DNA of 64,000 bases from a virus (lineage: Duplodnaviria > Caudoviricetes). A program made the translations under genes and the position numbers. Shown here one piece after another: positions 1 to 64,000 of the stretch. The notes beneath the pieces were generated by a model. The model ran no database searches. It was not told where the DNA came from and was given only the letters and a program-made list of their open reading frames with translations. The stretch covers positions 1-64,000 of the IMG/VR virus record IMGVR_UViG_3300035396_001032; one strand, 5' to 3'. How positions within the stretch are numbered: position 1 is the first letter of the stretch; every line of letters begins with the position of its first letter.

Positions 1-2
1 AT

Positions 3-2246
3 AACGTAGGAGGTGGTTATGCCTCACTTTATTATAATACAACGGGTTGTTTCAATATCGGTATTGGTCGTGAAGCACTTAAATGCAACACCATAGGTAA
101 CGAAAACATTGCATTAGGTCATTTCGCCTTATTTTCCAACACTGGTGGTACAAACAACGTAGCTATAGGTTGTGAAACACTTTATCATAATACAAGTGGT
201 CATCATAACGTAGCAATAGGAAATTGTGCACTACATATTAACACTACTGGTACAAATAACATAGCAATAGGTTGTCAGGCACTTTTTAATAATATTGGAA
301 GTACTAATATTGCATTAGGTTTTGCTGCAATGAAAAGTTCGACTGGTGGTGCTGGTACAAGAAACTTTGCTGCTGGTAGTCAAACTCTTTATTTAAATAC
401 AACAGGTAATGATAATATTGCAATTGGTTCGAATACTTTATATAGTAATAGAAGTGGTGGAAATAATATTGGATTTGGAAATGGTGCACTGTTTAGTAAT
501 AACACAGGTTTAAATAATATTGGTATTGGTGCACTTACATTATATAATAATATTAGTGGATATGAAAACATTGCAATTGGTAGTTATGCACTTTGTAATA
601 ATAATAGTTATTATAATATTGGTTTAGGCTTCTATGCGTTATGTTCAAATAATGTTGGTGCAGAAAACATTGGATTAGGATTTCAAGTACTTAAATCTAA
701 TTCAAGTGGTAGTACAAATATTGCATTGGGTAGTAATACAATGTTTTACAATCGTGGTGGTTGTAATAATATTGCATTGGGTAGTCATGCATTGTATATT
801 AATTGTTATAATAATCATAATATAGCAATTGGAAATAATGCACTCTGGGGCACAAAAGGTAATTGTAATATTGGTATTGGAAGTGGTACATTACAATTAA
901 ATAGTGTTGGTCAGTATAACACTTCTTTAGGTGTTGCTGCTGGTTATTGCACAACTGGTAGTTCAAGTGTATTTATTGGATTTTGTGCAGGTAATGTTGA
1001 AAAAACAGGTTGTAAACTTTATATCGAAAACAGTGGAGCAAACTGCAGTAATGCTTTAATTTACGGTGAATTTGATAATGATATATTAAAACTTAATGCT
1101 TGTACATACATCAAGACCATAGGGAATGGTAGTAGTGCAGATAGCGTATTAACATGGGATGCAAGTAGTTGTGCAATTAGAAAAATGCCATATATGAGTG
1201 GTGCAACTCGTTTGGCAACATATAGTACAACTGCTACTGCAGGTGCAAGTACTACATTGACTGCAAGTAGTTCATATCTTCAATATTTTACAGGTACATT
1301 GAATCAAACCGTGGTATTACCAGTGGTAAGCACATTATCTCTGGGATATCAGTTTAAAATTATAAATAAGAGTACTGGTACTATTACTGTTAACTCAAGT
1401 GGTGGTAACACATTAATAGTGGTTGGTTCACTCACCACAGTAACTATCACATGTATTTTAATAACAGGTACTGGTATAGCGAGTTGGAATGTCGAAGAAT
1501 CTGTGGTGACTAATGTTGCAAGTGGTGAAAAAATTCTTACCGTTACATCTAATGGTATTCAAGCCACAACTGATTTTGTTAATCCAGTTATTTCTGAAGC
1601 TGCTTTGGAAGCACTTCCTGAAAGTGCTTGGGTTACAGGTATTGCTACATCAACAGGTATTCAGGGTCAAATGGCTTATGGAATTTCATATAAGTATGAT
1701 TGTATTGGAACTAATGCTTGGATACGTACTTTGATATTAGAAACTAAACTTGATTTATATCTTAGTCAAGATTTTGATGATAGTGTTACTGAAGGAACAA
1801 GTGTTACCTTAGATGCTGCTTATTCAACAGCAGTTATAGGTCAAAAGGTTTGGGGTACAACCAAAAACGTATATGAAAAGAAAGCCACAAATTTGTGGAG
1901 AAAAATATCTACTTCATTTACCGACATGGATTTCTTACCAAAATACGTGGTGCAAACTGGTGTGACAAGTGGTGCAAGTATAAATATATTAGGCACATTT
2001 GATATAACTTCAATTGTTGTTGAAGCACTGACTACTACTGCAGGTAATATTTATATCGGTAGTACTATGGGTGGTAACGATATTGTAGATACTACAGCAT
2101 TACCAATCGTGATAGGCACTAAAAAACAATTAAATTATTTGGTTAATGCTGATTTTCCACAAAGTAGTGCAAGAAATATATACGTGGGAATCAGTAGTGC
2201 AGCAAGTGTTAGATTACATATGGTTCAACAAAAAATGTTTAAATAA
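3..2246 (+). CDS. Tail fibre/adhesin with ~14-aa beta-roll (YadA-head/Hep_Hag-like) repeats; 5'-truncated by the window edge
   Basis: The frame is open from position 3 (NVGGGYASLYYNTTGCFNIGIG...) through the ORF-track start at 330. It has many N-x-x-G-x-x-N-I-A-I-G-x-x-A-L repeats, followed by KLYIENS...LIYGEF and a Ser/Thr-rich C-terminal region. Confidence 0.8.
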   Translation, partial: NVGGGYASLYYNTTGCFNIGIGREALKCNTIGNENIALGHFALFSNTGGTNNVAIGCETLYHNTSGHHNVAIGNCALHINTTGTNNIAIGCQALFNNIGSTNIALGFAAMKSSTGGAGTRNFAAGSQTLYLNTTGNDNIAIGSNTLYSNRSGGNNIGFGNGALFSNNTGLNNIGIGALTLYNNISGYENIAIGSYALCNNNSYYNIGLGFYALCSNNVGAENIGLGFQVLKSNSSGSTNIALGSNTMFYNRGGCNNIALGSHALYINCYNNHNIAIGNNALWGTKGNCNIGIGSGTLQLNSVGQYNTSLGVAAGYCTTGSSSVFIGFCAGNVEKTGCKLYIENSGANCSNALIYGEFDNDILKLNACTYIKTIGNGSSADSVLTWDASSCAIRKMPYMSGATRLATYSTTATAGASTTLTASSSYLQYFTGTLNQTVVLPVVSTLSLGYQFKIINKSTGTITVNSSGGNTLIVVGSLTTVTITCILITGTGIASWNVEESVVTNVASGEKILTVTSNGIQATTDFVNPVISEAALEALPESAWVTGIATSTGIQGQMAYGISYKYDCIGTNAWIRTLILETKLDLYLSQDFDDSVTEGTSVTLDAAYSTAVIGQKVWGTTKNVYEKKATNLWRKISTSFTDMDFLPKYVVQTGVTSGASINILGTFDITSIVVEALTTTAGNIYIGSTMGGNDIVDTTALPIVIGTKKQLNYLVNADFPQSSARNIYVGISSAASVRLHMVQQKMFK

Positions 2247-3751
2247 TGGCGCATCTAATTAAAATGAATAATGGTGTTCAAAGAATTGGAAACAATGTCT
2301 TTAACGTGAAGGATAATAGTAGAAGTTCTGTTGAAATTGTAAGTGCAAATTCTCAGGGGTTTTATAATCCGCAGTCAATAACATTTGACATCCCGAATAA
2401 CAGATATTATGTTGTTAATGCTGGTAACTCTACAATAAGTATCATGTATTATAGCGGAGCAAGTGCTAATACATTAGATAAAGTAGTTAGTACTGCTGCT
2501 GGTAGTTTTAGTAATCCACGTTCAATTGCATTAGACATCCCGAATAATAGATATTATGTTGCTAATTCTACTAACTCTACAATAAGTATCATGTATTATA
2601 GCGGAGCAAGTGCTAATACATTGGATATGGTAGTTAGTACTGCTGCTGGTAGTTTTAGTAGTACTTACTCAATAGCATTAGACACTGCAAATAATAGATA
2701 TTATGTTGTTAATTCTACTAACTCTACAATAAGTATCATGTATTATAGCGGAGCAAGTGCTAACACCTTGGATAAGGTAGTTACTGCAGTTGCTGGTAGT
2801 TTTAGTGGTACTTACTCAATGGCATTAGACACTGCAAATAATAGATATTATGTGGGTAATTTTACTAATTCCACAATAAGTATAGTGAATTATACAACAA
2901 ACTTATTGGAAAAACTGGTTGCTCCTTGGTTTAGTACACCATGTGGAATTGCATTGGATATCGAACATAATAGGTATTATGTTACTAATAATGGTAATAG
3001 TACAGTAAGTATTATGAATTATGATTCTAATACATTGGATAAGGTAATATCAGGTAGTTTTAGTAGTCCTTATGGAATAGCGTTAGATATTGCAAACAAT
3101 AGATATTATGTTGTTAATGCTGGTAACTCTACAATAAGTATCATGTATTATAGCGGAGCAAGTGCTAACACCTTGGATAAGGTAGTTAGTACTGCTGCTG
3201 GTAGTTTTAGTGGTTCTATTGCAATAGCGTTAGATATTCCAAACAACAGGTATTATGTTGTTAATTATCAGAATTACACAATAAGTATAATGTATTATAG
3301 CGGAGCAAGTGCTAACACCTTGGATAAGGTAGTTACTGCAGTTGCTGGTACTTTTAGTAATCCACGTTCAATTGCATTAGACATTGCAAATGATAGGTAT
3401 TATGTTGTTAATGCTAACAATCATTATAGTACTAATAGTATAATGAGATATAGTACAAATACTTTAATTTATCAAGTACCATATAATTTAGGTAATTTTA
3501 ATATATCACAAGGAATAGCATTAGACACTGCAAATGATAGATATTATGTCGTTAATAATAGTGGCTGGGGTATTATTGATAATGTGAGTGTAATGCAAAA
3601 AAGTACTAACACATTAATTACAACAATTAGTGCTGCTGTAGGTGGTTTTAGTAGTCCTACTTCAATAGCATTAGATGTTTCAAATAATAAGATTTATGTT
3701 GTTAATGCTGGCAATCACTCAATAAGTATTTTAAACACAACAATATACTAA
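2246..3751 (+). CDS. Beta-propeller (NHL/YVTN-like) repeat virion/receptor-binding protein
   Basis: About 10 repeats of F-x-x-P-x-x-I-A-L-D-x-x-N-N-R-Y-Y-V-x-N-x-x-N-x-T-I-S-I; TAATG overlap with the upstream gene; lies in the fibre cluster. Confidence 0.8.
   Translation: MAHLIKMNNGVQRIGNNVFNVKDNSRSSVEIVSANSQGFYNPQSITFDIPNNRYYVVNAGNSTISIMYYSGASANTLDKVVSTAAGSFSNPRSIALDIPNNRYYVANSTNSTISIMYYSGASANTLDMVVSTAAGSFSSTYSIALDTANNRYYVVNSTNSTISIMYYSGASANTLDKVVTAVAGSFSGTYSMALDTANNRYYVGNFTNSTISIVNYTTNLLEKLVAPWFSTPCGIALDIEHNRYYVTNNGNSTVSIMNYDSNTLDKVISGSFSSPYGIALDIANNRYYVVNAGNSTISIMYYSGASANTLDKVVSTAAGSFSGSIAIALDIPNNRYYVVNYQNYTISIMYYSGASANTLDKVVTAVAGTFSNPRSIALDIANDRYYVVNANNHYSTNSIMRYSTNTLIYQVPYNLGNFNISQGIALDTANDRYYVVNNSGWGIIDNVSVMQKSTNTLITTISAAVGGFSSPTSIALDVSNNKIYVVNAGNHSISILNTTIY
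2387..3420 (+). repeat. Near-identical 147-bp (49-aa) intragenic tandem repeats
   Basis: The core tctacaataagtatcatgtattatagcggagcaagtgc starts at 2429, 2576, 2723 and 3128, with a close variant at 3275; spacing within each run is 147 bp. Confidence 0.9.
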
Positions 3752-5448
3752 TGGGACACATAATTAAAATGAATAATGGTGTTCAGAGAATTGGAAACAA
3801 TGTCTTTAACGTGAAGGATAAGGTAAGTAGTTCTGTTGAAGTGGTTGACGGTAATGGTAAGGGATTTTGGAATCCAAACGATATTGTATTAGATATTAAT
3901 GATGATAAGTATTATGTTCCAAATTTAGGAAATAATACTATAAGTATTGTGCGTAAAAGTACTAATAAGTTAATCACAATAGTATCTACAGCAGCAGGTA
4001 GTTTTTCAGGTCCGAGAAATATTGCATTAGATATTCCAAATAATAAATATTATGTTACTAATAGTAATGGTACTGTAAGTATTATGGATTATAGTACAAA
4101 TACGTTATTATATTTAGTACCACAAGCAGCAGGTGGTTTTAGTACTCCATATGGAATTGCATTGGATATCCCAACCAATAGTTATTATGTCGTAAATATG
4201 GGTAATAATACTATTAGTATTATGTGGTATAGTGGTGCAAGTGCAAATACCTTAAAAAGAACTGTGACTCAAGTTGCAGGTACTTTTAGTCAGCCAGTGG
4301 GAATAGCATTGGATATACCAAACAATAAATATTATGTAGGTAATTATGGAAGTAGTAGGGTTAGTATAATGAGGTATAGTGATGATACATTAATACAACA
4401 AGTACTTACTGCAGCAGGTAATTTTAATGCCTGTGGTGAAATCACATTGGATATTGAACATAATCGATATTATGTTGCTAATTTTAATAATCATTCAATT
4501 AGTATCATGTATTATAGTGGTGCAAGTGCAAACACATTATTTACCACAGTAACTACTGCGATGGGAAGATTAAGTAATCCTTCTGGAATTGCATTAGATA
4601 TTCCAAATAACCAATATTATGTGAGTAATTATGGTACACATACTGTTAGTATAATGAATTACACCACGAATTTATTGAGTAATTATGTTGCTCCTTGGTT
4701 TAGCCAACCGTATGATGTTGCATTAGACGAAGCAAATGATAGATTTTATGTTCCGAATTACGGAAATGGTACTGTTACTATTATCCAGAAAAGTACGAAT
4801 TCATTAATTAAAATTGTTAGTGGATTTTATGTTCCAGTTAGTGTTGCATTAGATATTCCTAATAATAAATATTTTGTGGGTACTAATAGTTCTATTATAA
4901 GAATAATGCGATATAGTGATGATACCGAATTAAGAACAGTTGGTGGATTCACATTTGCAGGAACAATTGCTTTAGATATAGAACATGATAGATATTATGT
5001 TACTAACACAATTTCGAATACTGTGGGTGCTGTAAGAATATTTAAATATAGTGACAATTCTCAAATTGTAAATGTGACAGGATTTGGTAGCAGTGTTTCT
5101 GGTATTGCATTGGATATTGCGAACGATAGATATTATGTTTGTTGCTATTATACCCATACTGTAAGAATAATGCGATATAGTAATAATACTCAAATTGGAA
5201 TTGTAACAGGATTTAATAGTCCTGCAGCTATTGTTTTAGACATTCCTAATGACAGATATTATGTTACTAATTATGCCAGTAGTATTGTAAGAGTAATGCA
5301 ATACAGTACTAATACTCAAATTACTGTACTAACTGGTCTTTTAAACCCAACAGGTATTTCATTAGATAATGTAAATAATAAAATTTATGTCGTTAATGGA
5401 AGTTCTAATTCTAATACCATTTCAATACTAAACACAAATATATATTAA
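3751..5448 (+). CDS. Beta-propeller (NHL/YVTN-like) repeat protein, paralog of 2246-3751
   Basis: N-terminus MGHIIKMNNGVQRIGNNVFNVKD is almost identical to the upstream gene; same ALD-x-x-N-x-x-Y-Y-V repeat, about 12 copies. Confidence 0.8.
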   Translation: MGHIIKMNNGVQRIGNNVFNVKDKVSSSVEVVDGNGKGFWNPNDIVLDINDDKYYVPNLGNNTISIVRKSTNKLITIVSTAAGSFSGPRNIALDIPNNKYYVTNSNGTVSIMDYSTNTLLYLVPQAAGGFSTPYGIALDIPTNSYYVVNMGNNTISIMWYSGASANTLKRTVTQVAGTFSQPVGIALDIPNNKYYVGNYGSSRVSIMRYSDDTLIQQVLTAAGNFNACGEITLDIEHNRYYVANFNNHSISIMYYSGASANTLFTTVTTAMGRLSNPSGIALDIPNNQYYVSNYGTHTVSIMNYTTNLLSNYVAPWFSQPYDVALDEANDRFYVPNYGNGTVTIIQKSTNSLIKIVSGFYVPVSVALDIPNNKYFVGTNSSIIRIMRYSDDTELRTVGGFTFAGTIALDIEHDRYYVTNTISNTVGAVRIFKYSDNSQIVNVTGFGSSVSGIALDIANDRYYVCCYYTHTVRIMRYSNNTQIGIVTGFNSPAAIVLDIPNDRYYVTNYASSIVRVMQYSTNTQITVLTGLLNPTGISLDNVNNKIYVVNGSSNSNTISILNTNIY

Positions 5449-5454
5449 TAAGTT

Positions 5455-5997
5455 ATGATACACATCAGAGCCAACGCAGAAAATCAAATAGAAGTAATTT
5501 CTAATGAACCAATTCAAGTCTATACTTGCATAGTAGATAGTCTACCGACAGATTTTTATATTTATTTATCAGAAGGAAAATACTTAGCCAATGCCGATGG
5601 TATTTATGTTAAAGCCAATTGGCAGGATTACGACATGTTAGAAATTCCAGTAAATCCAATATTGGAATATGTAATGAGTAGTAGTTGTCCTGTTGACCCG
5701 ACTTTAAAAAGAAAAATATATTGGGTAGGAGAGGAACATGTGGTAGACCAATATTTTAAAGTTATTTTACATGTATTGCATTTTAATGCAGATGGAAGTA
5801 GAAATAGGGTTTATGACAGAGTAACTTGGACACGTGCAGACAAAGGAATAATGATTGTAAATCCATTGAATGAAGAAGAAATTGTAGATGAATATGATTT
5901 ATTCAAAGATATGATAAATACTTCATTTATGCCACAGTTGGTACAGTTGGGGATTTATTGTGCAGAACCAGTTTTAAATAATAGAATTTATAGTTAA
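5455..5997 (+). CDS. Hypothetical protein in the fibre cluster
   Basis: 180-aa ORF, tightly spaced and co-directional; no motif recognised. Confidence 0.6.
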   Translation: MIHIRANAENQIEVISNEPIQVYTCIVDSLPTDFYIYLSEGKYLANADGIYVKANWQDYDMLEIPVNPILEYVMSSSCPVDPTLKRKIYWVGEEHVVDQYFKVILHVLHFNADGSRNRVYDRVTWTRADKGIMIVNPLNEEEIVDEYDLFKDMINTSFMPQLVQLGIYCAEPVLNNRIYS

Positions 5998-6008
5998 TAA
6001 TATATTGT

Positions 6009-7301
6009 ATGAATATATCAAAACAATTATATGACATAATAATGAGTGGTGGAACATCACCCGTTACAAGTGCAAGTGGTGAGAACATAACAAAATCAAT
6101 TTCACAGGCTTCTCATGGATTTAGCGTGAAAGATGTTGTGGGTTTCAGTGGTAGTACATATAATAAGCCAATTGCAAATGGGTTATATGATGGTGAAATT
6201 TTAGGACTTGTAACCAAAGTTCCAAATAGTGGAACATTTGAATTAACTCAAGCTGGTTATATAACTGGATTAACTTCCTTGGTTGCAAATACCACATACT
6301 TTTTAAGTGATGTGACTGCGGGTTTATTAACTTCAACCGAACCAACTGGAGACACACATATTAGCAAAACAATATTTTTTGCCGATAGTACTTCAACTGG
6401 TTGGGTATTACCATATGCAGGATACGTTGTAACAACAGGAACTTCATCAGGTGGTGGTACATGGGGTACAATTACAGGTACACTTTCAGACCAAACAGAT
6501 TTATGGGATGCAATAACTGGTAATACCGTTACTGTCGATGCTGTTTTAAGCACTGGAAGTACGAATGCGATTCAAAATCAAGCCGTAGCAACAGTTATTA
6601 ATCAAATAATGTCAGTAATTGCAGTAGCTCCAACTTATACTGCACCAACAGCGAATCTAACTGCAGGTCTTGCTCAGACAGTTGAAATGGGTACTACTAT
6701 AACAAATGCAACAGCAAATATAAGTTTTACACAAGGTGATGCAGGTGCAGTAACTGGATATGAATTATGTCGTAATGCAGTTAGTTACTCAACTTCTCAA
6801 AACAATAGTGTAACTGATAGTAATGTTACTTCTTCGATATCCTATGTTGGAAAAGTGAGTTATGCTTGTGGTGCAACAAAAAATAATAATCTTGGAATTC
6901 CTGATACAACAGGTAAAATTGTTGCAGGTACGGTTAGTAGTCCTACAAGAACAATTACACCAGTATTAAAACAATTCTGGGGTAATTCTTCAGCAGTGCC
7001 TGCGACATCGACAGATGTTAGAAATTTAAGTAGTAACAATTTTGCAACTACAAATAGTTTTACACTAACAACTGGTACAGTAAATACTGTGTTTGCGGTA
7101 GCGATTCCTAATACAAAATCAATTACTTCGGTTATCGATACAGGTAACTTAAATTTAAATGTAACATCACAGTATATATTAATTAATGGTTCGTTTAATG
7201 TTAATGATATTGGAAGCAATGCACGTGCATATAAATTATATGCAATGCAACCAGCGATTCCATATTCAACATCTACGTCACATGTAATAACAGTAGCTTA
7301 A
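6009..7301 (+). CDS. Virion structural/fibre-associated protein
   Basis: Thr/Ser/Gly-rich; WGTITGTLSDQTDLW motif shared with 11952-14846; beta-rich C-terminal part. Confidence 0.6.
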   Translation: MNISKQLYDIIMSGGTSPVTSASGENITKSISQASHGFSVKDVVGFSGSTYNKPIANGLYDGEILGLVTKVPNSGTFELTQAGYITGLTSLVANTTYFLSDVTAGLLTSTEPTGDTHISKTIFFADSTSTGWVLPYAGYVVTTGTSSGGGTWGTITGTLSDQTDLWDAITGNTVTVDAVLSTGSTNAIQNQAVATVINQIMSVIAVAPTYTAPTANLTAGLAQTVEMGTTITNATANISFTQGDAGAVTGYELCRNAVSYSTSQNNSVTDSNVTSSISYVGKVSYACGATKNNNLGIPDTTGKIVAGTVSSPTRTITPVLKQFWGNSSAVPATSTDVRNLSSNNFATTNSFTLTTGTVNTVFAVAIPNTKSITSVIDTGNLNLNVTSQYILINGSFNVNDIGSNARAYKLYAMQPAIPYSTSTSHVITVA

Positions 7302-7315
7302 TAAGAAATAAAAAA

Positions 7316-8695
7316 ATGGCATTAAATCTCCCTTTCGGAATTCAACCAGTAAATGCATTATCTAATCTCGATGTGAGATACGGACCGTGGGCAAATACGA
7401 GTGCAGCACTCACTAACACTGCAGGTACACGTGTATCTGGATTAACTGTTGGAATTATTGAGGCAGGAGGCATTGTTGAATATTGGTTTAAAAACGGTAT
7501 TGCTGATGGTAATTTGGTTGTTAAAAGTAGTAGTGGTATAGGTGGTAGTGGCATAGGCTGGTCAAATCTTGCTGCTGGCTCAACCGTTGCAGGTTGTGGA
7601 ACAGTTGCAAGTGGTTCAAGTATTTGTAGAAATACATTTTATGGTGTTAATGCTGGTTGTTCCATCACAAGTGGTACTGGCAATACTTCAAATGGATATC
7701 AAGCACTTCGTAGTATTACTACAGGTTGTGGTAATGTGGCAATTGGTCATCAAGCACTTTATAGTAATGCAACTGGAAATACGAATTTTGCTATCGGATG
7801 TAGTGCACTATATGCCAATACGATTGGATTTGACAATATTGCAATAGGTAATGATTCTCTCAGGAAAAATATTTCTGGTGGAATGAATATTGGAATTGGT
7901 TATTGTACACTTAATTGTAATTTAACTGGTTCACAAAACATTGCAATAGGTGGGAGTGCATTGATATGTAATAATGATGGTTATAATAACATCGCAATCG
8001 GTACAACCACAATGGTACATAATATTTCAGGATATAATAACATTGCAATAGGTAATGGTGCAGTTTTTAGTAATGAAAGTGGTTGTGAAAATATTGGACA
8101 AGGAAATGGTGCAATGGTGAATAATACCACTGGTAATTTTAATATCGCATTAGGTTATCAATCACTTCAAAGAAATACTAATGGAAATAATAATGTTGCA
8201 ATAGGTCGATATTCACTTAGTCAAAATCAATATATTCATCGTAGTGTTGCAATAGGGTGCGGTGCTGGATATTCCGAAGGAAGTTCAGATAGATTACATA
8301 TTGCAAACTGTGATACCTGTTCACTTATTTATGGTGAATTTGTTAATAAAATTGTTTGTATTGATAATAAATTAATAACATGTAATTTACAAGTTTTAAG
8401 CGGTGTGACAACTGGATATGTGTTAACTGCAGATGCAACTGGTAACGCTACTTGGCAAGCAGGTGGTGGTTCGTCATTATCAATATTTACAATTACTGGT
8501 AATAGTAGTGCAACTGGATTTACCGTTAACCACGCTAAGAATAAACAATTTGTTGGTGTTGAAATCGTAAAAAATAGTAGTCCATATCAAACAGTTTATA
8601 CTGATGTTCAGAGAACAAATGCAAATTGTATTTACATTACATTCGATACTGCACCCTCAACTGGTCAACAATATAAAATATTAATAACAGGATAA
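7316..8695 (+). CDS. Tail fibre/adhesin with beta-roll repeats
   Basis: N-x-x-G-x-x-N-I-A-I-G-x-x-A/S-L repeats as in 3-2246, followed by RLHIANC...LIYGEF and GYVLTADATGNATW. Confidence 0.75.
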   Translation: MALNLPFGIQPVNALSNLDVRYGPWANTSAALTNTAGTRVSGLTVGIIEAGGIVEYWFKNGIADGNLVVKSSSGIGGSGIGWSNLAAGSTVAGCGTVASGSSICRNTFYGVNAGCSITSGTGNTSNGYQALRSITTGCGNVAIGHQALYSNATGNTNFAIGCSALYANTIGFDNIAIGNDSLRKNISGGMNIGIGYCTLNCNLTGSQNIAIGGSALICNNDGYNNIAIGTTTMVHNISGYNNIAIGNGAVFSNESGCENIGQGNGAMVNNTTGNFNIALGYQSLQRNTNGNNNVAIGRYSLSQNQYIHRSVAIGCGAGYSEGSSDRLHIANCDTCSLIYGEFVNKIVCIDNKLITCNLQVLSGVTTGYVLTADATGNATWQAGGGSSLSIFTITGNSSATGFTVNHAKNKQFVGVEIVKNSSPYQTVYTDVQRTNANCIYITFDTAPSTGQQYKILITG

Positions 8696-8696
8696 T

Positions 8697-10505
8697 ATGT
8701 CAAACAGGTCAAACATAAATTTAGTCGGCAATACCACACAAGGTCAAAACGTTGGTGGTGGTGCAGGTATTTACAAAGGTAAAAATGGTGGAAATCTATT
8801 GCAGTTCAAAAGTATTGCTGCAACTGGTAGTTCAATCACTATATATCAGGTTGGTGACAAGATTTTAATATCTGGCTCAACAGGTGGTGGTTCAGTATCT
8901 GGTGGAGCAAATTTGGGTACTGGTAATGGTACGATTTATACGAGTTTAAATAGTGGTAATTTACAATTTAAGACATTAAGTGGTGGAACAAATGTTACGC
9001 TAACATGTAATGGAAATTATATTGCAATTAATGCTGCTGGTGGTGCATCGTATTGGACAAAAACTGGAACTGACTTATGTCCAACTACTGCTGGTGACGA
9101 TATTTTATTACCTGCAAATGACTTGATTAAATGGTCTGATGGTAGTTGTATTACCAGTAATAGTAATCAAATTATTGCATGTGGAAATAATATTAATTTA
9201 TGCGCAAGTGGTAGTCTTATACTTAATTCACCTCAAATATATCTTGGTGGACTCTTAAATGCGTCATGGATTAGTGTCAATACTGGTAGTAAATTTACTA
9301 CTATTGGAAATAATCTTTGTTGGAATTTTAATATATGCGGTGGTGCTGCAAGTGGTGCTAATGCTGGTGGTGCTGCAAGATTAATTGGTGGTAGTAGTTC
9401 AGCTACTCAAAATGGTGGTGCTGCGGAAGTTTGTGGTGGTGATAGTGTTAGTGGTACAGGTGGTGGTATTGTATTACGTGCTGGTGCAGGTACTACTACA
9501 GGTAGAATTGCATTATGTAGTTTACCTGCAAAATCAACTGAAACTAATTTGGTTTATATCGATGCAAGTGGAAATGTAAGTTGTGGTGCTAATGATTGGG
9601 TTGTAAGTGGTGCTGATATTAGTCCATCGAGTACGTTAGGTATTAAGTTGAGTACGAGTAGATGTTTTTGCTGGGATACTGGTGCATATTTGAAATCAAC
9701 AACTAATGGTGTTGCTAATAGTTTTATAATGGATAATGGTACTGGTGTGAAAACTTGTATGAGTTTAAATGGATTATATACAATATATTCAGGTGGATTT
9801 ATAGTTAGTAATGCTGCAAGTACATCATTTCTTTGTATAAGTAGTTCTGGCTCAATTCAGTCATATTATGGAGATATTACCTTGTCAGGTGGTGACTCAG
9901 CATCTGCAACTGCTGCACGTTGTAGTACTGTTAAAGGTGCTACCAATTCATCGACAGGTTTAGGTGGTACTACTTTTATTTGTGGTGGAACTTCGTATGA
10001 TGGCGGTGGTGGTGATGTATGTATTTGTGGTGGTCAAGGGAATTCTCACAATACTGGTAGTGGTAATGGTGGTAATATAAAACTAATAGCGGGTACGGGT
10101 GTTGTTGATGGTAGTATGTATCTATGTAATTTACCTTCAAATGGTGGTGCAACATGTGTTGTTTGGATTGATTCTACTGGTAAATTATTTACTGCGACAC
10201 CTGCATCTGACTGTAGATTGAAAAGAAATGTTCAGCCAATTACAAATGCTTCAATGTTTTTAAATAAGATATGTGGTTATTCCGCAGAATTTAATGAATT
10301 ATCAAATTGTGAAGGCTGTTGCGAATATGTTTTTATGGCACAAGAAGTTGAAACCGAATTACCACTGGCAGTTAAAAACGGTGTATTAATCAACGATGTT
10401 GACTATAAGAAGGTTGAATATGACCAACTTATTCCAATTCTTTGGAATATTGTAAAAGAACAAGAAATTAGAATTAAATCGTTGGAAGAAAAACTCAGTA
10501 AATAA
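8697..10505 (+). CDS. Tail fibre/spike with C-terminal intramolecular chaperone (Peptidase_S74-like)
   Basis: C-terminal SDCRLKRNVQPI ... FMAQEVE..LP.AV ... VEYDQLIPILWNIVKEQ..RIKSLE, the S74 auto-cleaving chaperone pattern plus coiled coil; Gly-rich body. Confidence 0.85.
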   Translation: MSNRSNINLVGNTTQGQNVGGGAGIYKGKNGGNLLQFKSIAATGSSITIYQVGDKILISGSTGGGSVSGGANLGTGNGTIYTSLNSGNLQFKTLSGGTNVTLTCNGNYIAINAAGGASYWTKTGTDLCPTTAGDDILLPANDLIKWSDGSCITSNSNQIIACGNNINLCASGSLILNSPQIYLGGLLNASWISVNTGSKFTTIGNNLCWNFNICGGAASGANAGGAARLIGGSSSATQNGGAAEVCGGDSVSGTGGGIVLRAGAGTTTGRIALCSLPAKSTETNLVYIDASGNVSCGANDWVVSGADISPSSTLGIKLSTSRCFCWDTGAYLKSTTNGVANSFIMDNGTGVKTCMSLNGLYTIYSGGFIVSNAASTSFLCISSSGSIQSYYGDITLSGGDSASATAARCSTVKGATNSSTGLGGTTFICGGTSYDGGGGDVCICGGQGNSHNTGSGNGGNIKLIAGTGVVDGSMYLCNLPSNGGATCVVWIDSTGKLFTATPASDCRLKRNVQPITNASMFLNKICGYSAEFNELSNCEGCCEYVFMAQEVETELPLAVKNGVLINDVDYKKVEYDQLIPILWNIVKEQEIRIKSLEEKLSK

Positions 10506-10508
10506 TTA

Positions 10509-10516
10509 GTATTTAT
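10509..10516 (+). promoter_or_regulatory. Putative phage late promoter motif GTATTTAT
   Basis: Intergenic; motif begins 24 nt before the ATG at 10533. Confidence 0.65.
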
Positions 10517-10532
10517 ATTAAACTAAATAGTC

Positions 10533-10781
10533 ATGCCATTAAATCAAAGCGATTATAACATACAGGTACATAACGTTGACCCAATCACTATTGTTGATGA
10601 ATCATCAGCAACCGAATATTATGTAGGGGTTTCCAAGAATACAGGAAACGAAGGTAAAGCAAATTGGCGTATTAAAAGAATTTGGAAAATCGGTAATGTT
10701 TGGAAATTCGGATTTCCTAATGGTGACCAGAGTTTCAAATTTGTTTGGGATGACAGATACGATTATACATATTCTGCTTAA
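10533..10781 (+). CDS. Small probable virion protein
   Basis: 82 aa; aromatic-rich YVG...WRIKRI...FKFVWDDR..YTY pattern, which I associate with small phage structural proteins; preceded by the late motif. Confidence 0.6.
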   Translation: MPLNQSDYNIQVHNVDPITIVDESSATEYYVGVSKNTGNEGKANWRIKRIWKIGNVWKFGFPNGDQSFKFVWDDRYDYTYSA

Positions 10782-10859
10782 GTGAGTTAAGAATCCCAAT
10801 ATCGTATAATATTAAATCGAGAAATCTTATTTTTTTTAAGTAGAAATACTTTCCATTTA

Positions 10860-10867
10860 GTATTTAT
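10860..10867 (+). promoter_or_regulatory. Putative phage late promoter motif GTATTTAT
   Basis: Intergenic; 23 nt before the ATG at 10883. Confidence 0.65.
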
Positions 10868-10882
10868 CTAAAAAGTCTTTTA

Positions 10883-11932
10883 ATGGCAACATTTACAATA
10901 GATTTATTAACTGGAAACCTATTTTTATTCAGTGGAGATTTTACAAGTAGTGGTAGTACACCAACTACTGGTAGTACGTATCCACAAGTCAACCTTTATT
11001 CAGACTTACCGACTCCAGCAAGTGCATATAGTGGACAAATCTATGTTGTTAGAACTTCAAGTGGCTCATATGTTTTAAATCGTAAAGAAGCTGGAATGTA
11101 TCTCTCAGTAAGTAATACTTGGAGAAGACTCGGTGATATTCCCTCATTTTTCAAATCAGACAACTTTCAGGTTTATGATAGTGTAGATACCTCAAAGGGT
11201 ATGATGTTCATTACATCTGGGGTTACTGCTGGACAATTCAGAAAATTGAAGGTACAGAACTCCGATGGTACAATTGCATATCTTACCGATTTAAATACGA
11301 AACTCGATAAAACCACCTTTTCTGATTACACAGGAACTACTGCACCCAATACTTACTACAATAAGTCTCAGATTAATTCATATACTGGTAGTACATTATT
11401 GTTGATTCAGGGTAAACAAGACACATTGGTTGCAGGTCAAGGCATTTCGATATTAGGAAATGTTATTAGTGTTACTGGTAATACTTCTGGTGTTTCAAAT
11501 ACCGCATTGCAATTACTTGATACCAGTGGAAACACTGATGTGAATCTAATTACAGCACCTTCAATTGTTTGGACTTCTCAGGCATTTTCTGGAACAAGTC
11601 TGAGTTTCACAGGTGGGTCACGTATTTATGTAAGAGTAAATGGTACATATGGAATTTCGTACTTACTTAACGTTTATAATGATTCCAATAGTGGTAAAAA
11701 TATTGGAACTATCATACGAAAGAATGGTACAACCGACATAACACCATTAAGCAGTGCCTCAATTGGTTTAAATTTTGTAAATGATTCGAGCACTAATGTA
11801 ATGCCAGAAAATCTTGTAACTCTTGTAAACGGAGATTATTTAGAACTTAAGGCATTTAGGATTGGAAATTCTGGTAGTGTATTTACAGTACCAAATGGTT
11901 CATGGATAAAAATACAGAAAAAGATAATATAA
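10883..11932 (+). CDS. Short fibre protein with C-terminal C1q/TNF/BclA-like jelly-roll
   Basis: YTGTTAP repeat; C-terminal I-Y-V-R-V-N-G-T-Y-G-I-S-Y ... LVNGDYLELKA is typical of C1q-like trimeric heads. Confidence 0.6.
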   Translation: MATFTIDLLTGNLFLFSGDFTSSGSTPTTGSTYPQVNLYSDLPTPASAYSGQIYVVRTSSGSYVLNRKEAGMYLSVSNTWRRLGDIPSFFKSDNFQVYDSVDTSKGMMFITSGVTAGQFRKLKVQNSDGTIAYLTDLNTKLDKTTFSDYTGTTAPNTYYNKSQINSYTGSTLLLIQGKQDTLVAGQGISILGNVISVTGNTSGVSNTALQLLDTSGNTDVNLITAPSIVWTSQAFSGTSLSFTGGSRIYVRVNGTYGISYLLNVYNDSNSGKNIGTIIRKNGTTDITPLSSASIGLNFVNDSSTNVMPENLVTLVNGDYLELKAFRIGNSGSVFTVPNGSWIKIQKKII

Positions 11933-11951
11933 AATATAAAAAACAAGAAAA

Positions 11952-14846
11952 ATGGCATTTAGATATTTAATTTACAGCACAGGCACAACATATTCAGGAA
12001 CAATCTTGAGAGAAAGTGCAACTAATAACCCAAGCGTTGGAGAAGCATCATTATATTCAGAATTCGTTATTCCTGAAATACAACCATTATATTTATGGCA
12101 GGTAAGTTTGGGAAATGTAATTCCAAATACTGATACGAAAATAACTAACTATGAAGGTGCAACAGCACCTGCACCAACACCACAGGACTTAATTACTTAT
12201 GGTGAGGTTACTGGTATGACTAACACCAAAATCGATAAGGTTAGTGGTGCAAGTAATAAAGTACCAGTTTTCAATGCAGGTGGAAATCTACAAAGTAGTG
12301 GATTTAGCGTTGCTGAAATCACAGGTAAGACCACATATAACTTTACTGGTAGCGGTGGTACACAAATTTTTAAAACAGGTAATAATATTACTGTTTATTC
12401 TACGATGCCAAGTGGTGCAACAATCGCATGGATTGACGTTAGTGATAAACCTTCATGGTTAAGTGGTACGACTTTAGGTGCATTCGAATCTGCGCATAGT
12501 CATAGTCAGTATCTAACTGCTGCTTCAATTACTGGTAAACTTGATACCAGCGTATTCAATGGATATACTGGTAGTACACAACCAATCTTAAATAAGGCAT
12601 TAACTGGTGTTACTAACAATGGTACTGGAACTACTTTAGGTGGTTTTTCTGCAAGAAAAGTAACACTTAAATCCATATCAGCCATTGGCGGTGTGAAAAT
12701 ACTTGCAGGTGATGCAAATAATTTAATCATTAGTGGTGAAACTAATGCAAGTGCTGTTTGGGGTGGTATAACTGGTACGCTTTCAAATCAAACAGATTTG
12801 TGGGGACAATTAACTGGGTTAACTGCTCAAGTAAATACAAAACTTAATACAAGCACATTTGCAACATACACTGGTACAACTGCACCTAATGCATTTGCAA
12901 GTAAGTCATTTGTTAGTAATTATACTGGTGTTACTGCACCAAATACTTATGCAACGATTGCTAAAGTAAACCTTTATACAGGTACGACTGCACCCGCAAC
13001 ATTTGCGAATAAAGCATTGGTTCAGTACTATACTGGTACAACAGCACCTGCAACTTATCAAACAATTGCTAAAGTAGATTTCTATACTGGCACTACTGCA
13101 CCCAACACATTTGCAAACAAAGCATTAGTAAACTTTTATACTGGCACTACTGCTCCTAATACATATTTAACTAAATCAACATTTAATAATTACACAGGTA
13201 CTTCAACATCTATTCTTAGTGGTGCAATTACTGGTGCAACAAACGGTTTAAGTAAATCGGGTCGTAATGCTCAACTTGGTGGTGCGTTAACAAAAGATAC
13301 TTCAATTAATGGTACTGCATTTGGTTTCACTGCAAATACTAAGAATATTACATTACAAGCAATTAATGGAATTAATATTATCGATACTGATGGTGTTGGT
13401 GGTATTAATATTGAAAGCGATGGTGGTACAATTGCAATTATTGGTAACAATAGTGTTGGTGCGGAAAAAACAAAATTGGAAGTAAGTGATACTAATCTAC
13501 TTATTACCGACAGTAGAGCAACACAATTAGGTTTACAATATGCTGCAGACTATGCAACAACTTTTGCAACTCGTTCATTGGTTGATAAGGGTTATGTTGA
13601 TGCAATTGCAAGTGGCTTAGTTCCGAAAGCAAGTGTAAAAGTAGCTACAACAGGAGTGATAGTACTCAGTGGTTTAAGTACAGTTGATGGTGTTACACTT
13701 ACAAACGGTGATAGAGTTTTGGTTAAGAATCAAGGTACTGGCTCACAGAATGGTATTTATGTTGCAAGTGCAAGTACTTGGTCACGTGCTGCAGACTTTG
13801 ATGGTCAGCCAGTATTTGGTGAAGTTACAAGTGGTAACTTAGTACCTATTGAAAGTGGAACTACACTTCATAATACGATTTGGGTATTAACAACATTAAA
13901 TCCAATTGTTGTTGGTACAACTTCACTTGCATTCTCGTTGTTCTCAAGTTCACAGAGTTTACAAGCAGGTGTTGGTATTACAATCAATGCAAATCAAATT
14001 TCAGTAAATGGTTCAACTCTTGCTGGTAATTCAATTACTTGGACTGGCAACACATTTAATGTAAATCCTTCAAGTGGCACATTAGCAACTGCTTTAGGTA
14101 CTAAGTTGAATATAACTGATTTCAATACATATAGTGGTACAACAGTTCCTGCAACATTTTTGAGTATTAGTAATTTCAATACATTTACTGGTACGACATT
14201 ACCTGCAAATTATTATAATAAGACTCAAATTAATTCATATTCTGGAAGTACATTAACTAACATTAATAGTAGATTACTTACAACAACATTTAATTCATAT
14301 ACTGGCGCAACTAATACAAGACTCAATGGTATTGAAAGCGACATTACCTATATTTCAGGGGTTACTGACAATAATTTTGAAATATTTACTGGTTATACTG
14401 CAAGTACAGCAACAAATCAAATTCAATTAATTCATACTGGTGGTACTGACATTAATACTGTTGTTGCAACGGGCATTGAATGGCATTCGGTTTCACATAG
14501 TGGTAATTCCTTTACGTGGACTGGTGGTACTGATATTGTAATAAATAAAACTGCTGATTATGAGGTTTCATATCACGTTCCTCATGGACATACTGGTACT
14601 AATAACATAAGAGGTATTGCGAGTAATTTAGTACTTAATGGAGTTACGATTTTAAATAACACCGTAGGTACTTCTGGTACAGCAAGAGCAGGTGTTGTTA
14701 GCAGTTTAGTCTTACCTAATACAATATTGTCTTTAAATGCTAATGATATACTGGATTTAGTCGCATTTAGAACAGGTTTGGCTGGAGTATCAACAACTGT
14801 AGCAAATGGTGTGATATTAATTAAAGAGAAAAATAAATTACAATAA
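11952..14846 (+). CDS. Long tail fibre protein
   Basis: 18-aa YTGTTAP repeats; SVKVATT...DGVTLTNGDRVLVKNQ...QNGIYV...WSRAADFD fibre domain; C1q-like C-terminus paralogous to 10883-11932. Confidence 0.75.
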   Translation: MAFRYLIYSTGTTYSGTILRESATNNPSVGEASLYSEFVIPEIQPLYLWQVSLGNVIPNTDTKITNYEGATAPAPTPQDLITYGEVTGMTNTKIDKVSGASNKVPVFNAGGNLQSSGFSVAEITGKTTYNFTGSGGTQIFKTGNNITVYSTMPSGATIAWIDVSDKPSWLSGTTLGAFESAHSHSQYLTAASITGKLDTSVFNGYTGSTQPILNKALTGVTNNGTGTTLGGFSARKVTLKSISAIGGVKILAGDANNLIISGETNASAVWGGITGTLSNQTDLWGQLTGLTAQVNTKLNTSTFATYTGTTAPNAFASKSFVSNYTGVTAPNTYATIAKVNLYTGTTAPATFANKALVQYYTGTTAPATYQTIAKVDFYTGTTAPNTFANKALVNFYTGTTAPNTYLTKSTFNNYTGTSTSILSGAITGATNGLSKSGRNAQLGGALTKDTSINGTAFGFTANTKNITLQAINGINIIDTDGVGGINIESDGGTIAIIGNNSVGAEKTKLEVSDTNLLITDSRATQLGLQYAADYATTFATRSLVDKGYVDAIASGLVPKASVKVATTGVIVLSGLSTVDGVTLTNGDRVLVKNQGTGSQNGIYVASASTWSRAADFDGQPVFGEVTSGNLVPIESGTTLHNTIWVLTTLNPIVVGTTSLAFSLFSSSQSLQAGVGITINANQISVNGSTLAGNSITWTGNTFNVNPSSGTLATALGTKLNITDFNTYSGTTVPATFLSISNFNTFTGTTLPANYYNKTQINSYSGSTLTNINSRLLTTTFNSYTGATNTRLNGIESDITYISGVTDNNFEIFTGYTASTATNQIQLIHTGGTDINTVVATGIEWHSVSHSGNSFTWTGGTDIVINKTADYEVSYHVPHGHTGTNNIRGIASNLVLNGVTILNNTVGTSGTARAGVVSSLVLPNTILSLNANDILDLVAFRTGLAGVSTTVANGVILIKEKNKLQ
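12867..13202 (+). repeat. 18-aa (54-bp) YTGTTAP tandem repeat, about 7 copies
   Basis: YTGTTAPNAFASKSFVSN / YTGVTAPNTYATIAKVNL / YTGTTAPATFANKALVQY / ... in the translation. Confidence 0.9.
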
Positions 14847-17800
14847 TGGCATTTCAATATTATTTATACAATACATTATATAACAATACTTTGGTGGAAA
14901 GAAGCGACAGTAGTTTCGCTCCTTTACCACCAAATACTGGTGAAATATATATCGATTATTTCATCCCTGAACTTCAACCACTTTATTTTTATAGAGAGGA
15001 TAATGGATTAATTGTTTTAAATGGTCAAGAAAATATTGATGAGTATTTTGAAAGCATTGCACCACCACCGACATCTAATGATGGTGTGACGTATGGTGAA
15101 CTTACTGGATATACTACAAGCACATTTCTTAAATTAGACCAAACTAATCCACAAATAGTTAGTGGTGGTAGTCCCCAATTTGATGGAATTAGATTTAATA
15201 CGAGCACTGGAATTACACATACTCATGATGTAGGTAGACTTCATTGGAATGCTTTTGATAAAACACTTGAGGTTGATGTTAATGATGAGGTTTCGTTACA
15301 AATAGGGCAAGAACTTGTTTATAATGCATATAATGAAAGCGGTGTTGAAATTTTAAATGGTCAACTTGTAAGTATTGTAGATAATAAAATTCTTGGTGGT
15401 GTTGAAGTACTTACAATTGAATTGACTGATGCCACCAAGAGTCCAAGAAGTCTTGGTATGGCTACGCAAACCATACCAAATAATAGTTTTGGTTTTGTTA
15501 CGAGTTTTGGTAAAGTTAGAGGTATTGATACTAATGGATATAGTGGCGGTACATTACTATATCTTGACACTGATGCTGGCGCATATTCTTCAATACCACC
15601 TATTGCACCATATTATGTAGTACCTATTGGTGTTGTATTAGTTGAAGGCAATACTGATGGTGTTATAATGTTTTCACCAAAATTTGGTTTTAAAATCAGT
15701 GATATGGCTGATGTTAGCCGTACTGGTGCAACAACAACAGGTCAGATTTTAACATGGGATAGTGCTTTGGGTTATTATAGAAATGATAAAAATATTAATG
15801 ATTATGTGCTTACTTCGGTTTTTACTGGTAGTACTAATTTACAAAAAGTTACTGAATTTGGTTCAACAACCGATGTTGAGTCCACTTTTAGTTCGGGTTT
15901 AATTACAAACAGAATAAAACCAACTGGTGATACAGTAACTGCTATCCAAATTACTAAAACAGATGGTACAACAGCAATAATTAATATTGATACCGTAAGT
16001 GGGTTCACTGGTTTTGGTATTAATGCACCAGAAACCCAAGTTCATTTATATGGAACTGATACCAGTAATGATTCATTAATTGGTTTACAAACAAATGCAA
16101 TAAGACTTGATGGTGTTAGTGGCGCAGATAAAGATATTCAATGGGCAGATAACGGTGTGGTTAAATGGCTTGCTGAAATATATAGAAATGAAGAAGGTAG
16201 GTTCTGGTATTTATATAATCAGGATGGTGATGTAACGCCATTGGTTGTAGCAAATACTGGTGAAATTGGTATTAATTCACCAAACAACATCGTTAATAAA
16301 TACGCATTTTTAAATGTTAATAGTGGTTTAGATGACATTAGATTTACGGGTCTTTATGATAAAAACTTTATTAGTATTTTTGAGGTTGAGATTGATGGTG
16401 TTGGTACACCAGACACTTTCAGATGGAGAGTTAGTTATAATGAAGATAAAACATTTGGTAGTTGGACATCAACAGTACCTGTTTCAACAGGAGAAATACT
16501 ATTAGAAAGTGGTGTATATGTGTATTTCTTATCAGAAACTGGTCATACTTTAGGAAATACATGGGAAAAACCAGTATTCACACAATTACCGCAAGGCACG
16601 TTTTCAATTCATCCAAATAGTTTTTCTGAAATACTGTTGGTTGATGATATTGGTGCAGGTACAATTGAGTATAGAAATTATACTGGTGAATTTAATTCAT
16701 CAAGAATTATCGAAGGTGTTCCGATATTAATTTCTGGTAGCACATCAGGTGCATTTTATGTTGGTAGCACAACAAAATTAAATTCAATAAATTTTAATAT
16801 TAATGTTGGTGGTGCTGGAATTACATTAATTACAGAATATTGGAACGGTACTACTTGGACAGATATTTCAGTTGGTAATGTTGGTTATATTGACCTTACT
16901 AATAATTTAAGTACATCTGGATTGATTGAATGGGGTATTAATGAATTAACTACTTGGATTCGAGCAGATATACCAGATTTTGATGCTGACGAGGAACTAT
17001 TTTGGGTTCGATTTAGAAGTTCAAGTAGCGTAACTAAGCAACCCCTTTTAAATAATGTTGGTAGAAATGGTAATGAAAGATTATCGATATATAGTTCACC
17101 TTTTGACTATAAACCTGCAATGTATGTTGATAGTCTTGGTAGAACCAATATCGGTGGAGGTGCAATAACAAGATTAAATAAGTTACAAATAAGTACTGTT
17201 GATTTTCTTGACGTTGCTGTTGGTAGTGCAAGTCTTGTTGAAATGGATTCAAATACCTCATGTGCTGCAGACCTTAGAATTAAATTAACATCTAATGATG
17301 CTTGTGGTACTGGTATTGCAATTGTTAAGACCAGAGGTGAATTAACTACAACAGATGGTGTTGAAACAGGTGATGAACTCGGACATATTTGGTTTAGGTC
17401 ACGTGTAGCAGATACTGGTGTTACAAACAATTCAATTGTAAGTAAATATACAGGTACTGGTTTGCTTGGTTCATATGATGGAGATTTATTGTTTAATACC
17501 GCAACAAATTCATTTCCAACTGAGAAAGTAAGAATCACAGCAGGTGGTAATACTGGTTTCGGCATTAGCGGAGCGACAGCAGTAATTCATCTTAAAGCAG
17601 GTACAAGTAGTAATGCTCCGTTGAAATTCACAAGTGGAACACTTCTTAGTAGTCCACAAACAGGAGCAGTGGAATTTTTAGGTAATAAATATTATGGTAC
17701 TACAACTGGTAATACCAGAAATACATTTGCTTTCTTAGAAAGTCCAGAATTCACTGGAACACCTGTGTTACCATTAACTACTGAATTGGGTAATGTTGTG

Positions 17801-20386
17801 CTTAATGATTATATATGGAATTCTGGTGGAACGAATAATCCATTATTAACACTTAAATCGGACTTCGATACGTTTACTGGTTCTACTGTTCCTTGGGATA
17901 ATATTGATTTTAGTGGTTCAACGCTTGCTGATTTAGAAACTCGTAATGCTGAAGATGTTAATATCAGTGTTCCGCATTGGGACAGCACAAATGTCGATGA
18001 TTTTACAAATAAAATTGCAGACTATATCGAAGACACCCAAGGCAGTGGTAGGCTTAGTCCAGAAATTGTATTAAGTGGGTTAAATACGACAAATTTAATT
18101 GTTTTCAGTGGAACTGGTTATATTTCATATACTGGATATCATAGTATTATTACTTGGAGTGGTACTACTATTGATGTTAGTGAATATGTTGAAGGTACGT
18201 ATTACGTATATGTTGATACTAACTCAGAAATTCAGATTTCAACAAGTAATCCTGATGGTATTCACAATATAAGATTAGGTTCATTCTTTTGGAGTGGCTC
18301 AATAATTGGTGGTATTATTCAATGTGGTTGTGTTATTTTGAATTCACTTGCAAGAACAATTAATTTCTTCCTAAGATTAGGTTATTTTATATATGATGAT
18401 GGAGGTAATATTGAATTAATGAGTGGTAATACTCGTAAAATCATTAGTTCACCATGTAAAGTACAGTTTGGATTACTTAATATTGATTTACCAGAAATCG
18501 GTGCAAATCAGGCAAGTAATCTTCAATATAAATACATCTATATTTCTGCTGACCAAGGAGTTGAAGTAAATTGGGCATTTGTCCGTTCAGGTGGTATCAT
18601 ACCAACGGGTAGATGGAATGATGTGACTAAAAACAGTCACATTCCTTTGACTGGATATACTGTTAATTTCACCAGTGGAAGCACGATAATGACAAGTAGT
18701 TCAGACTTAACATCGATAATATCTGTAGATAATTTTATATATTTATCTGGTGATAGTCACACATATAGTATACCTATTACTGATGTTACTTGGACAGGTA
18801 GTCAAACCAATATTTATTCGAATTTCACGTATTTGGGTTCAACAGGTAGTGGTACTGCAATTATCGATGCTTCACTACCACAAATTCCAAGCGGAAAATA
18901 TGTAAAGTCTTTGGTAGTAAGAACTACTGATAGTCAATTAATATTTTTTCCTGCTCAAACGTATTATGATACCCAAGATGAGGCATTAAATGGTGTATTA
19001 CCACTAATTCCAACTCAGTTAAATCAAAATTCAATTAAAATGGCATATATTGTTAACGTTGCTGAAGAATTGGATTTAACTGGAAAAATATATGATATTA
19101 GACCATTACCTTTTCATGATAGAGAAGGTGGACAAAGTGGTGGTGGTACGACAATTACTAATCATGGTAGTTTAACTGGATTACTAAATGATGACCATCC
19201 ACAATATTTACGAACTGATGGTACAAGAGCATTGACTGGTATACAAAGTTATCAATCCCAGCCTACATTTAGTAATGATTTACAAATTATCACAAAAAAA
19301 TATGTTGATGATGTTGATGTGTTAAAATTAGATAAAAGCATTTTTAATACATATACTGGTACAACTGTGCCAAATACTTATTTAACTATTAGTAATTTCA
19401 ATACTTATAGTGGTACAACAGTACCTGCAACATATTTAACTATCAACAATTTTAATACTTATAGTGGGGCAACTGCAATTCTTATTGGAACAAAACAAGA
19501 TACGATAACTGGTGCAGCAACTACGATTACAACATCGAATTTAACTATTGATAGAGCATTAATAAGTAACGGTAGCGGTAAAGTTGCTGTAAGTACAGTA
19601 ACAAGTACTCAATTAGGTTATGTTGCTGGAGTAACGTCTGCAATTCAAACACAATTAAATACTAAAGCACCACTTGCAAGTCCTGCATTAACTGGAACTC
19701 CAACAACACCAACTGCTGCAGCAGATACAAGTACAACACAGATAGCAAGTACTGCATTTGTTGTTGGTCAGGCAAGTGCAATAAACCCTTTAATGAATGG
19801 TAGTGTTACAATTGGTACAAGTTTAAGATATTCACGTCAAGACCATGTGCATCCAGTAGATACTTCAAGGCAAGCAACAATAACTGGTGCTGCGACAACA
19901 ATAACAACATCAAACCTAACGACTGATAGAGTATTAATTTCTGACGGTAGTGGTAAGGTTGCTGTTAGTACAGTTACATCGACACAATTGGCTACAGTTT
20001 CTGCTCGTGTATATGGTACAGAATATCAACTTGCTTCTGCATTGGCAAGTACAAGTACTAATAGTACAACACCTGTTGCTAAAGTAACTATGACAACAAC
20101 TGATTTACCATCTGGTACATATAAAATTGTTGTACACTGGGTATGGTCAAGAAATAGTGCAGCAAACTCAGGAAGGTTTAATGTAACTATTGGTGGTGTT
20201 GCGCAAGGTACAAGAACAACAATGGAAATTGAGAACGGTGATACTACAGATATTCGTCCAGAAACCAGAATATTTTATAAGGCACTTTCAGGAGTTAATA
20301 CTATTGTATTTAACCATTGGGGTGAAAGTACTTCAAATAGTACAACAACATCAGATGCAACAATTGAATTAATACGAGTAGAATAA
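14846..20386 (+). CDS. Large multidomain tail fibre protein (1846 aa)
   Basis: Classic fibre motif APLASPALTGTPTTPT...TQIASTAFV; HGSLTGLLNDDHPQYL motif; N-terminus paralogous to 11952-14846. Confidence 0.75.
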   Translation: MAFQYYLYNTLYNNTLVERSDSSFAPLPPNTGEIYIDYFIPELQPLYFYREDNGLIVLNGQENIDEYFESIAPPPTSNDGVTYGELTGYTTSTFLKLDQTNPQIVSGGSPQFDGIRFNTSTGITHTHDVGRLHWNAFDKTLEVDVNDEVSLQIGQELVYNAYNESGVEILNGQLVSIVDNKILGGVEVLTIELTDATKSPRSLGMATQTIPNNSFGFVTSFGKVRGIDTNGYSGGTLLYLDTDAGAYSSIPPIAPYYVVPIGVVLVEGNTDGVIMFSPKFGFKISDMADVSRTGATTTGQILTWDSALGYYRNDKNINDYVLTSVFTGSTNLQKVTEFGSTTDVESTFSSGLITNRIKPTGDTVTAIQITKTDGTTAIINIDTVSGFTGFGINAPETQVHLYGTDTSNDSLIGLQTNAIRLDGVSGADKDIQWADNGVVKWLAEIYRNEEGRFWYLYNQDGDVTPLVVANTGEIGINSPNNIVNKYAFLNVNSGLDDIRFTGLYDKNFISIFEVEIDGVGTPDTFRWRVSYNEDKTFGSWTSTVPVSTGEILLESGVYVYFLSETGHTLGNTWEKPVFTQLPQGTFSIHPNSFSEILLVDDIGAGTIEYRNYTGEFNSSRIIEGVPILISGSTSGAFYVGSTTKLNSINFNINVGGAGITLITEYWNGTTWTDISVGNVGYIDLTNNLSTSGLIEWGINELTTWIRADIPDFDADEELFWVRFRSSSSVTKQPLLNNVGRNGNERLSIYSSPFDYKPAMYVDSLGRTNIGGGAITRLNKLQISTVDFLDVAVGSASLVEMDSNTSCAADLRIKLTSNDACGTGIAIVKTRGELTTTDGVETGDELGHIWFRSRVADTGVTNNSIVSKYTGTGLLGSYDGDLLFNTATNSFPTEKVRITAGGNTGFGISGATAVIHLKAGTSSNAPLKFTSGTLLSSPQTGAVEFLGNKYYGTTTGNTRNTFAFLESPEFTGTPVLPLTTELGNVVLNDYIWNSGGTNNPLLTLKSDFDTFTGSTVPWDNIDFSGSTLADLETRNAEDVNISVPHWDSTNVDDFTNKIADYIEDTQGSGRLSPEIVLSGLNTTNLIVFSGTGYISYTGYHSIITWSGTTIDVSEYVEGTYYVYVDTNSEIQISTSNPDGIHNIRLGSFFWSGSIIGGIIQCGCVILNSLARTINFFLRLGYFIYDDGGNIELMSGNTRKIISSPCKVQFGLLNIDLPEIGANQASNLQYKYIYISADQGVEVNWAFVRSGGIIPTGRWNDVTKNSHIPLTGYTVNFTSGSTIMTSSSDLTSIISVDNFIYLSGDSHTYSIPITDVTWTGSQTNIYSNFTYLGSTGSGTAIIDASLPQIPSGKYVKSLVVRTTDSQLIFFPAQTYYDTQDEALNGVLPLIPTQLNQNSIKMAYIVNVAEELDLTGKIYDIRPLPFHDREGGQSGGGTTITNHGSLTGLLNDDHPQYLRTDGTRALTGIQSYQSQPTFSNDLQIITKKYVDDVDVLKLDKSIFNTYTGTTVPNTYLTISNFNTYSGTTVPATYLTINNFNTYSGATAILIGTKQDTITGAATTITTSNLTIDRALISNGSGKVAVSTVTSTQLGYVAGVTSAIQTQLNTKAPLASPALTGTPTTPTAAADTSTTQIASTAFVVGQASAINPLMNGSVTIGTSLRYSRQDHVHPVDTSRQATITGAATTITTSNLTTDRVLISDGSGKVAVSTVTSTQLATVSARVYGTEYQLASALASTSTNSTTPVAKVTMTTTDLPSGTYKIVVHWVWSRNSAANSGRFNVTIGGVAQGTRTTMEIENGDTTDIRPETRIFYKALSGVNTIVFNHWGESTSNSTTTSDATIELIRVE
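19495..19995 (+). repeat. Internal ~42-aa duplication, copies 375 bp apart
   Basis: KQDTITGAATTITTSNLTIDRALISNGSGKVAVSTVTSTQL versus RQATITGAATTITTSNLTTDRVLISDGSGKVAVSTVTSTQL; ataactggtgc at 19505 and 19880. Confidence 0.9.
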
Positions 20387-21096
20387 TGGAAAAACAATTA
20401 TTAGCATATCAAATAAGCGGTCAAACCGTAGGCATTGACATCCAATCTTGGAATACCGATGATTTAAATGGCAATCCTGCATTTAAAATAATTATTAGCG
20501 GAACAACCATCACTAATGGTTATGTGGATATTAGTTCAATTGTGAATTGGGATATGTTTGGAGAAGGCGTTGCAAATGACTATATGTGTATCAGATTTAG
20601 AATTAAAAGTCTTTGCAAAACCAAAGGTTGGTCGAATATGACAAATACCGAAAAGGACATTGCAATCAAACATTATATCAGTGACGACCCAACTAATGCT
20701 GTGATTTATTTAATGACAACCAAAGGCATGACTCAACAACAGGCACAGGGATTTGTATTGGTTGCTTGGCATAAGTATCATGCAAAATTGCTCGAATCCG
20801 CAAATCAAAGAATGTATTATTTGAAATTTGCAGTACCACAATATCTATCACTTACTGATTGTGAGAAATTGTTTGATGATGCGCAAAGCCTAATTTATGA
20901 ATTTACTCAATTAGGTAGATTTGGTATTGAAATGGGTGATAAAAAAAGTGGATTATTGGATTATATAATGTCAACAAATGCCTATGTTGGTGCAGGTCTG
21001 GAAGAAAGTGGATTAACATTACTTCAAGGAACTTGGGATAATTTTAGGTCTATACTATATTCTATCTTAGTTGACGGTATTTATAATAAATATTAA
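20386..21096 (+). CDS. Hypothetical protein, possibly a fibre assembly factor
   Basis: 236 aa, TAATG-coupled to the large fibre gene; function inferred from position only. Confidence 0.55.
   Translation: MEKQLLAYQISGQTVGIDIQSWNTDDLNGNPAFKIIISGTTITNGYVDISSIVNWDMFGEGVANDYMCIRFRIKSLCKTKGWSNMTNTEKDIAIKHYISDDPTNAVIYLMTTKGMTQQQAQGFVLVAWHKYHAKLLESANQRMYYLKFAVPQYLSLTDCEKLFDDAQSLIYEFTQLGRFGIEMGDKKSGLLDYIMSTNAYVGAGLEESGLTLLQGTWDNFRSILYSILVDGIYNKY
21077..21084 (+). promoter_or_regulatory. Putative phage late promoter motif GTATTTAT
   Basis: Inside the 3' end of the upstream CDS, 24 nt before the ATG at 21101. Confidence 0.55.
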
Positions 21097-21100
21097 TGAT

Positions 21101-21487
21101 ATGGGAGAATTACTACAAAATATTTTCGGAGATTATACAATTGTTCAATTACTTGGATACCTTTGGTTTTTTGTGATTGGCTATATTGTATATGGTTTAA
21201 CAGAAACCAGTGGTCGTGACGTTGAAAGCAGTGCAACTCCAAGAAAATGGAGTTGGAAATTCTGGTTTATGGATAACTGGAAAAGATATCTAACAACAAT
21301 TTTATGTTCTTACATACTTTTCAGATTTTATATTGAAGTTAGTGGACATCCATTTGGCAATTTCGATGCAGTTGGTTTAGGTCTAATTGGTGATGGTATT
21401 GCTGCAACACTTAAGGAAAGAGTTAAAGCAATTGGTGCAGATAGAAAACAATTAATGGCAAGTATGAGTCCAGAAGAAAAGGGATAA
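21101..21487 (+). CDS. Small membrane protein, holin-like
   Basis: 2-3 hydrophobic segments and a charged C-terminus. Start placed at ATG 21101 rather than the TTG at 21071 because of late-motif spacing. The holin role is inference. Confidence 0.45.
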   Translation: MGELLQNIFGDYTIVQLLGYLWFFVIGYIVYGLTETSGRDVESSATPRKWSWKFWFMDNWKRYLTTILCSYILFRFYIEVSGHPFGNFDAVGLGLIGDGIAATLKERVKAIGADRKQLMASMSPEEKG

Positions 21488-21488
21488 C

Positions 21489-21902
21489 ATGAATTACAGC
21501 ACATTTGATATTAACAATTTCTTTATTAAGAAAGACAGCACTCTCCCTGAGTTGAAATACCCATTGATTCAACAGTTAAGAGAGCAATATGATATCAGTG
21601 ATGATATGTTGGAGAACTGTGCAGTAACGTTCTCGATGATAGATGCAAGTACTGGCAATTACCGTATTGCTAACGTTGCAGCAAATCTTGTTGTTAATAA
21701 TGACAGAGTTAATAACCCCGATGAAGAACGCTATACCTTAACATATAGGTTCAAATTGAAGCAAACCTCAAAAGGTGGTAGATTTTATGGTGAGTTTAAA
21801 ATAGATTTTCTTGGTGAAAACTGTGGAAAAATCACATTACCAACTCAGGGTCAGATAAATATCATTATTTCTGATGGAATTACAAAAACTACTGTAATTT
21901 AA
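21489..21902 (+). CDS. BppU-N-like Ig-fold baseplate/structural protein
   Basis: FFIKKDSTLPEL ... VTFSM ... LTYRF ... G.FYGEFKI ... ITLP pattern resembles BppU N-terminal-like domains. Confidence 0.5.
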   Translation: MNYSTFDINNFFIKKDSTLPELKYPLIQQLREQYDISDDMLENCAVTFSMIDASTGNYRIANVAANLVVNNDRVNNPDEERYTLTYRFKLKQTSKGGRFYGEFKIDFLGENCGKITLPTQGQINIIISDGITKTTVI

Positions 21903-21904
21903 TC

Positions 21905-21934
21905 TTGACAATCTTATTTTTTTAATTATCTTTG
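21905..21934 (+). promoter_or_regulatory. Bacteroidota primary-sigma promoter (-33 TTG / -7 TATCTTTG)
   Basis: TTG at 21905-21907, 19-nt spacer, TAnnTTTG at 21927-21934, upstream of the SNF2 ATG at 21952. Confidence 0.75.
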
Positions 21935-21951
21935 CATGATATTGATTAATT

Positions 21952-23763
21952 ATGCAAGAAACTCCTGTCTTTATAGTGCATTGTGAGCGAATCTCAAGGA
22001 GACAAGCATATTATCTCAGATTCCAAGTTAATGACCAATTAATTCAACGAATAAAGAACTTGCCTGAAGATACTCGCAAGTGGAATGCTGGAATGATGGT
22101 ATGGGAAGTCAGTACAGAATCACTATACTTTTTAATTAAAAGATATAAGGGTTCAACTAAAATACATTTTGACTTCGGCAACGATGAAAGTCGTAAGATT
22201 TTCATTCAGCAAATCAAGAAGATTGAAACTACAGAGGAAGAAAAGCGCAAATTCATTGCCGACCTCAATATCAAAAAAGAACATTGGGTTAAGTATAAAG
22301 AAGAACTTGAAACTAAATATCTTGAATATTCAGATAAATGTCATTCATTTTTAAATCCTGAAATAAAATTATTTCCCCATCAACTTCAAGCAGCACTATT
22401 CATGAATACCACACGTAACACGTTGATTTCACATGAAATGGGTCTTGGTAAAACACTTGCGAGCATTCTTTATGTAGAAATGAATGGTTTTAAAAGAGTT
22501 GTGGTTATTACACCAAATTCATTAAAGTTTAATTTTTATGGTGAAGTGAAAAAATTCACAAAAAGTACTGCGCACATTGTTAATTGGAAAAAGAATGATT
22601 GTGGTATTGAAGAAGCTAAATATATAATACTTAATTATGATTTCTTCAACCCAAGTAGTAAAGAAAAGTTTTTAACTAAATGGAAGAAACTTGGTATTGA
22701 TAATATTGATGCGGTAATTTGTGATGAATCATCAAAATTAAAAAACACTAAGGCGAATACCTATAAGAATTTTAGTAAGACGTTTAAAAAAGAAATGTTT
22801 AGAAACGAAAAAATTAGTAAGATTTTCTTGTCAGGTACTCCTGCACCAAATCGTGCATATGAATTATACTCGGTATTACATGAAATATCTCCAGAAGATT
22901 TTGCAACAAAAAAATATTTCTACGAATATTATTGTGGAATGTCATATGATTTAGGTGGTGGCTGGGGATATGTTACGAATTCAATGGAACAGAAATTTGA
23001 AGAACTCTATCATAAGATTGCACCATATACTCACAGAAAGAGGAAATCAGAGGTTTTAAAGGATTTACCTGATAAAACTTATCAGCGAATCATATTGGAA
23101 ATGTCTGACGATGAACAACGAATTTACGAAGAAATTGAAGAAGGTGTTGCAAATGAATTTGTGTTACATCCAACGGGTAATCCACTAACAATTATGATTC
23201 GATTGAGACAATACTTAGCACAACTTAAAATCAAGCGAATAATTGAATTAATCGAGAATATTCACGAAACAGGTGAAAAGGTTATCGTAGTTGATTTTTT
23301 TAAAGAAAGTCTTTATGAATTAAAAAAACTTCTTGGTGATACTGCAGCACTTCATACTGGTGACCAGAGTGTTGAAGAACGTTCAGAAATTGTTAAAAAA
23401 TTTCAAGATGTAAATAGTAATCTTATTGATTTTCTTGGCAGCATTCAAACCTGTACATACGGACTAACACTAACTGCTGCAAGTAAGCTATTCATTATGA
23501 CACTTCCATATAGTGTTGGAGACTATGACCAGATTGCGGATAGGTGTCATAGAATCGGGCAAAAAAATGCCGTTAATATATATGTACTAATATTTCCAGA
23601 TACAATTGATGATTATGTTTTTTCTGCAATCGAAAACAAGAGAAAGGAAATTGTCAAGGTGATTGATAACGAGGATTATACTTCAAATGTCGGTGAATCA
23701 GTACTGAGTGAGGTAATTAAAAAGATAAAAGAGAAGCATGGGAAGTCTACACAAATGGAATAA
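21952..23763 (+). CDS. SNF2-family (SF2) helicase/ATPase with N-terminal HARP-like domain
   Basis: HEMGLGKT Walker A, CDESS Walker B, LSGTP motif III, GLTLT, QIADRCHRIGQ motif VI. Confidence 0.93.
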   Translation: MQETPVFIVHCERISRRQAYYLRFQVNDQLIQRIKNLPEDTRKWNAGMMVWEVSTESLYFLIKRYKGSTKIHFDFGNDESRKIFIQQIKKIETTEEEKRKFIADLNIKKEHWVKYKEELETKYLEYSDKCHSFLNPEIKLFPHQLQAALFMNTTRNTLISHEMGLGKTLASILYVEMNGFKRVVVITPNSLKFNFYGEVKKFTKSTAHIVNWKKNDCGIEEAKYIILNYDFFNPSSKEKFLTKWKKLGIDNIDAVICDESSKLKNTKANTYKNFSKTFKKEMFRNEKISKIFLSGTPAPNRAYELYSVLHEISPEDFATKKYFYEYYCGMSYDLGGGWGYVTNSMEQKFEELYHKIAPYTHRKRKSEVLKDLPDKTYQRIILEMSDDEQRIYEEIEEGVANEFVLHPTGNPLTIMIRLRQYLAQLKIKRIIELIENIHETGEKVIVVDFFKESLYELKKLLGDTAALHTGDQSVEERSEIVKKFQDVNSNLIDFLGSIQTCTYGLTLTAASKLFIMTLPYSVGDYDQIADRCHRIGQKNAVNIYVLIFPDTIDDYVFSAIENKRKEIVKVIDNEDYTSNVGESVLSEVIKKIKEKHGKSTQME

Positions 23764-24106
23764 AAATCCATTCCAAGATTTTTTATTAAAGTCAATTATA
23801 TTCGATGCAGATATCTCTGATAAGAAATTACAGGAAGATATTTATAATGCGTTTGTATATTTTTTACAAAATGTTTTGGATGATGAAAATGATATTGTAC
23901 ATTTGGATTTCAAAATAACGAGTAAAAACGATTATTTTAAGGTTATTGGAAACAATGCAATCACTGCAGTATGGTTATCAGGTATGTTTCCGAAACGTAC
24001 CGAACAAGTTCTTAAGAACAATACATTCGTCATAGGTAAGAGGAAATATACCTACAATGAAAAAACGTGTAAATTAACATATGTTTTAATTAAAACGAAG
24101 GAATAA
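23738..24106 (+). CDS. Hypothetical protein
   Basis: 122 aa, overlaps the helicase by 26 nt and fills the gap to the polymerase. Confidence 0.6.
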   Translation: MGSLHKWNKNPFQDFLLKSIIFDADISDKKLQEDIYNAFVYFLQNVLDDENDIVHLDFKITSKNDYFKVIGNNAITAVWLSGMFPKRTEQVLKNNTFVIGKRKYTYNEKTCKLTYVLIKTKE

Positions 24107-24112
24107 TCAATC

Positions 24113-27100
24113 ATGGAAATGGATAAACAAAAGGTCTTGGGAGAAATCAAAGGATTTCTCGAAGGCTACAACAATGACTTGAAGTATTTGGTTAACGTTG
24201 AGACCGACCCAAGGAATAATATTGCTGAGTGTATTATTCATGAACCCAATCAGAAGCCAAAAACAATAAATGTCAAGTACGAACCTTTCATGTATATGAA
24301 AGATTTGGAAAAACTTGGATATAAATTGTATAGTGGCAGAGTTGATGGTATCGAAGAAAGTAAAAGGATAAAGTATGGCATCAAAATCACCAAGTTAAAG
24401 ACTGGTAACCAGAAAAGATTGGTTGATGGTTACTGCTATAAGGTGACGAGTAGTAGGTCGTATAATGACATCACGAGTTACTTCAGGGATGGTGGTATTG
24501 ACCCCTATGCAAAACTAACTGATGAAAGTGGCGAATACGTTAAAGATAAGAAGGGTGACCCGATTTTCTTATACAGAGATTGTTTTTATTCACCAAGAAC
24601 TACTGAACAATTCTTTATTTCCACACAATCCAGATTATTTAAGGGATATGAAGAATATAAAAACGTTCACAAGCTAACCTTTGACATTGAAACCACTGGT
24701 TTACGTTATCAGATAGCGAGAATCATTTTGATTGGTGTCAGGGATAATAGAGGCTTTGAAACCATTCTTGAACCAGCCAAATTAAATGATGATGAATCTG
24801 AAATAAGGATGATTCAAGACTTCTTTAATTTGATTAATCATTTACAACCTGCAGTAATTTCTGGATATTTCAGTGAAACATTTGACTTTGACTTTATCTT
24901 GGGTAGAGCAAAGATATTAAAAATGCAACTCGATGAAGTTCCAACAAGTCTTAAAGAAGGATATCATTTAAAACGAAGAGGTAATGTATCGGTAAAGTAT
25001 GGTAATACTGCCGACAAATATACAGCAACCGAAATGTGGGGGTACTCTGTAATTGATATTCTCCACGCTGCAAAACGTACTGCATCAGTTAACTCTGATT
25101 TGAAAGAAACTGGTTTAAAGTATGTATCTAAATTTGAAAAGATTGCCAAGCCAAACCGAACATATATTGAGGGAGAAGATGGTGCAATTGGTAAATATTA
25201 TCTCGAAAATAAAATCTTCTTAATTAACGATAAAAACGAATATGTTCAAGTGCCTGATGAATATCAGGATGTTGCTAAGTGCCTGTATAAACTTCAGGTT
25301 AATAAAAACATTATTGGCGATGAAGAATATAAAAGATTAAGAGGTCAATGTCTTAATCAGTCAAAGGTATTTGTAGACTGGTTCAGAACTGAGGCACTAC
25401 CAAAGGGTATGATAAACTTTATTGGTGGTAAAAAACTTGTTAAGCAATACTTGCTCGATGACTTGTGGGAAACCGAACATGTTGATGAACTCTACAATCA
25501 GTCATCATTCATGTTGGCAAAGATTGTGCCTACCACATATCAGCGTATATGTACGATGGGAACTGCTGCGGTTTGGAACTTATTGTTGACTGCTTGGAGT
25601 TATGAAAACGACTTGGCTATTCCACAATCAGATAAATATGAGAAGTTTAGTGGTGGATTGGCAAGATGTTTCAAGACTGGATATACAAAAAGGATTAAAA
25701 AGATTGACTACGCTTCACTGTATCCAATGATTCAGTTGACTGAAGGTGTCTTCCCGATTTTTGACATAACAGGTGTTATGAAGAAATTGTTGTTGTATTT
25801 AACAACCACTCGTAACATTTACAAGAAGTTAGCTAAAAAGAAAAAATTGAATGAAGAAGAGGTCATATTGTTGAAAGAAATTGACCCTGAAATCTACATC
25901 AAATACATAAATAATGCGTTGACTCAGGCAGAAATTTTAATGTCTGAAATCAAACAGTTGCCTATCAAGATTTTGAATAACTCATTGTTTGGTGCGTTGG
26001 GTTCAAATATCAGTTTCAACTGGTCTGATAACGTATGTGCTGCAAGAATTACTTGTGTCGGTAGATTACACCTAAGACATGGTATTGATTGGTTTAGTAA
26101 ATATGGATTGGTTGCACTGCTTGCAGTTACTGACGGTATAAACTTCCATATACCAGATACGACTACAATTAGAGTAACTGATGATGGTGTACTTTATGAC
26201 CAACCAGAAGGTCTTATTGAAGACATGTGGAAGTATGATGGTCAAGTAGGTGTTCAAGCACTTATCAAAAAGTACAACAGGGAAGAAATGAAAGCACCAT
26301 ATATGAGTGTTGATGATGATGGTGATAGTATTTCATGTTTAAACCTTTCACGTATCAACTATGGTTCATTGGCACTTGTTAAAGACAAGAAAACTGGTGA
26401 GTTGAAGGAAAAGATTAAGTTGACAGGTAATACCATTAAATCAAAGGTAATGCCAGAATATATTGAAACTTTTATTGATAAGGGTTTGGATATGATTCTT
26501 CATGGGCAAGGCAAGGAATTCGTGGAATATTACAACAGTTATGCTGAAGATATTCGTTACATGAGAATTCCATTGAAGAAAATTGCGAGTAAAAGTAAGA
26601 TTAAGATAAGTTTAAAGTCATATAAAAACAGGGGTAGTGATAAAAACGGTAAGGATAAAGCTGCCCAAGCACACATGGAATTGTTAATCCAGAAACGTGA
26701 GGCAATCGTAAGGGACTTGTTTGAAAAACATAAATCAGAATTTAATCTTGAAAAGATTAAAAACGTTAATGACATTGATGTAATGGCTAAATTGGTTGCC
26801 AATTATATGCCACAAGAACCTGAATTGGATAGCGTTGTGTATTATGTTAACGTAGGTACTATGAAATCACATGGTGATGTGAAGAAAGACACAAAAACTG
26901 GTGAAGTGGTATTGCGTTGCGAATTAATTAGTGCAAAAGACCTGCAGGATAATCCGAATATGACAGGTACTTACAATTATAAAAAATATCTTGCAGCATT
27001 TAATACGAGAGTTGAAACCCTATTAGTAGGGTTTGACGAAGAAACTCGTAAAAAAATGCTTGTCAAGATAAATAAGCAAGGTGAGTTAAAAAAATTCGAA

Positions 27101-27778
27101 TTCAATCCATTGCACAATGAATTGGAGTTGAAGAATTTTGATTCTGACAATTATGATGAAGCAATGCACTTAGAAGATTTGGAAGTTGATTTCTGGAATA
27201 AAACTGGTTATGACCCAAGAAATATTTGGAATGGCTTTAAAATGCGTGACGAATATAATGTTCACTATGAAATTTATCAGAACGCTTTGGACTTCCTTAA
27301 TGAAAAGATGGTAGCAAGTGGTAAACCTAAAATTAAATCAATCAATGATGATTATAGTAATGGTGATTTAGTATTAGTTAAAGATGGTAGTGAATATCAC
27401 GTTGGTTTATATAATGACGTTTATATTCAGGTAGTTAGAAGCAATGTTGATATACCTAAAAGCGAAGTTGAATTAGAACTTGATAGAATCCGAGAAGAAA
27501 ATCAGAAGAAAATTGACGATTTGGGAGAAAGTGAACTTACAGTCAAAACTGATAGAGATTTATTCTTAGAATCTAAAGCCAAGAAACAATCACAATATTT
27601 TATTGAATTTAAACAGGCATTCAACATTGACTTGACATATACTATGGAAAAATTGTTTGCAGATATTCCCGAAGCAAAGGGTGCATTCGAAACATTCATG
27701 GAAAGTAATGATGCTGCTGTTGATGACGAGGCAAGTGAATATTTAGATGTTGATGATGGTGGGGATGGTGCATATTGA
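24113..27778 (+). CDS. polB: Family B DNA polymerase with 3'-5' exonuclease
   Basis: Exo I LTFDIETTG, Exo II ETFDFDFI, Exo III QYLLDD; polymerase motif A KIDYASLYP, motif B KILNNSLFG, motif C AVTDG. Confidence 0.95.
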   Translation: MEMDKQKVLGEIKGFLEGYNNDLKYLVNVETDPRNNIAECIIHEPNQKPKTINVKYEPFMYMKDLEKLGYKLYSGRVDGIEESKRIKYGIKITKLKTGNQKRLVDGYCYKVTSSRSYNDITSYFRDGGIDPYAKLTDESGEYVKDKKGDPIFLYRDCFYSPRTTEQFFISTQSRLFKGYEEYKNVHKLTFDIETTGLRYQIARIILIGVRDNRGFETILEPAKLNDDESEIRMIQDFFNLINHLQPAVISGYFSETFDFDFILGRAKILKMQLDEVPTSLKEGYHLKRRGNVSVKYGNTADKYTATEMWGYSVIDILHAAKRTASVNSDLKETGLKYVSKFEKIAKPNRTYIEGEDGAIGKYYLENKIFLINDKNEYVQVPDEYQDVAKCLYKLQVNKNIIGDEEYKRLRGQCLNQSKVFVDWFRTEALPKGMINFIGGKKLVKQYLLDDLWETEHVDELYNQSSFMLAKIVPTTYQRICTMGTAAVWNLLLTAWSYENDLAIPQSDKYEKFSGGLARCFKTGYTKRIKKIDYASLYPMIQLTEGVFPIFDITGVMKKLLLYLTTTRNIYKKLAKKKKLNEEEVILLKEIDPEIYIKYINNALTQAEILMSEIKQLPIKILNNSLFGALGSNISFNWSDNVCAARITCVGRLHLRHGIDWFSKYGLVALLAVTDGINFHIPDTTTIRVTDDGVLYDQPEGLIEDMWKYDGQVGVQALIKKYNREEMKAPYMSVDDDGDSISCLNLSRINYGSLALVKDKKTGELKEKIKLTGNTIKSKVMPEYIETFIDKGLDMILHGQGKEFVEYYNSYAEDIRYMRIPLKKIASKSKIKISLKSYKNRGSDKNGKDKAAQAHMELLIQKREAIVRDLFEKHKSEFNLEKIKNVNDIDVMAKLVANYMPQEPELDSVVYYVNVGTMKSHGDVKKDTKTGEVVLRCELISAKDLQDNPNMTGTYNYKKYLAAFNTRVETLLVGFDEETRKKMLVKINKQGELKKFEFNPLHNELELKNFDSDNYDEAMHLEDLEVDFWNKTGYDPRNIWNGFKMRDEYNVHYEIYQNALDFLNEKMVASGKPKIKSINDDYSNGDLVLVKDGSEYHVGLYNDVYIQVVRSNVDIPKSEVELELDRIREENQKKIDDLGESELTVKTDRDLFLESKAKKQSQYFIEFKQAFNIDLTYTMEKLFADIPEAKGAFETFMESNDAAVDDEASEYLDVDDGGDGAY

Positions 27779-27787
27779 TATTATTAA

Positions 27788-27795
27788 GTATTTAT
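27788..27795 (+). promoter_or_regulatory. Putative phage late promoter motif GTATTTAT
   Basis: Intergenic; 24 nt before the ATG at 27812. Confidence 0.65.
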
Positions 27796-27811
27796 ATGAA
27801 AATGTGCACAG

Positions 27812-28432
27812 ATGAAATTAAAAAAGAAAGACTTACTTGAAATTATCGATTCAAATGGTGAGTTAATTGGTAATAGTGCTGTTCCAACAAGTGGTAGTGA
27901 CTTGGAAAGTGCTGCCAGCAATACTACTGACAATAATGCTAAGATAGGTCAACAACCCTTCAGATATGACATGTTGGGTCGCTTTGGCTTTACACTTATG
28001 CCATTCATGGAAGGTAAGGAAAATCAGGGTCAACAAGAACAAATTAAAGATTGGACTGAACTCATGTACGAAATGTACATGAAAACCTTAGAGTATTATT
28101 ACAGAAATCCAAATAAACTAAAATCTGAATTCAGAATTCTTTCAAAAAAAGAAGAAGAAAATCCTTCAAATGAACGCACAAAAATTGAGGATTTTTGGGC
28201 AAAAGTAATTATTGATATAGTTGAGTCACACATTAAGAAGAGTGTAAAACCAATTGATGAAGCAGCAGTTGTTGAAGACAAGGTAGTTGATAAGAAAGGC
28301 GAGGATGAAATATCAAATAAGTCTGAAGATAAAGAAGTTAGAGAAAAGAAAATCGAAAAAATTGCTGGTTTGATTAACAAACTGGAGAAAAAAGATATTG
28401 ATAAGCTAATTAATTTGTTGGAGAACAAGTAA
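27812..28432 (+). CDS. Hypothetical charged protein (possible internal head protein)
   Basis: 206 aa, K/E-rich; late motif upstream; MEG, IDE and LLE motifs. Confidence 0.6.
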   Translation: MKLKKKDLLEIIDSNGELIGNSAVPTSGSDLESAASNTTDNNAKIGQQPFRYDMLGRFGFTLMPFMEGKENQGQQEQIKDWTELMYEMYMKTLEYYYRNPNKLKSEFRILSKKEEENPSNERTKIEDFWAKVIIDIVESHIKKSVKPIDEAAVVEDKVVDKKGEDEISNKSEDKEVREKKIEKIAGLINKLEKKDIDKLINLLENK

Positions 28433-29220
28433 TGTCAAACCAAGCATTATATAATAACAAGTATATCGTTCCTTCAAATATTCTTGAATATATTCGAAGA
28501 ATGATACTAACCTATAAACCAAATGATGGTCAACGTGAAAAAGCTGACCATATTTTAACTCATGGTGGTAGTGATGGTATTACATACCCCTATATGGAAA
28601 AGTTGAAGCATGACTTTAATAATAACGGATTTTCAAGTAATATTGAGTATGGTCTTGCAGGTGGTGAACTAATGAAAGCATTTGTTGAGTCAAAATTAAA
28701 TCAAGAAAGGGATGGGGTGAATAGGGCGAAACAAGTACGTCAGGACATGACATCGAACCCAAATTCTGAACTAAAACCATATCAAACACCACGTTTGAAT
28801 GAGGATAAAAAGAAAAAGAAAGAACTGAAAAAGAACGCAGTGGCTGTTATTGTGAATGATGATAATAAAATATTGTTATTAAAAAGGGCAGACAATAAGG
28901 ACATTTGGATGCCAAATAAATGGGCACTTGTTGGTGGTGCAATTGAAAAGGGCGAAACCCCACAGAAAGCATGTGAAAGAGAAATTAAAGAAGAGATTGG
29001 CTTGGAGATTAAAAAGTTTGTCAAATCTTTTAGTATTCATAGAAATGCAGATAGTGTTGAACACATTTTTGCCTGCAGGTATAAAGGTGAACCAACCGAC
29101 ATTGAACTTAATGACGAAAATACTAATTATGGATGGTATGATACAAGTGAAATGAAGTATTTGGATATTGTTCCACATTTAATGGAATATATTACACTTG
29201 TCTTTAAAAAATATGAATAA
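28432..29220 (+). CDS. Two-domain protein with C-terminal Nudix hydrolase
   Basis: Nudix box GGAIEKGETPQKACEREIKEEIG; unrelated N-terminal ~120 aa ending in RLNEDKKKKK. Confidence 0.9.
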   Translation: MSNQALYNNKYIVPSNILEYIRRMILTYKPNDGQREKADHILTHGGSDGITYPYMEKLKHDFNNNGFSSNIEYGLAGGELMKAFVESKLNQERDGVNRAKQVRQDMTSNPNSELKPYQTPRLNEDKKKKKELKKNAVAVIVNDDNKILLLKRADNKDIWMPNKWALVGGAIEKGETPQKACEREIKEEIGLEIKKFVKSFSIHRNADSVEHIFACRYKGEPTDIELNDENTNYGWYDTSEMKYLDIVPHLMEYITLVFKKYE

Positions 29221-29223
29221 TTT

Positions 29224-29231
29224 GTATTTAT
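29224..29231 (+). promoter_or_regulatory. Putative phage late promoter motif GTATTTAT
   Basis: Intergenic; 40 nt before the ATG at 29264. Confidence 0.5.
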
Positions 29232-29263
29232 AGTAAATAACAGAAAAAATTAATAATACTAAA

Positions 29264-29521
29264 ATGAGTAGATTAGAAACAATAAGTAAGGAATATTATG
29301 ATTGTTCACTTGCACAAAATGCTGCACGTTATACAGTAAATAAGGAATATTTGCCAAGTACACCAGATACAATTTCAGATGGTGACATGAAAGGTAGAGA
29401 CCCTAAAGATGGTAGTGCCTCAAGTTCAGTTGGAACAGTACTTGATATCGAAAAAAGAAATGCATTACTTGCAAGTAATAGGTATAATCAAAATAAAGAA
29501 TATAATTCAGGAAATGCATAA
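29264..29521 (+). CDS. Small hypothetical protein
   Basis: 85 aa; internal RY-x-x-NKEY motif occurs twice; TAATG-coupled to the next gene. Confidence 0.6.
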   Translation: MSRLETISKEYYDCSLAQNAARYTVNKEYLPSTPDTISDGDMKGRDPKDGSASSSVGTVLDIEKRNALLASNRYNQNKEYNSGNA

Positions 29522-30468
29522 TGTTAACTGAGGAAAAATTATTGTTCGAAAACATTAAAAACTTTCGTCATCTTGTTTCAGAAGGCGTTGGTGGAAATTC
29601 TCTTGTGGATGCCATAAACAACCATGAATGGATTTACTTATATTATTCTGGTGATGAAAAAACACCAAAAGGATATCGAACAATAAGACCTTATGTTTTG
29701 GGCACAAATAAGTCTGGCAATAAAGTACTGAGAGCATGGCAAGATAATCCAAAAAACAGTTATCATTTCGACAATAGACCAACACGTACTGATAGTCAAA
29801 ATCACGATTTTTGGTCTGATGAAGAGGGTGTGAAACCGGGGTGGCGCATGTTCCGAGTCGATAAAATATCGAAAATTTTACCAATTGGTAAGAAGTTTCA
29901 CGATTCAAATGGTGCGGTAATGATACCTGCAGGTTATCATGAAGGTGGTGATGATGATATGACAAGCATTGAAGCATATGTTTCTACAAAAACTAAACCC
30001 GATGTTGATTACAAATATTCAAAAGAAGTTCCAAGTACTGGCATGCCTGATAAGGAAGCTGTGTGGAATAGTATTCGTAGAGGTAATAAAAATAGGAAGA
30101 AAATCACGTCAAATGATATTATTAAGTTACGTGACCTTGCAAGTAAGTTTCATAAGAAAAGCCTTAGCAATTACATGGTAGTAATTGACGATAAAAACAA
30201 TTTTCAATTAATAACTACCAATGATGTTAGAACAAAAAACATTCCTGATTCTGCAATTGTAGGAAGTTTACCTTATCTTTATGATTCGATTGTTAATGCA
30301 AATGCACCAGCAGATGATAAATTCTTTAAAGACGTTAAAAACAAGGCACAGTCTGGCATTGAACAAAAGAAACAAAAGGATATGGATAAAGGATTTTCGA
30401 AAATTATGAAGGAAGAAGAAAAAATCACTACAATACCATTCAAAATAAAGACTTTTTTCAAACAATAA
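29521..30468 (+). CDS. WYL-domain-like protein
   Basis: AINNHEWIYLYY...GYRTIRPYVLG...VLRAWQ...GWRMFRVDKISKI matches the WYL SH3-like fold pattern; no N-terminal HTH recognised. Confidence 0.75.
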   Translation: MLTEEKLLFENIKNFRHLVSEGVGGNSLVDAINNHEWIYLYYSGDEKTPKGYRTIRPYVLGTNKSGNKVLRAWQDNPKNSYHFDNRPTRTDSQNHDFWSDEEGVKPGWRMFRVDKISKILPIGKKFHDSNGAVMIPAGYHEGGDDDMTSIEAYVSTKTKPDVDYKYSKEVPSTGMPDKEAVWNSIRRGNKNRKKITSNDIIKLRDLASKFHKKSLSNYMVVIDDKNNFQLITTNDVRTKNIPDSAIVGSLPYLYDSIVNANAPADDKFFKDVKNKAQSGIEQKKQKDMDKGFSKIMKEEEKITTIPFKIKTFFKQ

Positions 30469-30469
30469 C

Positions 30470-30477
30470 GTATTTAT
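30470..30477 (+). promoter_or_regulatory. Putative phage late promoter motif GTATTTAT
   Basis: Intergenic; 31 nt before the ATG at 30501. Confidence 0.55.
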
Positions 30478-30500
30478 AAAAAATAATAAAATTTTATAAA

Positions 30501-31175
30501 ATGGCAAAAACTCTTGACTTAAATAAAATAAAAGATGAAATCGATAGCCGTAAGAAGGAAAGAAATATGGTTTCATCAAGACTTGGAGAAACTGTAGGTA
30601 GTGGTATAAAACCACGTGATGAATTCTTAAATGGATTATTGACAGCATACACAACTGGCAGAGATACTGCTTCAAGCAATTTAATTAAAATCGTTGAAAA
30701 TAAGGTTGCAGCTAAACATGGCGAAGCACAGAAGCACGTAATTAGTGAAACTCCTGTTCAACAACAACAGCGTCCAGTACAGCATGGACAAGTAGATATG
30801 TCACCTGAAAGGGATGAACAATTGTTTTTTGATTTGGAAAGAAAACGTAAACAAACTCTTGCGGAATCAATTGAAAATTTCGGTAAAATTCCAGCAATTG
30901 GTGCGCCAATGCAAAACAATCCACAATATGCTGGACAACCAATGCAGATTAATGAAGCATATCTTACAGAGAATGTTAAGAATACTGTAAATAATTACTT
31001 GAGTGAAAATCTCGGTCCTATCTTCGAAGAAGCAATCAAAAGCACAATCATTGAAATGTATGCCGTTGAAAGAATCAAAGAAGTACTTACAGAAAACAAA
31101 GAAATGATAAAAACGCTTGTATATGATACAATTCGAGAAATACAAGCAGCTAACGCTAAAAAGAAAGTGCAATAA
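30501..31175 (+). CDS. Hypothetical helical protein (possible head scaffold/internal protein)
   Basis: 224 aa with a Q-rich linker; many [IL]-x-E motifs (ISE, LAE, INE, LTE, LSE); late motif upstream. Confidence 0.6.
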   Translation: MAKTLDLNKIKDEIDSRKKERNMVSSRLGETVGSGIKPRDEFLNGLLTAYTTGRDTASSNLIKIVENKVAAKHGEAQKHVISETPVQQQQRPVQHGQVDMSPERDEQLFFDLERKRKQTLAESIENFGKIPAIGAPMQNNPQYAGQPMQINEAYLTENVKNTVNNYLSENLGPIFEEAIKSTIIEMYAVERIKEVLTENKEMIKTLVYDTIREIQAANAKKKVQ

Positions 31176-31191
31176 CCATTGCACTTTTTTT
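31164..31191 (+). terminator. Rho-independent terminator
   Basis: AAAGTGCAAT-AACC-ATTGCACTTT hairpin followed by a T run. Confidence 0.8.
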
Positions 31192-31202
31192 AGCTTAAGT
31201 TT

Positions 31203-31210
31203 GTATTTAT
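31203..31210 (+). promoter_or_regulatory. Putative phage late promoter motif GTATTTAT
   Basis: Just after the terminator; 25 nt before the ATG at 31228. Confidence 0.65.
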
Positions 31211-31227
31211 GAATATAATATACAGAC

Positions 31228-34113
31228 ATGACATACGCAGAATTTCTTGAAAATATCTTAAGTGAACTACTTAAAATCAACTCATTTGCAGGTAGAATAA
31301 AATTTGCTGATGGAAACTTACAAAGAATTGGTAGTGGTAGTGGTAGAATCGTTTATGATATTGATGGTCAGAAAGTTCTAAAGCTGGCTAAAAATCCTAA
31401 AGGTGTTGCACAAAATGGTGCAGAAATGGATACTGGTCGTTATCAAGATACTCAACATATTGTTACAATTGTTTATGAAAGTGCTGATGATAATGCGTGG
31501 ATAATTTCAGAAAAAGCAAAAAAAGTTACTGAAAGAAGAATAAAAGAACTTACAGGTATTCCAAGTCTTAGTGACCTATATTACTTTCTCAGTAATTATG
31601 AGTCACAAGCTAAGGGTCGTAGACCAATTCATCGTCAAGACCAAGAACTAACAGATTTTTTCTGGGAAAATGAATTTGCAACACAGATTGGCGATTTGAT
31701 TGCTAATTACAGTCAACACGCAGGTGACATGGGAAGACCAAGTACATATGGTGAAGTACTTCGTGATGGTCAACCATCAATCGTTCTAACTGATTATGGT
31801 CTAAGTGATGAAGTGTATTCATCACACTATGAAAGAAAACCCAATAAATATCAAATGTATGAAATGTATAACTTTGCCGATGGCAATGATGATATGCTTT
31901 CAGACATTGGTAATGTTGGTCAAGACCAAAGGCGTGGAATGTGGGCATTAATTCCACAAGGTGTGGGCGATGGTGATGAACCAATGAATGAAGAATTCAT
32001 TGACTATGTTCAAAACAGAAATAAATATCCTGAAAAACGTTTACCTAATCTACCATTCTTAGCTGACAAGTTCAATGAATGTGTAAATAATATCAAAGAA
32101 ACCCTTAACGTTGTTGAAAACAAAAAATTGTTTTACAATAACTTATTGGAACTTCAAGATTACCTTGTTTCCCAGAAGTTTTATGAGAAAGAACAACTAA
32201 ATCATGAGGAATATGTTATTAATGAAGCCGATGTTCCTGATGTTCAAATGTTTAGTTTATCTGACGCAAATTATGCAACGAATATGGCAAATATCGTTGC
32301 ACAGAAATTAGGATTAACTACTCCGAAATTATTAGGTAAGGGCGAAAATGGTTTTGCATTTGAAATCAATGATAATTTGGTGTTAAAACTAACTGCAGAT
32401 GTTAGTGAAGCAGATGCTGGAATAAAACTAATGAGAGGAAACCCAAAATATCTTCCCGAAATTTTTAACATATATAAAATTGTTGATACTGAAGCGAATA
32501 AAGCATATTTTGGATTACTTGAAGAAAATATTAATGAAAAACCACTCGAAAGATTTAGAAAATTTGATGAAGACCTTGCATTGATATTCCCAAATCAAGG
32601 ACTTAATATGTTTTATAAGCCAATGAGAAGAAATTTTGATTATAACACATTGGCTGAAAAGGCGAAGGAAATTCTAACAGCTAATCCAGAAGCAAATGTT
32701 TCAGAACCCGACAGAAAAGCTGCATATGATTACGTCATTGGATTGCTGAACATCAAACAAGAAATGGATAACTTTAGTATTAAGTCAAATGACTATACCG
32801 TAATAGCAAATCTTGGATATAAAAATGGTGTTCTTAAATATTTTGACGTAGGTGGTCGTATGGGTACTCCTGAACCACCAATTGACGATAATAATCTATT
32901 ATATATTCCCGAAGATGCTACTTCTAAGTTCTCAACTATTGATTCAATAGGCAGGGATGATTTTCCAGTGTATGATAATAACGATACATCACCAATGACT
33001 GATAATAATATCAGAACTAATGAAGATTTAGAATATCGTCATGCAAGTGATGCAACTCAAGATAAATATACGATTGACGAACTTGTTGAAAGGGTTTTGT
33101 CATCAATGGCGGGGAGCAGTACTGTTAATGTAAAAAAAAAGTGTAAGTTAGGTGGTCAAGGTAATACAAGTGCTGCTTGTAATCAGGGTGATATCAGTAA
33201 CTTAGATATTAAACCACTTACTGAAGCATCAATTCCATATAATAAAACTTATTGGGGATGGGTATCACCAAGCAATGAATTTATTCAAGTTCCACAACTA
33301 CAACATGCAGAATATATTCGAACTAAATACCCAAATCTTTTCATGCTTGACGATGTATTTGAACAAGCATTTAAAGATGGTTGGGTAAGAGTTATATATC
33401 AATATTATCAAGATAGATTCTCTGGTAGTTTATCAATTAATGGTTACGATAAGAAACGTGTGAAACACGTGTTGAAAACCATGTTTTTTGACAGCATTAA
33501 ATATGGTGATAATCAAATATATTTGGCATATGAAAATCCTGATGGTGGTGACATGTTCAGAACCAATAGTGCAGATAATAAAGCAAAACTGGCGAGTTAT
33601 ATATCTGAAAACGTTTTAAATGAAACTGGTGAGGGCAATGCTCAACCATATGATGTTACGATTAAAAGAAGTGATGATTATAAAAAGGAATATTCGTTTC
33701 GAACCGAAGATAATGATTATTATGAAATCATATTTAACGAACAATCATTAGGTGATAATAAATGGTATGTTGCATTTGGTACTAAAGATGCTGATACCGA
33801 CCATTATAATTTCAATGTTGTTGTGAATAAAGGCAAGCTATATAGAGTAATGGCAACCTTATTAAAGGTGATGAAAGGCTTCATTGCTAATACAAAACCA
33901 GTTAGCATTGAAATTGAACCCACAAAAAGAAATACGATGCATGTGCAAGATAGAGGAAGATTTAAACTATATTTGCAATATATTAAGAAAAATTTACCAC
34001 CTGATTATGAATTTCTCGAAACTCATGATGCAATCTTCATAGAGAAGAAGAGAGGTGTTAGTGAAACACAATTAATATTAAATAATATTAATGAGGCTAA
34101 ATTATTATTGTAA
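31228..34113 (+). CDS. Polyvalent protein with two atypical protein-kinase-like domains and further unknown domains
   Basis: Kinase 1: IGSGSGRIVY...VLKLA..E...GDMGRPS...TDYG. Kinase 2: LGKGENGFAF...VLKLT..E...SNDYTVIAN...YFDVG. These are followed by a YWGWVSP...QHAEY domain and a C-terminal alpha/beta domain. Confidence 0.7.
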   Translation: MTYAEFLENILSELLKINSFAGRIKFADGNLQRIGSGSGRIVYDIDGQKVLKLAKNPKGVAQNGAEMDTGRYQDTQHIVTIVYESADDNAWIISEKAKKVTERRIKELTGIPSLSDLYYFLSNYESQAKGRRPIHRQDQELTDFFWENEFATQIGDLIANYSQHAGDMGRPSTYGEVLRDGQPSIVLTDYGLSDEVYSSHYERKPNKYQMYEMYNFADGNDDMLSDIGNVGQDQRRGMWALIPQGVGDGDEPMNEEFIDYVQNRNKYPEKRLPNLPFLADKFNECVNNIKETLNVVENKKLFYNNLLELQDYLVSQKFYEKEQLNHEEYVINEADVPDVQMFSLSDANYATNMANIVAQKLGLTTPKLLGKGENGFAFEINDNLVLKLTADVSEADAGIKLMRGNPKYLPEIFNIYKIVDTEANKAYFGLLEENINEKPLERFRKFDEDLALIFPNQGLNMFYKPMRRNFDYNTLAEKAKEILTANPEANVSEPDRKAAYDYVIGLLNIKQEMDNFSIKSNDYTVIANLGYKNGVLKYFDVGGRMGTPEPPIDDNNLLYIPEDATSKFSTIDSIGRDDFPVYDNNDTSPMTDNNIRTNEDLEYRHASDATQDKYTIDELVERVLSSMAGSSTVNVKKKCKLGGQGNTSAACNQGDISNLDIKPLTEASIPYNKTYWGWVSPSNEFIQVPQLQHAEYIRTKYPNLFMLDDVFEQAFKDGWVRVIYQYYQDRFSGSLSINGYDKKRVKHVLKTMFFDSIKYGDNQIYLAYENPDGGDMFRTNSADNKAKLASYISENVLNETGEGNAQPYDVTIKRSDDYKKEYSFRTEDNDYYEIIFNEQSLGDNKWYVAFGTKDADTDHYNFNVVVNKGKLYRVMATLLKVMKGFIANTKPVSIEIEPTKRNTMHVQDRGRFKLYLQYIKKNLPPDYEFLETHDAIFIEKKRGVSETQLILNNINEAKLLL

Positions 34114-34164
34114 AATAATAGACCCGTTTAGAATATTTCGTGCACTTCTATACTATTTATATTT

Positions 34165-34992
34165 ATGGGAAACAAATGGAATGATTTGGAAATAAATTTA
34201 CTAAGAAGCATTTATTCTGAAACAAATGATGCTGATATAATTACTTATTTTAGTGGACGAACATTAACATCAATTAAAGTTAAGGCAAAAAGATTAAAGT
34301 TTTATCGTAATGTTGATGTTAAAGCATCTAATAGACGTAGTGCAAGTACTGGTGAAAAAAATGGCATGTATGGAAAATCGTCAAAGATAAGTGGCAAAAC
34401 ATATGATGATTATTATGGTGTTGAAAAATCAAATTCCATAAAAAAAAAGCTGTCTATAGATAAAATTGGTAAAATTGGTTTGGCTGGCGAAAAAAATGGT
34501 ATGCATGGGAAAATACCACACAATAAAGGTATTTCACCAAATGAAACAATAAAACTGAAAATTAAAAGAGGTATTATTGACTATTGGAATAATTTAAATG
34601 AAATAGATTTAAAAAAAAGAAAAGATAAATTAAGAGAAGATTGGATTATTAAAAGGGATAAATATTCGGAAATCGATACATTACCTGAAAAAATTGCAGA
34701 AAAATTATTAATTAAGTTGTGTTTAACATATCAAAAAAAAATAAACATTGGTTATTATAATTGTGACTTTGTAGTTAATGATACAATTCTTGAAGTTCAA
34801 GGAGATTATTGGCATGGCAATCCTGAGTTTTATAATTCGTTTGATAGTATACAAGAAAAAAATATTAATCGTGATAGAAGAAAATTAAATTATTTACAAT
34901 CAAAAGGATTTAAAATAATATATTTGTGGGAAAATGATTTAAAAAAGAATCTCGATTATTGTGAAAAAACATTAATAAAAGAATTAAAATGA
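34165..34992 (+). CDS. Free-standing homing endonuclease-like protein (NUMOD3-like motifs + Vsr/DUF559-like nuclease)
   Basis: GEKNGMYGK and GEKNGMHGK repeats; C-terminal CDFVV..TILEVQGDYWHGN...RDRRK...KGFKIIYLWE; overlaps the cca start by 4 nt. Confidence 0.8.
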   Translation: MGNKWNDLEINLLRSIYSETNDADIITYFSGRTLTSIKVKAKRLKFYRNVDVKASNRRSASTGEKNGMYGKSSKISGKTYDDYYGVEKSNSIKKKLSIDKIGKIGLAGEKNGMHGKIPHNKGISPNETIKLKIKRGIIDYWNNLNEIDLKKRKDKLREDWIIKRDKYSEIDTLPEKIAEKLLIKLCLTYQKKINIGYYNCDFVVNDTILEVQGDYWHGNPEFYNSFDSIQEKNINRDRRKLNYLQSKGFKIIYLWENDLKKNLDYCEKTLIKELK

Positions 34993-36815
34993 GTAATATA
35001 CAAGACTTTATATTAAATATAAGACAAAAGTTATTTATTAAATCACTAATAACTGATTTAAAATCAGACATTTATGTTGTGGGTGGAGCAACCAGAGACC
35101 TTATACTAAATAAGCCCAATAAGGATATTGACTTAATTGTTCGAAATGTGCCAATAGATATATTAATTGCACATCTACAAAAATTTGGTAGAGTAGATGC
35201 TGTTGGTAAATCATTTGGTGTACTTAAGTTTATTGATTCTGATGGACTTGACTATGATATAGCATTACCTCGTAAAGAAATGCCAAACGGTGAAGGCGGT
35301 TATCGTGGTTTTGATGTTCAAAGTGATGAAAATCTGCCAATTGAAGACGACCTAATCAGAAGGGACGCTAAACTGAACGCAATGGCAATTAGTATTAATA
35401 GTGGAAAATTTATTGACCCATTGGGTGGTTTGGATGATATCAAAAATAAATTAATATCTGCTGCCAATCCAGATGCATTTAGTGACGACCCATTGAGAAT
35501 GATTCGGATGGTGGCTTTCGCAAGTCGTTTTGGTTTTACAATTGAGCCAGAGACTATGCAAATGATAATCGATAATGCACATCGTGTAAAAGAAATTGCA
35601 CCTGAAAGAATTTTGACTGAATTTGATAAAATAATCAAAAAGGGTAATAAATTGACAGGTGTTGAGTTGCTTGCAAATACAGGTTTATTTAAGCAGATAT
35701 TTGGTAATGAAATCAAGCCTTCAATGCTTGGTCGTAGAGATTTTGACGGTGTGCGAACTATGGGTGAATTTATATTTCTTATGACATATGGAGTTGTGCA
35801 GCATCCTGCTGCATTTTTCAAGGAGAAACTAAAGGGTGATATTGATTCATTCAAAGAGATTAAAGCACTTGAACAGGCATTTGATAACGCCAGTGCAGAA
35901 AACAGTATTGTTGCAAGAACTATTGCACACAATATGTTTGTTATTTCACCACCATCGTTACAAAGCCAGATACTGCCAACTGCAATTGAAACTGCAGCAC
36001 AGGAATTACTTCAGGGTAAATACCCAAAGACTGTGAATGAACTTGCTTTAAATGGTAATGACTTAATGCAATTAGGATTAAAGGGTAAGGAGATTGGTGA
36101 TGCACAAAAAATGATGTTATTGAAAATCTATTCAGATATTGTTGAAAATAATAAAGAAGATTTACTATCTTTGTTGGGCAAAAATGATGTCAATGAATAT
36201 GGATTCTCTGAACCTAAAAATTCTTGGGAAGCTGATGGTCAGGAAGTTAATGTAGACTTCTTTATCGAAAAATATGACCAATGGAATCAAGGTGAGAGAT
36301 TCAGAGACCCTTCAAAAGAGTCTGTTTTACGATTCTTCGAAGACGAATTTGTTGAATTAGTTGGTGATGAAAAGCTAAGACAAGAATTGCTCTGGGCATT
36401 GACAGATAGGGATGTACTTAACGAAAACGTTGAAATGAATAATATTGCATATACTGGTATCGTTCTTGATGAAACATCAAAACAGAAACTTATTAAGGTT
36501 TTCAGTAAAATGATACCCGAAGGTTGGGAAGTTATTGCACATCATATGACTTTGAACTTAGGTGCAATTGATTCTAAATATGTGCAGGATTTGGATAAGG
36601 AAATCGAACTAACTGTTGTTGATTATGCGATAGATGATAAGGTTATGGCAGTTGGTGTGGATGGCTACCCAACTAACAACAAGAAAGCACACATTACCTT
36701 AGCAGTTAATAGGCAGGGTGGCGGTAAGCCAATGATGTCAAACAGTTTAACTGAATGGAGACCAATTGAGTTTCCGCTTGTATTGAAAGGAATTGTAACT
36801 CAAGTAAGAAAATAA
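34989..36815 (+). CDS. cca: Class II tRNA nucleotidyltransferase (CCA-adding/poly(A) polymerase family) fused to a C-terminal 2H phosphoesterase
   Basis: VVGGATRDL..NKDIDL, EDDLIRRD..LNAMA and DDPLRMIRMVAFASRFGF; C-terminus has two HxT motifs (HHMTL, AHITL); no HD domain. Confidence 0.88.
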   Translation: MSNIQDFILNIRQKLFIKSLITDLKSDIYVVGGATRDLILNKPNKDIDLIVRNVPIDILIAHLQKFGRVDAVGKSFGVLKFIDSDGLDYDIALPRKEMPNGEGGYRGFDVQSDENLPIEDDLIRRDAKLNAMAISINSGKFIDPLGGLDDIKNKLISAANPDAFSDDPLRMIRMVAFASRFGFTIEPETMQMIIDNAHRVKEIAPERILTEFDKIIKKGNKLTGVELLANTGLFKQIFGNEIKPSMLGRRDFDGVRTMGEFIFLMTYGVVQHPAAFFKEKLKGDIDSFKEIKALEQAFDNASAENSIVARTIAHNMFVISPPSLQSQILPTAIETAAQELLQGKYPKTVNELALNGNDLMQLGLKGKEIGDAQKMMLLKIYSDIVENNKEDLLSLLGKNDVNEYGFSEPKNSWEADGQEVNVDFFIEKYDQWNQGERFRDPSKESVLRFFEDEFVELVGDEKLRQELLWALTDRDVLNENVEMNNIAYTGIVLDETSKQKLIKVFSKMIPEGWEVIAHHMTLNLGAIDSKYVQDLDKEIELTVVDYAIDDKVMAVGVDGYPTNNKKAHITLAVNRQGGGKPMMSNSLTEWRPIEFPLVLKGIVTQVRK

Positions 36816-36816
36816 T

Positions 36817-37323
36817 ATGGCAGATTGGAAAGAATCATCTAAACTTGGTTTTGATTTTGAAGATTTTTGTTTGAAAGATATTAACGAAAAGGTTAATCCA
36901 CTTGCATATAGAAATCAGATTAAAAGTGAATATAGCTTTTATGATATAATACTTCATGATGGTAATTTTGCTGAAAATCATCAACAAAAAACTATTGAAT
37001 GTAAGTTTGATGAAAAGGCTAATGAAACTGGTAATATTTGTATTGAAACTGGTTGTAATGGTAGATTGTCTGGATTATTGATTACGAAAGCTGATTATTG
37101 GCAGATTGGCGATGGATTTCAAATGTTTTTAATTAAAACGGATATGATTAGGACATGTATCAACAATCATCCAAATGAAATTCAATATAAAAGGAAATAT
37201 CCAGTAACACAGGAAGATGGTGTTACAAAAGATATGACATTTTATTTAATACCTAAACGATTATTTATTGAATATTGTTTAGAGGTTGCTGGAATTAATG
37301 ATATGACATATAAAGATTTATGA
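36817..37323 (+). CDS. PD-(D/E)xK restriction-endonuclease-fold protein
   Basis: G..FE.F...YDII...TIECKFD..ANETGNICIE motif arrangement. Confidence 0.6.
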   Translation: MADWKESSKLGFDFEDFCLKDINEKVNPLAYRNQIKSEYSFYDIILHDGNFAENHQQKTIECKFDEKANETGNICIETGCNGRLSGLLITKADYWQIGDGFQMFLIKTDMIRTCINNHPNEIQYKRKYPVTQEDGVTKDMTFYLIPKRLFIEYCLEVAGINDMTYKDL

Positions 37324-37886
37324 TTAAAAGATTAGTAGCATTTGACTTTGACGGAACACTGATGAATTCTCCTGAACAAGAGAATGGCATACAGTTATGG
37401 CAAGATAAAATGGGTTACCCATATCCACATAAAGGCTGGTGGGGCAGACCTGAAAGCCTTGACTTAGATGTTTTTGACATCAGACCGTTTCCAAGCGTGC
37501 TGAAACAATTAGAAAAAGAGGTTTCAACACCAGATACTTATGTGATAATATTAACATCACGTATGGAAAAGTTACGCCCACAACTCGAAGCAGTCTTAAA
37601 TAAAAACAATATTCGTGTTGATAAGGTTGACATGAAGCGTAGTGAAAGAACGAAGGGTGAGAAAATTTTAAGGTATTTAGAAGAGTTTCCAAGCATTGAA
37701 GAGATTAATGTATATGATGACCGTGATACAGATATTCAGTCATATGAGGGTATTCGTAACATGATTCCTAAAAACATAGTATTTAATATATACTTGGCTG
37801 CAAGTGGTAGTCTATCATTGCTTGAAGCCAAAAATAAAATAGTTACCATTGTAAATGAGGTGATTTCGAGTTTTATAAAAAAATAG
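37320..37886 (+). CDS. HAD-superfamily phosphatase (Swiss-Army-knife RNA-repair-like)
   Basis: Motif I AFDFDGTL, II ILTSR, III K (TKGEK), IV YDDR; the SP...GWW...ESL insert resembles HAD_SAK-type RNA-repair phosphatases. Confidence 0.8.
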   Translation: MIKRLVAFDFDGTLMNSPEQENGIQLWQDKMGYPYPHKGWWGRPESLDLDVFDIRPFPSVLKQLEKEVSTPDTYVIILTSRMEKLRPQLEAVLNKNNIRVDKVDMKRSERTKGEKILRYLEEFPSIEEINVYDDRDTDIQSYEGIRNMIPKNIVFNIYLAASGSLSLLEAKNKIVTIVNEVISSFIKK

Positions 37887-37890
37887 TAAT

Positions 37891-38259
37891 ATGAAAAAAG
37901 TATTAATTCCCGAAGATAATGACATGAATTTCTATCTGTTTACTGAAATGTTGAACGAATTTGATATTGAATTAATTCAGGTAAAAAATGGCTTACAGGC
38001 GGTGGAATATTGTGATAAGTATTCAGATGTTTGTTTAATACTAATGGATATTAATATGCCAGTAATGGGTGGAGAAGAGGCTGCGGTTATTATCAAACAA
38101 AGACATCCAGAAATTCCAATAATATCACAAACAGCATATAGTGTTTATGGTGCAGTTTCTGAGAAAAATAAAAGTTGTTTTGCACAATTCATTGAGAAAC
38201 CAATTAATATTGAGGGATTAAAAGCTATTATTAGGAAATATTGTTTCGATGAAAAATAA
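37891..38259 (+). CDS. Stand-alone response-regulator receiver (CheY-like)
   Basis: VLIPEDN, NGLQAVE, LILMDINMPVMGG (phospho-Asp), ISQTAY, IEKP. Confidence 0.92.
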   Translation: MKKVLIPEDNDMNFYLFTEMLNEFDIELIQVKNGLQAVEYCDKYSDVCLILMDINMPVMGGEEAAVIIKQRHPEIPIISQTAYSVYGAVSEKNKSCFAQFIEKPINIEGLKAIIRKYCFDEK

Positions 38260-38266
38260 AACATCT

Positions 38267-38274
38267 GTATTTAT
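38267..38274 (+). promoter_or_regulatory. Putative phage late promoter motif GTATTTAT
   Basis: Intergenic; 23 nt before the ATG at 38290. Confidence 0.65.
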
Positions 38275-38289
38275 ATTAAAAATATTACG

Positions 38290-39120
38290 ATGATTGACAT
38301 GAGATATAAACCACGTTTTTTACCACAAGTAAGTGCACCATTTGATATTGTGCTACAAAAACTTGATGATGATGGTGTGGGTTATGAAACAACAGAAGTT
38401 GACCCTAATGAATTACAACCATCACAAGGAATTACATTTAGTGATGAAGTTGGTCATGTAAATGTCGATGACATGAATCCAATTTGGATTAGCAATGACA
38501 TGAAAGTTCTTGATGGTCATCATAGAATGGTTCGTGCATTACTTGATAACATTAAAATAAAGGCAGTTAAAATTGACTTGAATGACAAGGATGCCAGTAG
38601 AGTTTTAAATAAGATTCAGGACATTTACGAATACGAGCAGTCAAGTAATATGGAAGAGGTTGTTGGACAAGATGTAATAAATTCCGACAATCAAATCAAT
38701 AGTGGAGTTAGTGACAGCGAATTTCTATCTTCATTAGAAGAAGATAATCTTGCAGTCCAGACTGAAACTCCGAGTGCCAATCAGCAATCAATTATTGCAT
38801 ATCGAAAAGAACCGATAAAAGAAAACTCAATCGTTGGAAACTTTTTTACTCTAAAGCCAGTAAAAGGATTCGATAAATATCAGATTGATTTTGAAAATCT
38901 ATTAGATACTGCTTCACTTGGCGTTACATATAAAGATGGTCAACAGCCTGTGGATATTTTGGCAAAAAGCTGGTTTCCACACGTAAACTTTGAAAAACTA
39001 AGTGAACAATATAATTCACCCTCAATTAATTTAAAAAATAAAGCTATTGCAGAAAAAGCAAGAAAAATGGGTTATGATGGAATCAAATACGGTGACACAC
39101 TAATCCAAGGATTAAAATAA
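38290..39120 (+). CDS. ParB/Srx-like domain protein with second C-terminal domain
   Basis: VDPNELQPSQ...PIWISNDMKVLDGHHR; C-terminal GNFFTL...KMGYDGIKY. Confidence 0.7.
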   Translation: MIDMRYKPRFLPQVSAPFDIVLQKLDDDGVGYETTEVDPNELQPSQGITFSDEVGHVNVDDMNPIWISNDMKVLDGHHRMVRALLDNIKIKAVKIDLNDKDASRVLNKIQDIYEYEQSSNMEEVVGQDVINSDNQINSGVSDSEFLSSLEEDNLAVQTETPSANQQSIIAYRKEPIKENSIVGNFFTLKPVKGFDKYQIDFENLLDTASLGVTYKDGQQPVDILAKSWFPHVNFEKLSEQYNSPSINLKNKAIAEKARKMGYDGIKYGDTLIQGLK

Positions 39121-39128
39121 CTAAAACT

Positions 39129-39500
39129 ATGTGCACATACAAAATTACTAACATAACAAACAGTCTTGGAAAACGTGAACACAATTTCAACGCAGTACTT
39201 AATGTTGAATATGTAGATAATATTACGAAGAAAATAATTGCTGTGAAACCGGGGGAAACCGTCTTTCTAACAGTGCCTTCACTTCCACTATCAGTACATA
39301 GATTAAGAATAAAAAACCTAATCACAGTATCTGAAATTGGAACAGTTGAACTCACTAAGTTAGTAGAAGAAGCTAAACCTAAAACAGTGAAAAAATCTGT
39401 CGTGGTAGATGATGACGAAGAAAAAATTGTTGCAGCAAAGACAGCATTCAATAAAAAAAAACTAAGTAAAAAAGAAGAGGAAACTGAGACAGAAGCCTAA
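39129..39500 (+). CDS. Hypothetical protein
   Basis: 123 aa with a charged C-terminal tail; followed by a terminator. Confidence 0.6.
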   Translation: MCTYKITNITNSLGKREHNFNAVLNVEYVDNITKKIIAVKPGETVFLTVPSLPLSVHRLRIKNLITVSEIGTVELTKLVEEAKPKTVKKSVVVDDDEEKIVAAKTAFNKKKLSKKEEETETEA

Positions 39501-39523
39501 TAATATTCGATTATCAAATAAGT

Positions 39524-39550
39524 AAAAGCCAACTAAATGTTGGCTTTTTT
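39524..39550 (+). terminator. Rho-independent terminator
   Basis: AAAAGCCAAC-TAAAT-GTTGGCTTTT plus TT. Confidence 0.8.
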
Positions 39551-39640
39551 CATTATTATTTCAAGATTATTCAAGATTTATCGATTTTTCACGTATTTAA
39601 TAATAAATTACATTATTTTATAATTATTTATAAAGACAAT

Positions 39641-41020
39641 ATGGACGGCAAAATCAGAATCTTATTTTATAACCTTGACGGTGCAGGGGTTAATTATTTT
39701 AGAACACTAACACCAGCAACTGAACTCGATAGAAATCATAGTGATGAATTTCACGTAGAGATAAATCCTGAACTGGATTTCAATGACCCAAAAATAGTTG
39801 ACTATTTAAAAACATTTCATATCATTCATTACCATCGTCAGTTTTTGGGTGAAACCAAACAGATGTTAGCACTTGCAAGTGAATTGAGAAAAGCTGGTAC
39901 AATATTGATGGTGGATATCGATGACTACTGGAACTTACATAAGAAACATCCATTCTATGCAATGAATCTTGAAAAGAAATTGCATGTTCCAATCATTGAA
40001 AACTTAAAGATTGCAGATTACGTTACAACTACTACAGATATTTTTGCATCTGAAATCCGTAAGGTAACTGGAAAAGATAATGTTGAGGTATTTTATAACT
40101 CAACTGACCCTACATGGATGAAACAATTCCAAAATAACTGGAAACCAGACCCAGATGGTAGAATTCGAATCACATATATGGCAGGTTCTTCTCACATGGG
40201 TGACGTTGAACAACTGGAAAGTGTGTTTAATGTACTTAATTCTGACCCAGAATTGAAAGACAGGTTCAAAGTAATTATCGCTGGTTGGGATACTGAAGGT
40301 AGTACTACTGACGTTACATTCAATCAGGAATTTGGTGATGAATTGCAAAAAATGGGATTGTGGACTAATCATGTTGTTAAAGCGATTAACAAGTCCAAAG
40401 GTGATATTAATCTAATCCCAATACCACAGGCATTGAAAGATAAATACAGGGATAAAGTGTTTAACCAAAAACAAAGAGATATTCAGTCAACAGAGAGTGT
40501 ATATTTGATTTATGAAAACATTCTTACTGATAATCATAGAAACATTACCAATAAAGATTATATCGAATGGCTTGGAAATTACGAAAGAAATGTAACCTAT
40601 GAAAATGAGGGTAATTTCGGCAGACGTTGGACACAAAAAGCCAATACTTATGCACAAGTACTTGATGAAACTGATATTGTAATCGCACCTCTTGCTGATA
40701 ACGAATTTAATCGAATGAAATCAAACTTGAAACAGGTAGAATGCTGGACAAGAAAACTTCCAATCGTATGCAGCGATATTCCACCATATAACGTTCATGG
40801 TAAACATATGGAAAATTGTATATTAATTCCCGCAGAAAAGAACGCACATAAGTACTGGAAGAAGTACTTGAAAAAATTAATATTAGATGCTGACCTTCGT
40901 AAGAAACTTGGTGAGCAACTATATGAAGACTTCAAAGTTGAATATAATTTGGCAGAAGTTACAAAGAAGCGTGCTGAATTTTATAAAGCAGCAGTAGCAA
41001 AAACATTAGCAATAGTTTAA
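39641..41020 (+). CDS. GT-B fold glycosyltransferase (GT4-like)
   Basis: G..YFR...P; DIDDYW; RITYMAGSSH..D; DIVIAPLADNEFNRMKSNLKQVE...PIVCSDIPPY nucleotide-sugar-binding signature. Confidence 0.85.
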   Translation: MDGKIRILFYNLDGAGVNYFRTLTPATELDRNHSDEFHVEINPELDFNDPKIVDYLKTFHIIHYHRQFLGETKQMLALASELRKAGTILMVDIDDYWNLHKKHPFYAMNLEKKLHVPIIENLKIADYVTTTTDIFASEIRKVTGKDNVEVFYNSTDPTWMKQFQNNWKPDPDGRIRITYMAGSSHMGDVEQLESVFNVLNSDPELKDRFKVIIAGWDTEGSTTDVTFNQEFGDELQKMGLWTNHVVKAINKSKGDINLIPIPQALKDKYRDKVFNQKQRDIQSTESVYLIYENILTDNHRNITNKDYIEWLGNYERNVTYENEGNFGRRWTQKANTYAQVLDETDIVIAPLADNEFNRMKSNLKQVECWTRKLPIVCSDIPPYNVHGKHMENCILIPAEKNAHKYWKKYLKKLILDADLRKKLGEQLYEDFKVEYNLAEVTKKRAEFYKAAVAKTLAIV

Positions 41021-41030
41021 ATTTAATAAC

Positions 41031-41561
41031 ATGAGAATATTTAGTTTTTTAAAAAGAAAGCCAAAACATCTATCGGTAGTTGAATACGATAAACTGGTAG
41101 ATAGTAAGTTGGAAAAAATTCGTGCATTCGTTAGATTGCATATTTATGCTAAACCTGATGATAAGGATTTTGAAGAAGCATTAGCAAAAGCGTTTGAATT
41201 ATATTTATTTAATTTAAAACAAGAACTTACCAAAACAGCACCAAAATGGACAATTCCACTTCCTTGGAAGAAACGAGTATTGTCTCCAATCAATGCGATA
41301 CATGCATTTAACCAAATTTATTATAGACGAAGAAAAAAAGTTGTTTGGTATAAAAGGCTACTTAGATACTTCAAGTCAATTAGAGTATATGTTATTCTAT
41401 TTTTCAAGGACTTGGCATTAAGACGTGAACTTCTTGAGATTAAGAAGTTGTTTCCAGACTACAAAATGTCAAATAAAACTGCACTGGGTTTACTGAAGGC
41501 AGTTGATGTAAATAAACGAGTAATGAAAAAGTATCCTCAAGTGACAACAACCAAGAAATAA
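41031..41561 (+). CDS. Hypothetical basic protein
   Basis: 176 aa, K/R-rich; TAATG-coupled to the next gene. Confidence 0.55.
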   Translation: MRIFSFLKRKPKHLSVVEYDKLVDSKLEKIRAFVRLHIYAKPDDKDFEEALAKAFELYLFNLKQELTKTAPKWTIPLPWKKRVLSPINAIHAFNQIYYRRRKKVVWYKRLLRYFKSIRVYVILFFKDLALRRELLEIKKLFPDYKMSNKTALGLLKAVDVNKRVMKKYPQVTTTKK

Positions 41562-42466
41562 TGAAGAAGTTCTTTCAAAACATATTGCTCTGGATTTACA
41601 TTAAAATACATTTGGTGTTGGTTAACCTCAGCATTGCATTGTATAACACCGAACATGAAATTCTCAAAGCAGACCCCAATAATTTGGGTGAAAGGAATAA
41701 TCACACGCAGCGAATGCGTAGCAGGAATCCATTGCTTGAAAAGTTTTACGCTGGGAAGCGTGACGAAAAGTATGTTCAGGATTACTATGAAATACTAAAA
41801 AAAGCCGACCTATTTATTCGAAACGCAACACCACATCAAATGGCAGTTGCTGCTGATAAATATGGTACAAGCTATGGTATGAAAGACCAATATGGTAGAA
41901 GGTATGAGCATTATGGTTTCTTCGATGACAAACATAAACATGCTGGCAAGACTCTTGGTGAAGTACTCACCGCAGAATACGAAGAAAGACGTACTAAGGA
42001 TGATGACTATGAAATTCTCTATATTTTCAATAATAAACCAATTGAAGTTGGATTTGTAAAGGTACTCGATGTTGTGGAGCAGAGCATTAAGGAAGACGTT
42101 GAATTTGAAGTCACAGACATGATTAAGAAATCCAAACAATTTGAATTTCCAATTAAAGCACATCGTGATGACGAAAACATTGAAAATAAAATTGAACAGC
42201 TAACAGAATATGTACACGTAAAGAAGATTGGATTTGAATTCAGACAGCTTGAATTCTTTATACCATTGAAGTTCAAGACAATGGATATTGATGAAAATTC
42301 TCAAATTTTTAAGGAAATTACGAATATTAAGAGTATATTTGTGAAGAATGATTATGGTGAACTGACTGGATTTGGAATCATTAAATTAATTAAAAGAGTA
42401 AAACATAACGATACTCATGAAGTCTGGAAATTCGAAGGAATTGAAATGCAGACTGTGGGACAATAA
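41561..42466 (+). CDS. Hypothetical protein
   Basis: 301 aa with a hydrophobic/amphipathic N-terminus. Confidence 0.6.
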   Translation: MKKFFQNILLWIYIKIHLVLVNLSIALYNTEHEILKADPNNLGERNNHTQRMRSRNPLLEKFYAGKRDEKYVQDYYEILKKADLFIRNATPHQMAVAADKYGTSYGMKDQYGRRYEHYGFFDDKHKHAGKTLGEVLTAEYEERRTKDDDYEILYIFNNKPIEVGFVKVLDVVEQSIKEDVEFEVTDMIKKSKQFEFPIKAHRDDENIENKIEQLTEYVHVKKIGFEFRQLEFFIPLKFKTMDIDENSQIFKEITNIKSIFVKNDYGELTGFGIIKLIKRVKHNDTHEVWKFEGIEMQTVGQ

Positions 42467-42477
42467 AAAATAGTAAT

Positions 42478-42975
42478 ATGGCATCATTTTTAGACAACCT
42501 AAAAAACGCTGTTGATAAAGGTGAATTTAATTCAGAAGCAGCGAAGAAAATATTAGAAATTAACGCACTTGCAGACAGTAAAATACCTAAAGGTGGTATT
42601 AAGAGTGAAAGAGACCTTGAAGACTTGGAAAAAACTGTTAATGACCGTCTTGAAAAAGCTGGTGTTAGGACAGTTACTGAGGAAGAGGCTGCATCACTCA
42701 ATTCTGAGTATGAGAAAAAAATGGAAGAAATTAGACTTGCTGATGCAGAAATCAAGCGCAAGGCAGACCTGATGAACTTAGTTGATAATCAGTTAAAAAC
42801 TCTTGTTGAAATCGAAGAAATGGTTAAGGCAAGTGTTGTTGATATGCTTTCATTCTGCGAAGAACTTGAAGATAGTTTTGAAAAAGAACTTGATGGGGAA
42901 GACCCGATGTTTGCTGAACTATCAAAAAAGATTGATGATATTCATTCTAAATATAATTCAACTATTAATAATTAA
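42478..42975 (+). CDS. Hypothetical coiled-coil protein
   Basis: 165 aa, E/K-rich and helical. Confidence 0.6.
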   Translation: MASFLDNLKNAVDKGEFNSEAAKKILEINALADSKIPKGGIKSERDLEDLEKTVNDRLEKAGVRTVTEEEAASLNSEYEKKMEEIRLADAEIKRKADLMNLVDNQLKTLVEIEEMVKASVVDMLSFCEELEDSFEKELDGEDPMFAELSKKIDDIHSKYNSTINN

Positions 42976-42986
42976 AAACAAATTTT

Positions 42987-43448
42987 ATGGCAAAAATTGA
43001 AAAAGCGTCTCAGGATGTAATTACATTATTTGATGAAGTACGAAACAAAACAAGCATTCCTCAATGGTTAATGTTTGAAGTATTGTGTAACAACAAACAG
43101 AAAGAATTGTACAAAATCGTTAAGACAAGCGATATTGTTGAGATTCTTACTGATGGTGTGAACTTCGCAGTGGTATTTAACGAGGAAATTCTCGACCAGT
43201 TAACACCAGAAATGCAAGAAATTGCAATCGTTGAGTGTCTTGCAGGTGTAAGTGTTAGCGATAGTGATGCAGTATCTCTTGAGAAACCAAATTTTAATAC
43301 ACATACTGGTGTGTTGCAGAAATATGGACACGAATCCATTATTGTTTTGCACGAGTCAATTAAAAGTCTTTTCGACAAGAAAAAACAGGAAGAAGACGAG
43401 TCAAAGGCAGCTACCAAAGGAAAACGTGGTAAAAAATCTGGTCAATAA
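42987..43448 (+). CDS. Phage metallopeptidase-like fold protein, probably inactive
   Basis: FAVVFNEEILDQL...IAIVECLAG...KPNF..H..VLQKYG resembles the phage metallopeptidase family but lacks HExxH. Confidence 0.4.
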   Translation: MAKIEKASQDVITLFDEVRNKTSIPQWLMFEVLCNNKQKELYKIVKTSDIVEILTDGVNFAVVFNEEILDQLTPEMQEIAIVECLAGVSVSDSDAVSLEKPNFNTHTGVLQKYGHESIIVLHESIKSLFDKKKQEEDESKAATKGKRGKKSGQ

Positions 43449-43474
43449 TATAATTCCGACAAGGTTCAGACAAG

Positions 43475-43504
43475 TCCCGACAACAAAATTGTCGGGATTT
43501 TTTT
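43475..43504 (+). terminator. Rho-independent terminator
   Basis: TCCCGACAA-CAAAA-TTGTCGGGA plus T7. Confidence 0.85.
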
Positions 43505-43512
43505 ATTTATAA

Positions 43513-43520
43513 GTATTTAT
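43513..43520 (+). promoter_or_regulatory. Putative phage late promoter motif GTATTTAT
   Basis: After the terminator; 23 nt before the baseplate gene ATG at 43536. Confidence 0.7.
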
Positions 43521-43535
43521 AGAAAATCGATTAGA

Positions 43536-43934
43536 ATGAATTCATATAATGTAACATTTCCATTTCAGGATAATAATACTACAAGAGGTTTTCTATCAAT
43601 GAATCGTGTAACTAAAGATTCATATAGTTCCAATTTATTGTTATTATTATTGACACAAAAGGATGAAAGATACTGTGAACCCGAATATGGTACGAATTTA
43701 TTGAAATTTATCTTCGAACCTAACGATAATATCACTGCAAGCATGGTTGAAGAAGAAATTAAAAATACTGTTTCAAAATATATTCCACAGATTAAAATAA
43801 AATCAGTTTCATTTAATTGGCTGATGGATGATTATAAGCAGCCAATATCTGAGAATCAATTAAACGTTAACGTAAAGTTTGAATATAATGAAGGTGCACT
43901 TAGTGAAACAGGTAATATTGATTTAAATTTTTAA
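43536..43934 (+). CDS. Baseplate wedge subunit, T4 gp25-like
   Basis: SNLLLLLLTQKDERYCEPEYGTNLLKFIFEP...IKNTVSKYIPQI fits GPW_gp25. Confidence 0.88.
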   Translation: MNSYNVTFPFQDNNTTRGFLSMNRVTKDSYSSNLLLLLLTQKDERYCEPEYGTNLLKFIFEPNDNITASMVEEEIKNTVSKYIPQIKIKSVSFNWLMDDYKQPISENQLNVNVKFEYNEGALSETGNIDLNF

Positions 43935-43944
43935 AATATAGAAT

Positions 43945-45795
43945 ATGGCTACAGATACTACAACAAATGTAATACAATATGGAAGCAGGACTTTCGGTGA
44001 AATTAGAGCAGACCTTATCTCTTTAATTAAACAATCATATCCTGAAGTTCTTTCAGATTTCACTGATTCAAGTGTTGGTGCAATGCTTATTGACCTTAAT
44101 GCTGGTGTTACAAATAACCTATCAATCAATACTGACAGAGTATTTCAAGAAACTCAGTTAGAATATGCTCAACAAAAGTCATCAATACTAAATCTTGCAA
44201 AGAATATGGGTTTTAATGTTCCAGCCAGAAGACCGAGTGTTACTGTTGTGGATTTCACTGTTGTCATTCCAGTACTTGGAAATAAACCAGATGCTTCATA
44301 TTACCCAGTGTTGAAAAAGGGTGCACAGGTAATTGGTGGTGGAAAAATCTTCGAAACTCAAGATAACATTGATTGGAACTCTCCACTTAGTAATCTTGGT
44401 GACCCTAATCGAAGAATTGTGCCTAATTTAGACACTAATGGAATTACGGTGAGCTATCTTGTCACTAAACGTGAAGTTGTATTAAATGGTGGTACAAGCG
44501 TATTTAAAAAGAGTATTAGCACATCAGACATAGTACCATTCTTTTCAATAACACTTCCAGACCCAGACGTAATTGAAATTGAAAGTGTAATTTTATTGGA
44601 AGGTACGAGTTACGTTAGTAATCCAGAAATCGGTGCATTTTATAATTTCAACGATAGATATTATGAAGTAGATTATCTTGCACAACAACGAGTTTTTGTT
44701 GAAGATAGTTCAAGTTCACAAGTGAATCTTAATTCAGATGGATTAAAGGCAGCAACTTGGATTGATGTAACAAAAAAATTCATAAAAGAATTCACACCTC
44801 AAGGATATTGTAAATTAACATTTGGTTCAGGTGATGCAGATGTGAATGCCTTTCAAGACGGATTTCTTAAAGAAGGTGTTAGCAATCGCTATTTTCTCGA
44901 AAACTTTTTAAATAACACGGCTTTAGGTGAAAAATTAAAAGCAAACTATACATTATTTGTTCGATATAGAACAGGTGGTGGAGTTAACTCAAATATTGGT
45001 TCAGAAGTTCTAACACAACTTGGTTCATACGAATTATCTGTAAATGGTTCTCGTCAGGACTATAATCAGGCAGTGCAAAGAAGTTTAAAAACGACTAATC
45101 CAATCCCAGCAATTGGTGGAAACGATGGATTGAGTATTGAGCAAATCAGACAATTGATTAAATATAATTTCTCTGCACAAAATAGGGATGTAACACTGAC
45201 TGACTATTTATTACAGGTCTATAAGATGCCCGGGAAGTTCGGCTCTCCCTTTCGTGCCAATGCTTTCAAAGAAAATAATAAGGTAGTAATTTCAATTCTT
45301 GACATTGGTTCTGATGGTAAACTTTATAATGGTAGTAACTCACTACTAAAAGGAAATATTGCTGAATATCTCACGCAGTTCAGAATGATTAATGATTATG
45401 TTGAAATTAAAGACGGTAAAATATATAATCTTGCATTTGAAATCGATGCATATGTTGAAAACATTACTGACAATACGATTGCCAATAGTATTATCACACT
45501 TGTCATGGATTACTTCAACATCAATACACATGAAATGAACCAAGACGTGTTTTTGGGACCGCTTCAACGTGAGATTCTCAGTGCAAATGGTGTAATCAAC
45601 GTAATTAGTATTAAAGCATTTAATATGGTCGGTGGTCAGTATTCAAGTAATACTATTGCACAGGGTATTTCGGATACAACTACTGGTGAAATTGCAATTA
45701 CTAATAACACAATATACTCGACACAGGATTCTATGTTTGAAATCAAATATCCAGAAAAAGATATTAAGGTTTTATTGAGAAAAAAAGTTGGATAA
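43945..45795 (+). CDS. Baseplate wedge subunit, T4 gp6/baseplate-J-like
   Basis: SRTFGEIRADL...DFTDSSVG.ML; GGNDGLSIEQIR...AQNRDVTLTDY; follows the gp25-like gene. Confidence 0.85.
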   Translation: MATDTTTNVIQYGSRTFGEIRADLISLIKQSYPEVLSDFTDSSVGAMLIDLNAGVTNNLSINTDRVFQETQLEYAQQKSSILNLAKNMGFNVPARRPSVTVVDFTVVIPVLGNKPDASYYPVLKKGAQVIGGGKIFETQDNIDWNSPLSNLGDPNRRIVPNLDTNGITVSYLVTKREVVLNGGTSVFKKSISTSDIVPFFSITLPDPDVIEIESVILLEGTSYVSNPEIGAFYNFNDRYYEVDYLAQQRVFVEDSSSSQVNLNSDGLKAATWIDVTKKFIKEFTPQGYCKLTFGSGDADVNAFQDGFLKEGVSNRYFLENFLNNTALGEKLKANYTLFVRYRTGGGVNSNIGSEVLTQLGSYELSVNGSRQDYNQAVQRSLKTTNPIPAIGGNDGLSIEQIRQLIKYNFSAQNRDVTLTDYLLQVYKMPGKFGSPFRANAFKENNKVVISILDIGSDGKLYNGSNSLLKGNIAEYLTQFRMINDYVEIKDGKIYNLAFEIDAYVENITDNTIANSIITLVMDYFNINTHEMNQDVFLGPLQREILSANGVINVISIKAFNMVGGQYSSNTIAQGISDTTTGEIAITNNTIYSTQDSMFEIKYPEKDIKVLLRKKVG

Positions 45796-46040
45796 TGGAA
45801 GTGATTAAAAAGAGAGTGCTTCAAGCAGTGACTACTGGTTCAACAAGTGGTGGTACTGTAATTATTCCTGATTTAACTAAGGACTATTATTTTAAATTCC
45901 TGTTAACTCAAGACTCACATGATATTGGATTTTTTGATGCAGTTGAAACAGAAGAAACAGAAGAAACTGTTGTATATATTTTTGTTGACAGTAACGATGA
46001 TGTATTTACAGACAGTAATAACGATATATTTATAATGTAA
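45795..46040 (+). CDS. Small baseplate-region protein with acidic repeated C-terminus
   Basis: 81 aa; ETEETEET and FVDSNDDVFTDSNNDIF duplications. Confidence 0.55.
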   Translation: MEVIKKRVLQAVTTGSTSGGTVIIPDLTKDYYFKFLLTQDSHDIGFFDAVETEETEETVVYIFVDSNDDVFTDSNNDIFIM

Positions 46041-46043
46041 AAA

Positions 46044-46553
46044 ATGGCAGAAAAAAAATTATTTGGTTTAGTTCAGGAATCCGAACCTTCCGATTCTTCG
46101 ATGAATATTGCATATGGTAAAGCAACAGAACCAGCAAAAAATATTACATTAGGTAATTTGAAAACATGGATTACTGGTTCAAATCCAATTAAAAGCATTA
46201 CAGTTGAAATCGGTTCTTGGAATATGGGTGATGTTGTAGATTCAACAAAATCTATATCACCGCAGCTTAGTGTTGGTAATCCACTCTTTTATAATAAAAT
46301 AAGGGGAATTAGTAGTGTGATAATTCGAAGTGATGATTTAGGTAGTGGTACATATCAGCTTTTTGAGTTATTGAGTGATAGTAGTGGTACTGGTGGGTCA
46401 AGTATTCCACTTATTCAAGTTACTAAAGGTGGTGGTGTGCAAGATGCCATCATCACATTAAATACTCGAACTGGTAGTATATATAGAACCAACCAATATT
46501 ATAATGACCCATCAATTAATCGTGGGTGGATAACAATTTTATATGTTGACTAA
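46044..46553 (+). CDS. Hypothetical virion/fibre-like protein
   Basis: 169 aa within the baseplate operon; beta-rich. Confidence 0.55.
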   Translation: MAEKKLFGLVQESEPSDSSMNIAYGKATEPAKNITLGNLKTWITGSNPIKSITVEIGSWNMGDVVDSTKSISPQLSVGNPLFYNKIRGISSVIIRSDDLGSGTYQLFELLSDSSGTGGSSIPLIQVTKGGGVQDAIITLNTRTGSIYRTNQYYNDPSINRGWITILYVD

Positions 46554-47422
46554 TGAAAATAATACAATCATTTGCACTATTTAAGGAAGGTAGTCCATAT
46601 ACTAAGAATAATAAGGTGTCACTAAATTTTTATTCATTTTTACTTAGTTATTTGACATTAAATAAGTATTATGGACACGTAACAATGGTATGTAATCAAA
46701 CTGCATACGATGCATTTATAAAATATATTCCATATGATGAAATTATTTTAATGGAAAATAAAAATGATTTCATGTTTTGGAACTTATATAAAGTAGATGC
46801 AATGAAAATAATTAATGATGAATTTATTCACGTAGATTCAGATGTATTTATTTTTGATGATTTGTTTAGAGAATATATTGATGGAGATTATGATATTATT
46901 GTTCAAGATATTACACCTGCAAATGTAAATGTTGTAACTCAAGATTTTGTGAAAGACAATGCGGAATTTTTATCGAAAAATGATATTATTGATATCAGTG
47001 AATATGATGGTAGATTTACGAGTTGTGGTACAATTGGAATGAAAAAACATGTTCAACCAATGTATTTTCTTGCTGTGGATAAGTTGTATCGGGGAGTATT
47101 GAATAATGAATTATTGAATACTGACCCAACACATGCTTTACATAGTTTTCGTCCATCAATAATTACAGAGGAATTAACACTTTATTTTGTTGCAATACGT
47201 AATAAATATAGAATTTTTGATATATTATCAGAAAACTCTATTGGTGAACATGGTCATGATATTAGTGCTAATATTCACAAATATACGCACATGTGGTTTG
47301 ATACAAGATTTGTTGATAAAAATCTTACGTTGATGAGAAATAAAATAAGAACTGAATTTCCATACTATAGAAAATTGGTTGATAAATATGAATTAGAAGT
47401 AATGCAAAATCAATTATGGTAA
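46553..47422 (+). CDS. GT-A-like DxD nucleotide-sugar transferase (DUF6734-like)
   Basis: FWNLYKVDAM...FIHVDSDVFIF (DxD), followed by D.IVQ and later E-LT and H..YTHMW; typical GT-A layout. Confidence 0.6.
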   Translation: MKIIQSFALFKEGSPYTKNNKVSLNFYSFLLSYLTLNKYYGHVTMVCNQTAYDAFIKYIPYDEIILMENKNDFMFWNLYKVDAMKIINDEFIHVDSDVFIFDDLFREYIDGDYDIIVQDITPANVNVVTQDFVKDNAEFLSKNDIIDISEYDGRFTSCGTIGMKKHVQPMYFLAVDKLYRGVLNNELLNTDPTHALHSFRPSIITEELTLYFVAIRNKYRIFDILSENSIGEHGHDISANIHKYTHMWFDTRFVDKNLTLMRNKIRTEFPYYRKLVDKYELEVMQNQLW

Positions 47423-47853
47423 CTGGTACAACATCATATAGTCGATTAGCCGAATTAAAGAAGTATGCAATTGGTGTCCCATTTACTCAACAATATGTTG
47501 GTGGTGGCAGTACCTCAGTGGATGGCGTTGATTTCACCAATTCAGTATCTGGTGTTAGTGTAACGTATTATATCGCAGGAATTAAATACATCGACAATGT
47601 TAGTGCTGTGACTACCACATATAGCGTGGCTGCACAGGGTGAAAGTAGTGCTGATTTCATCAACGTACCGTATCAAAAAAATCCGAATGAAGAAAACATA
47701 ATCAGTAACCCAAAAATTATTGATGATGTATTTATAATAAGACAAGAATTGTCAGCATTTGATAAAAACTATCGATTAGAATATATAAGAAGTTTAAGTG
47801 ATTTAACTACATATGCTGGTGGTAGATTCTTTAACATAGTAAATAACACATAA
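47416..47853 (+). CDS. Hypothetical structural protein
   Basis: 145 aa in the baseplate operon; overlaps the upstream gene by 7 nt. Confidence 0.55.
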   Translation: MVTGTTSYSRLAELKKYAIGVPFTQQYVGGGSTSVDGVDFTNSVSGVSVTYYIAGIKYIDNVSAVTTTYSVAAQGESSADFINVPYQKNPNEENIISNPKIIDDVFIIRQELSAFDKNYRLEYIRSLSDLTTYAGGRFFNIVNNT

Positions 47854-47854
47854 A

Positions 47855-48757
47855 ATGGCAGTAGGAACATACGGAACAATAAGACCCTCAGACGTTAGTA
47901 TCGATGATATTGACATTTATTACAGCTATTCTCCAAGTAGAGAAATTAGTAATAATACAATCTACAAGCTAACTGCTTCTGAGATATTAACATACAATTA
48001 TTTACCAACCGATGAACAACTTGTTGGAAATGAGAACTTACTTGAAGGACTTTATAATTTAAGACTTCCAGCATCAGTATTCAGTCAATTGGGAATTTAC
48101 ACAATATATATTAAGCCGAAAAAAGTAACTACGACAATAATTGATTGTAGTGTGTTATCATCATTACCAAGTGTTAAGGGAATTGTGCTCGATAGTAATC
48201 AATTGCCAGAAGCATTGAGAGCAAATAATGCATTGCAAGGATATCGTATTGAATATATCGACCCACAGACAAACAATAAGATAAGAAATGTTGTACGATA
48301 TGTAGTTACATCAAATAAGGTTAGTGTAATTGAGGGTAATGTTGGAAATACAAGTCAGAAGACTGTGAGATATAAATTTGATGACAGTAGTTCATTACTT
48401 TTCTTACAATTAACTCCAAGCAGTTCAACAGATGTTAAACCAAATGCATCACCATTTATTGGAAATCCAAATCAAACAATTATAATTTCTAATACATTCT
48501 TTTCACCATTGGTTCTTGAAGTCGATATGGTTCAGAATACAATCGATACACTTTCAGATATTGTAGCAGGTGAACAGGTTAAGGATGTTGATAATGGTAT
48601 TCTAACATATTACGATTCAAATAGGGTGATAACCAAACAGTTTAATATATTTGAAATAAAAGATGATGTTAATAATGTTCCATTGTTTGAAGTAAAAGAA
48701 AAACGAACAAATATTGACGAATCACAAAACTTTGATAACGTTATTAGTGGTATATAA
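47855..48757 (+). CDS. Hypothetical structural protein (baseplate region)
   Basis: 300 aa; last gene before a terminator. Confidence 0.6.
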   Translation: MAVGTYGTIRPSDVSIDDIDIYYSYSPSREISNNTIYKLTASEILTYNYLPTDEQLVGNENLLEGLYNLRLPASVFSQLGIYTIYIKPKKVTTTIIDCSVLSSLPSVKGIVLDSNQLPEALRANNALQGYRIEYIDPQTNNKIRNVVRYVVTSNKVSVIEGNVGNTSQKTVRYKFDDSSSLLFLQLTPSSSTDVKPNASPFIGNPNQTIIISNTFFSPLVLEVDMVQNTIDTLSDIVAGEQVKDVDNGILTYYDSNRVITKQFNIFEIKDDVNNVPLFEVKEKRTNIDESQNFDNVISGI

Positions 48758-48782
48758 TCACTGATATTGAATTAATTTGAAG

Positions 48783-48811
48783 AAATCCCAATCCAATAGA
48801 TTGGGATTTTT
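48783..48811 (+). terminator. Rho-independent terminator
   Basis: AAATCCCAATC-CAATA-GATTGGGATTT plus TT. Confidence 0.8.
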
Positions 48812-48820
48812 CTTTTTATC

Positions 48821-48828
48821 GTATTTAT
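48821..48828 (+). promoter_or_regulatory. Putative phage late promoter motif GTATTTAT
   Basis: After the terminator; 25 nt before the GTG start at 48846. Confidence 0.7.
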
Positions 48829-48845
48829 AGTAAATCGTAAAGACT

Positions 48846-51800
48846 GTGGCAAAAGTAAAAGTAACAAACACAAATCTCAACCAAAATCTAAATGGTACTA
48901 ATTTTAACGACACTCCTTCCAGTACGATATTTTCGTTTGGTAAGTTTTTCGTTACATCAAACTTTGATGGTAAGACTACTATAGATTACACCAACACATT
49001 AAGTTCTTTTGTTCGCCCAGTTACATTAGAAACAATGGGTGTGACAGATACACAGTCACAGATACTACAAACATATTCTACAAATGCGGTACTAAACCTT
49101 GATAAATCCGACTTAAATACGTTCGTTAGATATGGTTCAGCATACGAATTCTTAAGGGTTTCGATACAAAATATTATATTGGCATACCCCGGGAGTTTGT
49201 ACGCCAATACTCAGAAAAGACAAGGTGGTGTTCAAACATTTTCAGGATTTACATATGATGTTGTGAATAACGTTAGTACATTTTATGTTCCGACAGGATG
49301 TACAGTAAATACATTTGGTATTGTGTTCAATAATGGAAATGAAAATGTACCAGATAATTCGGAATTAAAAAATCTAAACGTTTCATATAGCAAATATGTT
49401 ATATCTACATCACTTGAACCCGATGCATCGTATCCAGTAATTGGTTTCACTGGAAATACAATTAATAGTAGTAATAATCTTAAAAAAAATTATTTAAGAT
49501 TTCAAGTTACTGGAAATCCATTTGCAGTATACGGAACAGGTAATACAGGTTTCTTAAGTTTTCACATTAAACCAAATAATCTAATTTTTGAGGAATATCG
49601 AGCATTATTGAATCCATATGAAAAATTTATTGTTTCAAATAGGGATGGTGTAAATGGTTTTAAGTTCACGCTAAAAGACCCAACTTTACTTGATGACGGT
49701 ACTATTACATATGCGGATGCAACATTGCTTTGGAATACTTCTGACGGTTATAATGTAGATATTAACACACCATCATATCAACAGTTTTTGAAAATTGCAT
49801 TAACTATTGGTGCAAAATACGATAAAGTAAAAACTGACTTAATTGCCAGATTTTTAACTCCTGCGTCACTTAAGACATATGACTATACTGAAGACGGTAA
49901 AATAACAAAGTTATTGAGAATATATGGTAGTGAATTCGACCAAATTAGGGAGTTTATTGATTCTTTGGTGTATATCAATAAGGTTACATACGATAAATTA
50001 AATAACGTTCCAGACCAATTGGTTAAGAACCTATCAAGAACATTTGGATGGGATTATTTCTCATTGGTAAATGAGGCAGAGTTGGTTGAAAGTTTTTTAA
50101 CTATTGACAGTAATGAAAGAAATTTAAATGAAGACATACTTCCTGCAGAAATTGATGTTGAACTCTGGAGAAGAATTATAAACAACACCAGCTATTTTTG
50201 GAAGTCTAAGGGTACTCGTCAGGCAATAAAATCGATGTTTTTATTAATAGGAATTCCTGAACCATTTATAAATATTACAGAATATGTATATACAGTCGAT
50301 GGAATCATTAACCCAAATACTGTGACATTAAGTCAATTGGACTTCCCTAATGCTTCATTACCTTATGATACTGAAGGTTATCCAGTAGCACCTCTGGAGT
50401 CATCATCATTTTATTTCCAGATTTCTGGTGATACAGATGGTGGTCAAGCATATATGAACAATTTTCGTAATGCAGGTTTTAATTTAAGTCAGACGGTTGA
50501 CAATAAAAAATCGTGGATGCAAACTGGTTCAACCACCAGAACACATTATAGTACCCCACAATATTATCAAGAAGATAGTAAGTTGATACTTAACACAAAA
50601 GAGGTTGATATTGCATTAGATACTGCGCAGGGCATTGAATATGACGTTTATAAGTATATTCAAGAAGATTTCAAGGCAAATTCAAGTGGATATACACTTT
50701 CTTATTCATATGTTAATATTTCATTAGGTGTTGGAGCAAGTCAAACAACATTCCCTCTACCACAAAAAACACAAGGAGATTTTGAGGTTAGATATAATGG
50801 AATTTTATTAAATGCACCAAAGACTGGAACAACTACTGGTGTTACATATCGTGCAGATTATAGTATTGATTATGTAAACAATACATTTACATTACTTGGT
50901 GGAATTGCAATAAATTCTGGTAATCGTAGGGATGTTATTCAAGCAACATATGTTTATAGTGGTGCAACTTCACAACCAATTAGTGGTATTACTGTACAAT
51001 ATGTTGTAACGAGAGTTAAACCAAACATAACTGGTACTATAATTCCATTGCCAAGTTATCCTCGTGGTGATGTGCAGGTTACTATTAATGGTATTGCACT
51101 TACGAAGGGTACACCACAGTTCAATGCAGACTACATACTTGACCCAGCAAATACTACTGGATATAGTCAAATTATTGTAAGTAATCCAGATGTAATCGCA
51201 TTTCTTGCAGGTAATCCTGAAGTGCAAATTGCATATGTTGAAGTTAATGGAAGTAATGATATTAATGCAAGAAGTGAGATTGTAAGGATTGACAGTTTTA
51301 ACTCAAGCAAGATTTATTTTAATCCTTCGGCAAACAAATACGTTTACAAGCTCAACTATAAAATGAATAATGCCAGCGATGTTAAGTTATTAATCGATGG
51401 TATTGCATTAGAACCTAACATGGACTATAGTCTTAATGTTATGAACCCTTATGAAATTTTCTTACCAAAGGGTTTAAGATATGGTACAGTAATTAGTGCC
51501 TATTATCTTGTTGGTGGTAATGCAGCATTTGCACCAGTTGTTGGTGATTCATTTGGTCTTGGAGACATAAGTAAACTATCATTTCTCGAATTCCTTGAAT
51601 TGGTTCAGAGAAAAATGATTAATGCAAGAAATAGAAAAACAATTTCAGATTTTAAGGGCGGTTGGTATCCAACAGTTCTTCAAATCTATGAAATGTATCT
51701 ACAAAGAGCCAATTTACCTGCAGATGACCCATTACATTCAAATGGTTATACTTTTGAAAACTTATATCCATTTTTGAGTAAATATAATGCATTCTTCCAA

Positions 51801-53234
51801 AGATTTGTTGACCAGTTATTATCTGCAACAATTATTATGAAGAGAAGTGGTTTATTGGTTAGAAATTCAATATTTACTAAACAAAAATTCATGTACAAAA
51901 GGGGAGTAAATGTTTCTGATGTTACATATGTTACTCCACCACCAGACCCATATTATTATGGCGGTTCAACACCTATTGGTCTTGGTAATCTAACTGGTAG
52001 AGCAACTGCTCAGTATCTTGGTGATGATGGTAGTATGTTTGTAATTGCACAAGAAGCTGAGTTACCACCTATTGAATTATATGTTGAAACTAAAGCAGGT
52101 AGTGCTGGAATTGGTAGATTAAATAATATAGGAGGTAAAAATATCAACTATCACGATATAATTAATCAATATGGCGTACAGTATAGACAAGGAACGTCAG
52201 GTGCATGGATTCAATATCCATTAATAAATGGTGCTCCATTAACTAATAATTATTCTCTTAGCATATCTGGTTTAACTGAAGACACTACTTATCAATATAG
52301 GGCAATCATTAAGTCAGATATTCTTAGTGCAACAGGTAATATATTATCGTTGAAAACATTATCATCTGCAGTAGTTTACCCAACACCTTCGGGATTAACC
52401 ACACAGAATACAAGTGCAACATCAACATCACTTGTTGGTACTGGTGCGCATACAATTCAAGGATATGACCGCATAGATTGGTATGGTATGCAGTATAGTG
52501 CAACAACTTGTGCATCTGCATTTAATGTGACTCCAAGTACGTTTAATGTTGGTAGTGGTGCTGCAACATGTAATGTAACGGTTGTTGGCGATGTTACAAA
52601 TACGTTTGGCGTTACAACATCATATCCTCTTGGTCAACCAACTGGATGGCTATTTCCAGTATTACCCGACCCGCCAACACCTGCAGGAATAATACAAACT
52701 GTTTCTGTGTGTGCTAATACTGGTGTTGCAAGGACTGGTTGTACGGTTTATACACCAACTGTTGGTACTGCAAAATGTGTTGTATTTAATCAAGCGAATG
52801 GTGTTCCAGCATCTAACGCAATTAATGTTTGTTGTATTGGTAGTTCAACAACTCCAAGTGATTCAGATATGTGTGGTAAATTATGTCCAACAACAACAAT
52901 GATAAGTGGTCAAAATTATTATGCAACATTTAATTGGCGTATAACAAAAGCAGCATCAAGTATTATTGCAGGTGCTTGTGTTTGTATCGTATGTAATGGT
53001 ACTTGCTTATATGGCTGCGCAATAGACACGAAACTCGCAAAAAATTTATCAGGAAACTGGAGTGGAATACCTGTGGATTATAACGATAATGTTTATTTAT
53101 GTGCTTGTGCATGTAATGACAATCCTTCAGATAATGTATTGGGATGTATAACATTAGCATCAATAACAAATGGTGTTGGTACATATAGTATTGGTACACC
53201 AACATATGTAATTAGTACTGTGGGTAGTGCATAA
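48846..53234 (+). CDS. Large baseplate/tail protein (P2 gpI/T4 gp7-like segment, FN3-like domain, Cys-rich C-terminus)
   Basis: LSRTFGWD...WKSKGTRQAIKSMF wedge-type motif; GLTEDTTYQYRA FN3-like motif; about 18 Cys in the last ~240 aa. Confidence 0.65.
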   Translation: MAKVKVTNTNLNQNLNGTNFNDTPSSTIFSFGKFFVTSNFDGKTTIDYTNTLSSFVRPVTLETMGVTDTQSQILQTYSTNAVLNLDKSDLNTFVRYGSAYEFLRVSIQNIILAYPGSLYANTQKRQGGVQTFSGFTYDVVNNVSTFYVPTGCTVNTFGIVFNNGNENVPDNSELKNLNVSYSKYVISTSLEPDASYPVIGFTGNTINSSNNLKKNYLRFQVTGNPFAVYGTGNTGFLSFHIKPNNLIFEEYRALLNPYEKFIVSNRDGVNGFKFTLKDPTLLDDGTITYADATLLWNTSDGYNVDINTPSYQQFLKIALTIGAKYDKVKTDLIARFLTPASLKTYDYTEDGKITKLLRIYGSEFDQIREFIDSLVYINKVTYDKLNNVPDQLVKNLSRTFGWDYFSLVNEAELVESFLTIDSNERNLNEDILPAEIDVELWRRIINNTSYFWKSKGTRQAIKSMFLLIGIPEPFINITEYVYTVDGIINPNTVTLSQLDFPNASLPYDTEGYPVAPLESSSFYFQISGDTDGGQAYMNNFRNAGFNLSQTVDNKKSWMQTGSTTRTHYSTPQYYQEDSKLILNTKEVDIALDTAQGIEYDVYKYIQEDFKANSSGYTLSYSYVNISLGVGASQTTFPLPQKTQGDFEVRYNGILLNAPKTGTTTGVTYRADYSIDYVNNTFTLLGGIAINSGNRRDVIQATYVYSGATSQPISGITVQYVVTRVKPNITGTIIPLPSYPRGDVQVTINGIALTKGTPQFNADYILDPANTTGYSQIIVSNPDVIAFLAGNPEVQIAYVEVNGSNDINARSEIVRIDSFNSSKIYFNPSANKYVYKLNYKMNNASDVKLLIDGIALEPNMDYSLNVMNPYEIFLPKGLRYGTVISAYYLVGGNAAFAPVVGDSFGLGDISKLSFLEFLELVQRKMINARNRKTISDFKGGWYPTVLQIYEMYLQRANLPADDPLHSNGYTFENLYPFLSKYNAFFQRFVDQLLSATIIMKRSGLLVRNSIFTKQKFMYKRGVNVSDVTYVTPPPDPYYYGGSTPIGLGNLTGRATAQYLGDDGSMFVIAQEAELPPIELYVETKAGSAGIGRLNNIGGKNINYHDIINQYGVQYRQGTSGAWIQYPLINGAPLTNNYSLSISGLTEDTTYQYRAIIKSDILSATGNILSLKTLSSAVVYPTPSGLTTQNTSATSTSLVGTGAHTIQGYDRIDWYGMQYSATTCASAFNVTPSTFNVGSGAATCNVTVVGDVTNTFGVTTSYPLGQPTGWLFPVLPDPPTPAGIIQTVSVCANTGVARTGCTVYTPTVGTAKCVVFNQANGVPASNAINVCCIGSSTTPSDSDMCGKLCPTTTMISGQNYYATFNWRITKAASSIIAGACVCIVCNGTCLYGCAIDTKLAKNLSGNWSGIPVDYNDNVYLCACACNDNPSDNVLGCITLASITNGVGTYSIGTPTYVISTVGSA

Positions 53235-53240
53235 AAATTA

Positions 53241-53248
53241 GTATTTAT
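53241..53248 (+). promoter_or_regulatory. Putative phage late promoter motif GTATTTAT
   Basis: Intergenic; 30 nt before the ATG at 53271. Confidence 0.55.
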
Positions 53249-53270
53249 ATGAAAATAAAAGGTATTTAAT

Positions 53271-53792
53271 ATGACATGGTCAACTACAACACCCTTAAAG
53301 GCGGGTCCGCTTGGTAGTAATTCATATAATTTCACAATTACTGGATTAACTGAGGGTACAAATTATATTTATAGAGCATATTTTCTCGTGGATAGTGTGG
53401 AGTATTATGGAGACATACTTACAGGAACAACATTATCTGCATCACTTGTAGTGCCAACAATGACTACAGGTATTGCTACGAACATACTTTCAGTTGATTT
53501 TTTTGTCACAGGCAATACTGTTGACAATAATGGTGGTGCACCTATCTTGGAATATGGTACGTTACATACACAAATTGGTGTGGCAGGTAGTCCTGCCCAT
53601 ATGACATATACCAATCCTAATGTTAATATAGTCTCAACGCTTTCCAATATCTCGGTTGGTATTCCATATACTAATACCGTAACTGGTCTTGCTGAAGGTA
53701 CATTGACCTATTATCGTTCATTTGCAAGGAATGCTCTTGGTGTTGGGTACGGTAGTGTTAAAACTGCATTAACTGAAACAGGTGGAACGTAA
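53271..53792 (+). CDS. Fibronectin type III domain protein
   Basis: GLTEGTNYIYRAY and GLAEGTLTYYRSFARNALGVGYG FN3 signatures. Confidence 0.75.
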   Translation: MTWSTTTPLKAGPLGSNSYNFTITGLTEGTNYIYRAYFLVDSVEYYGDILTGTTLSASLVVPTMTTGIATNILSVDFFVTGNTVDNNGGAPILEYGTLHTQIGVAGSPAHMTYTNPNVNIVSTLSNISVGIPYTNTVTGLAEGTLTYYRSFARNALGVGYGSVKTALTETGGT

Positions 53793-53804
53793 AAAAAATT
53801 ACTC

Positions 53805-53812
53805 GTATTTAT
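53805..53812 (+). promoter_or_regulatory. Putative phage late promoter motif GTATTTAT
   Basis: Intergenic; 24 nt before the ATG at 53829. Confidence 0.65.
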
Positions 53813-53828
53813 GATAAAGAATAAATAA

Positions 53829-55133
53829 ATGGCATTCATCGATAAAAGTGACCCAATTGTATTAAACATAAAATTAACTTCTAAAGGTAGGGAATTACTA
53901 TCGAGAGGCACGTTAAATTTTAAGTATTATGCTCTTGGTGATAGTGAAATGAATTATGAATTAAATGCTGAATTAGAAGCAGCAGATGCTAACTATACTG
54001 CATTTAATGCGAATATATTAAGACCTGTGGATAAGAATCCAAACATTATCTCATTTATTCCAAGAAATTTAAATGGTGACCCATATAATTTACTTTCAAC
54101 AGTACCTGTAACTTCATATGTTGTTGAAAACTCGATTGAACCAATAGGTTTTTTTGCCAATAGTGGAACTACATTTATTACTGATAGTAATCATGTGAAA
54201 CAACCTGATGCAAGAGTTCAAGTTAGTACAGTTACTGGTGGCTATAATTTAACATTAAAAAAAGCAAGTACATATGGTTCAAGTGGTGAAGAACCTAAAG
54301 CTGGAGACCTATTGTTTATTAGATGGACTCATGGAAGTAGTACGACTTCAAGCACATATGCAGTTAACAAGACTTATCCAACCCCGAATCTATTTTACAA
54401 AATTGTAAATATTAATGCTGGTGCATTAGCTAATGTAAATGGTGTTAGTGTTACTGTTGATAGGTTGCTACCTAATTTCACAGGAGTAGTTAGTACAGTA
54501 TATGCTGCAGCAATGATTTACTACAATCAAATTGATTTCAGTGGAAATACTGCATTTAATATGACATCTACTGAATATCTTGATGAAAGTGTAATCTCAT
54601 TTTTACAAAACAGTCAATGTCCAACAATCGTATTTCCATTTTGGAATATGACAATTGTTCATACAGAAGAAATTGCTGGTGTACAAGCATCAAACTTGAA
54701 ATTCACTCAATTTAAAAACAAAGCATTTGGTGGATTCGTATCATACATTCAAAATCAAGCACCTGCTTATAAAAGACTTGGAGTTATTCATTACACGAAT
54801 TCAAGTCCTGCAAACGTATATGCAGAAGGTTTTAATTTAAAAACACCTGTGCTTGATATACCAACAATAATGTATCACAGGTCAACTGGAAAAACATTAG
54901 GATTGAAATTGGTGGCAAAGGGTGCATTAAAATATTTAACTGGTGCAAAAAAATCATTAAATCTTAGGTATTATAACTTGTATGATATTAATGATTTATC
55001 ACTAACATATCCACTTGGCAAAGTATTTAATGATTTAAAAGTGTTTGTAATTGAAGACCAAGAACTATTATATGCAATGTCATATAAGTCAAATAGGTCT
55101 TGGACATTACCAAATTACGCAATAAGTAAATAA
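53829..55133 (+). CDS. Baseplate/tail-associated structural protein
   Basis: N-terminal LTSKGRELLS...YYALGDSE resembles tail-collar/fibre-attachment N-termini. Confidence 0.55.
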   Translation: MAFIDKSDPIVLNIKLTSKGRELLSRGTLNFKYYALGDSEMNYELNAELEAADANYTAFNANILRPVDKNPNIISFIPRNLNGDPYNLLSTVPVTSYVVENSIEPIGFFANSGTTFITDSNHVKQPDARVQVSTVTGGYNLTLKKASTYGSSGEEPKAGDLLFIRWTHGSSTTSSTYAVNKTYPTPNLFYKIVNINAGALANVNGVSVTVDRLLPNFTGVVSTVYAAAMIYYNQIDFSGNTAFNMTSTEYLDESVISFLQNSQCPTIVFPFWNMTIVHTEEIAGVQASNLKFTQFKNKAFGGFVSYIQNQAPAYKRLGVIHYTNSSPANVYAEGFNLKTPVLDIPTIMYHRSTGKTLGLKLVAKGALKYLTGAKKSLNLRYYNLYDINDLSLTYPLGKVFNDLKVFVIEDQELLYAMSYKSNRSWTLPNYAISK

Positions 55134-55141
55134 ATATTAAA

Positions 55142-55843
55142 ATGAATTATACTGTTTTTACAACATATGCCTTAGTTCCAACTGGAAACACTGCTGGATA
55201 TAAACAAGCAATACATTGCAATTATATTAAAAGTGTTGAAATCGATACCGATAATCTATATATTCAAGAAATTAGTTTGAATTTCTCTAATAGTAGTGAT
55301 TTTAAGTTTTTAAATACAGGCATTGGTTCTACAGGATTTACTGTACATAGAATTTACATGTTGATTCAAACAGGTATTACTGCAACAAATCTTAAACCAG
55401 ATGCTGCAAACTGGAAGGTTTATGATGTTACGAGTCAAATTACTGGATATGCGGGTGTGTTAACCCCTTCTGGATTAACAGGTGTGGTATTCAAAGCACC
55501 ACTAAACCTTTATGCAGGGAAATCTACATATGATTTATCGTATCTTAATTACCCATCAACAAGTCAAACCTCAGCATTAGCATTTGGTGATGAAACATAT
55601 TTCTTTGGAAATGTGACAACTGATATTAAAGCAGATGTCTATACCACAGACTTATCGATTACATTATCATTAAACCAATTCAATTCAAGTGATAATTTAA
55701 CTTGGACTGGTGGTAAGGTTTATGTAACAGAAGTTGGACTATATGATAGCAACAAAAACCTTGTTGGTATTGCCAAACTTAATGACCCTGTTCCCAAAGA
55801 TTCTTCGATTTCCAGAACAATTGTATTCGCAATTGATTTTTAA
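55142..55843 (+). CDS. Baseplate/tail-collar-like structural protein
   Basis: C-terminal VYVTEVGLYDSNKNLVGIAKLNDPVPK...FAIDF resembles the tail-collar fibre-attachment fold. Confidence 0.6.
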   Translation: MNYTVFTTYALVPTGNTAGYKQAIHCNYIKSVEIDTDNLYIQEISLNFSNSSDFKFLNTGIGSTGFTVHRIYMLIQTGITATNLKPDAANWKVYDVTSQITGYAGVLTPSGLTGVVFKAPLNLYAGKSTYDLSYLNYPSTSQTSALAFGDETYFFGNVTTDIKADVYTTDLSITLSLNQFNSSDNLTWTGGKVYVTEVGLYDSNKNLVGIAKLNDPVPKDSSISRTIVFAIDF

Positions 55844-55886
55844 TTAAAGAAAATCATAAAATTTTATATTTTTTTATAGTTTCTTA

Positions 55887-55894
55887 GTATTTAT
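55887..55894 (+). promoter_or_regulatory. Putative phage late promoter motif GTATTTAT
   Basis: Intergenic; 35 nt before the ATG at 55922. Confidence 0.45.
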
Positions 55895-55921
55895 TATAAA
55901 TTATGACAATAATAATAATTT

Positions 55922-56149
55922 ATGATACATATGAAAGAATTACTTACACTTAGTGACACAAAGCCAAAATCAATAATAATTGAAGGCGACCTACACAATG
56001 CATTCAAGCTATTATGTAAAGGAAAAAGTATGAAAATTGGTGGAGTTATTGAAGATTTAATCAAACTTTATCTCAGAGACCCCAAGAATGTTCAAAAAAT
56101 GATTGATGAAATGAAAGACGAAAGAATAGTTTTTCAGCAGTTAAAATAA
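55922..56149 (+). CDS. Small ribbon-helix-helix-like DNA-binding protein
   Basis: KSIIIEGDLHNAFKLLC...IGGVIEDLIKLYL strand-helix-helix pattern. Confidence 0.55.
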   Translation: MIHMKELLTLSDTKPKSIIIEGDLHNAFKLLCKGKSMKIGGVIEDLIKLYLRDPKNVQKMIDEMKDERIVFQQLK

Positions 56150-56154
56150 TCAAT

Positions 56155-56766
56155 ATGGAAAAATATATCTGGTCATTAGACATAAGTACTACTAATATAG
56201 GTAGTGCTTTATGGGATAATAAGGGCAAACTTATTGAACTCAAGCATCTTGAGTTAAAAACTGACAAAAATACTCCTGTTGAGGACAGGGATATTCACAA
56301 GGCAGAAATTTTCAGGAAATACGTTGAAGATTATAAGGCACGCATTTTAAATGAACTCAATGGTGAAATTATTCACATTATTGTTGAAGAACCTCTGGGT
56401 GGCAGCAATAACGCAAATACTGTGTCATTACTATATGGTTTCAATGGTATTTGTAGGTATATATTATTTACAATCTTTGAAATATATCCCAAGAAAATTA
56501 GTGTATATGATAGTCGTAAGCTATTCTGTACTGAATTGGTTAAAATTTCTAAGGTAAAGGGTGAGTTAAAAGAAACACTTAGTTTCCCACCTGAATATCG
56601 TGATGAAAAAAAGTTGTATATCTGGAAAAAGGTTTGTAATTTAGAGCCGCAAATTGAATGGTTTTACAAGAAAGACAGTAAAGAACCAAAAGACATGTGT
56701 TTTGATATGTCAGATAGTTATGCTGTTGGCTTTGCAGGACTTAAGCAATTGGGTATTATTAAATGA
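56155..56766 (+). CDS. RuvC-like Holliday junction resolvase
   Basis: IWSLDISTTNIG, IIVEEP and DMSDSYAVG acidic RNase H-fold catalytic motifs. Confidence 0.8.
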   Translation: MEKYIWSLDISTTNIGSALWDNKGKLIELKHLELKTDKNTPVEDRDIHKAEIFRKYVEDYKARILNELNGEIIHIIVEEPLGGSNNANTVSLLYGFNGICRYILFTIFEIYPKKISVYDSRKLFCTELVKISKVKGELKETLSFPPEYRDEKKLYIWKKVCNLEPQIEWFYKKDSKEPKDMCFDMSDSYAVGFAGLKQLGIIK

Positions 56767-57116
56767 GGAAACACAACTTAGTAACATCAACAAACCCACA
56801 TGATAAGGTTAAATATGTTTATTTAATACAGTCATTAGAAAATGGGTATTATAAAATAGGGGTATCGAAGCATCCCCAAAAAAGAAGAAGTGGATTACAA
56901 ACAGGTAATCCATCACCAATCAAAGTAATTGACACATATTCGTCAATGTTTGCACACCTAATTGAAAGAACCTTACAGAGAAGGTATGAATATCTTCGTA
57001 AAGAGGGTGAATGGTTTGATTTATCTCTCCAAGAGGAACTTTCATTCCATAAAAACTGCCAACAAATCGAAGAAAATCTAATTTTTTTGAAAAAAAGTGG
57101 TAATGTATTTATATAA
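56763..57116 (+). CDS. GIY-YIG nuclease (T5orf172/MUG113-like)
   Basis: YVYLIQ...YYKIGVSKHPQKR...LQTGNP...E...EGEWF. Confidence 0.88.
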   Translation: MRKHNLVTSTNPHDKVKYVYLIQSLENGYYKIGVSKHPQKRRSGLQTGNPSPIKVIDTYSSMFAHLIERTLQRRYEYLRKEGEWFDLSLQEELSFHKNCQQIEENLIFLKKSGNVFI

Positions 57117-57120
57117 ACCC

Positions 57121-57151
57121 TTGTGTTTTCAATATTTTTGTTATAGTTTTG
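57121..57151 (+). promoter_or_regulatory. Bacteroidota primary-sigma promoter
   Basis: TTG at 57121-57123, 20-nt spacer, TAGTTTTG at 57144-57151. Confidence 0.65.
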
Positions 57152-57190
57152 ACAAAAATTCAAATAATTCTATATAAATTATTTTCTAAT

Positions 57191-58627
57191 ATGAAAAGAG
57201 AACGAATTGAAAAAGCAGTAGAAGTTATCAATTATGCAATACAAAATCAAATATCGGTTAAGGAAGCGTCAGTCAAGTGTGGATTTGCTGACACCTATGT
57301 AAAAAACGTTAAAGCAATTGCTTATGACGAATATACGTCAGGAGTCCTTGATGATGAATTATTTGGCATATTTACTGAAGCATATGCCAGATATGAAAAT
57401 AGAGGAATTTTACGAGACGTAGAAACCAACGAAAAACCTAAAGACCTTCCTAAATCTGAAGGTGAACAAACAAAATTTGATGTAAAAGGAAATGAAGCTG
57501 AGATTGAGTGGAAAAGCGGTTCTAACTATCCTGCAGACCATATTAAAACTCTCGATGAATTACTTAAAATCTGTGATGTTGACACTGAAATCTGGGGTGT
57601 TAAAGACTATACAGTAAATAAATGGGATGTCACAGCCATTATTGATAAAACCCCAAAGACCTTCCAAAACTTCCAAGTTAAAGCACGTCTGGAAAAAAAT
57701 GTTGTTGCCAGTGATGCATTGTACATCGAGAAGATGTTCAAAAATATGGTGAAGAACTATGAACCACCAGTGCTTAATTGGACTAAAATACAAAACAGTT
57801 TTGATAATAACGAAAATAATCTCTTGGAGATTTCAATTTTTGACCTACATATTGGAAAACTTGCTTGGGGTGGAGAAACTGGTGAAAACTACGATACTAA
57901 AATTGCACGTGAAAGATTTCTATCTTCAATCGAAAAACTGTTGAAAAACGCAAGTGGATTCCCATATTCAAGAATACTCTTCCCAATTGGTAATGATTTC
58001 TTCAACAGTGACACAATTTTTAACACGACAACTAAAGGAACACAACAAGACGAAGACTTACGTTGGCAGAAAACGTTTAATGTAGGTGTAAGACTTCTTG
58101 TTGATGCAATTAATATGTTGAAACAAACGGGAGTGCCTGTGGACGTGGTGGTTATCCCCGGGAATCACGACTTCGAACGTAGCTACTACATGGGTAAATA
58201 TCTCGAAGCATGGTTCAACAATGACCCCTCAGTTTGGATAAACAATGGTGCTTCTCCAAGAAAATATTACCGTTTTGGTAACGTATTACTTGGTTTAACG
58301 CATGGTAGTGAAGAAAAAGAAAGTAGCTTACCAATGTTAATGGCAACAGACATTGAGTCCAAACCATTGTGGAGTGAAACCAAGTTCCACGAATGGCACT
58401 TAGGACATATTCATAGAAAACGTAATGTGAAGTATGAAATTAACAGGTCGAGACCATTGAATGAAGACTTAGGTGTTACAGTAAGATATTTGTCAAGTCT
58501 TACTGGAACAGAAGAATGGCATCATAAAAAAGGATTTGTTGGTTGTACTAAAGCAGCAGATGCTTTTATCTGGAATTACGAGTTTGGGTTAATCGCTCAC
58601 TTAAATACAAATTTAATAATTGAATAA
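57191..58627 (+). CDS. Calcineurin-like metallophosphoesterase with N-terminal helical/HTH-like region
   Basis: FDLHIG, GNDFFN, PGNHD, LTHG, GHIH. Start moved to ATG 57191 because the TTG at 57149 lies inside the -7 element. Confidence 0.85.
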   Translation: MKRERIEKAVEVINYAIQNQISVKEASVKCGFADTYVKNVKAIAYDEYTSGVLDDELFGIFTEAYARYENRGILRDVETNEKPKDLPKSEGEQTKFDVKGNEAEIEWKSGSNYPADHIKTLDELLKICDVDTEIWGVKDYTVNKWDVTAIIDKTPKTFQNFQVKARLEKNVVASDALYIEKMFKNMVKNYEPPVLNWTKIQNSFDNNENNLLEISIFDLHIGKLAWGGETGENYDTKIARERFLSSIEKLLKNASGFPYSRILFPIGNDFFNSDTIFNTTTKGTQQDEDLRWQKTFNVGVRLLVDAINMLKQTGVPVDVVVIPGNHDFERSYYMGKYLEAWFNNDPSVWINNGASPRKYYRFGNVLLGLTHGSEEKESSLPMLMATDIESKPLWSETKFHEWHLGHIHRKRNVKYEINRSRPLNEDLGVTVRYLSSLTGTEEWHHKKGFVGCTKAADAFIWNYEFGLIAHLNTNLIIE

Positions 58628-58630
58628 TAT

Positions 58631-59185
58631 ATGGCAAAAAATTTAATGAATTTGGCAAAAGGTGGTAATAAGAAAACCATACCTGCCGTTAAAAAACCTG
58701 TTGAAAAGAAGGTTGTTGCAAAAACAATTTCACCTGCAGAAGAACGTGACTTGAAAGCAAAAGCAAAAGTAGAAGAACTATTACAAGATGTGAATCTATC
58801 GCCAATTGCTAAGGAAGAACTACTTGAGATTGAAGCAAATGATGATGACGATGCACCAAAAGGTGCGGAATGGCTTGAAGAACAAGTAACACTTTTAACT
58901 GAAAAGAACGAATTGTTACGAAGTGAATTAGCACTTGCAAAAGAAGATTATGCAAGACTATTTCATGACCATCAGCAAATGAGAGGTGGCGGTGTTGTTG
59001 GCGGTACAAATGACGGTGCTGTTGCTGCAAAAGTAATTGAATTGTTCAATGAATTGCAGGATAATCACATTAAATTGGGGACTGATATGAATACTGGAAT
59101 TGGTAATTTCAGGATTTTCTGCCCCGGTTTTCTCAACCGAATGATATCCTTTTTCCCCTTCTTAGCTACCGAAAGAAGATACTAA
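58631..59185 (+). CDS. Hypothetical coiled-coil protein
   Basis: 184 aa; central heptad region. Confidence 0.6.
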   Translation: MAKNLMNLAKGGNKKTIPAVKKPVEKKVVAKTISPAEERDLKAKAKVEELLQDVNLSPIAKEELLEIEANDDDDAPKGAEWLEEQVTLLTEKNELLRSELALAKEDYARLFHDHQQMRGGGVVGGTNDGAVAAKVIELFNELQDNHIKLGTDMNTGIGNFRIFCPGFLNRMISFFPFLATERRY

Positions 59186-59203
59186 CTAAACTAAATTTAA
59201 ATG

Positions 59204-59242
59204 ATTTGCCTTAAAACCTTTGTTTTGAGGCAAATTTTTTTT
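59204..59242 (+). terminator. Rho-independent terminator
   Basis: ATTTGCCTTAAAAC-CTTT-GTTTTGAGGCAAAT plus a T run. Confidence 0.75.
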
Positions 59243-59249
59243 ATATTTG
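59219..59249 (+). promoter_or_regulatory. Bacteroidota primary-sigma promoter for the primase operon
   Basis: TTTG at 59219-59222, 19-nt spacer, TATATTTG at 59242-59249; ATG at 59255. Confidence 0.75.
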
Positions 59250-59254
59250 TCACT

Positions 59255-60325
59255 ATGATAAGGGGACAAGAATTTCATTCGATAGTTCAGAACGTCTTTG
59301 GTGATGTGAATGGTCTCATGCAATCCGAACAATTGCAGGTTAACTGTCCTCATTGTCAGGAACGAGAAGGACTTGCATATCCTGATGGGAAATTTAATCT
59401 TGAAATCAACACTGCCAAAAGAATGTTTAGGTGTTGGAAGTGTGATGAACCAAGATTTTCAGGCTCATTAGGAAAACTTGTCAGAATGTTTGGTAGTCGT
59501 ATTGATTACGAAATGTATAAGTCATATGCAGGAATTTATCGTGATTATGATTACGTTGGTGACGATGATGAAGTAGAAACACTTCATGTTCACCTACCCG
59601 AAGAAATGATTTTATTTTCACAAATGGAAGCAGGTAATGCTGAACATTTTGCTGCTTATAATTACATGGTGAATGACAGAAAAATATCAAGAGATATCAT
59701 ATTAAGATATCGGCTTGGTTTTTGTACTACTGGAAAGTATGCTGAAAGAGTAATAATTCCATCATATGATAAATATGGTGATGTTAATTATTTTGTCGGC
59801 AGATATTATGGAAATGACCTGAAAATTAAAAAGAAACTACCATATCTTAATCCACAGGCAGATAAAGATGCGATTATTTTTAATGAAGGTCTTGTTAATT
59901 GGGACTCTACTGTATACCTTGTTGAAGGTGCGTTTGAAATGTTAAGTTTTCCTGTGAATATTATTCCAATATTGGGAAAAACATTATCAACCACATTGTT
60001 TTTAAAATTGCAAGAACTAAAACCTGATGTCGTTGTGTTGTTAGACCCTGATGCCTACAAAAATGCTGTCGAACTCTATTATACGTTATACACTATTTAT
60101 GTGGGTTGTGAGGAAAGAGTTAAACTGGTTAAAATCCCAAGCGAAAAAGATTTAGATGACCTTCGTAAAAAACAAGGTATTGATGAAGTTATTAAAAGTC
60201 TTTATACTGCAAGAGGTTTAACTGTTGACGATTACTTTATTAAAAAGTTGGATAAACCGTATGATAAACGAGCAGGAAGATATCAATCTTATTCAAAGTA
60301 TTTTGAATGGGAATCACCACGCTGA
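59255..60325 (+). CDS. DnaG-type DNA primase (Zn finger + TOPRIM)
   Basis: CPHC...CWKC zinc finger; RVIIPSYD; LVEGAFE and LLDPDA TOPRIM motifs; start at ATG 59255. Confidence 0.9.
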   Translation: MIRGQEFHSIVQNVFGDVNGLMQSEQLQVNCPHCQEREGLAYPDGKFNLEINTAKRMFRCWKCDEPRFSGSLGKLVRMFGSRIDYEMYKSYAGIYRDYDYVGDDDEVETLHVHLPEEMILFSQMEAGNAEHFAAYNYMVNDRKISRDIILRYRLGFCTTGKYAERVIIPSYDKYGDVNYFVGRYYGNDLKIKKKLPYLNPQADKDAIIFNEGLVNWDSTVYLVEGAFEMLSFPVNIIPILGKTLSTTLFLKLQELKPDVVVLLDPDAYKNAVELYYTLYTIYVGCEERVKLVKIPSEKDLDDLRKKQGIDEVIKSLYTARGLTVDDYFIKKLDKPYDKRAGRYQSYSKYFEWESPR

Positions 60326-60932
60326 AGAAGTATTTTTCAATAAATATCAAAAAATAGTTAAGAATTATATTAGAGGTAAGTTTACGAAAATTAATAGTGA
60401 TGACCTTGATGATTGTGTCTCAGAGATTTTAATTAAAACGTTTCAATATCTTAGCAAATACGATAAAGAAAAGTCAAGCGTTAAGACTTGGGTGTTAGTT
60501 ATAGCTAAACACTACTTAATTGATAGGTGGCGTAGCAATACTGCGGTTTCTGCATCAACTGGTACACATACCTTTACGATATCAACAGACACAGCATTTG
60601 ACATAGGAAGTACATCATCAAATAGTGGGTTTATCGCAAGCACATCAAATAGTGGTTTTATCACTGCCAGTAACGTTAATAATTTAGCATTTACTGCAAA
60701 TAATACATTCACTTCCAGCAACAATTCTTTCGAAAACTGTAGTGCAATTAATTATATCTCAACACAGATTTCTCCAACAGATTTTACACTTTTGGATATG
60801 AAATACGTTCAGGGTTATGACTATAATGAAATCGGTAAAGAGTTTAACGTTACAAGTTCTACAATCAGCAATAGGGTTAACTATATTAAAACCAAGTTGA
60901 AAAAAAATTATTCTGAGATAATTTACGACTAA
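60261..60932 (+). CDS. ECF-type sigma factor with low-complexity linker
   Basis: EDINLIQSILNGN..AEEVFFNKY; region 2 DDCVSEILIK...SSVKTWVLVIAKH.LID; region 4 YVQGYDYNEIG.EFNV..STIS; ATG 60261 overlaps the primase by 65 nt. Confidence 0.85.
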   Translation: MINEQEDINLIQSILNGNHHAEEVFFNKYQKIVKNYIRGKFTKINSDDLDDCVSEILIKTFQYLSKYDKEKSSVKTWVLVIAKHYLIDRWRSNTAVSASTGTHTFTISTDTAFDIGSTSSNSGFIASTSNSGFITASNVNNLAFTANNTFTSSNNSFENCSAINYISTQISPTDFTLLDMKYVQGYDYNEIGKEFNVTSSTISNRVNYIKTKLKKNYSEIIYD

Positions 60933-60937
60933 ATCAA

Positions 60938-60945
60938 GTATTTAT
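60938..60945 (+). promoter_or_regulatory. Putative phage late promoter motif GTATTTAT
   Basis: Intergenic; 25 nt before the ATG at 60963. Confidence 0.65.
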
Positions 60946-60962
60946 AGAAAATATTTGACGCA

Positions 60963-62330
60963 ATGGGAAAACAGGGCATATTTGAATACGTTAATATACA
61001 GAAACAAGAACGTAAAAAACCGAATGGTGATTCATATTTTTCATATGTTCTTGTATCAAAAAATCCAAATGAGGTAAAAGCATTCTACCCAACATTAAAA
61101 AGACTTGGGTTTAGGGAAATTAGAGATAAGAGAACTGGAAAATCAATATTATTTAAATACGATAGAGAATTTAGCGATAAAGATTGGGAAGCAATTAAAA
61201 ATTTTAATGCTGAATTAGAAGCAAATGGTGGTCAGACAGACGACATCCAAGTATTCATATCAGAATTGGAACAACTTAGAGCAGAGATTGAAGCAGCACG
61301 AATACCATTAAAAACAAAAACTGAACTTGAATTAAAACTTGAAGATTATATTGAAAAAATAGCAAATGGTGTTGAAGATGAAACTGCCGATGCAATTCTT
61401 CAACAATTCATTGCATTCTCAAGTAAATTTCATGATTATAGTGCAAAAAACATCATTTTAATTTATTTACAAAAGCCTGATGCAACAAGGATTGCAGCAA
61501 AAAGCGTGTGGAATAAAATGGGTCGTCAAGTTAATGTAAATGCTGCAATTACAATTAATTGTGTAAATAAGTATTATAAATTACCTAATGGTAAATCTAT
61601 TGAATATAAACTTGAAGACCAAAAAAAAGATAGAGAATATTTAAAAAAACCTGCACACTTACAATCACAAGAAATGTTGCGTCAGATTAGAATGAGGAAA
61701 AATTATACGTTAGGTCCTTTCAACGCATGCCCAGTATTTGATATTTCAGACACGCATGGTGCTGATGTTCCAGAAGAGCAAAAATGGACAAGTACTAATG
61801 ATAATAATGCTGATGCAAACACATTGTTTGATATTGCTAAGAAAAGTCTTGAAAGTATTGGAATAAGAGTTACACAAGACCCTGCAACTGCAGGTGAAAC
61901 TGGTTGGAGTAGAAATGGACAAATAAATGTAAGTCAAGACGTTACTGGCAGTAATGCAGCAGCGACTATTTTTAAAGAATGGGCAAGTGATTTATTATAT
62001 AATACGACCAATGTTACACCCGAAACTGATTTTGGACAAAAAGCAATTAAATATTTGGAAGATAAGGGTGATTTAACAAATGCTGAAGTAAAAGTTATTA
62101 AGGCAATTCAAGCAGAAGCAATTGCAGCAGCAGTTTGTAAACATTATAATTTACCTGCACCATCAGTTACATCAAAGTTTAAAACATTAACACAAACAAG
62201 TGGTGGCATGTCAATTAAACAAATTATAAACGAAAATCTTTCCACATTAACTGGCGTGGGTAGTTATATTGTATCGCAAATCGAAGATTATAACAATCCA
62301 AATCGAAGTAGACAATCTAATTATGAATAA
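60963..62330 (+). CDS. ArdC-like ssDNA-binding domain protein with degenerate metallopeptidase domain
   Basis: FSSKFHDYSAKNIILIYLQKPDATRIAAKSVWNKMGRQV and PVFDISDT; the position expected for HExxH reads FKEWAS, followed later by AEAIAAAVC. Confidence 0.75.
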   Translation: MGKQGIFEYVNIQKQERKKPNGDSYFSYVLVSKNPNEVKAFYPTLKRLGFREIRDKRTGKSILFKYDREFSDKDWEAIKNFNAELEANGGQTDDIQVFISELEQLRAEIEAARIPLKTKTELELKLEDYIEKIANGVEDETADAILQQFIAFSSKFHDYSAKNIILIYLQKPDATRIAAKSVWNKMGRQVNVNAAITINCVNKYYKLPNGKSIEYKLEDQKKDREYLKKPAHLQSQEMLRQIRMRKNYTLGPFNACPVFDISDTHGADVPEEQKWTSTNDNNADANTLFDIAKKSLESIGIRVTQDPATAGETGWSRNGQINVSQDVTGSNAAATIFKEWASDLLYNTTNVTPETDFGQKAIKYLEDKGDLTNAEVKVIKAIQAEAIAAAVCKHYNLPAPSVTSKFKTLTQTSGGMSIKQIINENLSTLTGVGSYIVSQIEDYNNPNRSRQSNYE

Positions 62331-62333
62331 TAA

Positions 62334-62360
62334 AAAAAGGCATCTAAATGATGCCTTTTT
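62334..62360. terminator. Bidirectional intrinsic terminator
   Basis: AAAAAGGCATC-TAAAT-GATGCCTTTTT between convergent genes. Confidence 0.85.
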
Positions 62361-62379
62361 GTTTCTGGGACTTTTAGAA

Positions 62380-62793
62380 TTACTTAATTTCAATTGTTTT
62401 CTTACCTAACTTCGTATTGTCCTCAAGTTTTGGTATAGTTATTTTGAGTATCCCGTCAATTAACGAAGCATCGATTTTTTCTTTATCAACATTATCTGGA
62501 AGTTTGAAAGACCTTTCATATTTTCCAAAATACGTTTCTTTACGATTATATTTTACGTCTTTACTTTCTTTACGTTCAGCATTAATCTTCAACATATTTT
62601 TTTCAATGTCAATGCTGATGTCTTCTTTTTTTAAGCCAGCCAATAATAATTCGATTTGAAACTCTTTCTCGTTTTCAATCACGTCATGTACTGGCGTTTT
62701 TGCCATTGTATCCATTTCAGAAAGTTCAAATAAATCATCAAGAATTGATGTAAATAAATTAATTGATGGTGATGTGTGTCTAATAGTTATCAT
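62380..62793 (-). CDS. hsp20: Small heat-shock protein (Hsp20/alpha-crystallin)
   Basis: DVIENEKEFQIELLLAGLKKEDISI...YFGKYERSFKLPDNVD...ASLIDGILKITIPK. ATG at 62793 preferred over GTG 62826 given the promoter position. Confidence 0.95.
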   Translation of the reverse strand: MITIRHTSPSINLFTSILDDLFELSEMDTMAKTPVHDVIENEKEFQIELLLAGLKKEDISIDIEKNMLKINAERKESKDVKYNRKETYFGKYERSFKLPDNVDKEKIDASLIDGILKITIPKLEDNTKLGKKTIEIK

Positions 62794-62832
62794 AATTTTT
62801 GTTTTAATAATAATGTTATTTTTCACATATAG

Positions 62833-62848
62833 TTCAAATTCAGTACCA
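62833..62848 (-). promoter_or_regulatory. Sigma54-like -24/-12 promoter for hsp20
   Basis: The minus strand reads TGGTACTGAATTTGAA versus consensus TGGCAC-N5-TTGCW; GG and TTG are correctly spaced. Confidence 0.55.
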
Positions 62849-62858
62849 TTGCTGATTA

Positions 62859-62875
62859 TCTGACAACTTGTCAGA
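62859..62875. promoter_or_regulatory. Perfect inverted repeat, putative operator
   Basis: TCTGACAA-C-TTGTCAGA. Confidence 0.65.
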
Positions 62876-62918
62876 AAAAATCATAGTATTTAAACAAAAT
62901 TGTCATAGTAAAAAAGTC

Positions 62919-62949
62919 TTGCATATTCGGATGATTTTAAATATATTTG
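62919..62949 (+). promoter_or_regulatory. Bacteroidota primary-sigma promoter
   Basis: TTG at 62919-62921, 20-nt spacer, TATATTTG at 62942-62949; ATG at 62966. Confidence 0.7.
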
Positions 62950-62965
62950 TGAAAAAATATAATAC

Positions 62966-64000
62966 ATGATAAAAAAGATTGCACACCTTGCAGATATACA
63001 CATCCGTAAAACACCCACACGCAATGCCGAATATGAAATTGTATTCAAAAACTTAATAGAATCCCTCACCAATGAAAAACCAGATAGAATAGTAATTGAT
63101 GGTGACTTGGTTCACGACTACCTTGACCTTCAGGGTGAACAACTAATACTTGCTTCAAATTTTCTCAACGAATTAAGTATGATTGCACCAGTGAGGGTGA
63201 CCAGAGGTAATCATGATTGCCGTAAGAAGAATCTGAATCGTGTTGATAGTGTTAAAGCTATTGTTGAAACCCTACATAATCCAAGAGTAATTTATTATGA
63301 ATCAACAGGTTTCTTCGATGACGATAATGTGACTTGGGCAGTATGGCATCATGGGGAAAAAAATAATAATCCTTGGAAGTCTAAGGATGGTAAAAATATT
63401 CTTGCAAATCCTAATCATTATTATGCCATTGACTTATTTCATGACCCTATCACTGGTTGTAAATCTACCACTGGTTTTGAAATGAAAAGTAAGTCATATT
63501 ACAAGATTTCTGACTTCAAGGGAACTCTTTCGATGTTCGGTGATATTCATCGCATGCAATTTTTAGATAAAGCTCAAACCAAAGCATATTGTGGCTCATT
63601 AATCGCACAAGATTTTTCAGAAGGTGATGATAACTTTCATGGTTATCTTATGTGGGATATTCAGACCAAGGTTGCTGAAATGATACCAATAAAGAATGAT
63701 TATTCCTTCAAGAATGTATTACTCACACCATATACAGATTTTGACGATTTAGATTTCGAAATAGATAGTCCTACTAACCACATGAAAGTTCGATTTATCT
63801 GGGGCACTTTACCACAAACACGCACAAAGGATAATGAAAGAAAGGCTATTGCGTACATTAAATCCAAACACCAGAATTTAACCATTTCTCACAAGAATGA
63901 GTTTATTGAAAACGAAAAGATTGTTGTTAATGAAAGCATTACATTGCAAAATGTAACTGATAAGGGAGTGCAACATGAGATTTTTAAAGAGTTTTTAATT
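62966..64000 (+). CDS. Mre11/SbcD-like (T4 gp47-like) recombination nuclease; 3'-truncated by the window edge
   Basis: Not in the ORF track because it has no stop. My translation: MIKKIAHLADIH...IDGDLVH...RGNHD...FGDIHR...YCGSLIAQDFSEG; the frame is open to 64000. Confidence 0.9.
   Translation, partial: MIKKIAHLADIHIRKTPTRNAEYEIVFKNLIESLTNEKPDRIVIDGDLVHDYLDLQGEQLILASNFLNELSMIAPVRVTRGNHDCRKKNLNRVDSVKAIVETLHNPRVIYYESTGFFDDDNVTWAVWHHGEKNNNPWKSKDGKNILANPNHYYAIDLFHDPITGCKSTTGFEMKSKSYYKISDFKGTLSMFGDIHRMQFLDKAQTKAYCGSLIAQDFSEGDDNFHGYLMWDIQTKVAEMIPIKNDYSFKNVLLTPYTDFDDLDFEIDSPTNHMKVRFIWGTLPQTRTKDNERKAIAYIKSKHQNLTISHKNEFIENEKIVVNESITLQNVTDKGVQHEIFKEFLI

Follow-up and report, generated by a model that had tools for sequence, protein, structure and literature searches.

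The gene block at positions 27812–39500 of the window (the whole 64,000-nt stretch of phage DNA analysed) is best explained as a conserved payload island of a jumbo phage of about 300 kb with a T4-type head. On the same explanation its core is a hypervariable polyvalent polyprotein, which is here split into a 961-aa and a 608-aa gene product by a homing-endonuclease-like gene. Along the chain, two truncated kinase-like domains, one helical and two alpha/beta modules, a class II tRNA CCA-adding enzyme, a small insert and a 2H phosphoesterase would be connected by flexible linkers, each with [I/L/V/M]-x-Glu at its end. The presence of protease-type joints between the modules is well supported. 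Loading of the enzyme modules into the capsid, cutting at these joints by an S77 (T4 gp21-type) protease, and injection are somewhat favoured here as the role of the chain.

The record (81 kb, 27% complete) covers part of the genome of a giant T4-type phage. Its host-type promoter elements suggest a Bacteroidota host. The block lies directly 3′ of the DNA polymerase gene and adjoins replication genes; it ends at a terminator-like hairpin followed by a T-run (39524–39548), and its synteny is kept among relatives. The genes of the block and the promoter-like motifs ahead of them, as well as the hairpin, are on the + strand. The comparison set consists of forty related jumbo-phage loci with 43 distinct giant or CCA proteins. 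No cultured relative was found in the phage collection, and no virion proteome of a relative was found either.

Modules of the split polyprotein

The 961-aa protein (31228–34113) was delineated by AF2 and Foldseek together with junction conservation and module swapping. A leader at aa positions 1–13 with likeness to the T4 capsid-targeting sequence is followed by kinase-like domain 1 (aa 14–202) and an acidic disordered tail ending in M-N-E (aa 253–255, 31984–31992). A helical module (aa 256–326) ends in I-N-E (aa 331–333, 32218–32226), and kinase-like domain 2 (aa 335–561) in I-P-E (aa 560–562, 32905–32913). Next are a disordered segment and a small beta module, ending in L-T-E (aa 664–666, 33217–33225), an alpha/beta module (aa 668–794) ending in I-S-E/L-N-E (aa 792–799, 33601–33624), and another alpha/beta module (aa 807–953) ending in I-N-E (aa 954–956, 34087–34095). 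The AF2 model (pLDDT 79.6) displays six folded modules, with low-confidence segments at the joints. Foldseek detects a kinase-like (APH) fold; the kinase-like domains are about 190 aa long, have a G-loop and a Lys, and agree with what PMC5512222 describes for its truncated kinase group. Giant proteins of relatives reach 2688 aa and have the CCA-adding enzyme and 2H domains fused in.

The 608-aa CCA-2H protein (34989–36815; Pfam, AF2, Foldseek) has a CCA-adding enzyme module at aa 1–398, a linker with V-N-E (aa 401–403, 36189–36197), a small alpha/beta insert (aa 411–474), a linker with L-N-E (aa 477–479, 36417–36425) and a 2H phosphoesterase module (aa 485–608). Matches of the first module are to Pfam PolyA_pol (75.1 bits), its RNA-binding domain (61.7 bits) and, by Foldseek, bacterial CCA-adding enzymes (E = 1e-17, TM up to 0.75). 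With a Pol-beta head, a neck/body RNA-binding domain and a full-length predicted fold, it is assigned to the class II enzymes. Such a CCA-adding enzyme could equally act late in the cytoplasm. The 2H module contains two H-x-T motifs, H-M-T and H-I-T, and matches the CNPase catalytic domain (Foldseek, E = 1.8e-3) and Pfam tRNA_lig_CPD (E = 8.9e-4); the two H-x-T/S motifs and the modelled CPDase/CNPase-like fold assign it to the 2H phosphoesterases. In the AF2 model (pLDDT 88) the only low-confidence segments are aa 399–410 and 475–484, which contain the two linker motifs.

Between these two genes is an open reading frame of 275 aa (34165–34992) with a Vsr/DUF559-like C-terminus and two GEKNGM-x-GK repeats (Pfam DUF559/MTES_1575, E = 0.001; PHROG endonuclease, E = 7e-7). 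It is found in some relatives only and always at the giant/CCA split. In other relatives the giant gene and the CCA module are fused at exactly this point, and the flanking ends here match that fused junction. This open reading frame thus looks like a homing endonuclease gene that split the polyprotein gene, and not like cargo.

In the fused giants the CCA module begins right after an [I/L/M]-x-E, at the position of Met1 in the free CCA genes. The 2H domain is a free-standing gene in most relatives, and the free genes start four residues past the Glu equivalent to aa 479 of the CCA-2H protein; in one relative a protein ends exactly at this Glu. Fused and split forms would yield the same mature pieces.

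Conservation and rearrangement at the junctions

The preliminary description listed ten [ILVM]-x-E-type motifs at module boundaries, and all ten are present in frame where it placed them, although the coordinate given for TNED misses the start of the codon by one base, and TNE itself falls outside [ILVM]-x-E. An argument from raw frequency is weak or contradicted: the motif is common everywhere. The block shows 89 occurrences with 72 expected from shuffles, the rest of the genome 309 with 282 expected, and the density in the block (2.33 per 100 aa) is like that of the helicase (2.65), PolB (1.80) and SbcCD (2.44). The proposed comparison with domain interiors does favour the linkers of the 961-aa protein (odds ratio 2.3, p = 0.045). 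Overall density equals that of the polymerase and helicase controls. By raw count the motif is barely in excess over chance. By position and conservation, the sites in the 961-aa, CCA-2H, 206-aa and HAD proteins are clearly more than chance.

In these four families a subset of the motifs marks module swaps, inserts, gene splits and stop codons. Among the 43 giant or CCA proteins, modules have been gained, lost, duplicated and reordered, and unrelated modules follow the junction Glu in different relatives; over about 40 relatives, the exchange of modules or the splitting of genes takes place directly behind that Glu. A hydrophobic-x-Glu ends each of at least ten module families that are unrelated to one another. 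Internal similarity ends exactly on a motif Glu in 21.4% of cases in the giant/CCA family and 25% in the 206-aa family; random positions give 2.5%, and the other gene families at these loci about 1%. When junction contexts were called blind, 34 out of 83 ended exactly in the motif. Break points in other families, including that of an intein insertion in the glycosyltransferase, lack the motif (about 1%).

The Glu columns at the junctions (aa 255, 333, 562, 666 and 799 of the 961-aa protein; aa 403 and 479 of CCA-2H) are 71–100% Glu, scored over 6–36 distinct aligned segments from relatives. Mean conservation is 0.94, versus 0.48 for the other 93 Glu residues (p = 1.9e-4). Replacement by Asp is seen in 1 of 143 cells; at aa 333 of the 961-aa protein the Glu is lost in 7 of 24 relatives. 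The P2 residue and the codons vary, so what is conserved is the peptide and not a DNA microhomology. In the two AF2 models the junction motifs are in, or at the edge of, linkers with pLDDT <50; the joints are thus predicted to present [I/L]-x-Glu in an exposed flexible segment, as in substrates of S77 proteases.

Other genes and the promoter-like motif of the block

The 206-aa protein (27812–28432) has a 10-aa leader ending in L-L-E (27833–27841), which is conserved in 24 of 24 relatives, an I-D-E/V-V-E junction (28253–28276) and a C-terminal L-L-E. Two relatives carry different inserts of about 80 aa exactly between I-D-E and V-V-E. The 188-aa HAD phosphatase (37320–37886) is of the RNA-repair “Swiss Army Knife” type (Pfam HAD_SAK_1, 28.7 bits, over the cut-off) and contains L-L-E at aa 167–169 (37818–37826) and V-N-E at aa 178–180 (37851–37859); relatives of about 300 aa have an extra module of about 115 aa just past these motifs.

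The 262-aa Nudix protein (28432–29220; Pfam NUDIX, 71.2 bits) consists of an N-terminal domain, a Lys-rich linker with L-N-E (28795–28803) and a Nudix hydrolase at aa 135–245. The 315-aa protein (29521–30468) has a 21-aa leader ending in V-S-E (29575–29583) and a region at about aa 27–74 that may be WYL-like, a weak assignment (Pfam E = 0.029; Atlas lead, 0.90). The sites are conserved in 88% of relatives (Nudix, aa 122–124) and in 25 of 25 (WYL-like, aa 19–21). Among relatives no fission, fusion or insertion was found at the sites of the Nudix, WYL-like, REC, 276-aa and 123-aa proteins. The placement of motifs at module junctions thus holds for the 961-aa and CCA-2H proteins, where the Glu is near-invariant, but for the Nudix, WYL-like, REC, 276-aa and 123-aa proteins it amounts at most to a conserved site without junction behaviour. 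Protease-type joints are likewise supported for the 961-aa, CCA-2H, 206-aa and HAD proteins and weakly, if at all, for the other genes.

The 85-aa protein (29264–29521), which has no [ILVM]-x-E, has a single copy of a unit of about 52 aa that is triplicated in some relatives. A 224-aa Glu-rich protein (30501–31175) has 12 [ILVM]-x-E, with 5.4 expected. A 168-aa protein (36817–37323, phrog_13596) is present in some relatives only, and a 122-aa stand-alone receiver (REC) protein (37891–38259; Pfam Response_reg, 58.5 bits) in two relatives only. The 276-aa protein (38290–39120, phrog_2859) contains D-G-H-H-R, a motif that gives a ParB-like lead, and its M-E-E at aa 121–123 is conserved; it has no PDB or Pfam match and Atlas leads only (ART-PolyVal, 0.83; ParB_N, 0.76). 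The last gene of the block encodes a 123-aa protein (39129–39500).

The sequence GTATTTAT is found 26 times with 8.4 expected and is a real phage promoter-like motif common to the block and structural genes; on the favoured explanation the block is transcribed from these promoters of the phage itself. One copy (27788–27795) is 24 nt 5′ of the 206-aa gene, and further copies at 29224, 30470, 31203 and 38267 each precede a further transcription unit; the distances to the starts at 27812, 29264, 30501, 31228 and 38290 are 23–40 nt. These positions are kept in relative L004. The motif is also 5′ of the baseplate-wedge operon (43536), a 1462-aa gene (48846) and the tail-fibre gene (77057), and a copy is found ahead of the scaffold-capsid operon of a complete relative. 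The proposal that the block shares the motif of the baseplate genes is borne out to this extent, but the motif also precedes non-structural genes (an exonuclease gene, a deaminase operon and an amidase gene). Its presence ahead of the exonuclease and lysis genes makes it a general non-host promoter class that is not limited to structural genes.

Prohead protease, leader and proposed delivery

Neither the head genes nor the prohead protease, which the preliminary description suggested looking for elsewhere in the genome, are present in this record, as it covers 27% of the genome; an S77 prohead protease gene does adjoin the gp23-family capsid gene in six of six near-complete relatives that share the block. 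The clade of the relatives has a T4-type head module with S77 protease, scaffold and gp23-family capsid, and a conserved I-N-E closes the capsid propeptide, some 20 residues ahead of the conserved core.

The N-terminus of the giants, M-T-[YF]-x-[ED]-F...[LI]-x-E, resembles that of T4 IPII/IPIII (MKTYQEFIAE, from the T4 record) over about five residues. The pattern is confined to giants (1 of 73 open reading frames here, 22 of 817 in relatives), and a T4-like N-terminus is also found in stand-alone homologues of Xanthomonas jumbo phages. Where a giant starts at a later module, it retains an 8–12-aa leader ending in the motif. The CCA-2H protein here, the free 2H of most relatives, and the HAD, Nudix and several other proteins have no N-terminal leader or propeptide; on a strict T4 model the split-off genes would therefore have no head targeting.

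Polyvalent proteins of phages and conjugative elements (Iyer, Burroughs, Anand, de Souza, Aravind 2017; PMC5512222) include a truncated kinase family and Pol-beta nucleotidyltransferases, and are predicted to be head-packaged and delivered with the DNA. The giants resemble them in very large size and extreme architectural mosaicism, with many unrelated domains, catalytic ones among them, in one chain. Unlike in those proteins, tRNA-repair modules (CCA-adding, 2H) are within the chain, and whereas built-in peptidase (MPTase) domains are proposed to process polyvalent proteins (PMC5512222), here a T4-type prohead protease motif is at every joint. No peptidase family was detected in the 961-aa or 608-aa chain by Pfam, PHROGs or Foldseek, which also separates them from self-processing viral polyproteins.

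The likeness to T4 cargo (IPI-III and Alt) lies in the T4-type head module (in relatives), the [I/L]-x-Glu sites, late-type expression and, over a short match, an N-terminus of T-Y-x-E-F followed by [IL]-x-E. In T4, however, one or two terminal propeptides are removed from single-function proteins, whereas internal cuts here would free as many as about 15 modules from one chain, in the style of viral polyproteins. The giant phages phiKZ and SPN3US (gp175/gp245, A/S/G-x-E; PMC10052503) likewise have a Glu-specific prohead protease, with many internal ejected head proteins and multiple cuts in long propeptides. Of 14 mapped sites there, 13 remove N-terminal propeptides of structural or ejection proteins and the remaining one concerns the C-terminal propeptide of the protease itself; P3 is small (Ala), and no multi-enzyme polyprotein is described (PMC10052503). 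In jumbo phages, CCA-adding enzymes, 2H, HAD phosphatase, Nudix and divergent receiver domains have been described together, with a predicted role against defences that target tRNA (“Swiss Army Knife” RNA repair proteins; Iyer et al. 2021, PMC7824862). Those toolkits are treated as cytoplasmic, unlike the enzymes here, which are in or beside a chain with protease-type joints.

The cytoplasmic toolkits, the adjoining replication genes, the absence of a leader in several block proteins and a motif density near compositional expectation are all consistent with ordinary multidomain RNA-repair or counter-defence enzymes that are never cleaved. The motif would then be a linker feature (folding or solubility) or a by-product of a proteome rich in Ile, Leu, Asn and Glu, and the shuffling would be recombination in disordered linkers. 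This is unlikely, as it leaves unexplained the common ending of unrelated module families, the near absence of Asp at the junction Glu, the motif-free break points of the glycosyltransferase intein and other families, and the short motif-ended leader kept by proteins that start at a junction.

The same junction evidence would fit a true polyprotein cut in the cytoplasm by a free S77 or other Glu-specific protease, in which fusion provides stoichiometric co-expression and nothing is loaded into the capsid. The leaderless free CCA, 2H and HAD genes suggest that these enzymes can work unpackaged, but T4 gp21 acts only inside the prohead (PMC9026906), the leader of the giant resembles a capsid-targeting sequence, and no other protease domain was detected in the block; this is quite improbable. 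It is very doubtful that all 13 block genes form one capsid-delivered kit, with the Nudix, WYL-like, REC, 276-aa and 123-aa proteins included. Common promoters, conserved synteny and the conserved Nudix and WYL-like sites point that way; against this, the control proteins PolB and glycosyltransferase have fully conserved [ILVM]-x-E at a rate similar to these genes, most of which lack a leader and none of which is rearranged at its site, and the 275-aa gene is endonuclease-like.

In the favoured explanation, capsid delivery of a cleaved chain, we infer the cleavage, head targeting, injection and biological targets as follows. The short N-terminal leader would act like the T4 capsid-targeting sequence of internal proteins and draw the chain into the prohead core during assembly, and the S77 protease would cut after each junction Glu to give separate enzymes, with the same junction logic in the 206-aa and HAD proteins. 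The freed enzymes would stay inside the head and be delivered together with the DNA; in the cell they may modify proteins of the host and repair 3′ ends of tRNAs that its defence nucleases have attacked.

Frequency of the motif

The block of genes at 27812–39500 includes a 961-aa protein (31228–34113), a probable polyvalent polyprotein of kinase-like, helical and alpha/beta modules, and a 608-aa CCA-2H protein (34989–36815), in which a class II CCA-adding enzyme, a small insert and a 2H phosphoesterase follow one another. The preliminary description had pointed to [ILVM]-x-E motifs at module boundaries, the type cut by the T4 gp21 prohead protease. All of the motifs that it listed are present, in frame and correctly placed. 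Shuffling predicts 72 motifs in the block and 282 in the remainder of the genome; the sequence has 89 and 309. The density per 100 aa is 2.33 in the block, 2.65 in the helicase, 1.80 in the polymerase and 2.44 in SbcCD. These shuffles and controls show little or no excess in the block; an excess is found only in the 961-aa protein (27 vs 15.6) and in a 224-aa protein (12 vs 5.4). By frequency alone the finding would be ordinary, and such counts by themselves neither support nor refute the idea. Conservation of single motifs was rejected as a diagnostic unless joined to junction evidence, as fully conserved instances occur in control proteins also.

An 886-aa open reading frame beyond the window (genome positions 70399–73059; 8399–11059 of locus L001) has 23 [ILVM]-x-E motifs against 15.7 expected. 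It was considered as a scaffold homologue and rejected, as it displays no similarity to the scaffold protein of a relative.

Joints between modules

Two scans of viral contigs yielded 40 related loci, many of which lie on contigs 200–360 kb long. The gene order shared with relatives is polymerase, a 206-aa gene, a Nudix gene, a small repeat protein, a WYL-like gene and a 224-aa gene, followed by a giant variable protein (628–2688 aa), 2H, HAD, 276-aa and 123-aa genes, and a glycosyltransferase. The giants (the 961-aa protein and its longer homologues) carry the modules of the 961-aa protein in varied order and number, many with a CCA-adding enzyme and sometimes with 2H; most relatives encode 2H separately, in a gene of 127 aa.

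The similarity break points among relatives coincide with the motifs described at the boundaries of the 961-aa and CCA-2H proteins. The Glu is kept in 93%–100% of distinct aligned segments at aa positions 255, 562, 666 and 799 of the 961-aa protein and at positions 403 and 479 of CCA-2H, and in 71% at position 333 of the 961-aa protein. The remaining 93 Glu of the two proteins are on average 48% conserved (p = 1.9e-4 vs junction Glu). A junction Glu is replaced by Asp in 1 of 143 alignment cells. Immediately C-terminal to it, unrelated modules are found in different relatives.

When 43 distinct proteins are compared all against all, internal C-terminal similarity ends exactly on a motif Glu in 21.4% of cases, vs 2.5% for random interior positions. 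Junction contexts were also called blind to the motif: of the 83, 34 have the motif as their exact end, and in about 25 others one lies within a few residues. Applied to 365 other open reading frames of the same loci, the similarity-end test gives about 1%, the exception being the 206-aa family (25%), where two relatives have two different inserts between I-D-E and V-V-E motifs. An intein that some relatives have in the glycosyltransferase served as a negative control, and its flanks are without the motif. This insertion in the gene after the block (window 39641–41020; relatives L025 17312–19756 and L027 16040–17872) is intein-like, beginning with Cys after A-G-S and ending with G-N before Ser. 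DNA microhomology was rejected as the source of the junction motif: P3 is I, L, V or M, P2 is free, and only the Glu codon is constant.

The fused and split forms of the giant, CCA and 2H sequences agree at the joints. In fused giants the CCA module starts directly after [I/L/M]-x-E, where Met1 of free CCA genes falls, and the 961-aa protein ends five residues past the I-N-E that precedes the CCA module in fused giants. In one relative the last residue of a protein is the Glu that corresponds to aa 479 of CCA-2H, and free 2H genes have their start Met four residues after that Glu.

The 275-aa gene (window 34165–34992), between the 961-aa and CCA-2H genes, encodes two GEKNGM-x-GK repeats and has at its C-terminus a region like the Vsr/DUF559 endonucleases. 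It is present in some relatives only, always at the giant/CCA split, where other relatives have one continuous giant gene. It looks like an inserted homing-endonuclease-like gene by which an ancestral gene of ~1570 aa was split into the 961-aa and 608-aa parts. The sequence TATTTATA upstream of it was rejected as a promoter, as it ends 3 nt short of the ATG.

The AlphaFold model of the 961-aa protein (mean pLDDT 79.6) displays folded modules at positions 1–202, 255–326, 335–561, 631–663, 668–794 and 807–961, with low-confidence segments at 203–253, 327–334, 562–630, 640–648, 664–667 and 795–806. The conserved motifs (253–255, 331–333, 560–562, 664–666 and 797–799) are inside or at the edge of the latter. 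Foldseek gives an aminoglycoside-phosphotransferase/protein-kinase-like fold match. In the CCA-2H model (pLDDT 88) the only low-confidence segments, 399–410 and 475–484, are the exact places of V-N-E and L-N-E. This model matches bacterial class II CCA-adding enzymes (E-value = 1e-17) and the CNPase 2H domain, and its 2H part has two H-x-T motifs.

Several other block genes vary among relatives. The small protein at window 29264–29521 has one copy of a ~52-aa unit with the core S-D-G-D-x-x-G-R-D-P, which is found in three tandem copies in some relatives (L003, L004, L018). HAD homologues of ~300 aa (L005 16439–17356, L008 12462–13409, L010 5626–6537) have, compared with the HAD gene at window 37320–37886, an additional C-terminal module of ~115 aa; its Y-H-G-T, S-F-T-S and E-W motifs are reminiscent of ADP-ribosyltransferase, and it is absent from this genome. 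A stand-alone receiver-domain protein with no kinase partner (window 37891–38259) is present in only two relatives and fits the divergent phage Rec domain tied to NAD/ADP-ribose-processing enzymes in jumbo phages (PMC7824862). The 276-aa protein was rejected as ParB-like or as an ART; it has just a D-G-H-H-R motif and weak Atlas leads, and neither Pfam nor PDB support.

Promoters, head genes and leader

The promoter-like motif GTATTTAT is present in 26 copies (8.4 expected), almost all on the coding strand, and represents the phage's own promoter class. It is located 23–40 nt upstream of the starts of five transcription units of the block; baseplate, fibre and other genes have it upstream as well. 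In a relative it is kept at the same positions and is also upstream of the scaffold–capsid operon; the protease gene there is preceded by a one-mismatch variant. Thus the block and the baseplate genes do share a motif, as had been proposed. It is not confined to structural genes: copies also lie upstream of an exonuclease gene, an amidase gene and a deaminase operon, so that the class includes late structural genes without being limited to them. The only clear exceptions to this class are host-type elements of the Bacteroidota kind (TTG...TAnnTTTG) upstream of three gene groups, at window 21900–21951 and 62900–62965 and genome 76150–76190, before the helicase–polymerase operon, the SbcCD gene and an exonuclease gene.

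The record, from a viral metagenome, is linear, 81,213 bp in length, ~33% GC, and has every gene on one strand; the window takes in its first 64,000 bases. It is 27% complete by CheckV and thus a fragment of a phage of ~300 kb. Tail-fibre and baseplate genes, a family B DNA polymerase, an SNF2 helicase, SbcCD and a primase are present. A search of the 81 kb shows no recognisable capsid, portal, terminase or prohead protease (S77, S78, ClpP), because the record is a fragment, and no tRNA genes that the CCA enzyme could serve. Nucleotide and protein searches gave no close relative among cultured phages; only the first kinase-like module has a match there, to free-standing homologues from jumbo phages of Xanthomonas. 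For the homologous ORF, the paper on XacN1 and its supplement contain no virion data.

The prohead protease expected elsewhere in the genome is missing from this record; in all six near-complete relatives a Peptidase_S77 protein (the T4 gp21 family) is encoded beside a gp23-family capsid gene. In three of them (G001, at L046 8002–9846; G003; G007) the S77 gene is interrupted by an intein-like insert that bears a motif of the LAGLIDADG type, giving frames of 614–653 aa; the other three have a plain 235–246-aa protease. A Glu-rich scaffold-like gene is found between the protease and capsid genes. The N-terminal region of the capsid protein has six motifs within 60 residues, the last a conserved I-N-E ~20 residues before the conserved core, a place comparable to that of the maturation site in T4 gp23.

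In the T4 record, IPII and IPIII start with MKTYQEFIAE; residues 4 and 7 of the T4 leader serve in targeting and residues 8 and 10 in processing (review, PMC9026906). Giants of this clade start with M-T-[YF]-x-[ED]-F, followed in ~70% by [LI]-x-E at residues 11–13. One of the 73 ORFs of this record has this N-terminal pattern, as do 22 of the 817 from relatives, and every instance is a giant. Giants beginning at a later module keep a leader of 8–12 residues with the motif at its end. The resemblance to the T4 capsid-targeting sequence is suggestive, on few residues.

Proposed processing and delivery

The 961-aa protein is best read as a polyvalent polyprotein whose joints are T4-type head-protease sites. 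That the joints are processing sites is probable. If they are sites of this type, the T4 precedent would imply loading into the prohead, cutting there and delivery with the DNA; judged by this analogy, capsid loading and injection have close to an even chance. Up to ~15 modules would enter the prohead as one chain behind a single targeting leader; the head-maturation protease, doubling as a polyprotein-processing enzyme, would cut this chain at the joints, and the released enzymes would enter with the DNA. Injected CCA-adding and 2H enzymes could then repair tRNA 3′ ends, pre-empting tRNA-cleaving defences before phage gene expression. The full proposal, a T4-type jumbo capsid as delivery vehicle for a shuffled enzyme arsenal that includes tRNA repair, with one leader and the head protease as polyprotein processor, is tentative and somewhat more doubtful than loading itself.

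Against packaging of a polyprotein are the missing leaders on CCA-2H, HAD, Nudix and other proteins, the free-standing 2H of most relatives and the breadth of the promoter class. The wider claim of the preliminary description, that all 13 block genes are cargo, is improbable.

The nearest concept to the giant is that of polyvalent proteins (Iyer et al. 2017, PMC5512222). Among them are a truncated kinase family and Pol-beta nucleotidyltransferases; their packaging is predicted, and their processing is ascribed to peptidases within the proteins. The T4 (PMC9026906) and SPN3US (PMC10052503) proteases trim terminal propeptides and are not known to resolve enzyme polyproteins.

If the packaged-polyprotein reading is correct, two ideas would meet in one mechanism, that of injected polyvalent proteins and that of capsid targeting plus gp21 trimming in T4, with the prohead protease in the role that polyprotein proteases have in other viruses. 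Gene fusion at a protease-site linker would be a route for new effectors into the capsid, and this would be the first case of pre-made tRNA-repair enzymes delivered with a genome. A natural design for putting several proteins into T4-type capsids would also be suggested, and a sequence rule (a leader together with hydrophobic-x-Glu conserved at flexible joints) would predict injected effectors in uncultured T4-type phages.

Follow-up and report, generated by a model that had tools for sequence, protein, structure and literature searches.

A CCA-type nucleotidyltransferase fused to a minimal 2H phosphoesterase, with a HAD phosphatase nearby: a probable tRNA 3'-end healing and rebuilding set of huge phages

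The window analyzed here comprises positions 1 to 64,000 of an 81-kb contig from an uncultured giant phage of the Caudoviricetes (IMG/VR record IMGVR_UViG_3300035396_001032), and the contig amounts to ~27% of a genome. The genes and features of the locus are as follows.

31228..34113, + strand: gene for a 961-aa protein that matches the N-terminal part of polyvalent proteins whose C-terminal part is CCA plus 2H
34165..34992, + strand: Vsr-like homing-endonuclease gene, between the N-terminal part and the CCA-2H part
34989..36815, + strand: CCA-2H gene, 608 aa (ORF call and domain searches)
35070..35456, + strand: class II nucleotidyltransferase head, aa 28-156 (PF01743, 75 bits; a profile search of genomes gives the same coordinates)
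35532..36179, + strand: CCA-type neck, body and tail, aa 182-397 (PF12627 and NCBIfam NF009814 alignment)
36180..36218, + strand: flexible linker 1, aa 398-410, containing V-N-E403 (pLDDT < 50)
36219..36404, + strand: small beta-hairpin plus three-helix domain, aa 411-472 (secondary structure of the full-length model)
36405..36437, + strand: flexible linker 2, aa 473-483, containing L-N-E479 (pLDDT < 50 for aa 473-486)
36438..36812, + strand: minimal 2H phosphoesterase domain, aa 484-608, CNPase-like fold (AlphaFold model and structural matches)
36543..36551, + strand: first catalytic HxT motif, H519-M-T521 in HHMTL (invariant H36/T38 in domain numbering)
36690..36698, + strand: second catalytic HxT motif, H568-I-T570 in AHITL (invariant H85/T87 in domain numbering)
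36817..37323, + strand: accessory gene orf168, 168 aa, between the 2H and HAD genes
37320..37886, + strand: HAD phosphatase gene, SAK (RNA-repair) family, 188 aa
37344..37358, + strand: HAD motif I, DFDGT, aa 9-13 (motif search and 18-homologue alignment)

The three reading frames of the first-pass annotation (34989-36815, 36817-37323 and 37320-37886) are all present, and ATGA overlaps are found between the CCA gene and its upstream neighbor and between orf168 and the HAD gene. The HAD gene, said to lie two genes downstream, is indeed the second gene 3' of the CCA-2H gene on the + strand, with the small correction that the intervening orf168 is accessory and missing from some relatives: among nine syntenic loci it is absent from L002, L003 and L007 and occurs in two copies in L005. 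Searches of Pfam, NCBIfam and the PDB gave no match to orf168, and its sole annotation match is a PHROG family of unknown function (phrog_13596); Atlas matches to NOV_C and PDDEXK_14 are weak leads, from which it is possibly a PD-(D/E)xK-type nuclease. It lies outside the repair pathway discussed below. The Vsr-like gene (TIGR00632 Vsr in NCBIfam, E 1e-8; PADLOC 'HEase', E 3e-7) is present only here and in L006 among the nine loci.

The first part of the 608-aa protein matches both PF01743 and PF12627 (the latter with 62 bits over aa 182-238), with a weak Pfam match to PF13735 at aa 347-395 and no HD domain by Pfam, in keeping with its initial description as a class II nucleotidyltransferase without the usual HD domain. 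The motifs GGATRD...DID (aa 32-48), RRD (aa 124-126) and DDPLR (aa 166-170) are unchanged in 12 of 12 full-length homologues. Among NCBIfam profiles, that of the Bacillus-type CCA enzyme (NF009814) matches best, with aa 27-398 aligned to its positions 22-392 of 396 at 141 bits, below the cutoff of 290. As every NCBIfam equivalog cutoff is missed, CCA-adding, A-adding and poly(A) activities are not told apart by these scores. Sequence separates class II CCA enzymes poorly from poly(A) polymerases, and the PcnB profile also matches, with 87 bits; on these grounds the activity of the enzyme could be poly(A) synthesis, addition of A or CC alone, or tailing of other RNAs, but we consider this very unlikely. 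Bacterial CCA-adding enzymes are the top sequence matches across the whole head, neck, body and tail (best PDB matches 1miv, E 3e-25, 6ibp and 3h37, with poly(A) polymerase behind), PHROG annotates the family as tRNA nucleotidyltransferase (E 5e-55), and in a complete syntenic relative, most of whose 42 tRNA genes lack CCA, this is the sole enzyme of its kind.

The C-terminal 125-aa domain of the same protein is, as modeled, a minimal 2H phosphoesterase. It contains the only HxT motifs of the 608-aa protein, H519/T521 and H568/T570, and the invariant columns among 66 domain homologues are both histidines, both threonines and one glycine, so that the motifs are not a chance occurrence. A structural search with an AlphaFold model of the domain (pLDDT 98), in line with a check proposed at the outset, gave the catalytic domain of mouse CNPase as the top structural match (Z 13.6, rmsd 2.1 A, 123 of 125 residues), followed by 15 further matches that were all 2H enzymes; Foldseek agreed in ranking CNPase first. 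The assignment of the two motifs to a 2H domain is thereby upheld. A profile search against solved 2H proteins found no sequence similarity to any, and PF08302 (Trl1-CPD, the CPD domain of fungal and plant tRNA ligases) gives a weak match of 19.2 bits to the 608-aa protein, with some relatives exceeding the threshold (P0011, 32.5 bits). CNPase and Trl1-CPD open 2',3'-cyclic phosphates of RNA or nucleotides to give 2'-phosphates. The phage domain shares their fold and two HxT motifs but is far smaller (125 residues versus ~210-250), has a closer HxT spacing (49 residues versus ~80-100), is of phage origin, lacks the P-loop kinase partner domain and has a CCA enzyme, in place of a ligase or kinase, as its fusion partner. 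A query with aa 400-608 matched 1145 clusters (50% identity) at E <= 0.001, and this mini-2H is very commonly a stand-alone protein of 121-140 aa.

The SAK ("Swiss Army Knife") RNA-repair HADs were reportedly founded as a group by Burroughs and Aravind in 2016. Judged by its sequence, the 188-aa protein is a HAD phosphatase of this family, in agreement with the earlier reading of its DxDxT motif as being of RNA-repair type: it matches PF10307 (HAD_SAK_1) with 28.7 bits against a Pfam cutoff of 25.6, and phrog_415, 'polynucleotide kinase', with E 2e-6. Motifs I-IV are kept, with D9, D11, T13, T79, K112 and D134 at least 90% conserved in 18 homologues. It resembles the phosphatase domain of T4 Pnkp in its DxDxT motif but has no kinase attached, contains a conserved insert specific to its family at about aa 35-47 (Y35, P36, G39, W40, W41, E45, S46 and L47) and has as partners a mini-2H and a CCA enzyme, not a ligase. 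Stand-alone SAK-type HADs of jumbo phages have been recorded as RNA 3'-end phosphatases (PMC7824862, section 3.4.9).

The three activities are repeatedly linked, and in more than one arrangement. Metagenomic phage proteins show the domain orders CCA-2H, 2H-CCA-HAD, 2H-HAD, HAD-2H and CCA-2H-HAD. A survey of relatives, suggested in the first-pass annotation, found CCA and mini-2H joined, in either order, in 65 of 177 fetched proteins; besides CCA-2H forms, these 177 include six 2H-CCA-HAD proteins and single examples of an N-terminal region followed by CCA-2H-HAD (P0043), of 2H-HAD (P0063) and of HAD-2H (P0123). The HAD described here is 55% identical to the C-terminal domain of P0043, a fusion protein of 1449 aa. 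At 77 IMG/VR mini-2H loci the CCA enzyme is fused in 32 and nearby in 12, and a HAD is adjacent or fused in 37; in 10 a stand-alone mini-2H is followed by a HAD and the fetched locus has no CCA-type gene, and in 23, many of them short, neither partner is nearby. For 33 records the fetched locus has no CCA; in 12 of these, among them all three complete genomes, a CCA-type gene lies elsewhere, and both mini-2H and a CCA-type gene are present in four of four complete genomes examined. This permuted recurrence of fusions, together with the adjacent 2H-HAD gene pairs, argues for a shared pathway, as was originally suggested from this locus; the pairs would fit stepwise removal of a cyclic phosphate, for which a phosphodiesterase and a monoesterase are required. 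The presence of unrelated activities (ART, GNAT and Acb1-like) in the same polyvalent polypeptides counts against this reading.

The suggestion that this phage itself assembled the pathway does not stand, as the module is conserved, in synteny, within a family of polyvalent proteins found in huge phages. The 961-aa protein is 60% identical over 572 aa to the N terminus of P0042, a protein of 1699 aa with CCA at 1106-1479 and 2H at 1573-1696, and in relatives the N-terminal domains, CCA and 2H, in some cases with the HAD, form a single polypeptide. From these alignments, the CCA plus 2H (plus HAD) module belongs, as one block, to a giant polyvalent protein that T4-like huge phages encode, and the ancestral long gene is split here by the homing-endonuclease gene and by a second accessory gene, possibly for a nuclease. 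Polyvalent proteins have been described from phages and conjugative elements, with 2H as a listed component and with early counter-defense as a proposed role (Iyer, Burroughs, Anand, de Souza, and Aravind 2017, PMC5512222); the term 'CCA' is absent from the text of that paper. The relatives of the CCA-2H protein resemble these proteins in being multidomain proteins of 1400-2300 aa that string together ART-PolyVal, GNAT, 2H and other domains, including an Acb1/LigT-like 2H separate from the mini-2H, but differ in the specific linkage of the mini-2H with a CCA enzyme and a SAK-type HAD; here, moreover, the polyvalent gene is broken into separate genes.

In the full-length 608-aa model (mean pLDDT 79.9), the nucleotidyltransferase, the small domain and the 2H domain are strung along low-confidence linkers, and no contact between them is predicted. 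In the full-length homologue alignment E403 and L477 are nearly invariant and E479 is invariant, and in 85 of 104 relatives a [LIVM]xE motif peaks 4-5 residues N-terminal of the 2H domain. These [LIVM]-x-E motifs resemble cleavage sites of T4-type head proteases, a gene for which is present in a relative, so that the fusion may exist to package the enzymes together and not to couple their catalysis. The small domain (aa 411-472) is conserved and in relatives can be found on either side of an inserted Acb1-like 2H domain; an Atlas search with it gave no informative match.

Flexible linkers with protease-like sites would also suit a cargo of independent enzymes, in which the head protease cuts the polyvalent protein, the mini-2H, with or without the HAD, breaks down messenger nucleotides of the host (2',3'-cyclic nucleotides, cyclic oligonucleotides, 2'-5' oligoadenylate or ADP-ribose cyclic phosphate) and the CCA enzyme acts separately on tRNA. 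The 2H domains of polyvalent proteins have been proposed to be RNases or degraders of nucleotide signals (PMC5512222, section 20), with a signal-degrading role also proposed for their solo counterparts (PMC7824862, section 3.4.8). The phage anti-CBASS enzyme Acb1 has a 2H fold and, like the domain studied here, is a small phage-encoded 2H enzyme, and both the frequency of stand-alone mini-2H proteins and the ART and GNAT domains in the same polypeptides point in this direction. However, the structural match to Acb1 (Z 7.2, rmsd 4.0 A) is far weaker than that to the cyclic-phosphate hydrolase CNPase, the 608-aa protein has no Pfam match to Acb1 (PF23474), and relatives have a mini-2H plus a separate Acb1/LigT-like 2H, so that the two are probably not redundant. 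The genomic partners of the mini-2H suggest RNA ends rather than signals as targets, and the recurrence of 2H, HAD and CCA, permuted or adjacent, is far above what random shuffling suggests. On balance, we regard independent cargo as unlikely.

A wider view is provided by the complete syntenic relative, a genome of 327,676 bp with 42 tRNA genes, of which 28 of 33 checked have no encoded CCA and whose single CCA-type nucleotidyltransferase is the 2H-fused one. This genome also encodes an Rnl1-type ligase (PF09511, 68 bits) within its tRNA region and a stand-alone 181-aa AAA_33 P-loop kinase, apparently without a phosphatase domain. The lack of an RNA ligase in the window had been taken to fit 3'-end repair; since the contig covers only about a quarter of the genome and the complete relative has ligase and kinase elsewhere, this means little. 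The 2H and HAD could instead be the 3'-healing arm of ligase-based anticodon-loop repair, acting with the phage Rnl1 and the separate kinase, with the link to CCA secondary. Such a role seems quite improbable: in the relative the module is separated from the ligase by ~150 kb and from the kinase by ~100 kb; none of the proteins and loci examined has a ligase joined to the mini-2H or next to it; Iyer et al. 2017 (PMC5512222) state that 2H domains of this kind are never found in association with RNA ligases; and T4 Rnl1-type ligases could not seal ends that still carried a 2'-phosphate, which the HAD would have to remove first.

The same tRNA genes bear on purpose. With 42 mostly CCA-less genes and one CCA enzyme, maturation of phage tRNAs is as likely a role for the module as counter-defense. 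A housekeeping purpose in place of counter-defense, in which the module finishes the phage's many CCA-less tRNAs and the 2H and HAD tidy up ends that arise from processing or from spontaneous breakage, is possible but less than likely in our view. Bacterial tRNA 3' processing by RNase Z, RNase PH and RNase T yields 3'-OH ends, which require neither 2H nor HAD; an Rfam search of the relative's tRNA clusters and of the window found no self-cleaving ribozyme; and a host with CCA-less tRNA genes of its own already possesses a CCA enzyme. Placement in a polyvalent, probably injected protein suits early counter-defense, and no tRNA gene was found on the 81-kb contig, which however covers just ~27% of the genome.

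We favor, as the probable explanation from sequence, models and analogy, a three-enzyme set (2H, HAD and CCA-type nucleotidyltransferase) for tRNA 3'-end healing and rebuilding. The identities of the domains, their intact catalytic residues and the repeated linkage of all three are observed; the substrates, the order of the steps, the regiochemistry of the product and the biological purpose we infer. The mini-2H would hydrolyze a 2',3'-cyclic phosphate on a tRNA missing all or part of its CCA tail, leaving, by analogy with CNPase and Trl1-CPD, a 2'-phosphate and a free 3'-OH; the SAK-type HAD would take off the remaining phosphomonoester; and the class II nucleotidyltransferase would restore CCA. 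Candidate substrates are tRNAs of host or phage whose acceptor end has been cut by metal-independent defense RNases, and the phage's own tRNA transcripts, mostly without encoded CCA. Cas12a3, the best-documented tail-cutting defense, uses a RuvC site, from which a cyclic phosphate product is not expected, and hence has no need of the 2H and HAD steps. It does set a precedent in the literature for bacterial immunity that cuts the CCA tails of tRNAs (PMC12851939). Our literature search found no published description of CCA-2H proteins.

The closest functional parallel is E. coli Cca, whose HD domain, according to PMC6961547 (citing Yakunin et al. 2004), clears 2',3'-cyclic, 2'- and 3'-phosphates ahead of CCA repair and so provides both phosphodiesterase and phosphatase activity, and the analogy drawn with it in the first-pass annotation is sound to that extent. 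In both, a CCA-type nucleotidyltransferase is physically joined to a tRNA end-healing activity, and the nucleotidyltransferase head aligns with the E. coli profile (NF008137, 126 bits over aa 27-238, far under the equivalog cutoff of 451). However, the body and tail of the phage enzyme resemble the Bacillus-type enzyme, the phage protein has no HD domain, and healing would fall to unrelated folds, the 2H in cis and the HAD in trans (in cis in some relatives). In summary, this enzyme set of huge phages probably cleans and rebuilds damaged or unfinished tRNA ends, and would thus functionally copy E. coli Cca using unrelated 2H and HAD folds.

The module lies on a contig of 81,213 bp, nearly all of whose genes are on the + strand and which encodes virion, tail-fibre, helicase and DNA-polymerase proteins; with a CheckV completeness of ~27%, the contig is a piece of an uncultured large phage genome. 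The three open reading frames that the first-pass annotation had claimed at 34989-37886 are present and tightly packed on this strand:

34989-36815, + strand, CCA-2H ORF (putative CCA-type nucleotidyltransferase with a C-terminal mini-2H domain), 608 aa
36817-37323, + strand, orf168, 168 aa
37320-37886, + strand, HAD phosphatase ORF, 188 aa

ATGA overlaps join the CCA-2H ORF to the gene upstream and orf168 to the HAD ORF. A blastn search of the region against the GenBank phage collection found no close relative, and the closest protein match among GenBank phages, in a 636-kb uncultured phage, covers the nucleotidyltransferase (NTase) part only. PADLOC gave no match for the three core proteins.

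The NTase part of the 608-aa protein is of class II and without an HD domain, as first proposed. PF01743 (75 bits) and PF12627 (62 bits) match above cutoff and place head and neck at residues 28-238, while Pfam finds no HD domain. Motif A (consensus GGxxRD...DxD) is present as GGATRD at 32-37 and DID at 46-48, motif B as RRD at 124-126, and motif D ([ED]DxxR) as DDPLR at 166-170; among 12 full-length homologues D46, D48, R124, R125, D126, D166, D167 and R170 are invariant. The top NCBIfam model is NF009814, the Bacillus-type CCA enzyme, which aligns end to end (aa 27-398 with 22-392 of 396). An enzyme that is not specific for CCA seems very unlikely to us. All NCBIfam CCA equivalog cutoffs are missed (141 bits against 290 for NF009814, 126 against 451 for NF008137), as such an enzyme might do, but among solved structures the closest are bacterial CCA-adding enzymes, with 1miv (E 3e-25) ahead of 6ibp, 3h37 and the A-adding 1vfg, and E. 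coli poly(A) polymerase ranks below them. Judged by its sequence, which does not fix the exact specificity, the NTase is a divergent CCA-type enzyme.

The two HxT motifs reported earlier, H519-M-T521 and H568-I-T570, are the only ones in the protein, and both fall within its last 125 residues. Chance can be dismissed as their origin, because they are invariant across 66 homologues; both His, both Thr and one Gly are the only invariant columns of that alignment. When aa 400-608 served as the query for HMMER across all 1.84 billion representatives, 1145 clusters matched at E <= 0.001; many are proteins in their own right, 121-140 aa long, and many others sit at the ends of polypeptides of 1400-2300 aa. 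The 2H fold suggested for this domain was borne out by an AlphaFold model built with that alignment (pLDDT 98) with 2H structures as its top matches. In an exhaustive structural comparison the catalytic domain of mouse CNPase was the best match, at Z 13.6 with an rmsd of 2.1 A over 123 of 125 residues; after it came 15 more 2H enzymes at Z 7.6-4.4, including the phage BCSR5 phosphodiesterase (PDB 9q2y, on which we found no publication), Deinococcus CPDase, Acb1, Arabidopsis CPDase, LigT, MHV ns2, rotavirus VP3, Usb1, ASCC1 and AKAP18. Foldseek agrees, with CNPase on top at a TM of 0.7-0.79. The fungal tRNA ligase CPD family, PF08302, is matched at 19.2 bits (cutoff 23) over profile positions 135-218 of 250 only; some relatives pass, at up to 32.5 bits (P0011), again through the C-terminal third of the profile only. 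A profile built from the 66 homologues gave only chance matches among PDB sequences and no 2H protein, so the 2H assignment rests on motifs, predicted fold and weak Pfam matches.

The mini-2H domain shares the fold of the CNPase family but, in that PDB profile search, no sequence similarity with it, and it lacks the N-terminal P-loop domain. It is likewise distinct from Acb1 (PF23474), for which the 608-aa protein has no match at E <= 0.1 and which relatives carry as an extra, separate domain. On the predicted structure we regard it as a minimal 2H phosphoesterase of CNPase-like topology, ~60% of the usual 2H size and with 49 residues between the HxT motifs. A related-locus search with two stand-alone members found no loci, and the neighbours of mini-2H genes in the cultured phages Atu_ph07, RsoM2USA, Phosso and PhiCrAssBcn23 are mostly hypothetical proteins and uninformative.

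The HAD was correctly recognized as a DxDxT phosphatase of RNA-repair type: PF10307, which holds the HADs of 'Swiss Army Knife' RNA-repair proteins, scores 28.7 bits against a gathering threshold of 25.6, and PHROG 415, 'polynucleotide kinase', is also matched. Its sequence opens directly with DFDGT, and motifs I (D9, D11, T13), II (T79), III (K112) and IV (D134) are at least 90% conserved among 18 homologues. Stand-alone HADs of the 'Swiss Army Knife' (SAK) type in jumbo phages have been listed as RNA 3'-phosphatases (PMC7824862, section 3.4.9).

The origin of the module is best understood from its relatives. Upstream, 31228-34113 encodes a 961-aa protein that shares 60% identity across 572 aa with the N-terminus of a metagenomic protein of 1699 aa, in which CCA, a small domain and mini-2H make up the C-terminal part. 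The HAD and the C-terminal domain of a 1449-aa GNAT - CCA - mini-2H - HAD protein are 55% identical, and other relatives bear ART-PolyVal as well as an Acb1/LigT-like 2H domain distinct from the mini-2H. Relatives of 1400-2300 aa qualify as polyvalent proteins, with many unrelated conflict-related domains in one polypeptide; in the window the equivalent segments are encoded apart, as proteins of 961, 608 and 188 aa. The gene order of the window is common to eight IMG/VR loci, one of them from the complete 327,676-bp genome G001, and runs up315, up224, N-terminal part, CCA, 2H, [orf168], HAD, [Rec], orf276, orf123, glycosyltransferase; at some of the eight a single ORF spans the N-terminal part, CCA and 2H. 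Given the shared synteny and the fused relatives, the module was inherited, and the proposal that this phage had itself assembled the pathway has to be abandoned. Here it is split up by two accessory nuclease genes, which are probably mobile. The first, at 34165-34992, encodes a 275-aa Vsr/DUF559-like homing endonuclease that overlaps the start of the CCA gene by ATGA, and among nine syntenic loci it occurs in the window and L006 only. The second, orf168, is probably another mobile or accessory nuclease: it is missing from L002, L003 and L007 and is present in two copies in L005. Its family, phrog_13596, is a viral 'hypothetical' one that shows a D...E-C-K motif; Atlas points weakly to PD-(D/E)xK nucleases, and PDB, Pfam and NCBIfam gave no match.

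Several features of these loci were observed in passing. The Vsr-like gene stands between two halves of a gene that is single in relatives, which looks like fission by a mobile endonuclease. The CCA gene of L009 is in two ORFs ~1 kb apart (L009 5150-7364), and the glycosyltransferase homologue carries an in-frame, intein-like insertion of ~1 kb in three loci (L002 12507-14957, L003 11323-13770, L009 10916-13399). These phages appear to be rich in mobile insertions. The 961-aa protein has at least two copies of a domain with a protein-kinase-like glycine-rich loop and Lys (IGSGSGRIVYDI...VLKLAK and LGKGENGFAFEI...VLKLTAD), which has no Pfam match and recurs as a repeat in polyvalent relatives. 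Directly after the HAD gene, 37891-38259 encodes a stand-alone response-regulator receiver domain (PF00072, E 9e-16) whose only occurrences among the eight syntenic loci are those in L003 and L004; the domain is canonical and is not a divergent jumbo-phage 'cRec'. The 276-aa protein at 38290-39120 (phrog_2859) is kept in all syntenic loci and has no Pfam match; its DGHHR motif is reminiscent of ParB/sulfiredoxin-type domains.

Fusion alone is weak evidence for a joint function, because polyvalent proteins combine unrelated activities; recurrence in different arrangements is stronger. CCA and mini-2H are joined in 65 of 177 fetched proteins, and the forms seen include CCA-2H, 2H-CCA, 2H-CCA-HAD (six), 2H-HAD (one), HAD-2H (one) and N-term...CCA-2H-HAD (one). 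A survey of co-occurrence, as the first-pass annotation had recommended, was made on 77 IMG/VR loci retrieved by matching the first HxT region to a degenerate DNA pattern, a sample biased toward the WE..AHHMT subfamily. All 77 contain a true mini-2H domain. CCA is fused to it in 32 and nearby in 12, and a HAD is fused or adjacent in 37; ten are a stand-alone mini-2H followed by a HAD, with no CCA-type gene within the fetched locus. Neither partner is present in 23 loci, many of them short. CCA is missing from the fetched locus in 33 records, 12 of which, all three complete genomes among them, have a CCA-type gene elsewhere; for comparison, only 475 of 50,697 GenBank phage records gave any match to the window's CCA protein. 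CCA, mini-2H and HAD recur together in permuted fusions and neighbourhoods, but because the sample is skewed to the window's subfamily and to huge phages, and many loci are kin by descent, these counts are indicative and not a statistical test.

The pairing with a HAD bears on what the 2H domain does. To take off a 2',3'-cyclic phosphate in steps, a diesterase has to work with a monoesterase, a partner for which a signal-degrading enzyme such as Acb1 has no need. That the domains are independent cargo modules with a signal-degrading 2H, as the mixed content of polyvalent proteins would allow, we consider unlikely. On comparative genomics only, the best-supported reading, which we hold to be probable, is that CCA, mini-2H and HAD together heal and rebuild tRNA 3' ends, in analogy to the E. 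coli Cca-HD enzyme.

The complete relative G001 offers some indication of the purpose of such a set. It has 42 tRNA genes, 28 of 33 inspected lacking an encoded CCA, and a single CCA-type enzyme, which is fused to its single mini-2H. One of the 42 (ARAGORN; 477-548 in L010, a stretch of G001) has the anticodon CUA and is of the amber-suppressor type, a hint that stop codons might be reassigned or suppressed late in infection. The tRNA complement fits end repair for housekeeping rather than counter-defence, a view that overlaps with the heal-and-rebuild reading; however, Rfam searches of the window and of the G001 tRNA clusters found tRNAs only and no ribozymes, so a source of cyclic-phosphate ends in normal maturation is not evident. 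Housekeeping in place of counter-defence is possible, if on balance unlikely, and maturing the phage's own tRNAs has to be taken seriously as a role of the module, whether instead or in addition. On the side of defence, cyclic-phosphate ends are a product of metal-independent RNases (PMC7824862). Cas12a3 immunity has recently been shown to cut the CCA tails of tRNAs (PMC12851939), although its RuvC chemistry should need no 2H step.

The absence of an RNA ligase from the window had been taken to fit 3'-end rather than anticodon repair. This argument fails because the contig is 27% complete and G001 carries one Rnl1-type RNA ligase; neither RtcB nor a PF09414 ligase was found in that genome. Healing by 2H and HAD could accordingly serve a ligase pathway, for which G001 would also provide one stand-alone AAA_33 kinase, but its ligase lies within the tRNA region ~150 kb from the module, and we regard this possibility as distinctly improbable.

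It is also of interest how the enzymes might be deployed. The full-length model of the 608-aa protein (pLDDT 79.9, pTM 0.56) comprises the NTase at aa 1-397, a small domain of a hairpin and helices at 411-472, for which no informative relative was found, and the 2H domain at 487-608, joined by two low-confidence linkers and without predicted contacts; as the model gives no confident inter-domain geometry, we do not argue from proximity of the active sites. Both linkers contain a conserved [LIV]-N-E motif (VNE403 and LNE479; window 36180-36446). Among relatives, [LIVM]-x-E occurs within 25 residues before mini-2H in 85 of 104, against ~45% expected, with a peak 4-5 residues ahead of the domain, and it is found near the start of 46 of 46 internal CCA and 10 of 10 internal HAD domains. 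T4-type head proteases cleave short motifs of this kind behind the Glu, and cargo proteins are loaded by means of N-terminal capsid targeting sequences of 10 residues (PMC9026906). G001 encodes a prohead protease of the T4 gp21 type. Together this suggests a capsid-loaded polyprotein that is cut by the protease into separate enzymes, and the linker motifs weaken any argument from fusion to substrate channelling. The N-termini of CCA-2H (MSNIQDFILN, 34989-35018) and of the 961-aa protein (MTYAEFLENILSE, 31228-31266) resemble the capsid targeting sequence of T4 IPIII (MKTYQEFIAE); the HAD has no such leader. As a tentative and rather doubtful extension of the polyprotein idea, huge T4-like phages may pack a cleavable CCA/mini-2H/SAK-HAD polyprotein and inject it with their DNA, so as to reverse tRNA-tail cleavage by abortive-infection RNases of the host ahead of all phage gene expression; the 125-aa mini-2H, with its more than 1000 sequence clusters, would then be a new, widespread 2H branch dedicated to RNA 3'-end healing.

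Our literature search, which did not extend to Burroughs and Aravind 2016, found no description of an association of CCA, mini-2H and SAK-type HAD, and 'CCA' never occurs in the polyvalent-protein paper of Iyer et al. 2017 (PMC5512222). The window apparently belongs to a recurrent family without a description in the literature. If the signal-degrading alternative were true, the mini-2H family would be a new anti-signalling enzyme of comparable interest.

The tRNA is a main target of bacterial immunity, through anticodon nucleases, PARIS, retrons and, since 2026, Cas12a3, and the known answers of phages are spare tRNAs and ligase-based anticodon repair. If the heal-and-rebuild reading is true, a dedicated 3'-end kit would add another counter-measure, one that three small recombinant proteins would suffice to test directly. 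It would also represent convergent evolution, in which the E. coli Cca-HD solution was remade from unrelated folds. The unannotated 125-aa phage proteins, a very large family, would gain a function, and enzymology would gain a minimal 2H scaffold.
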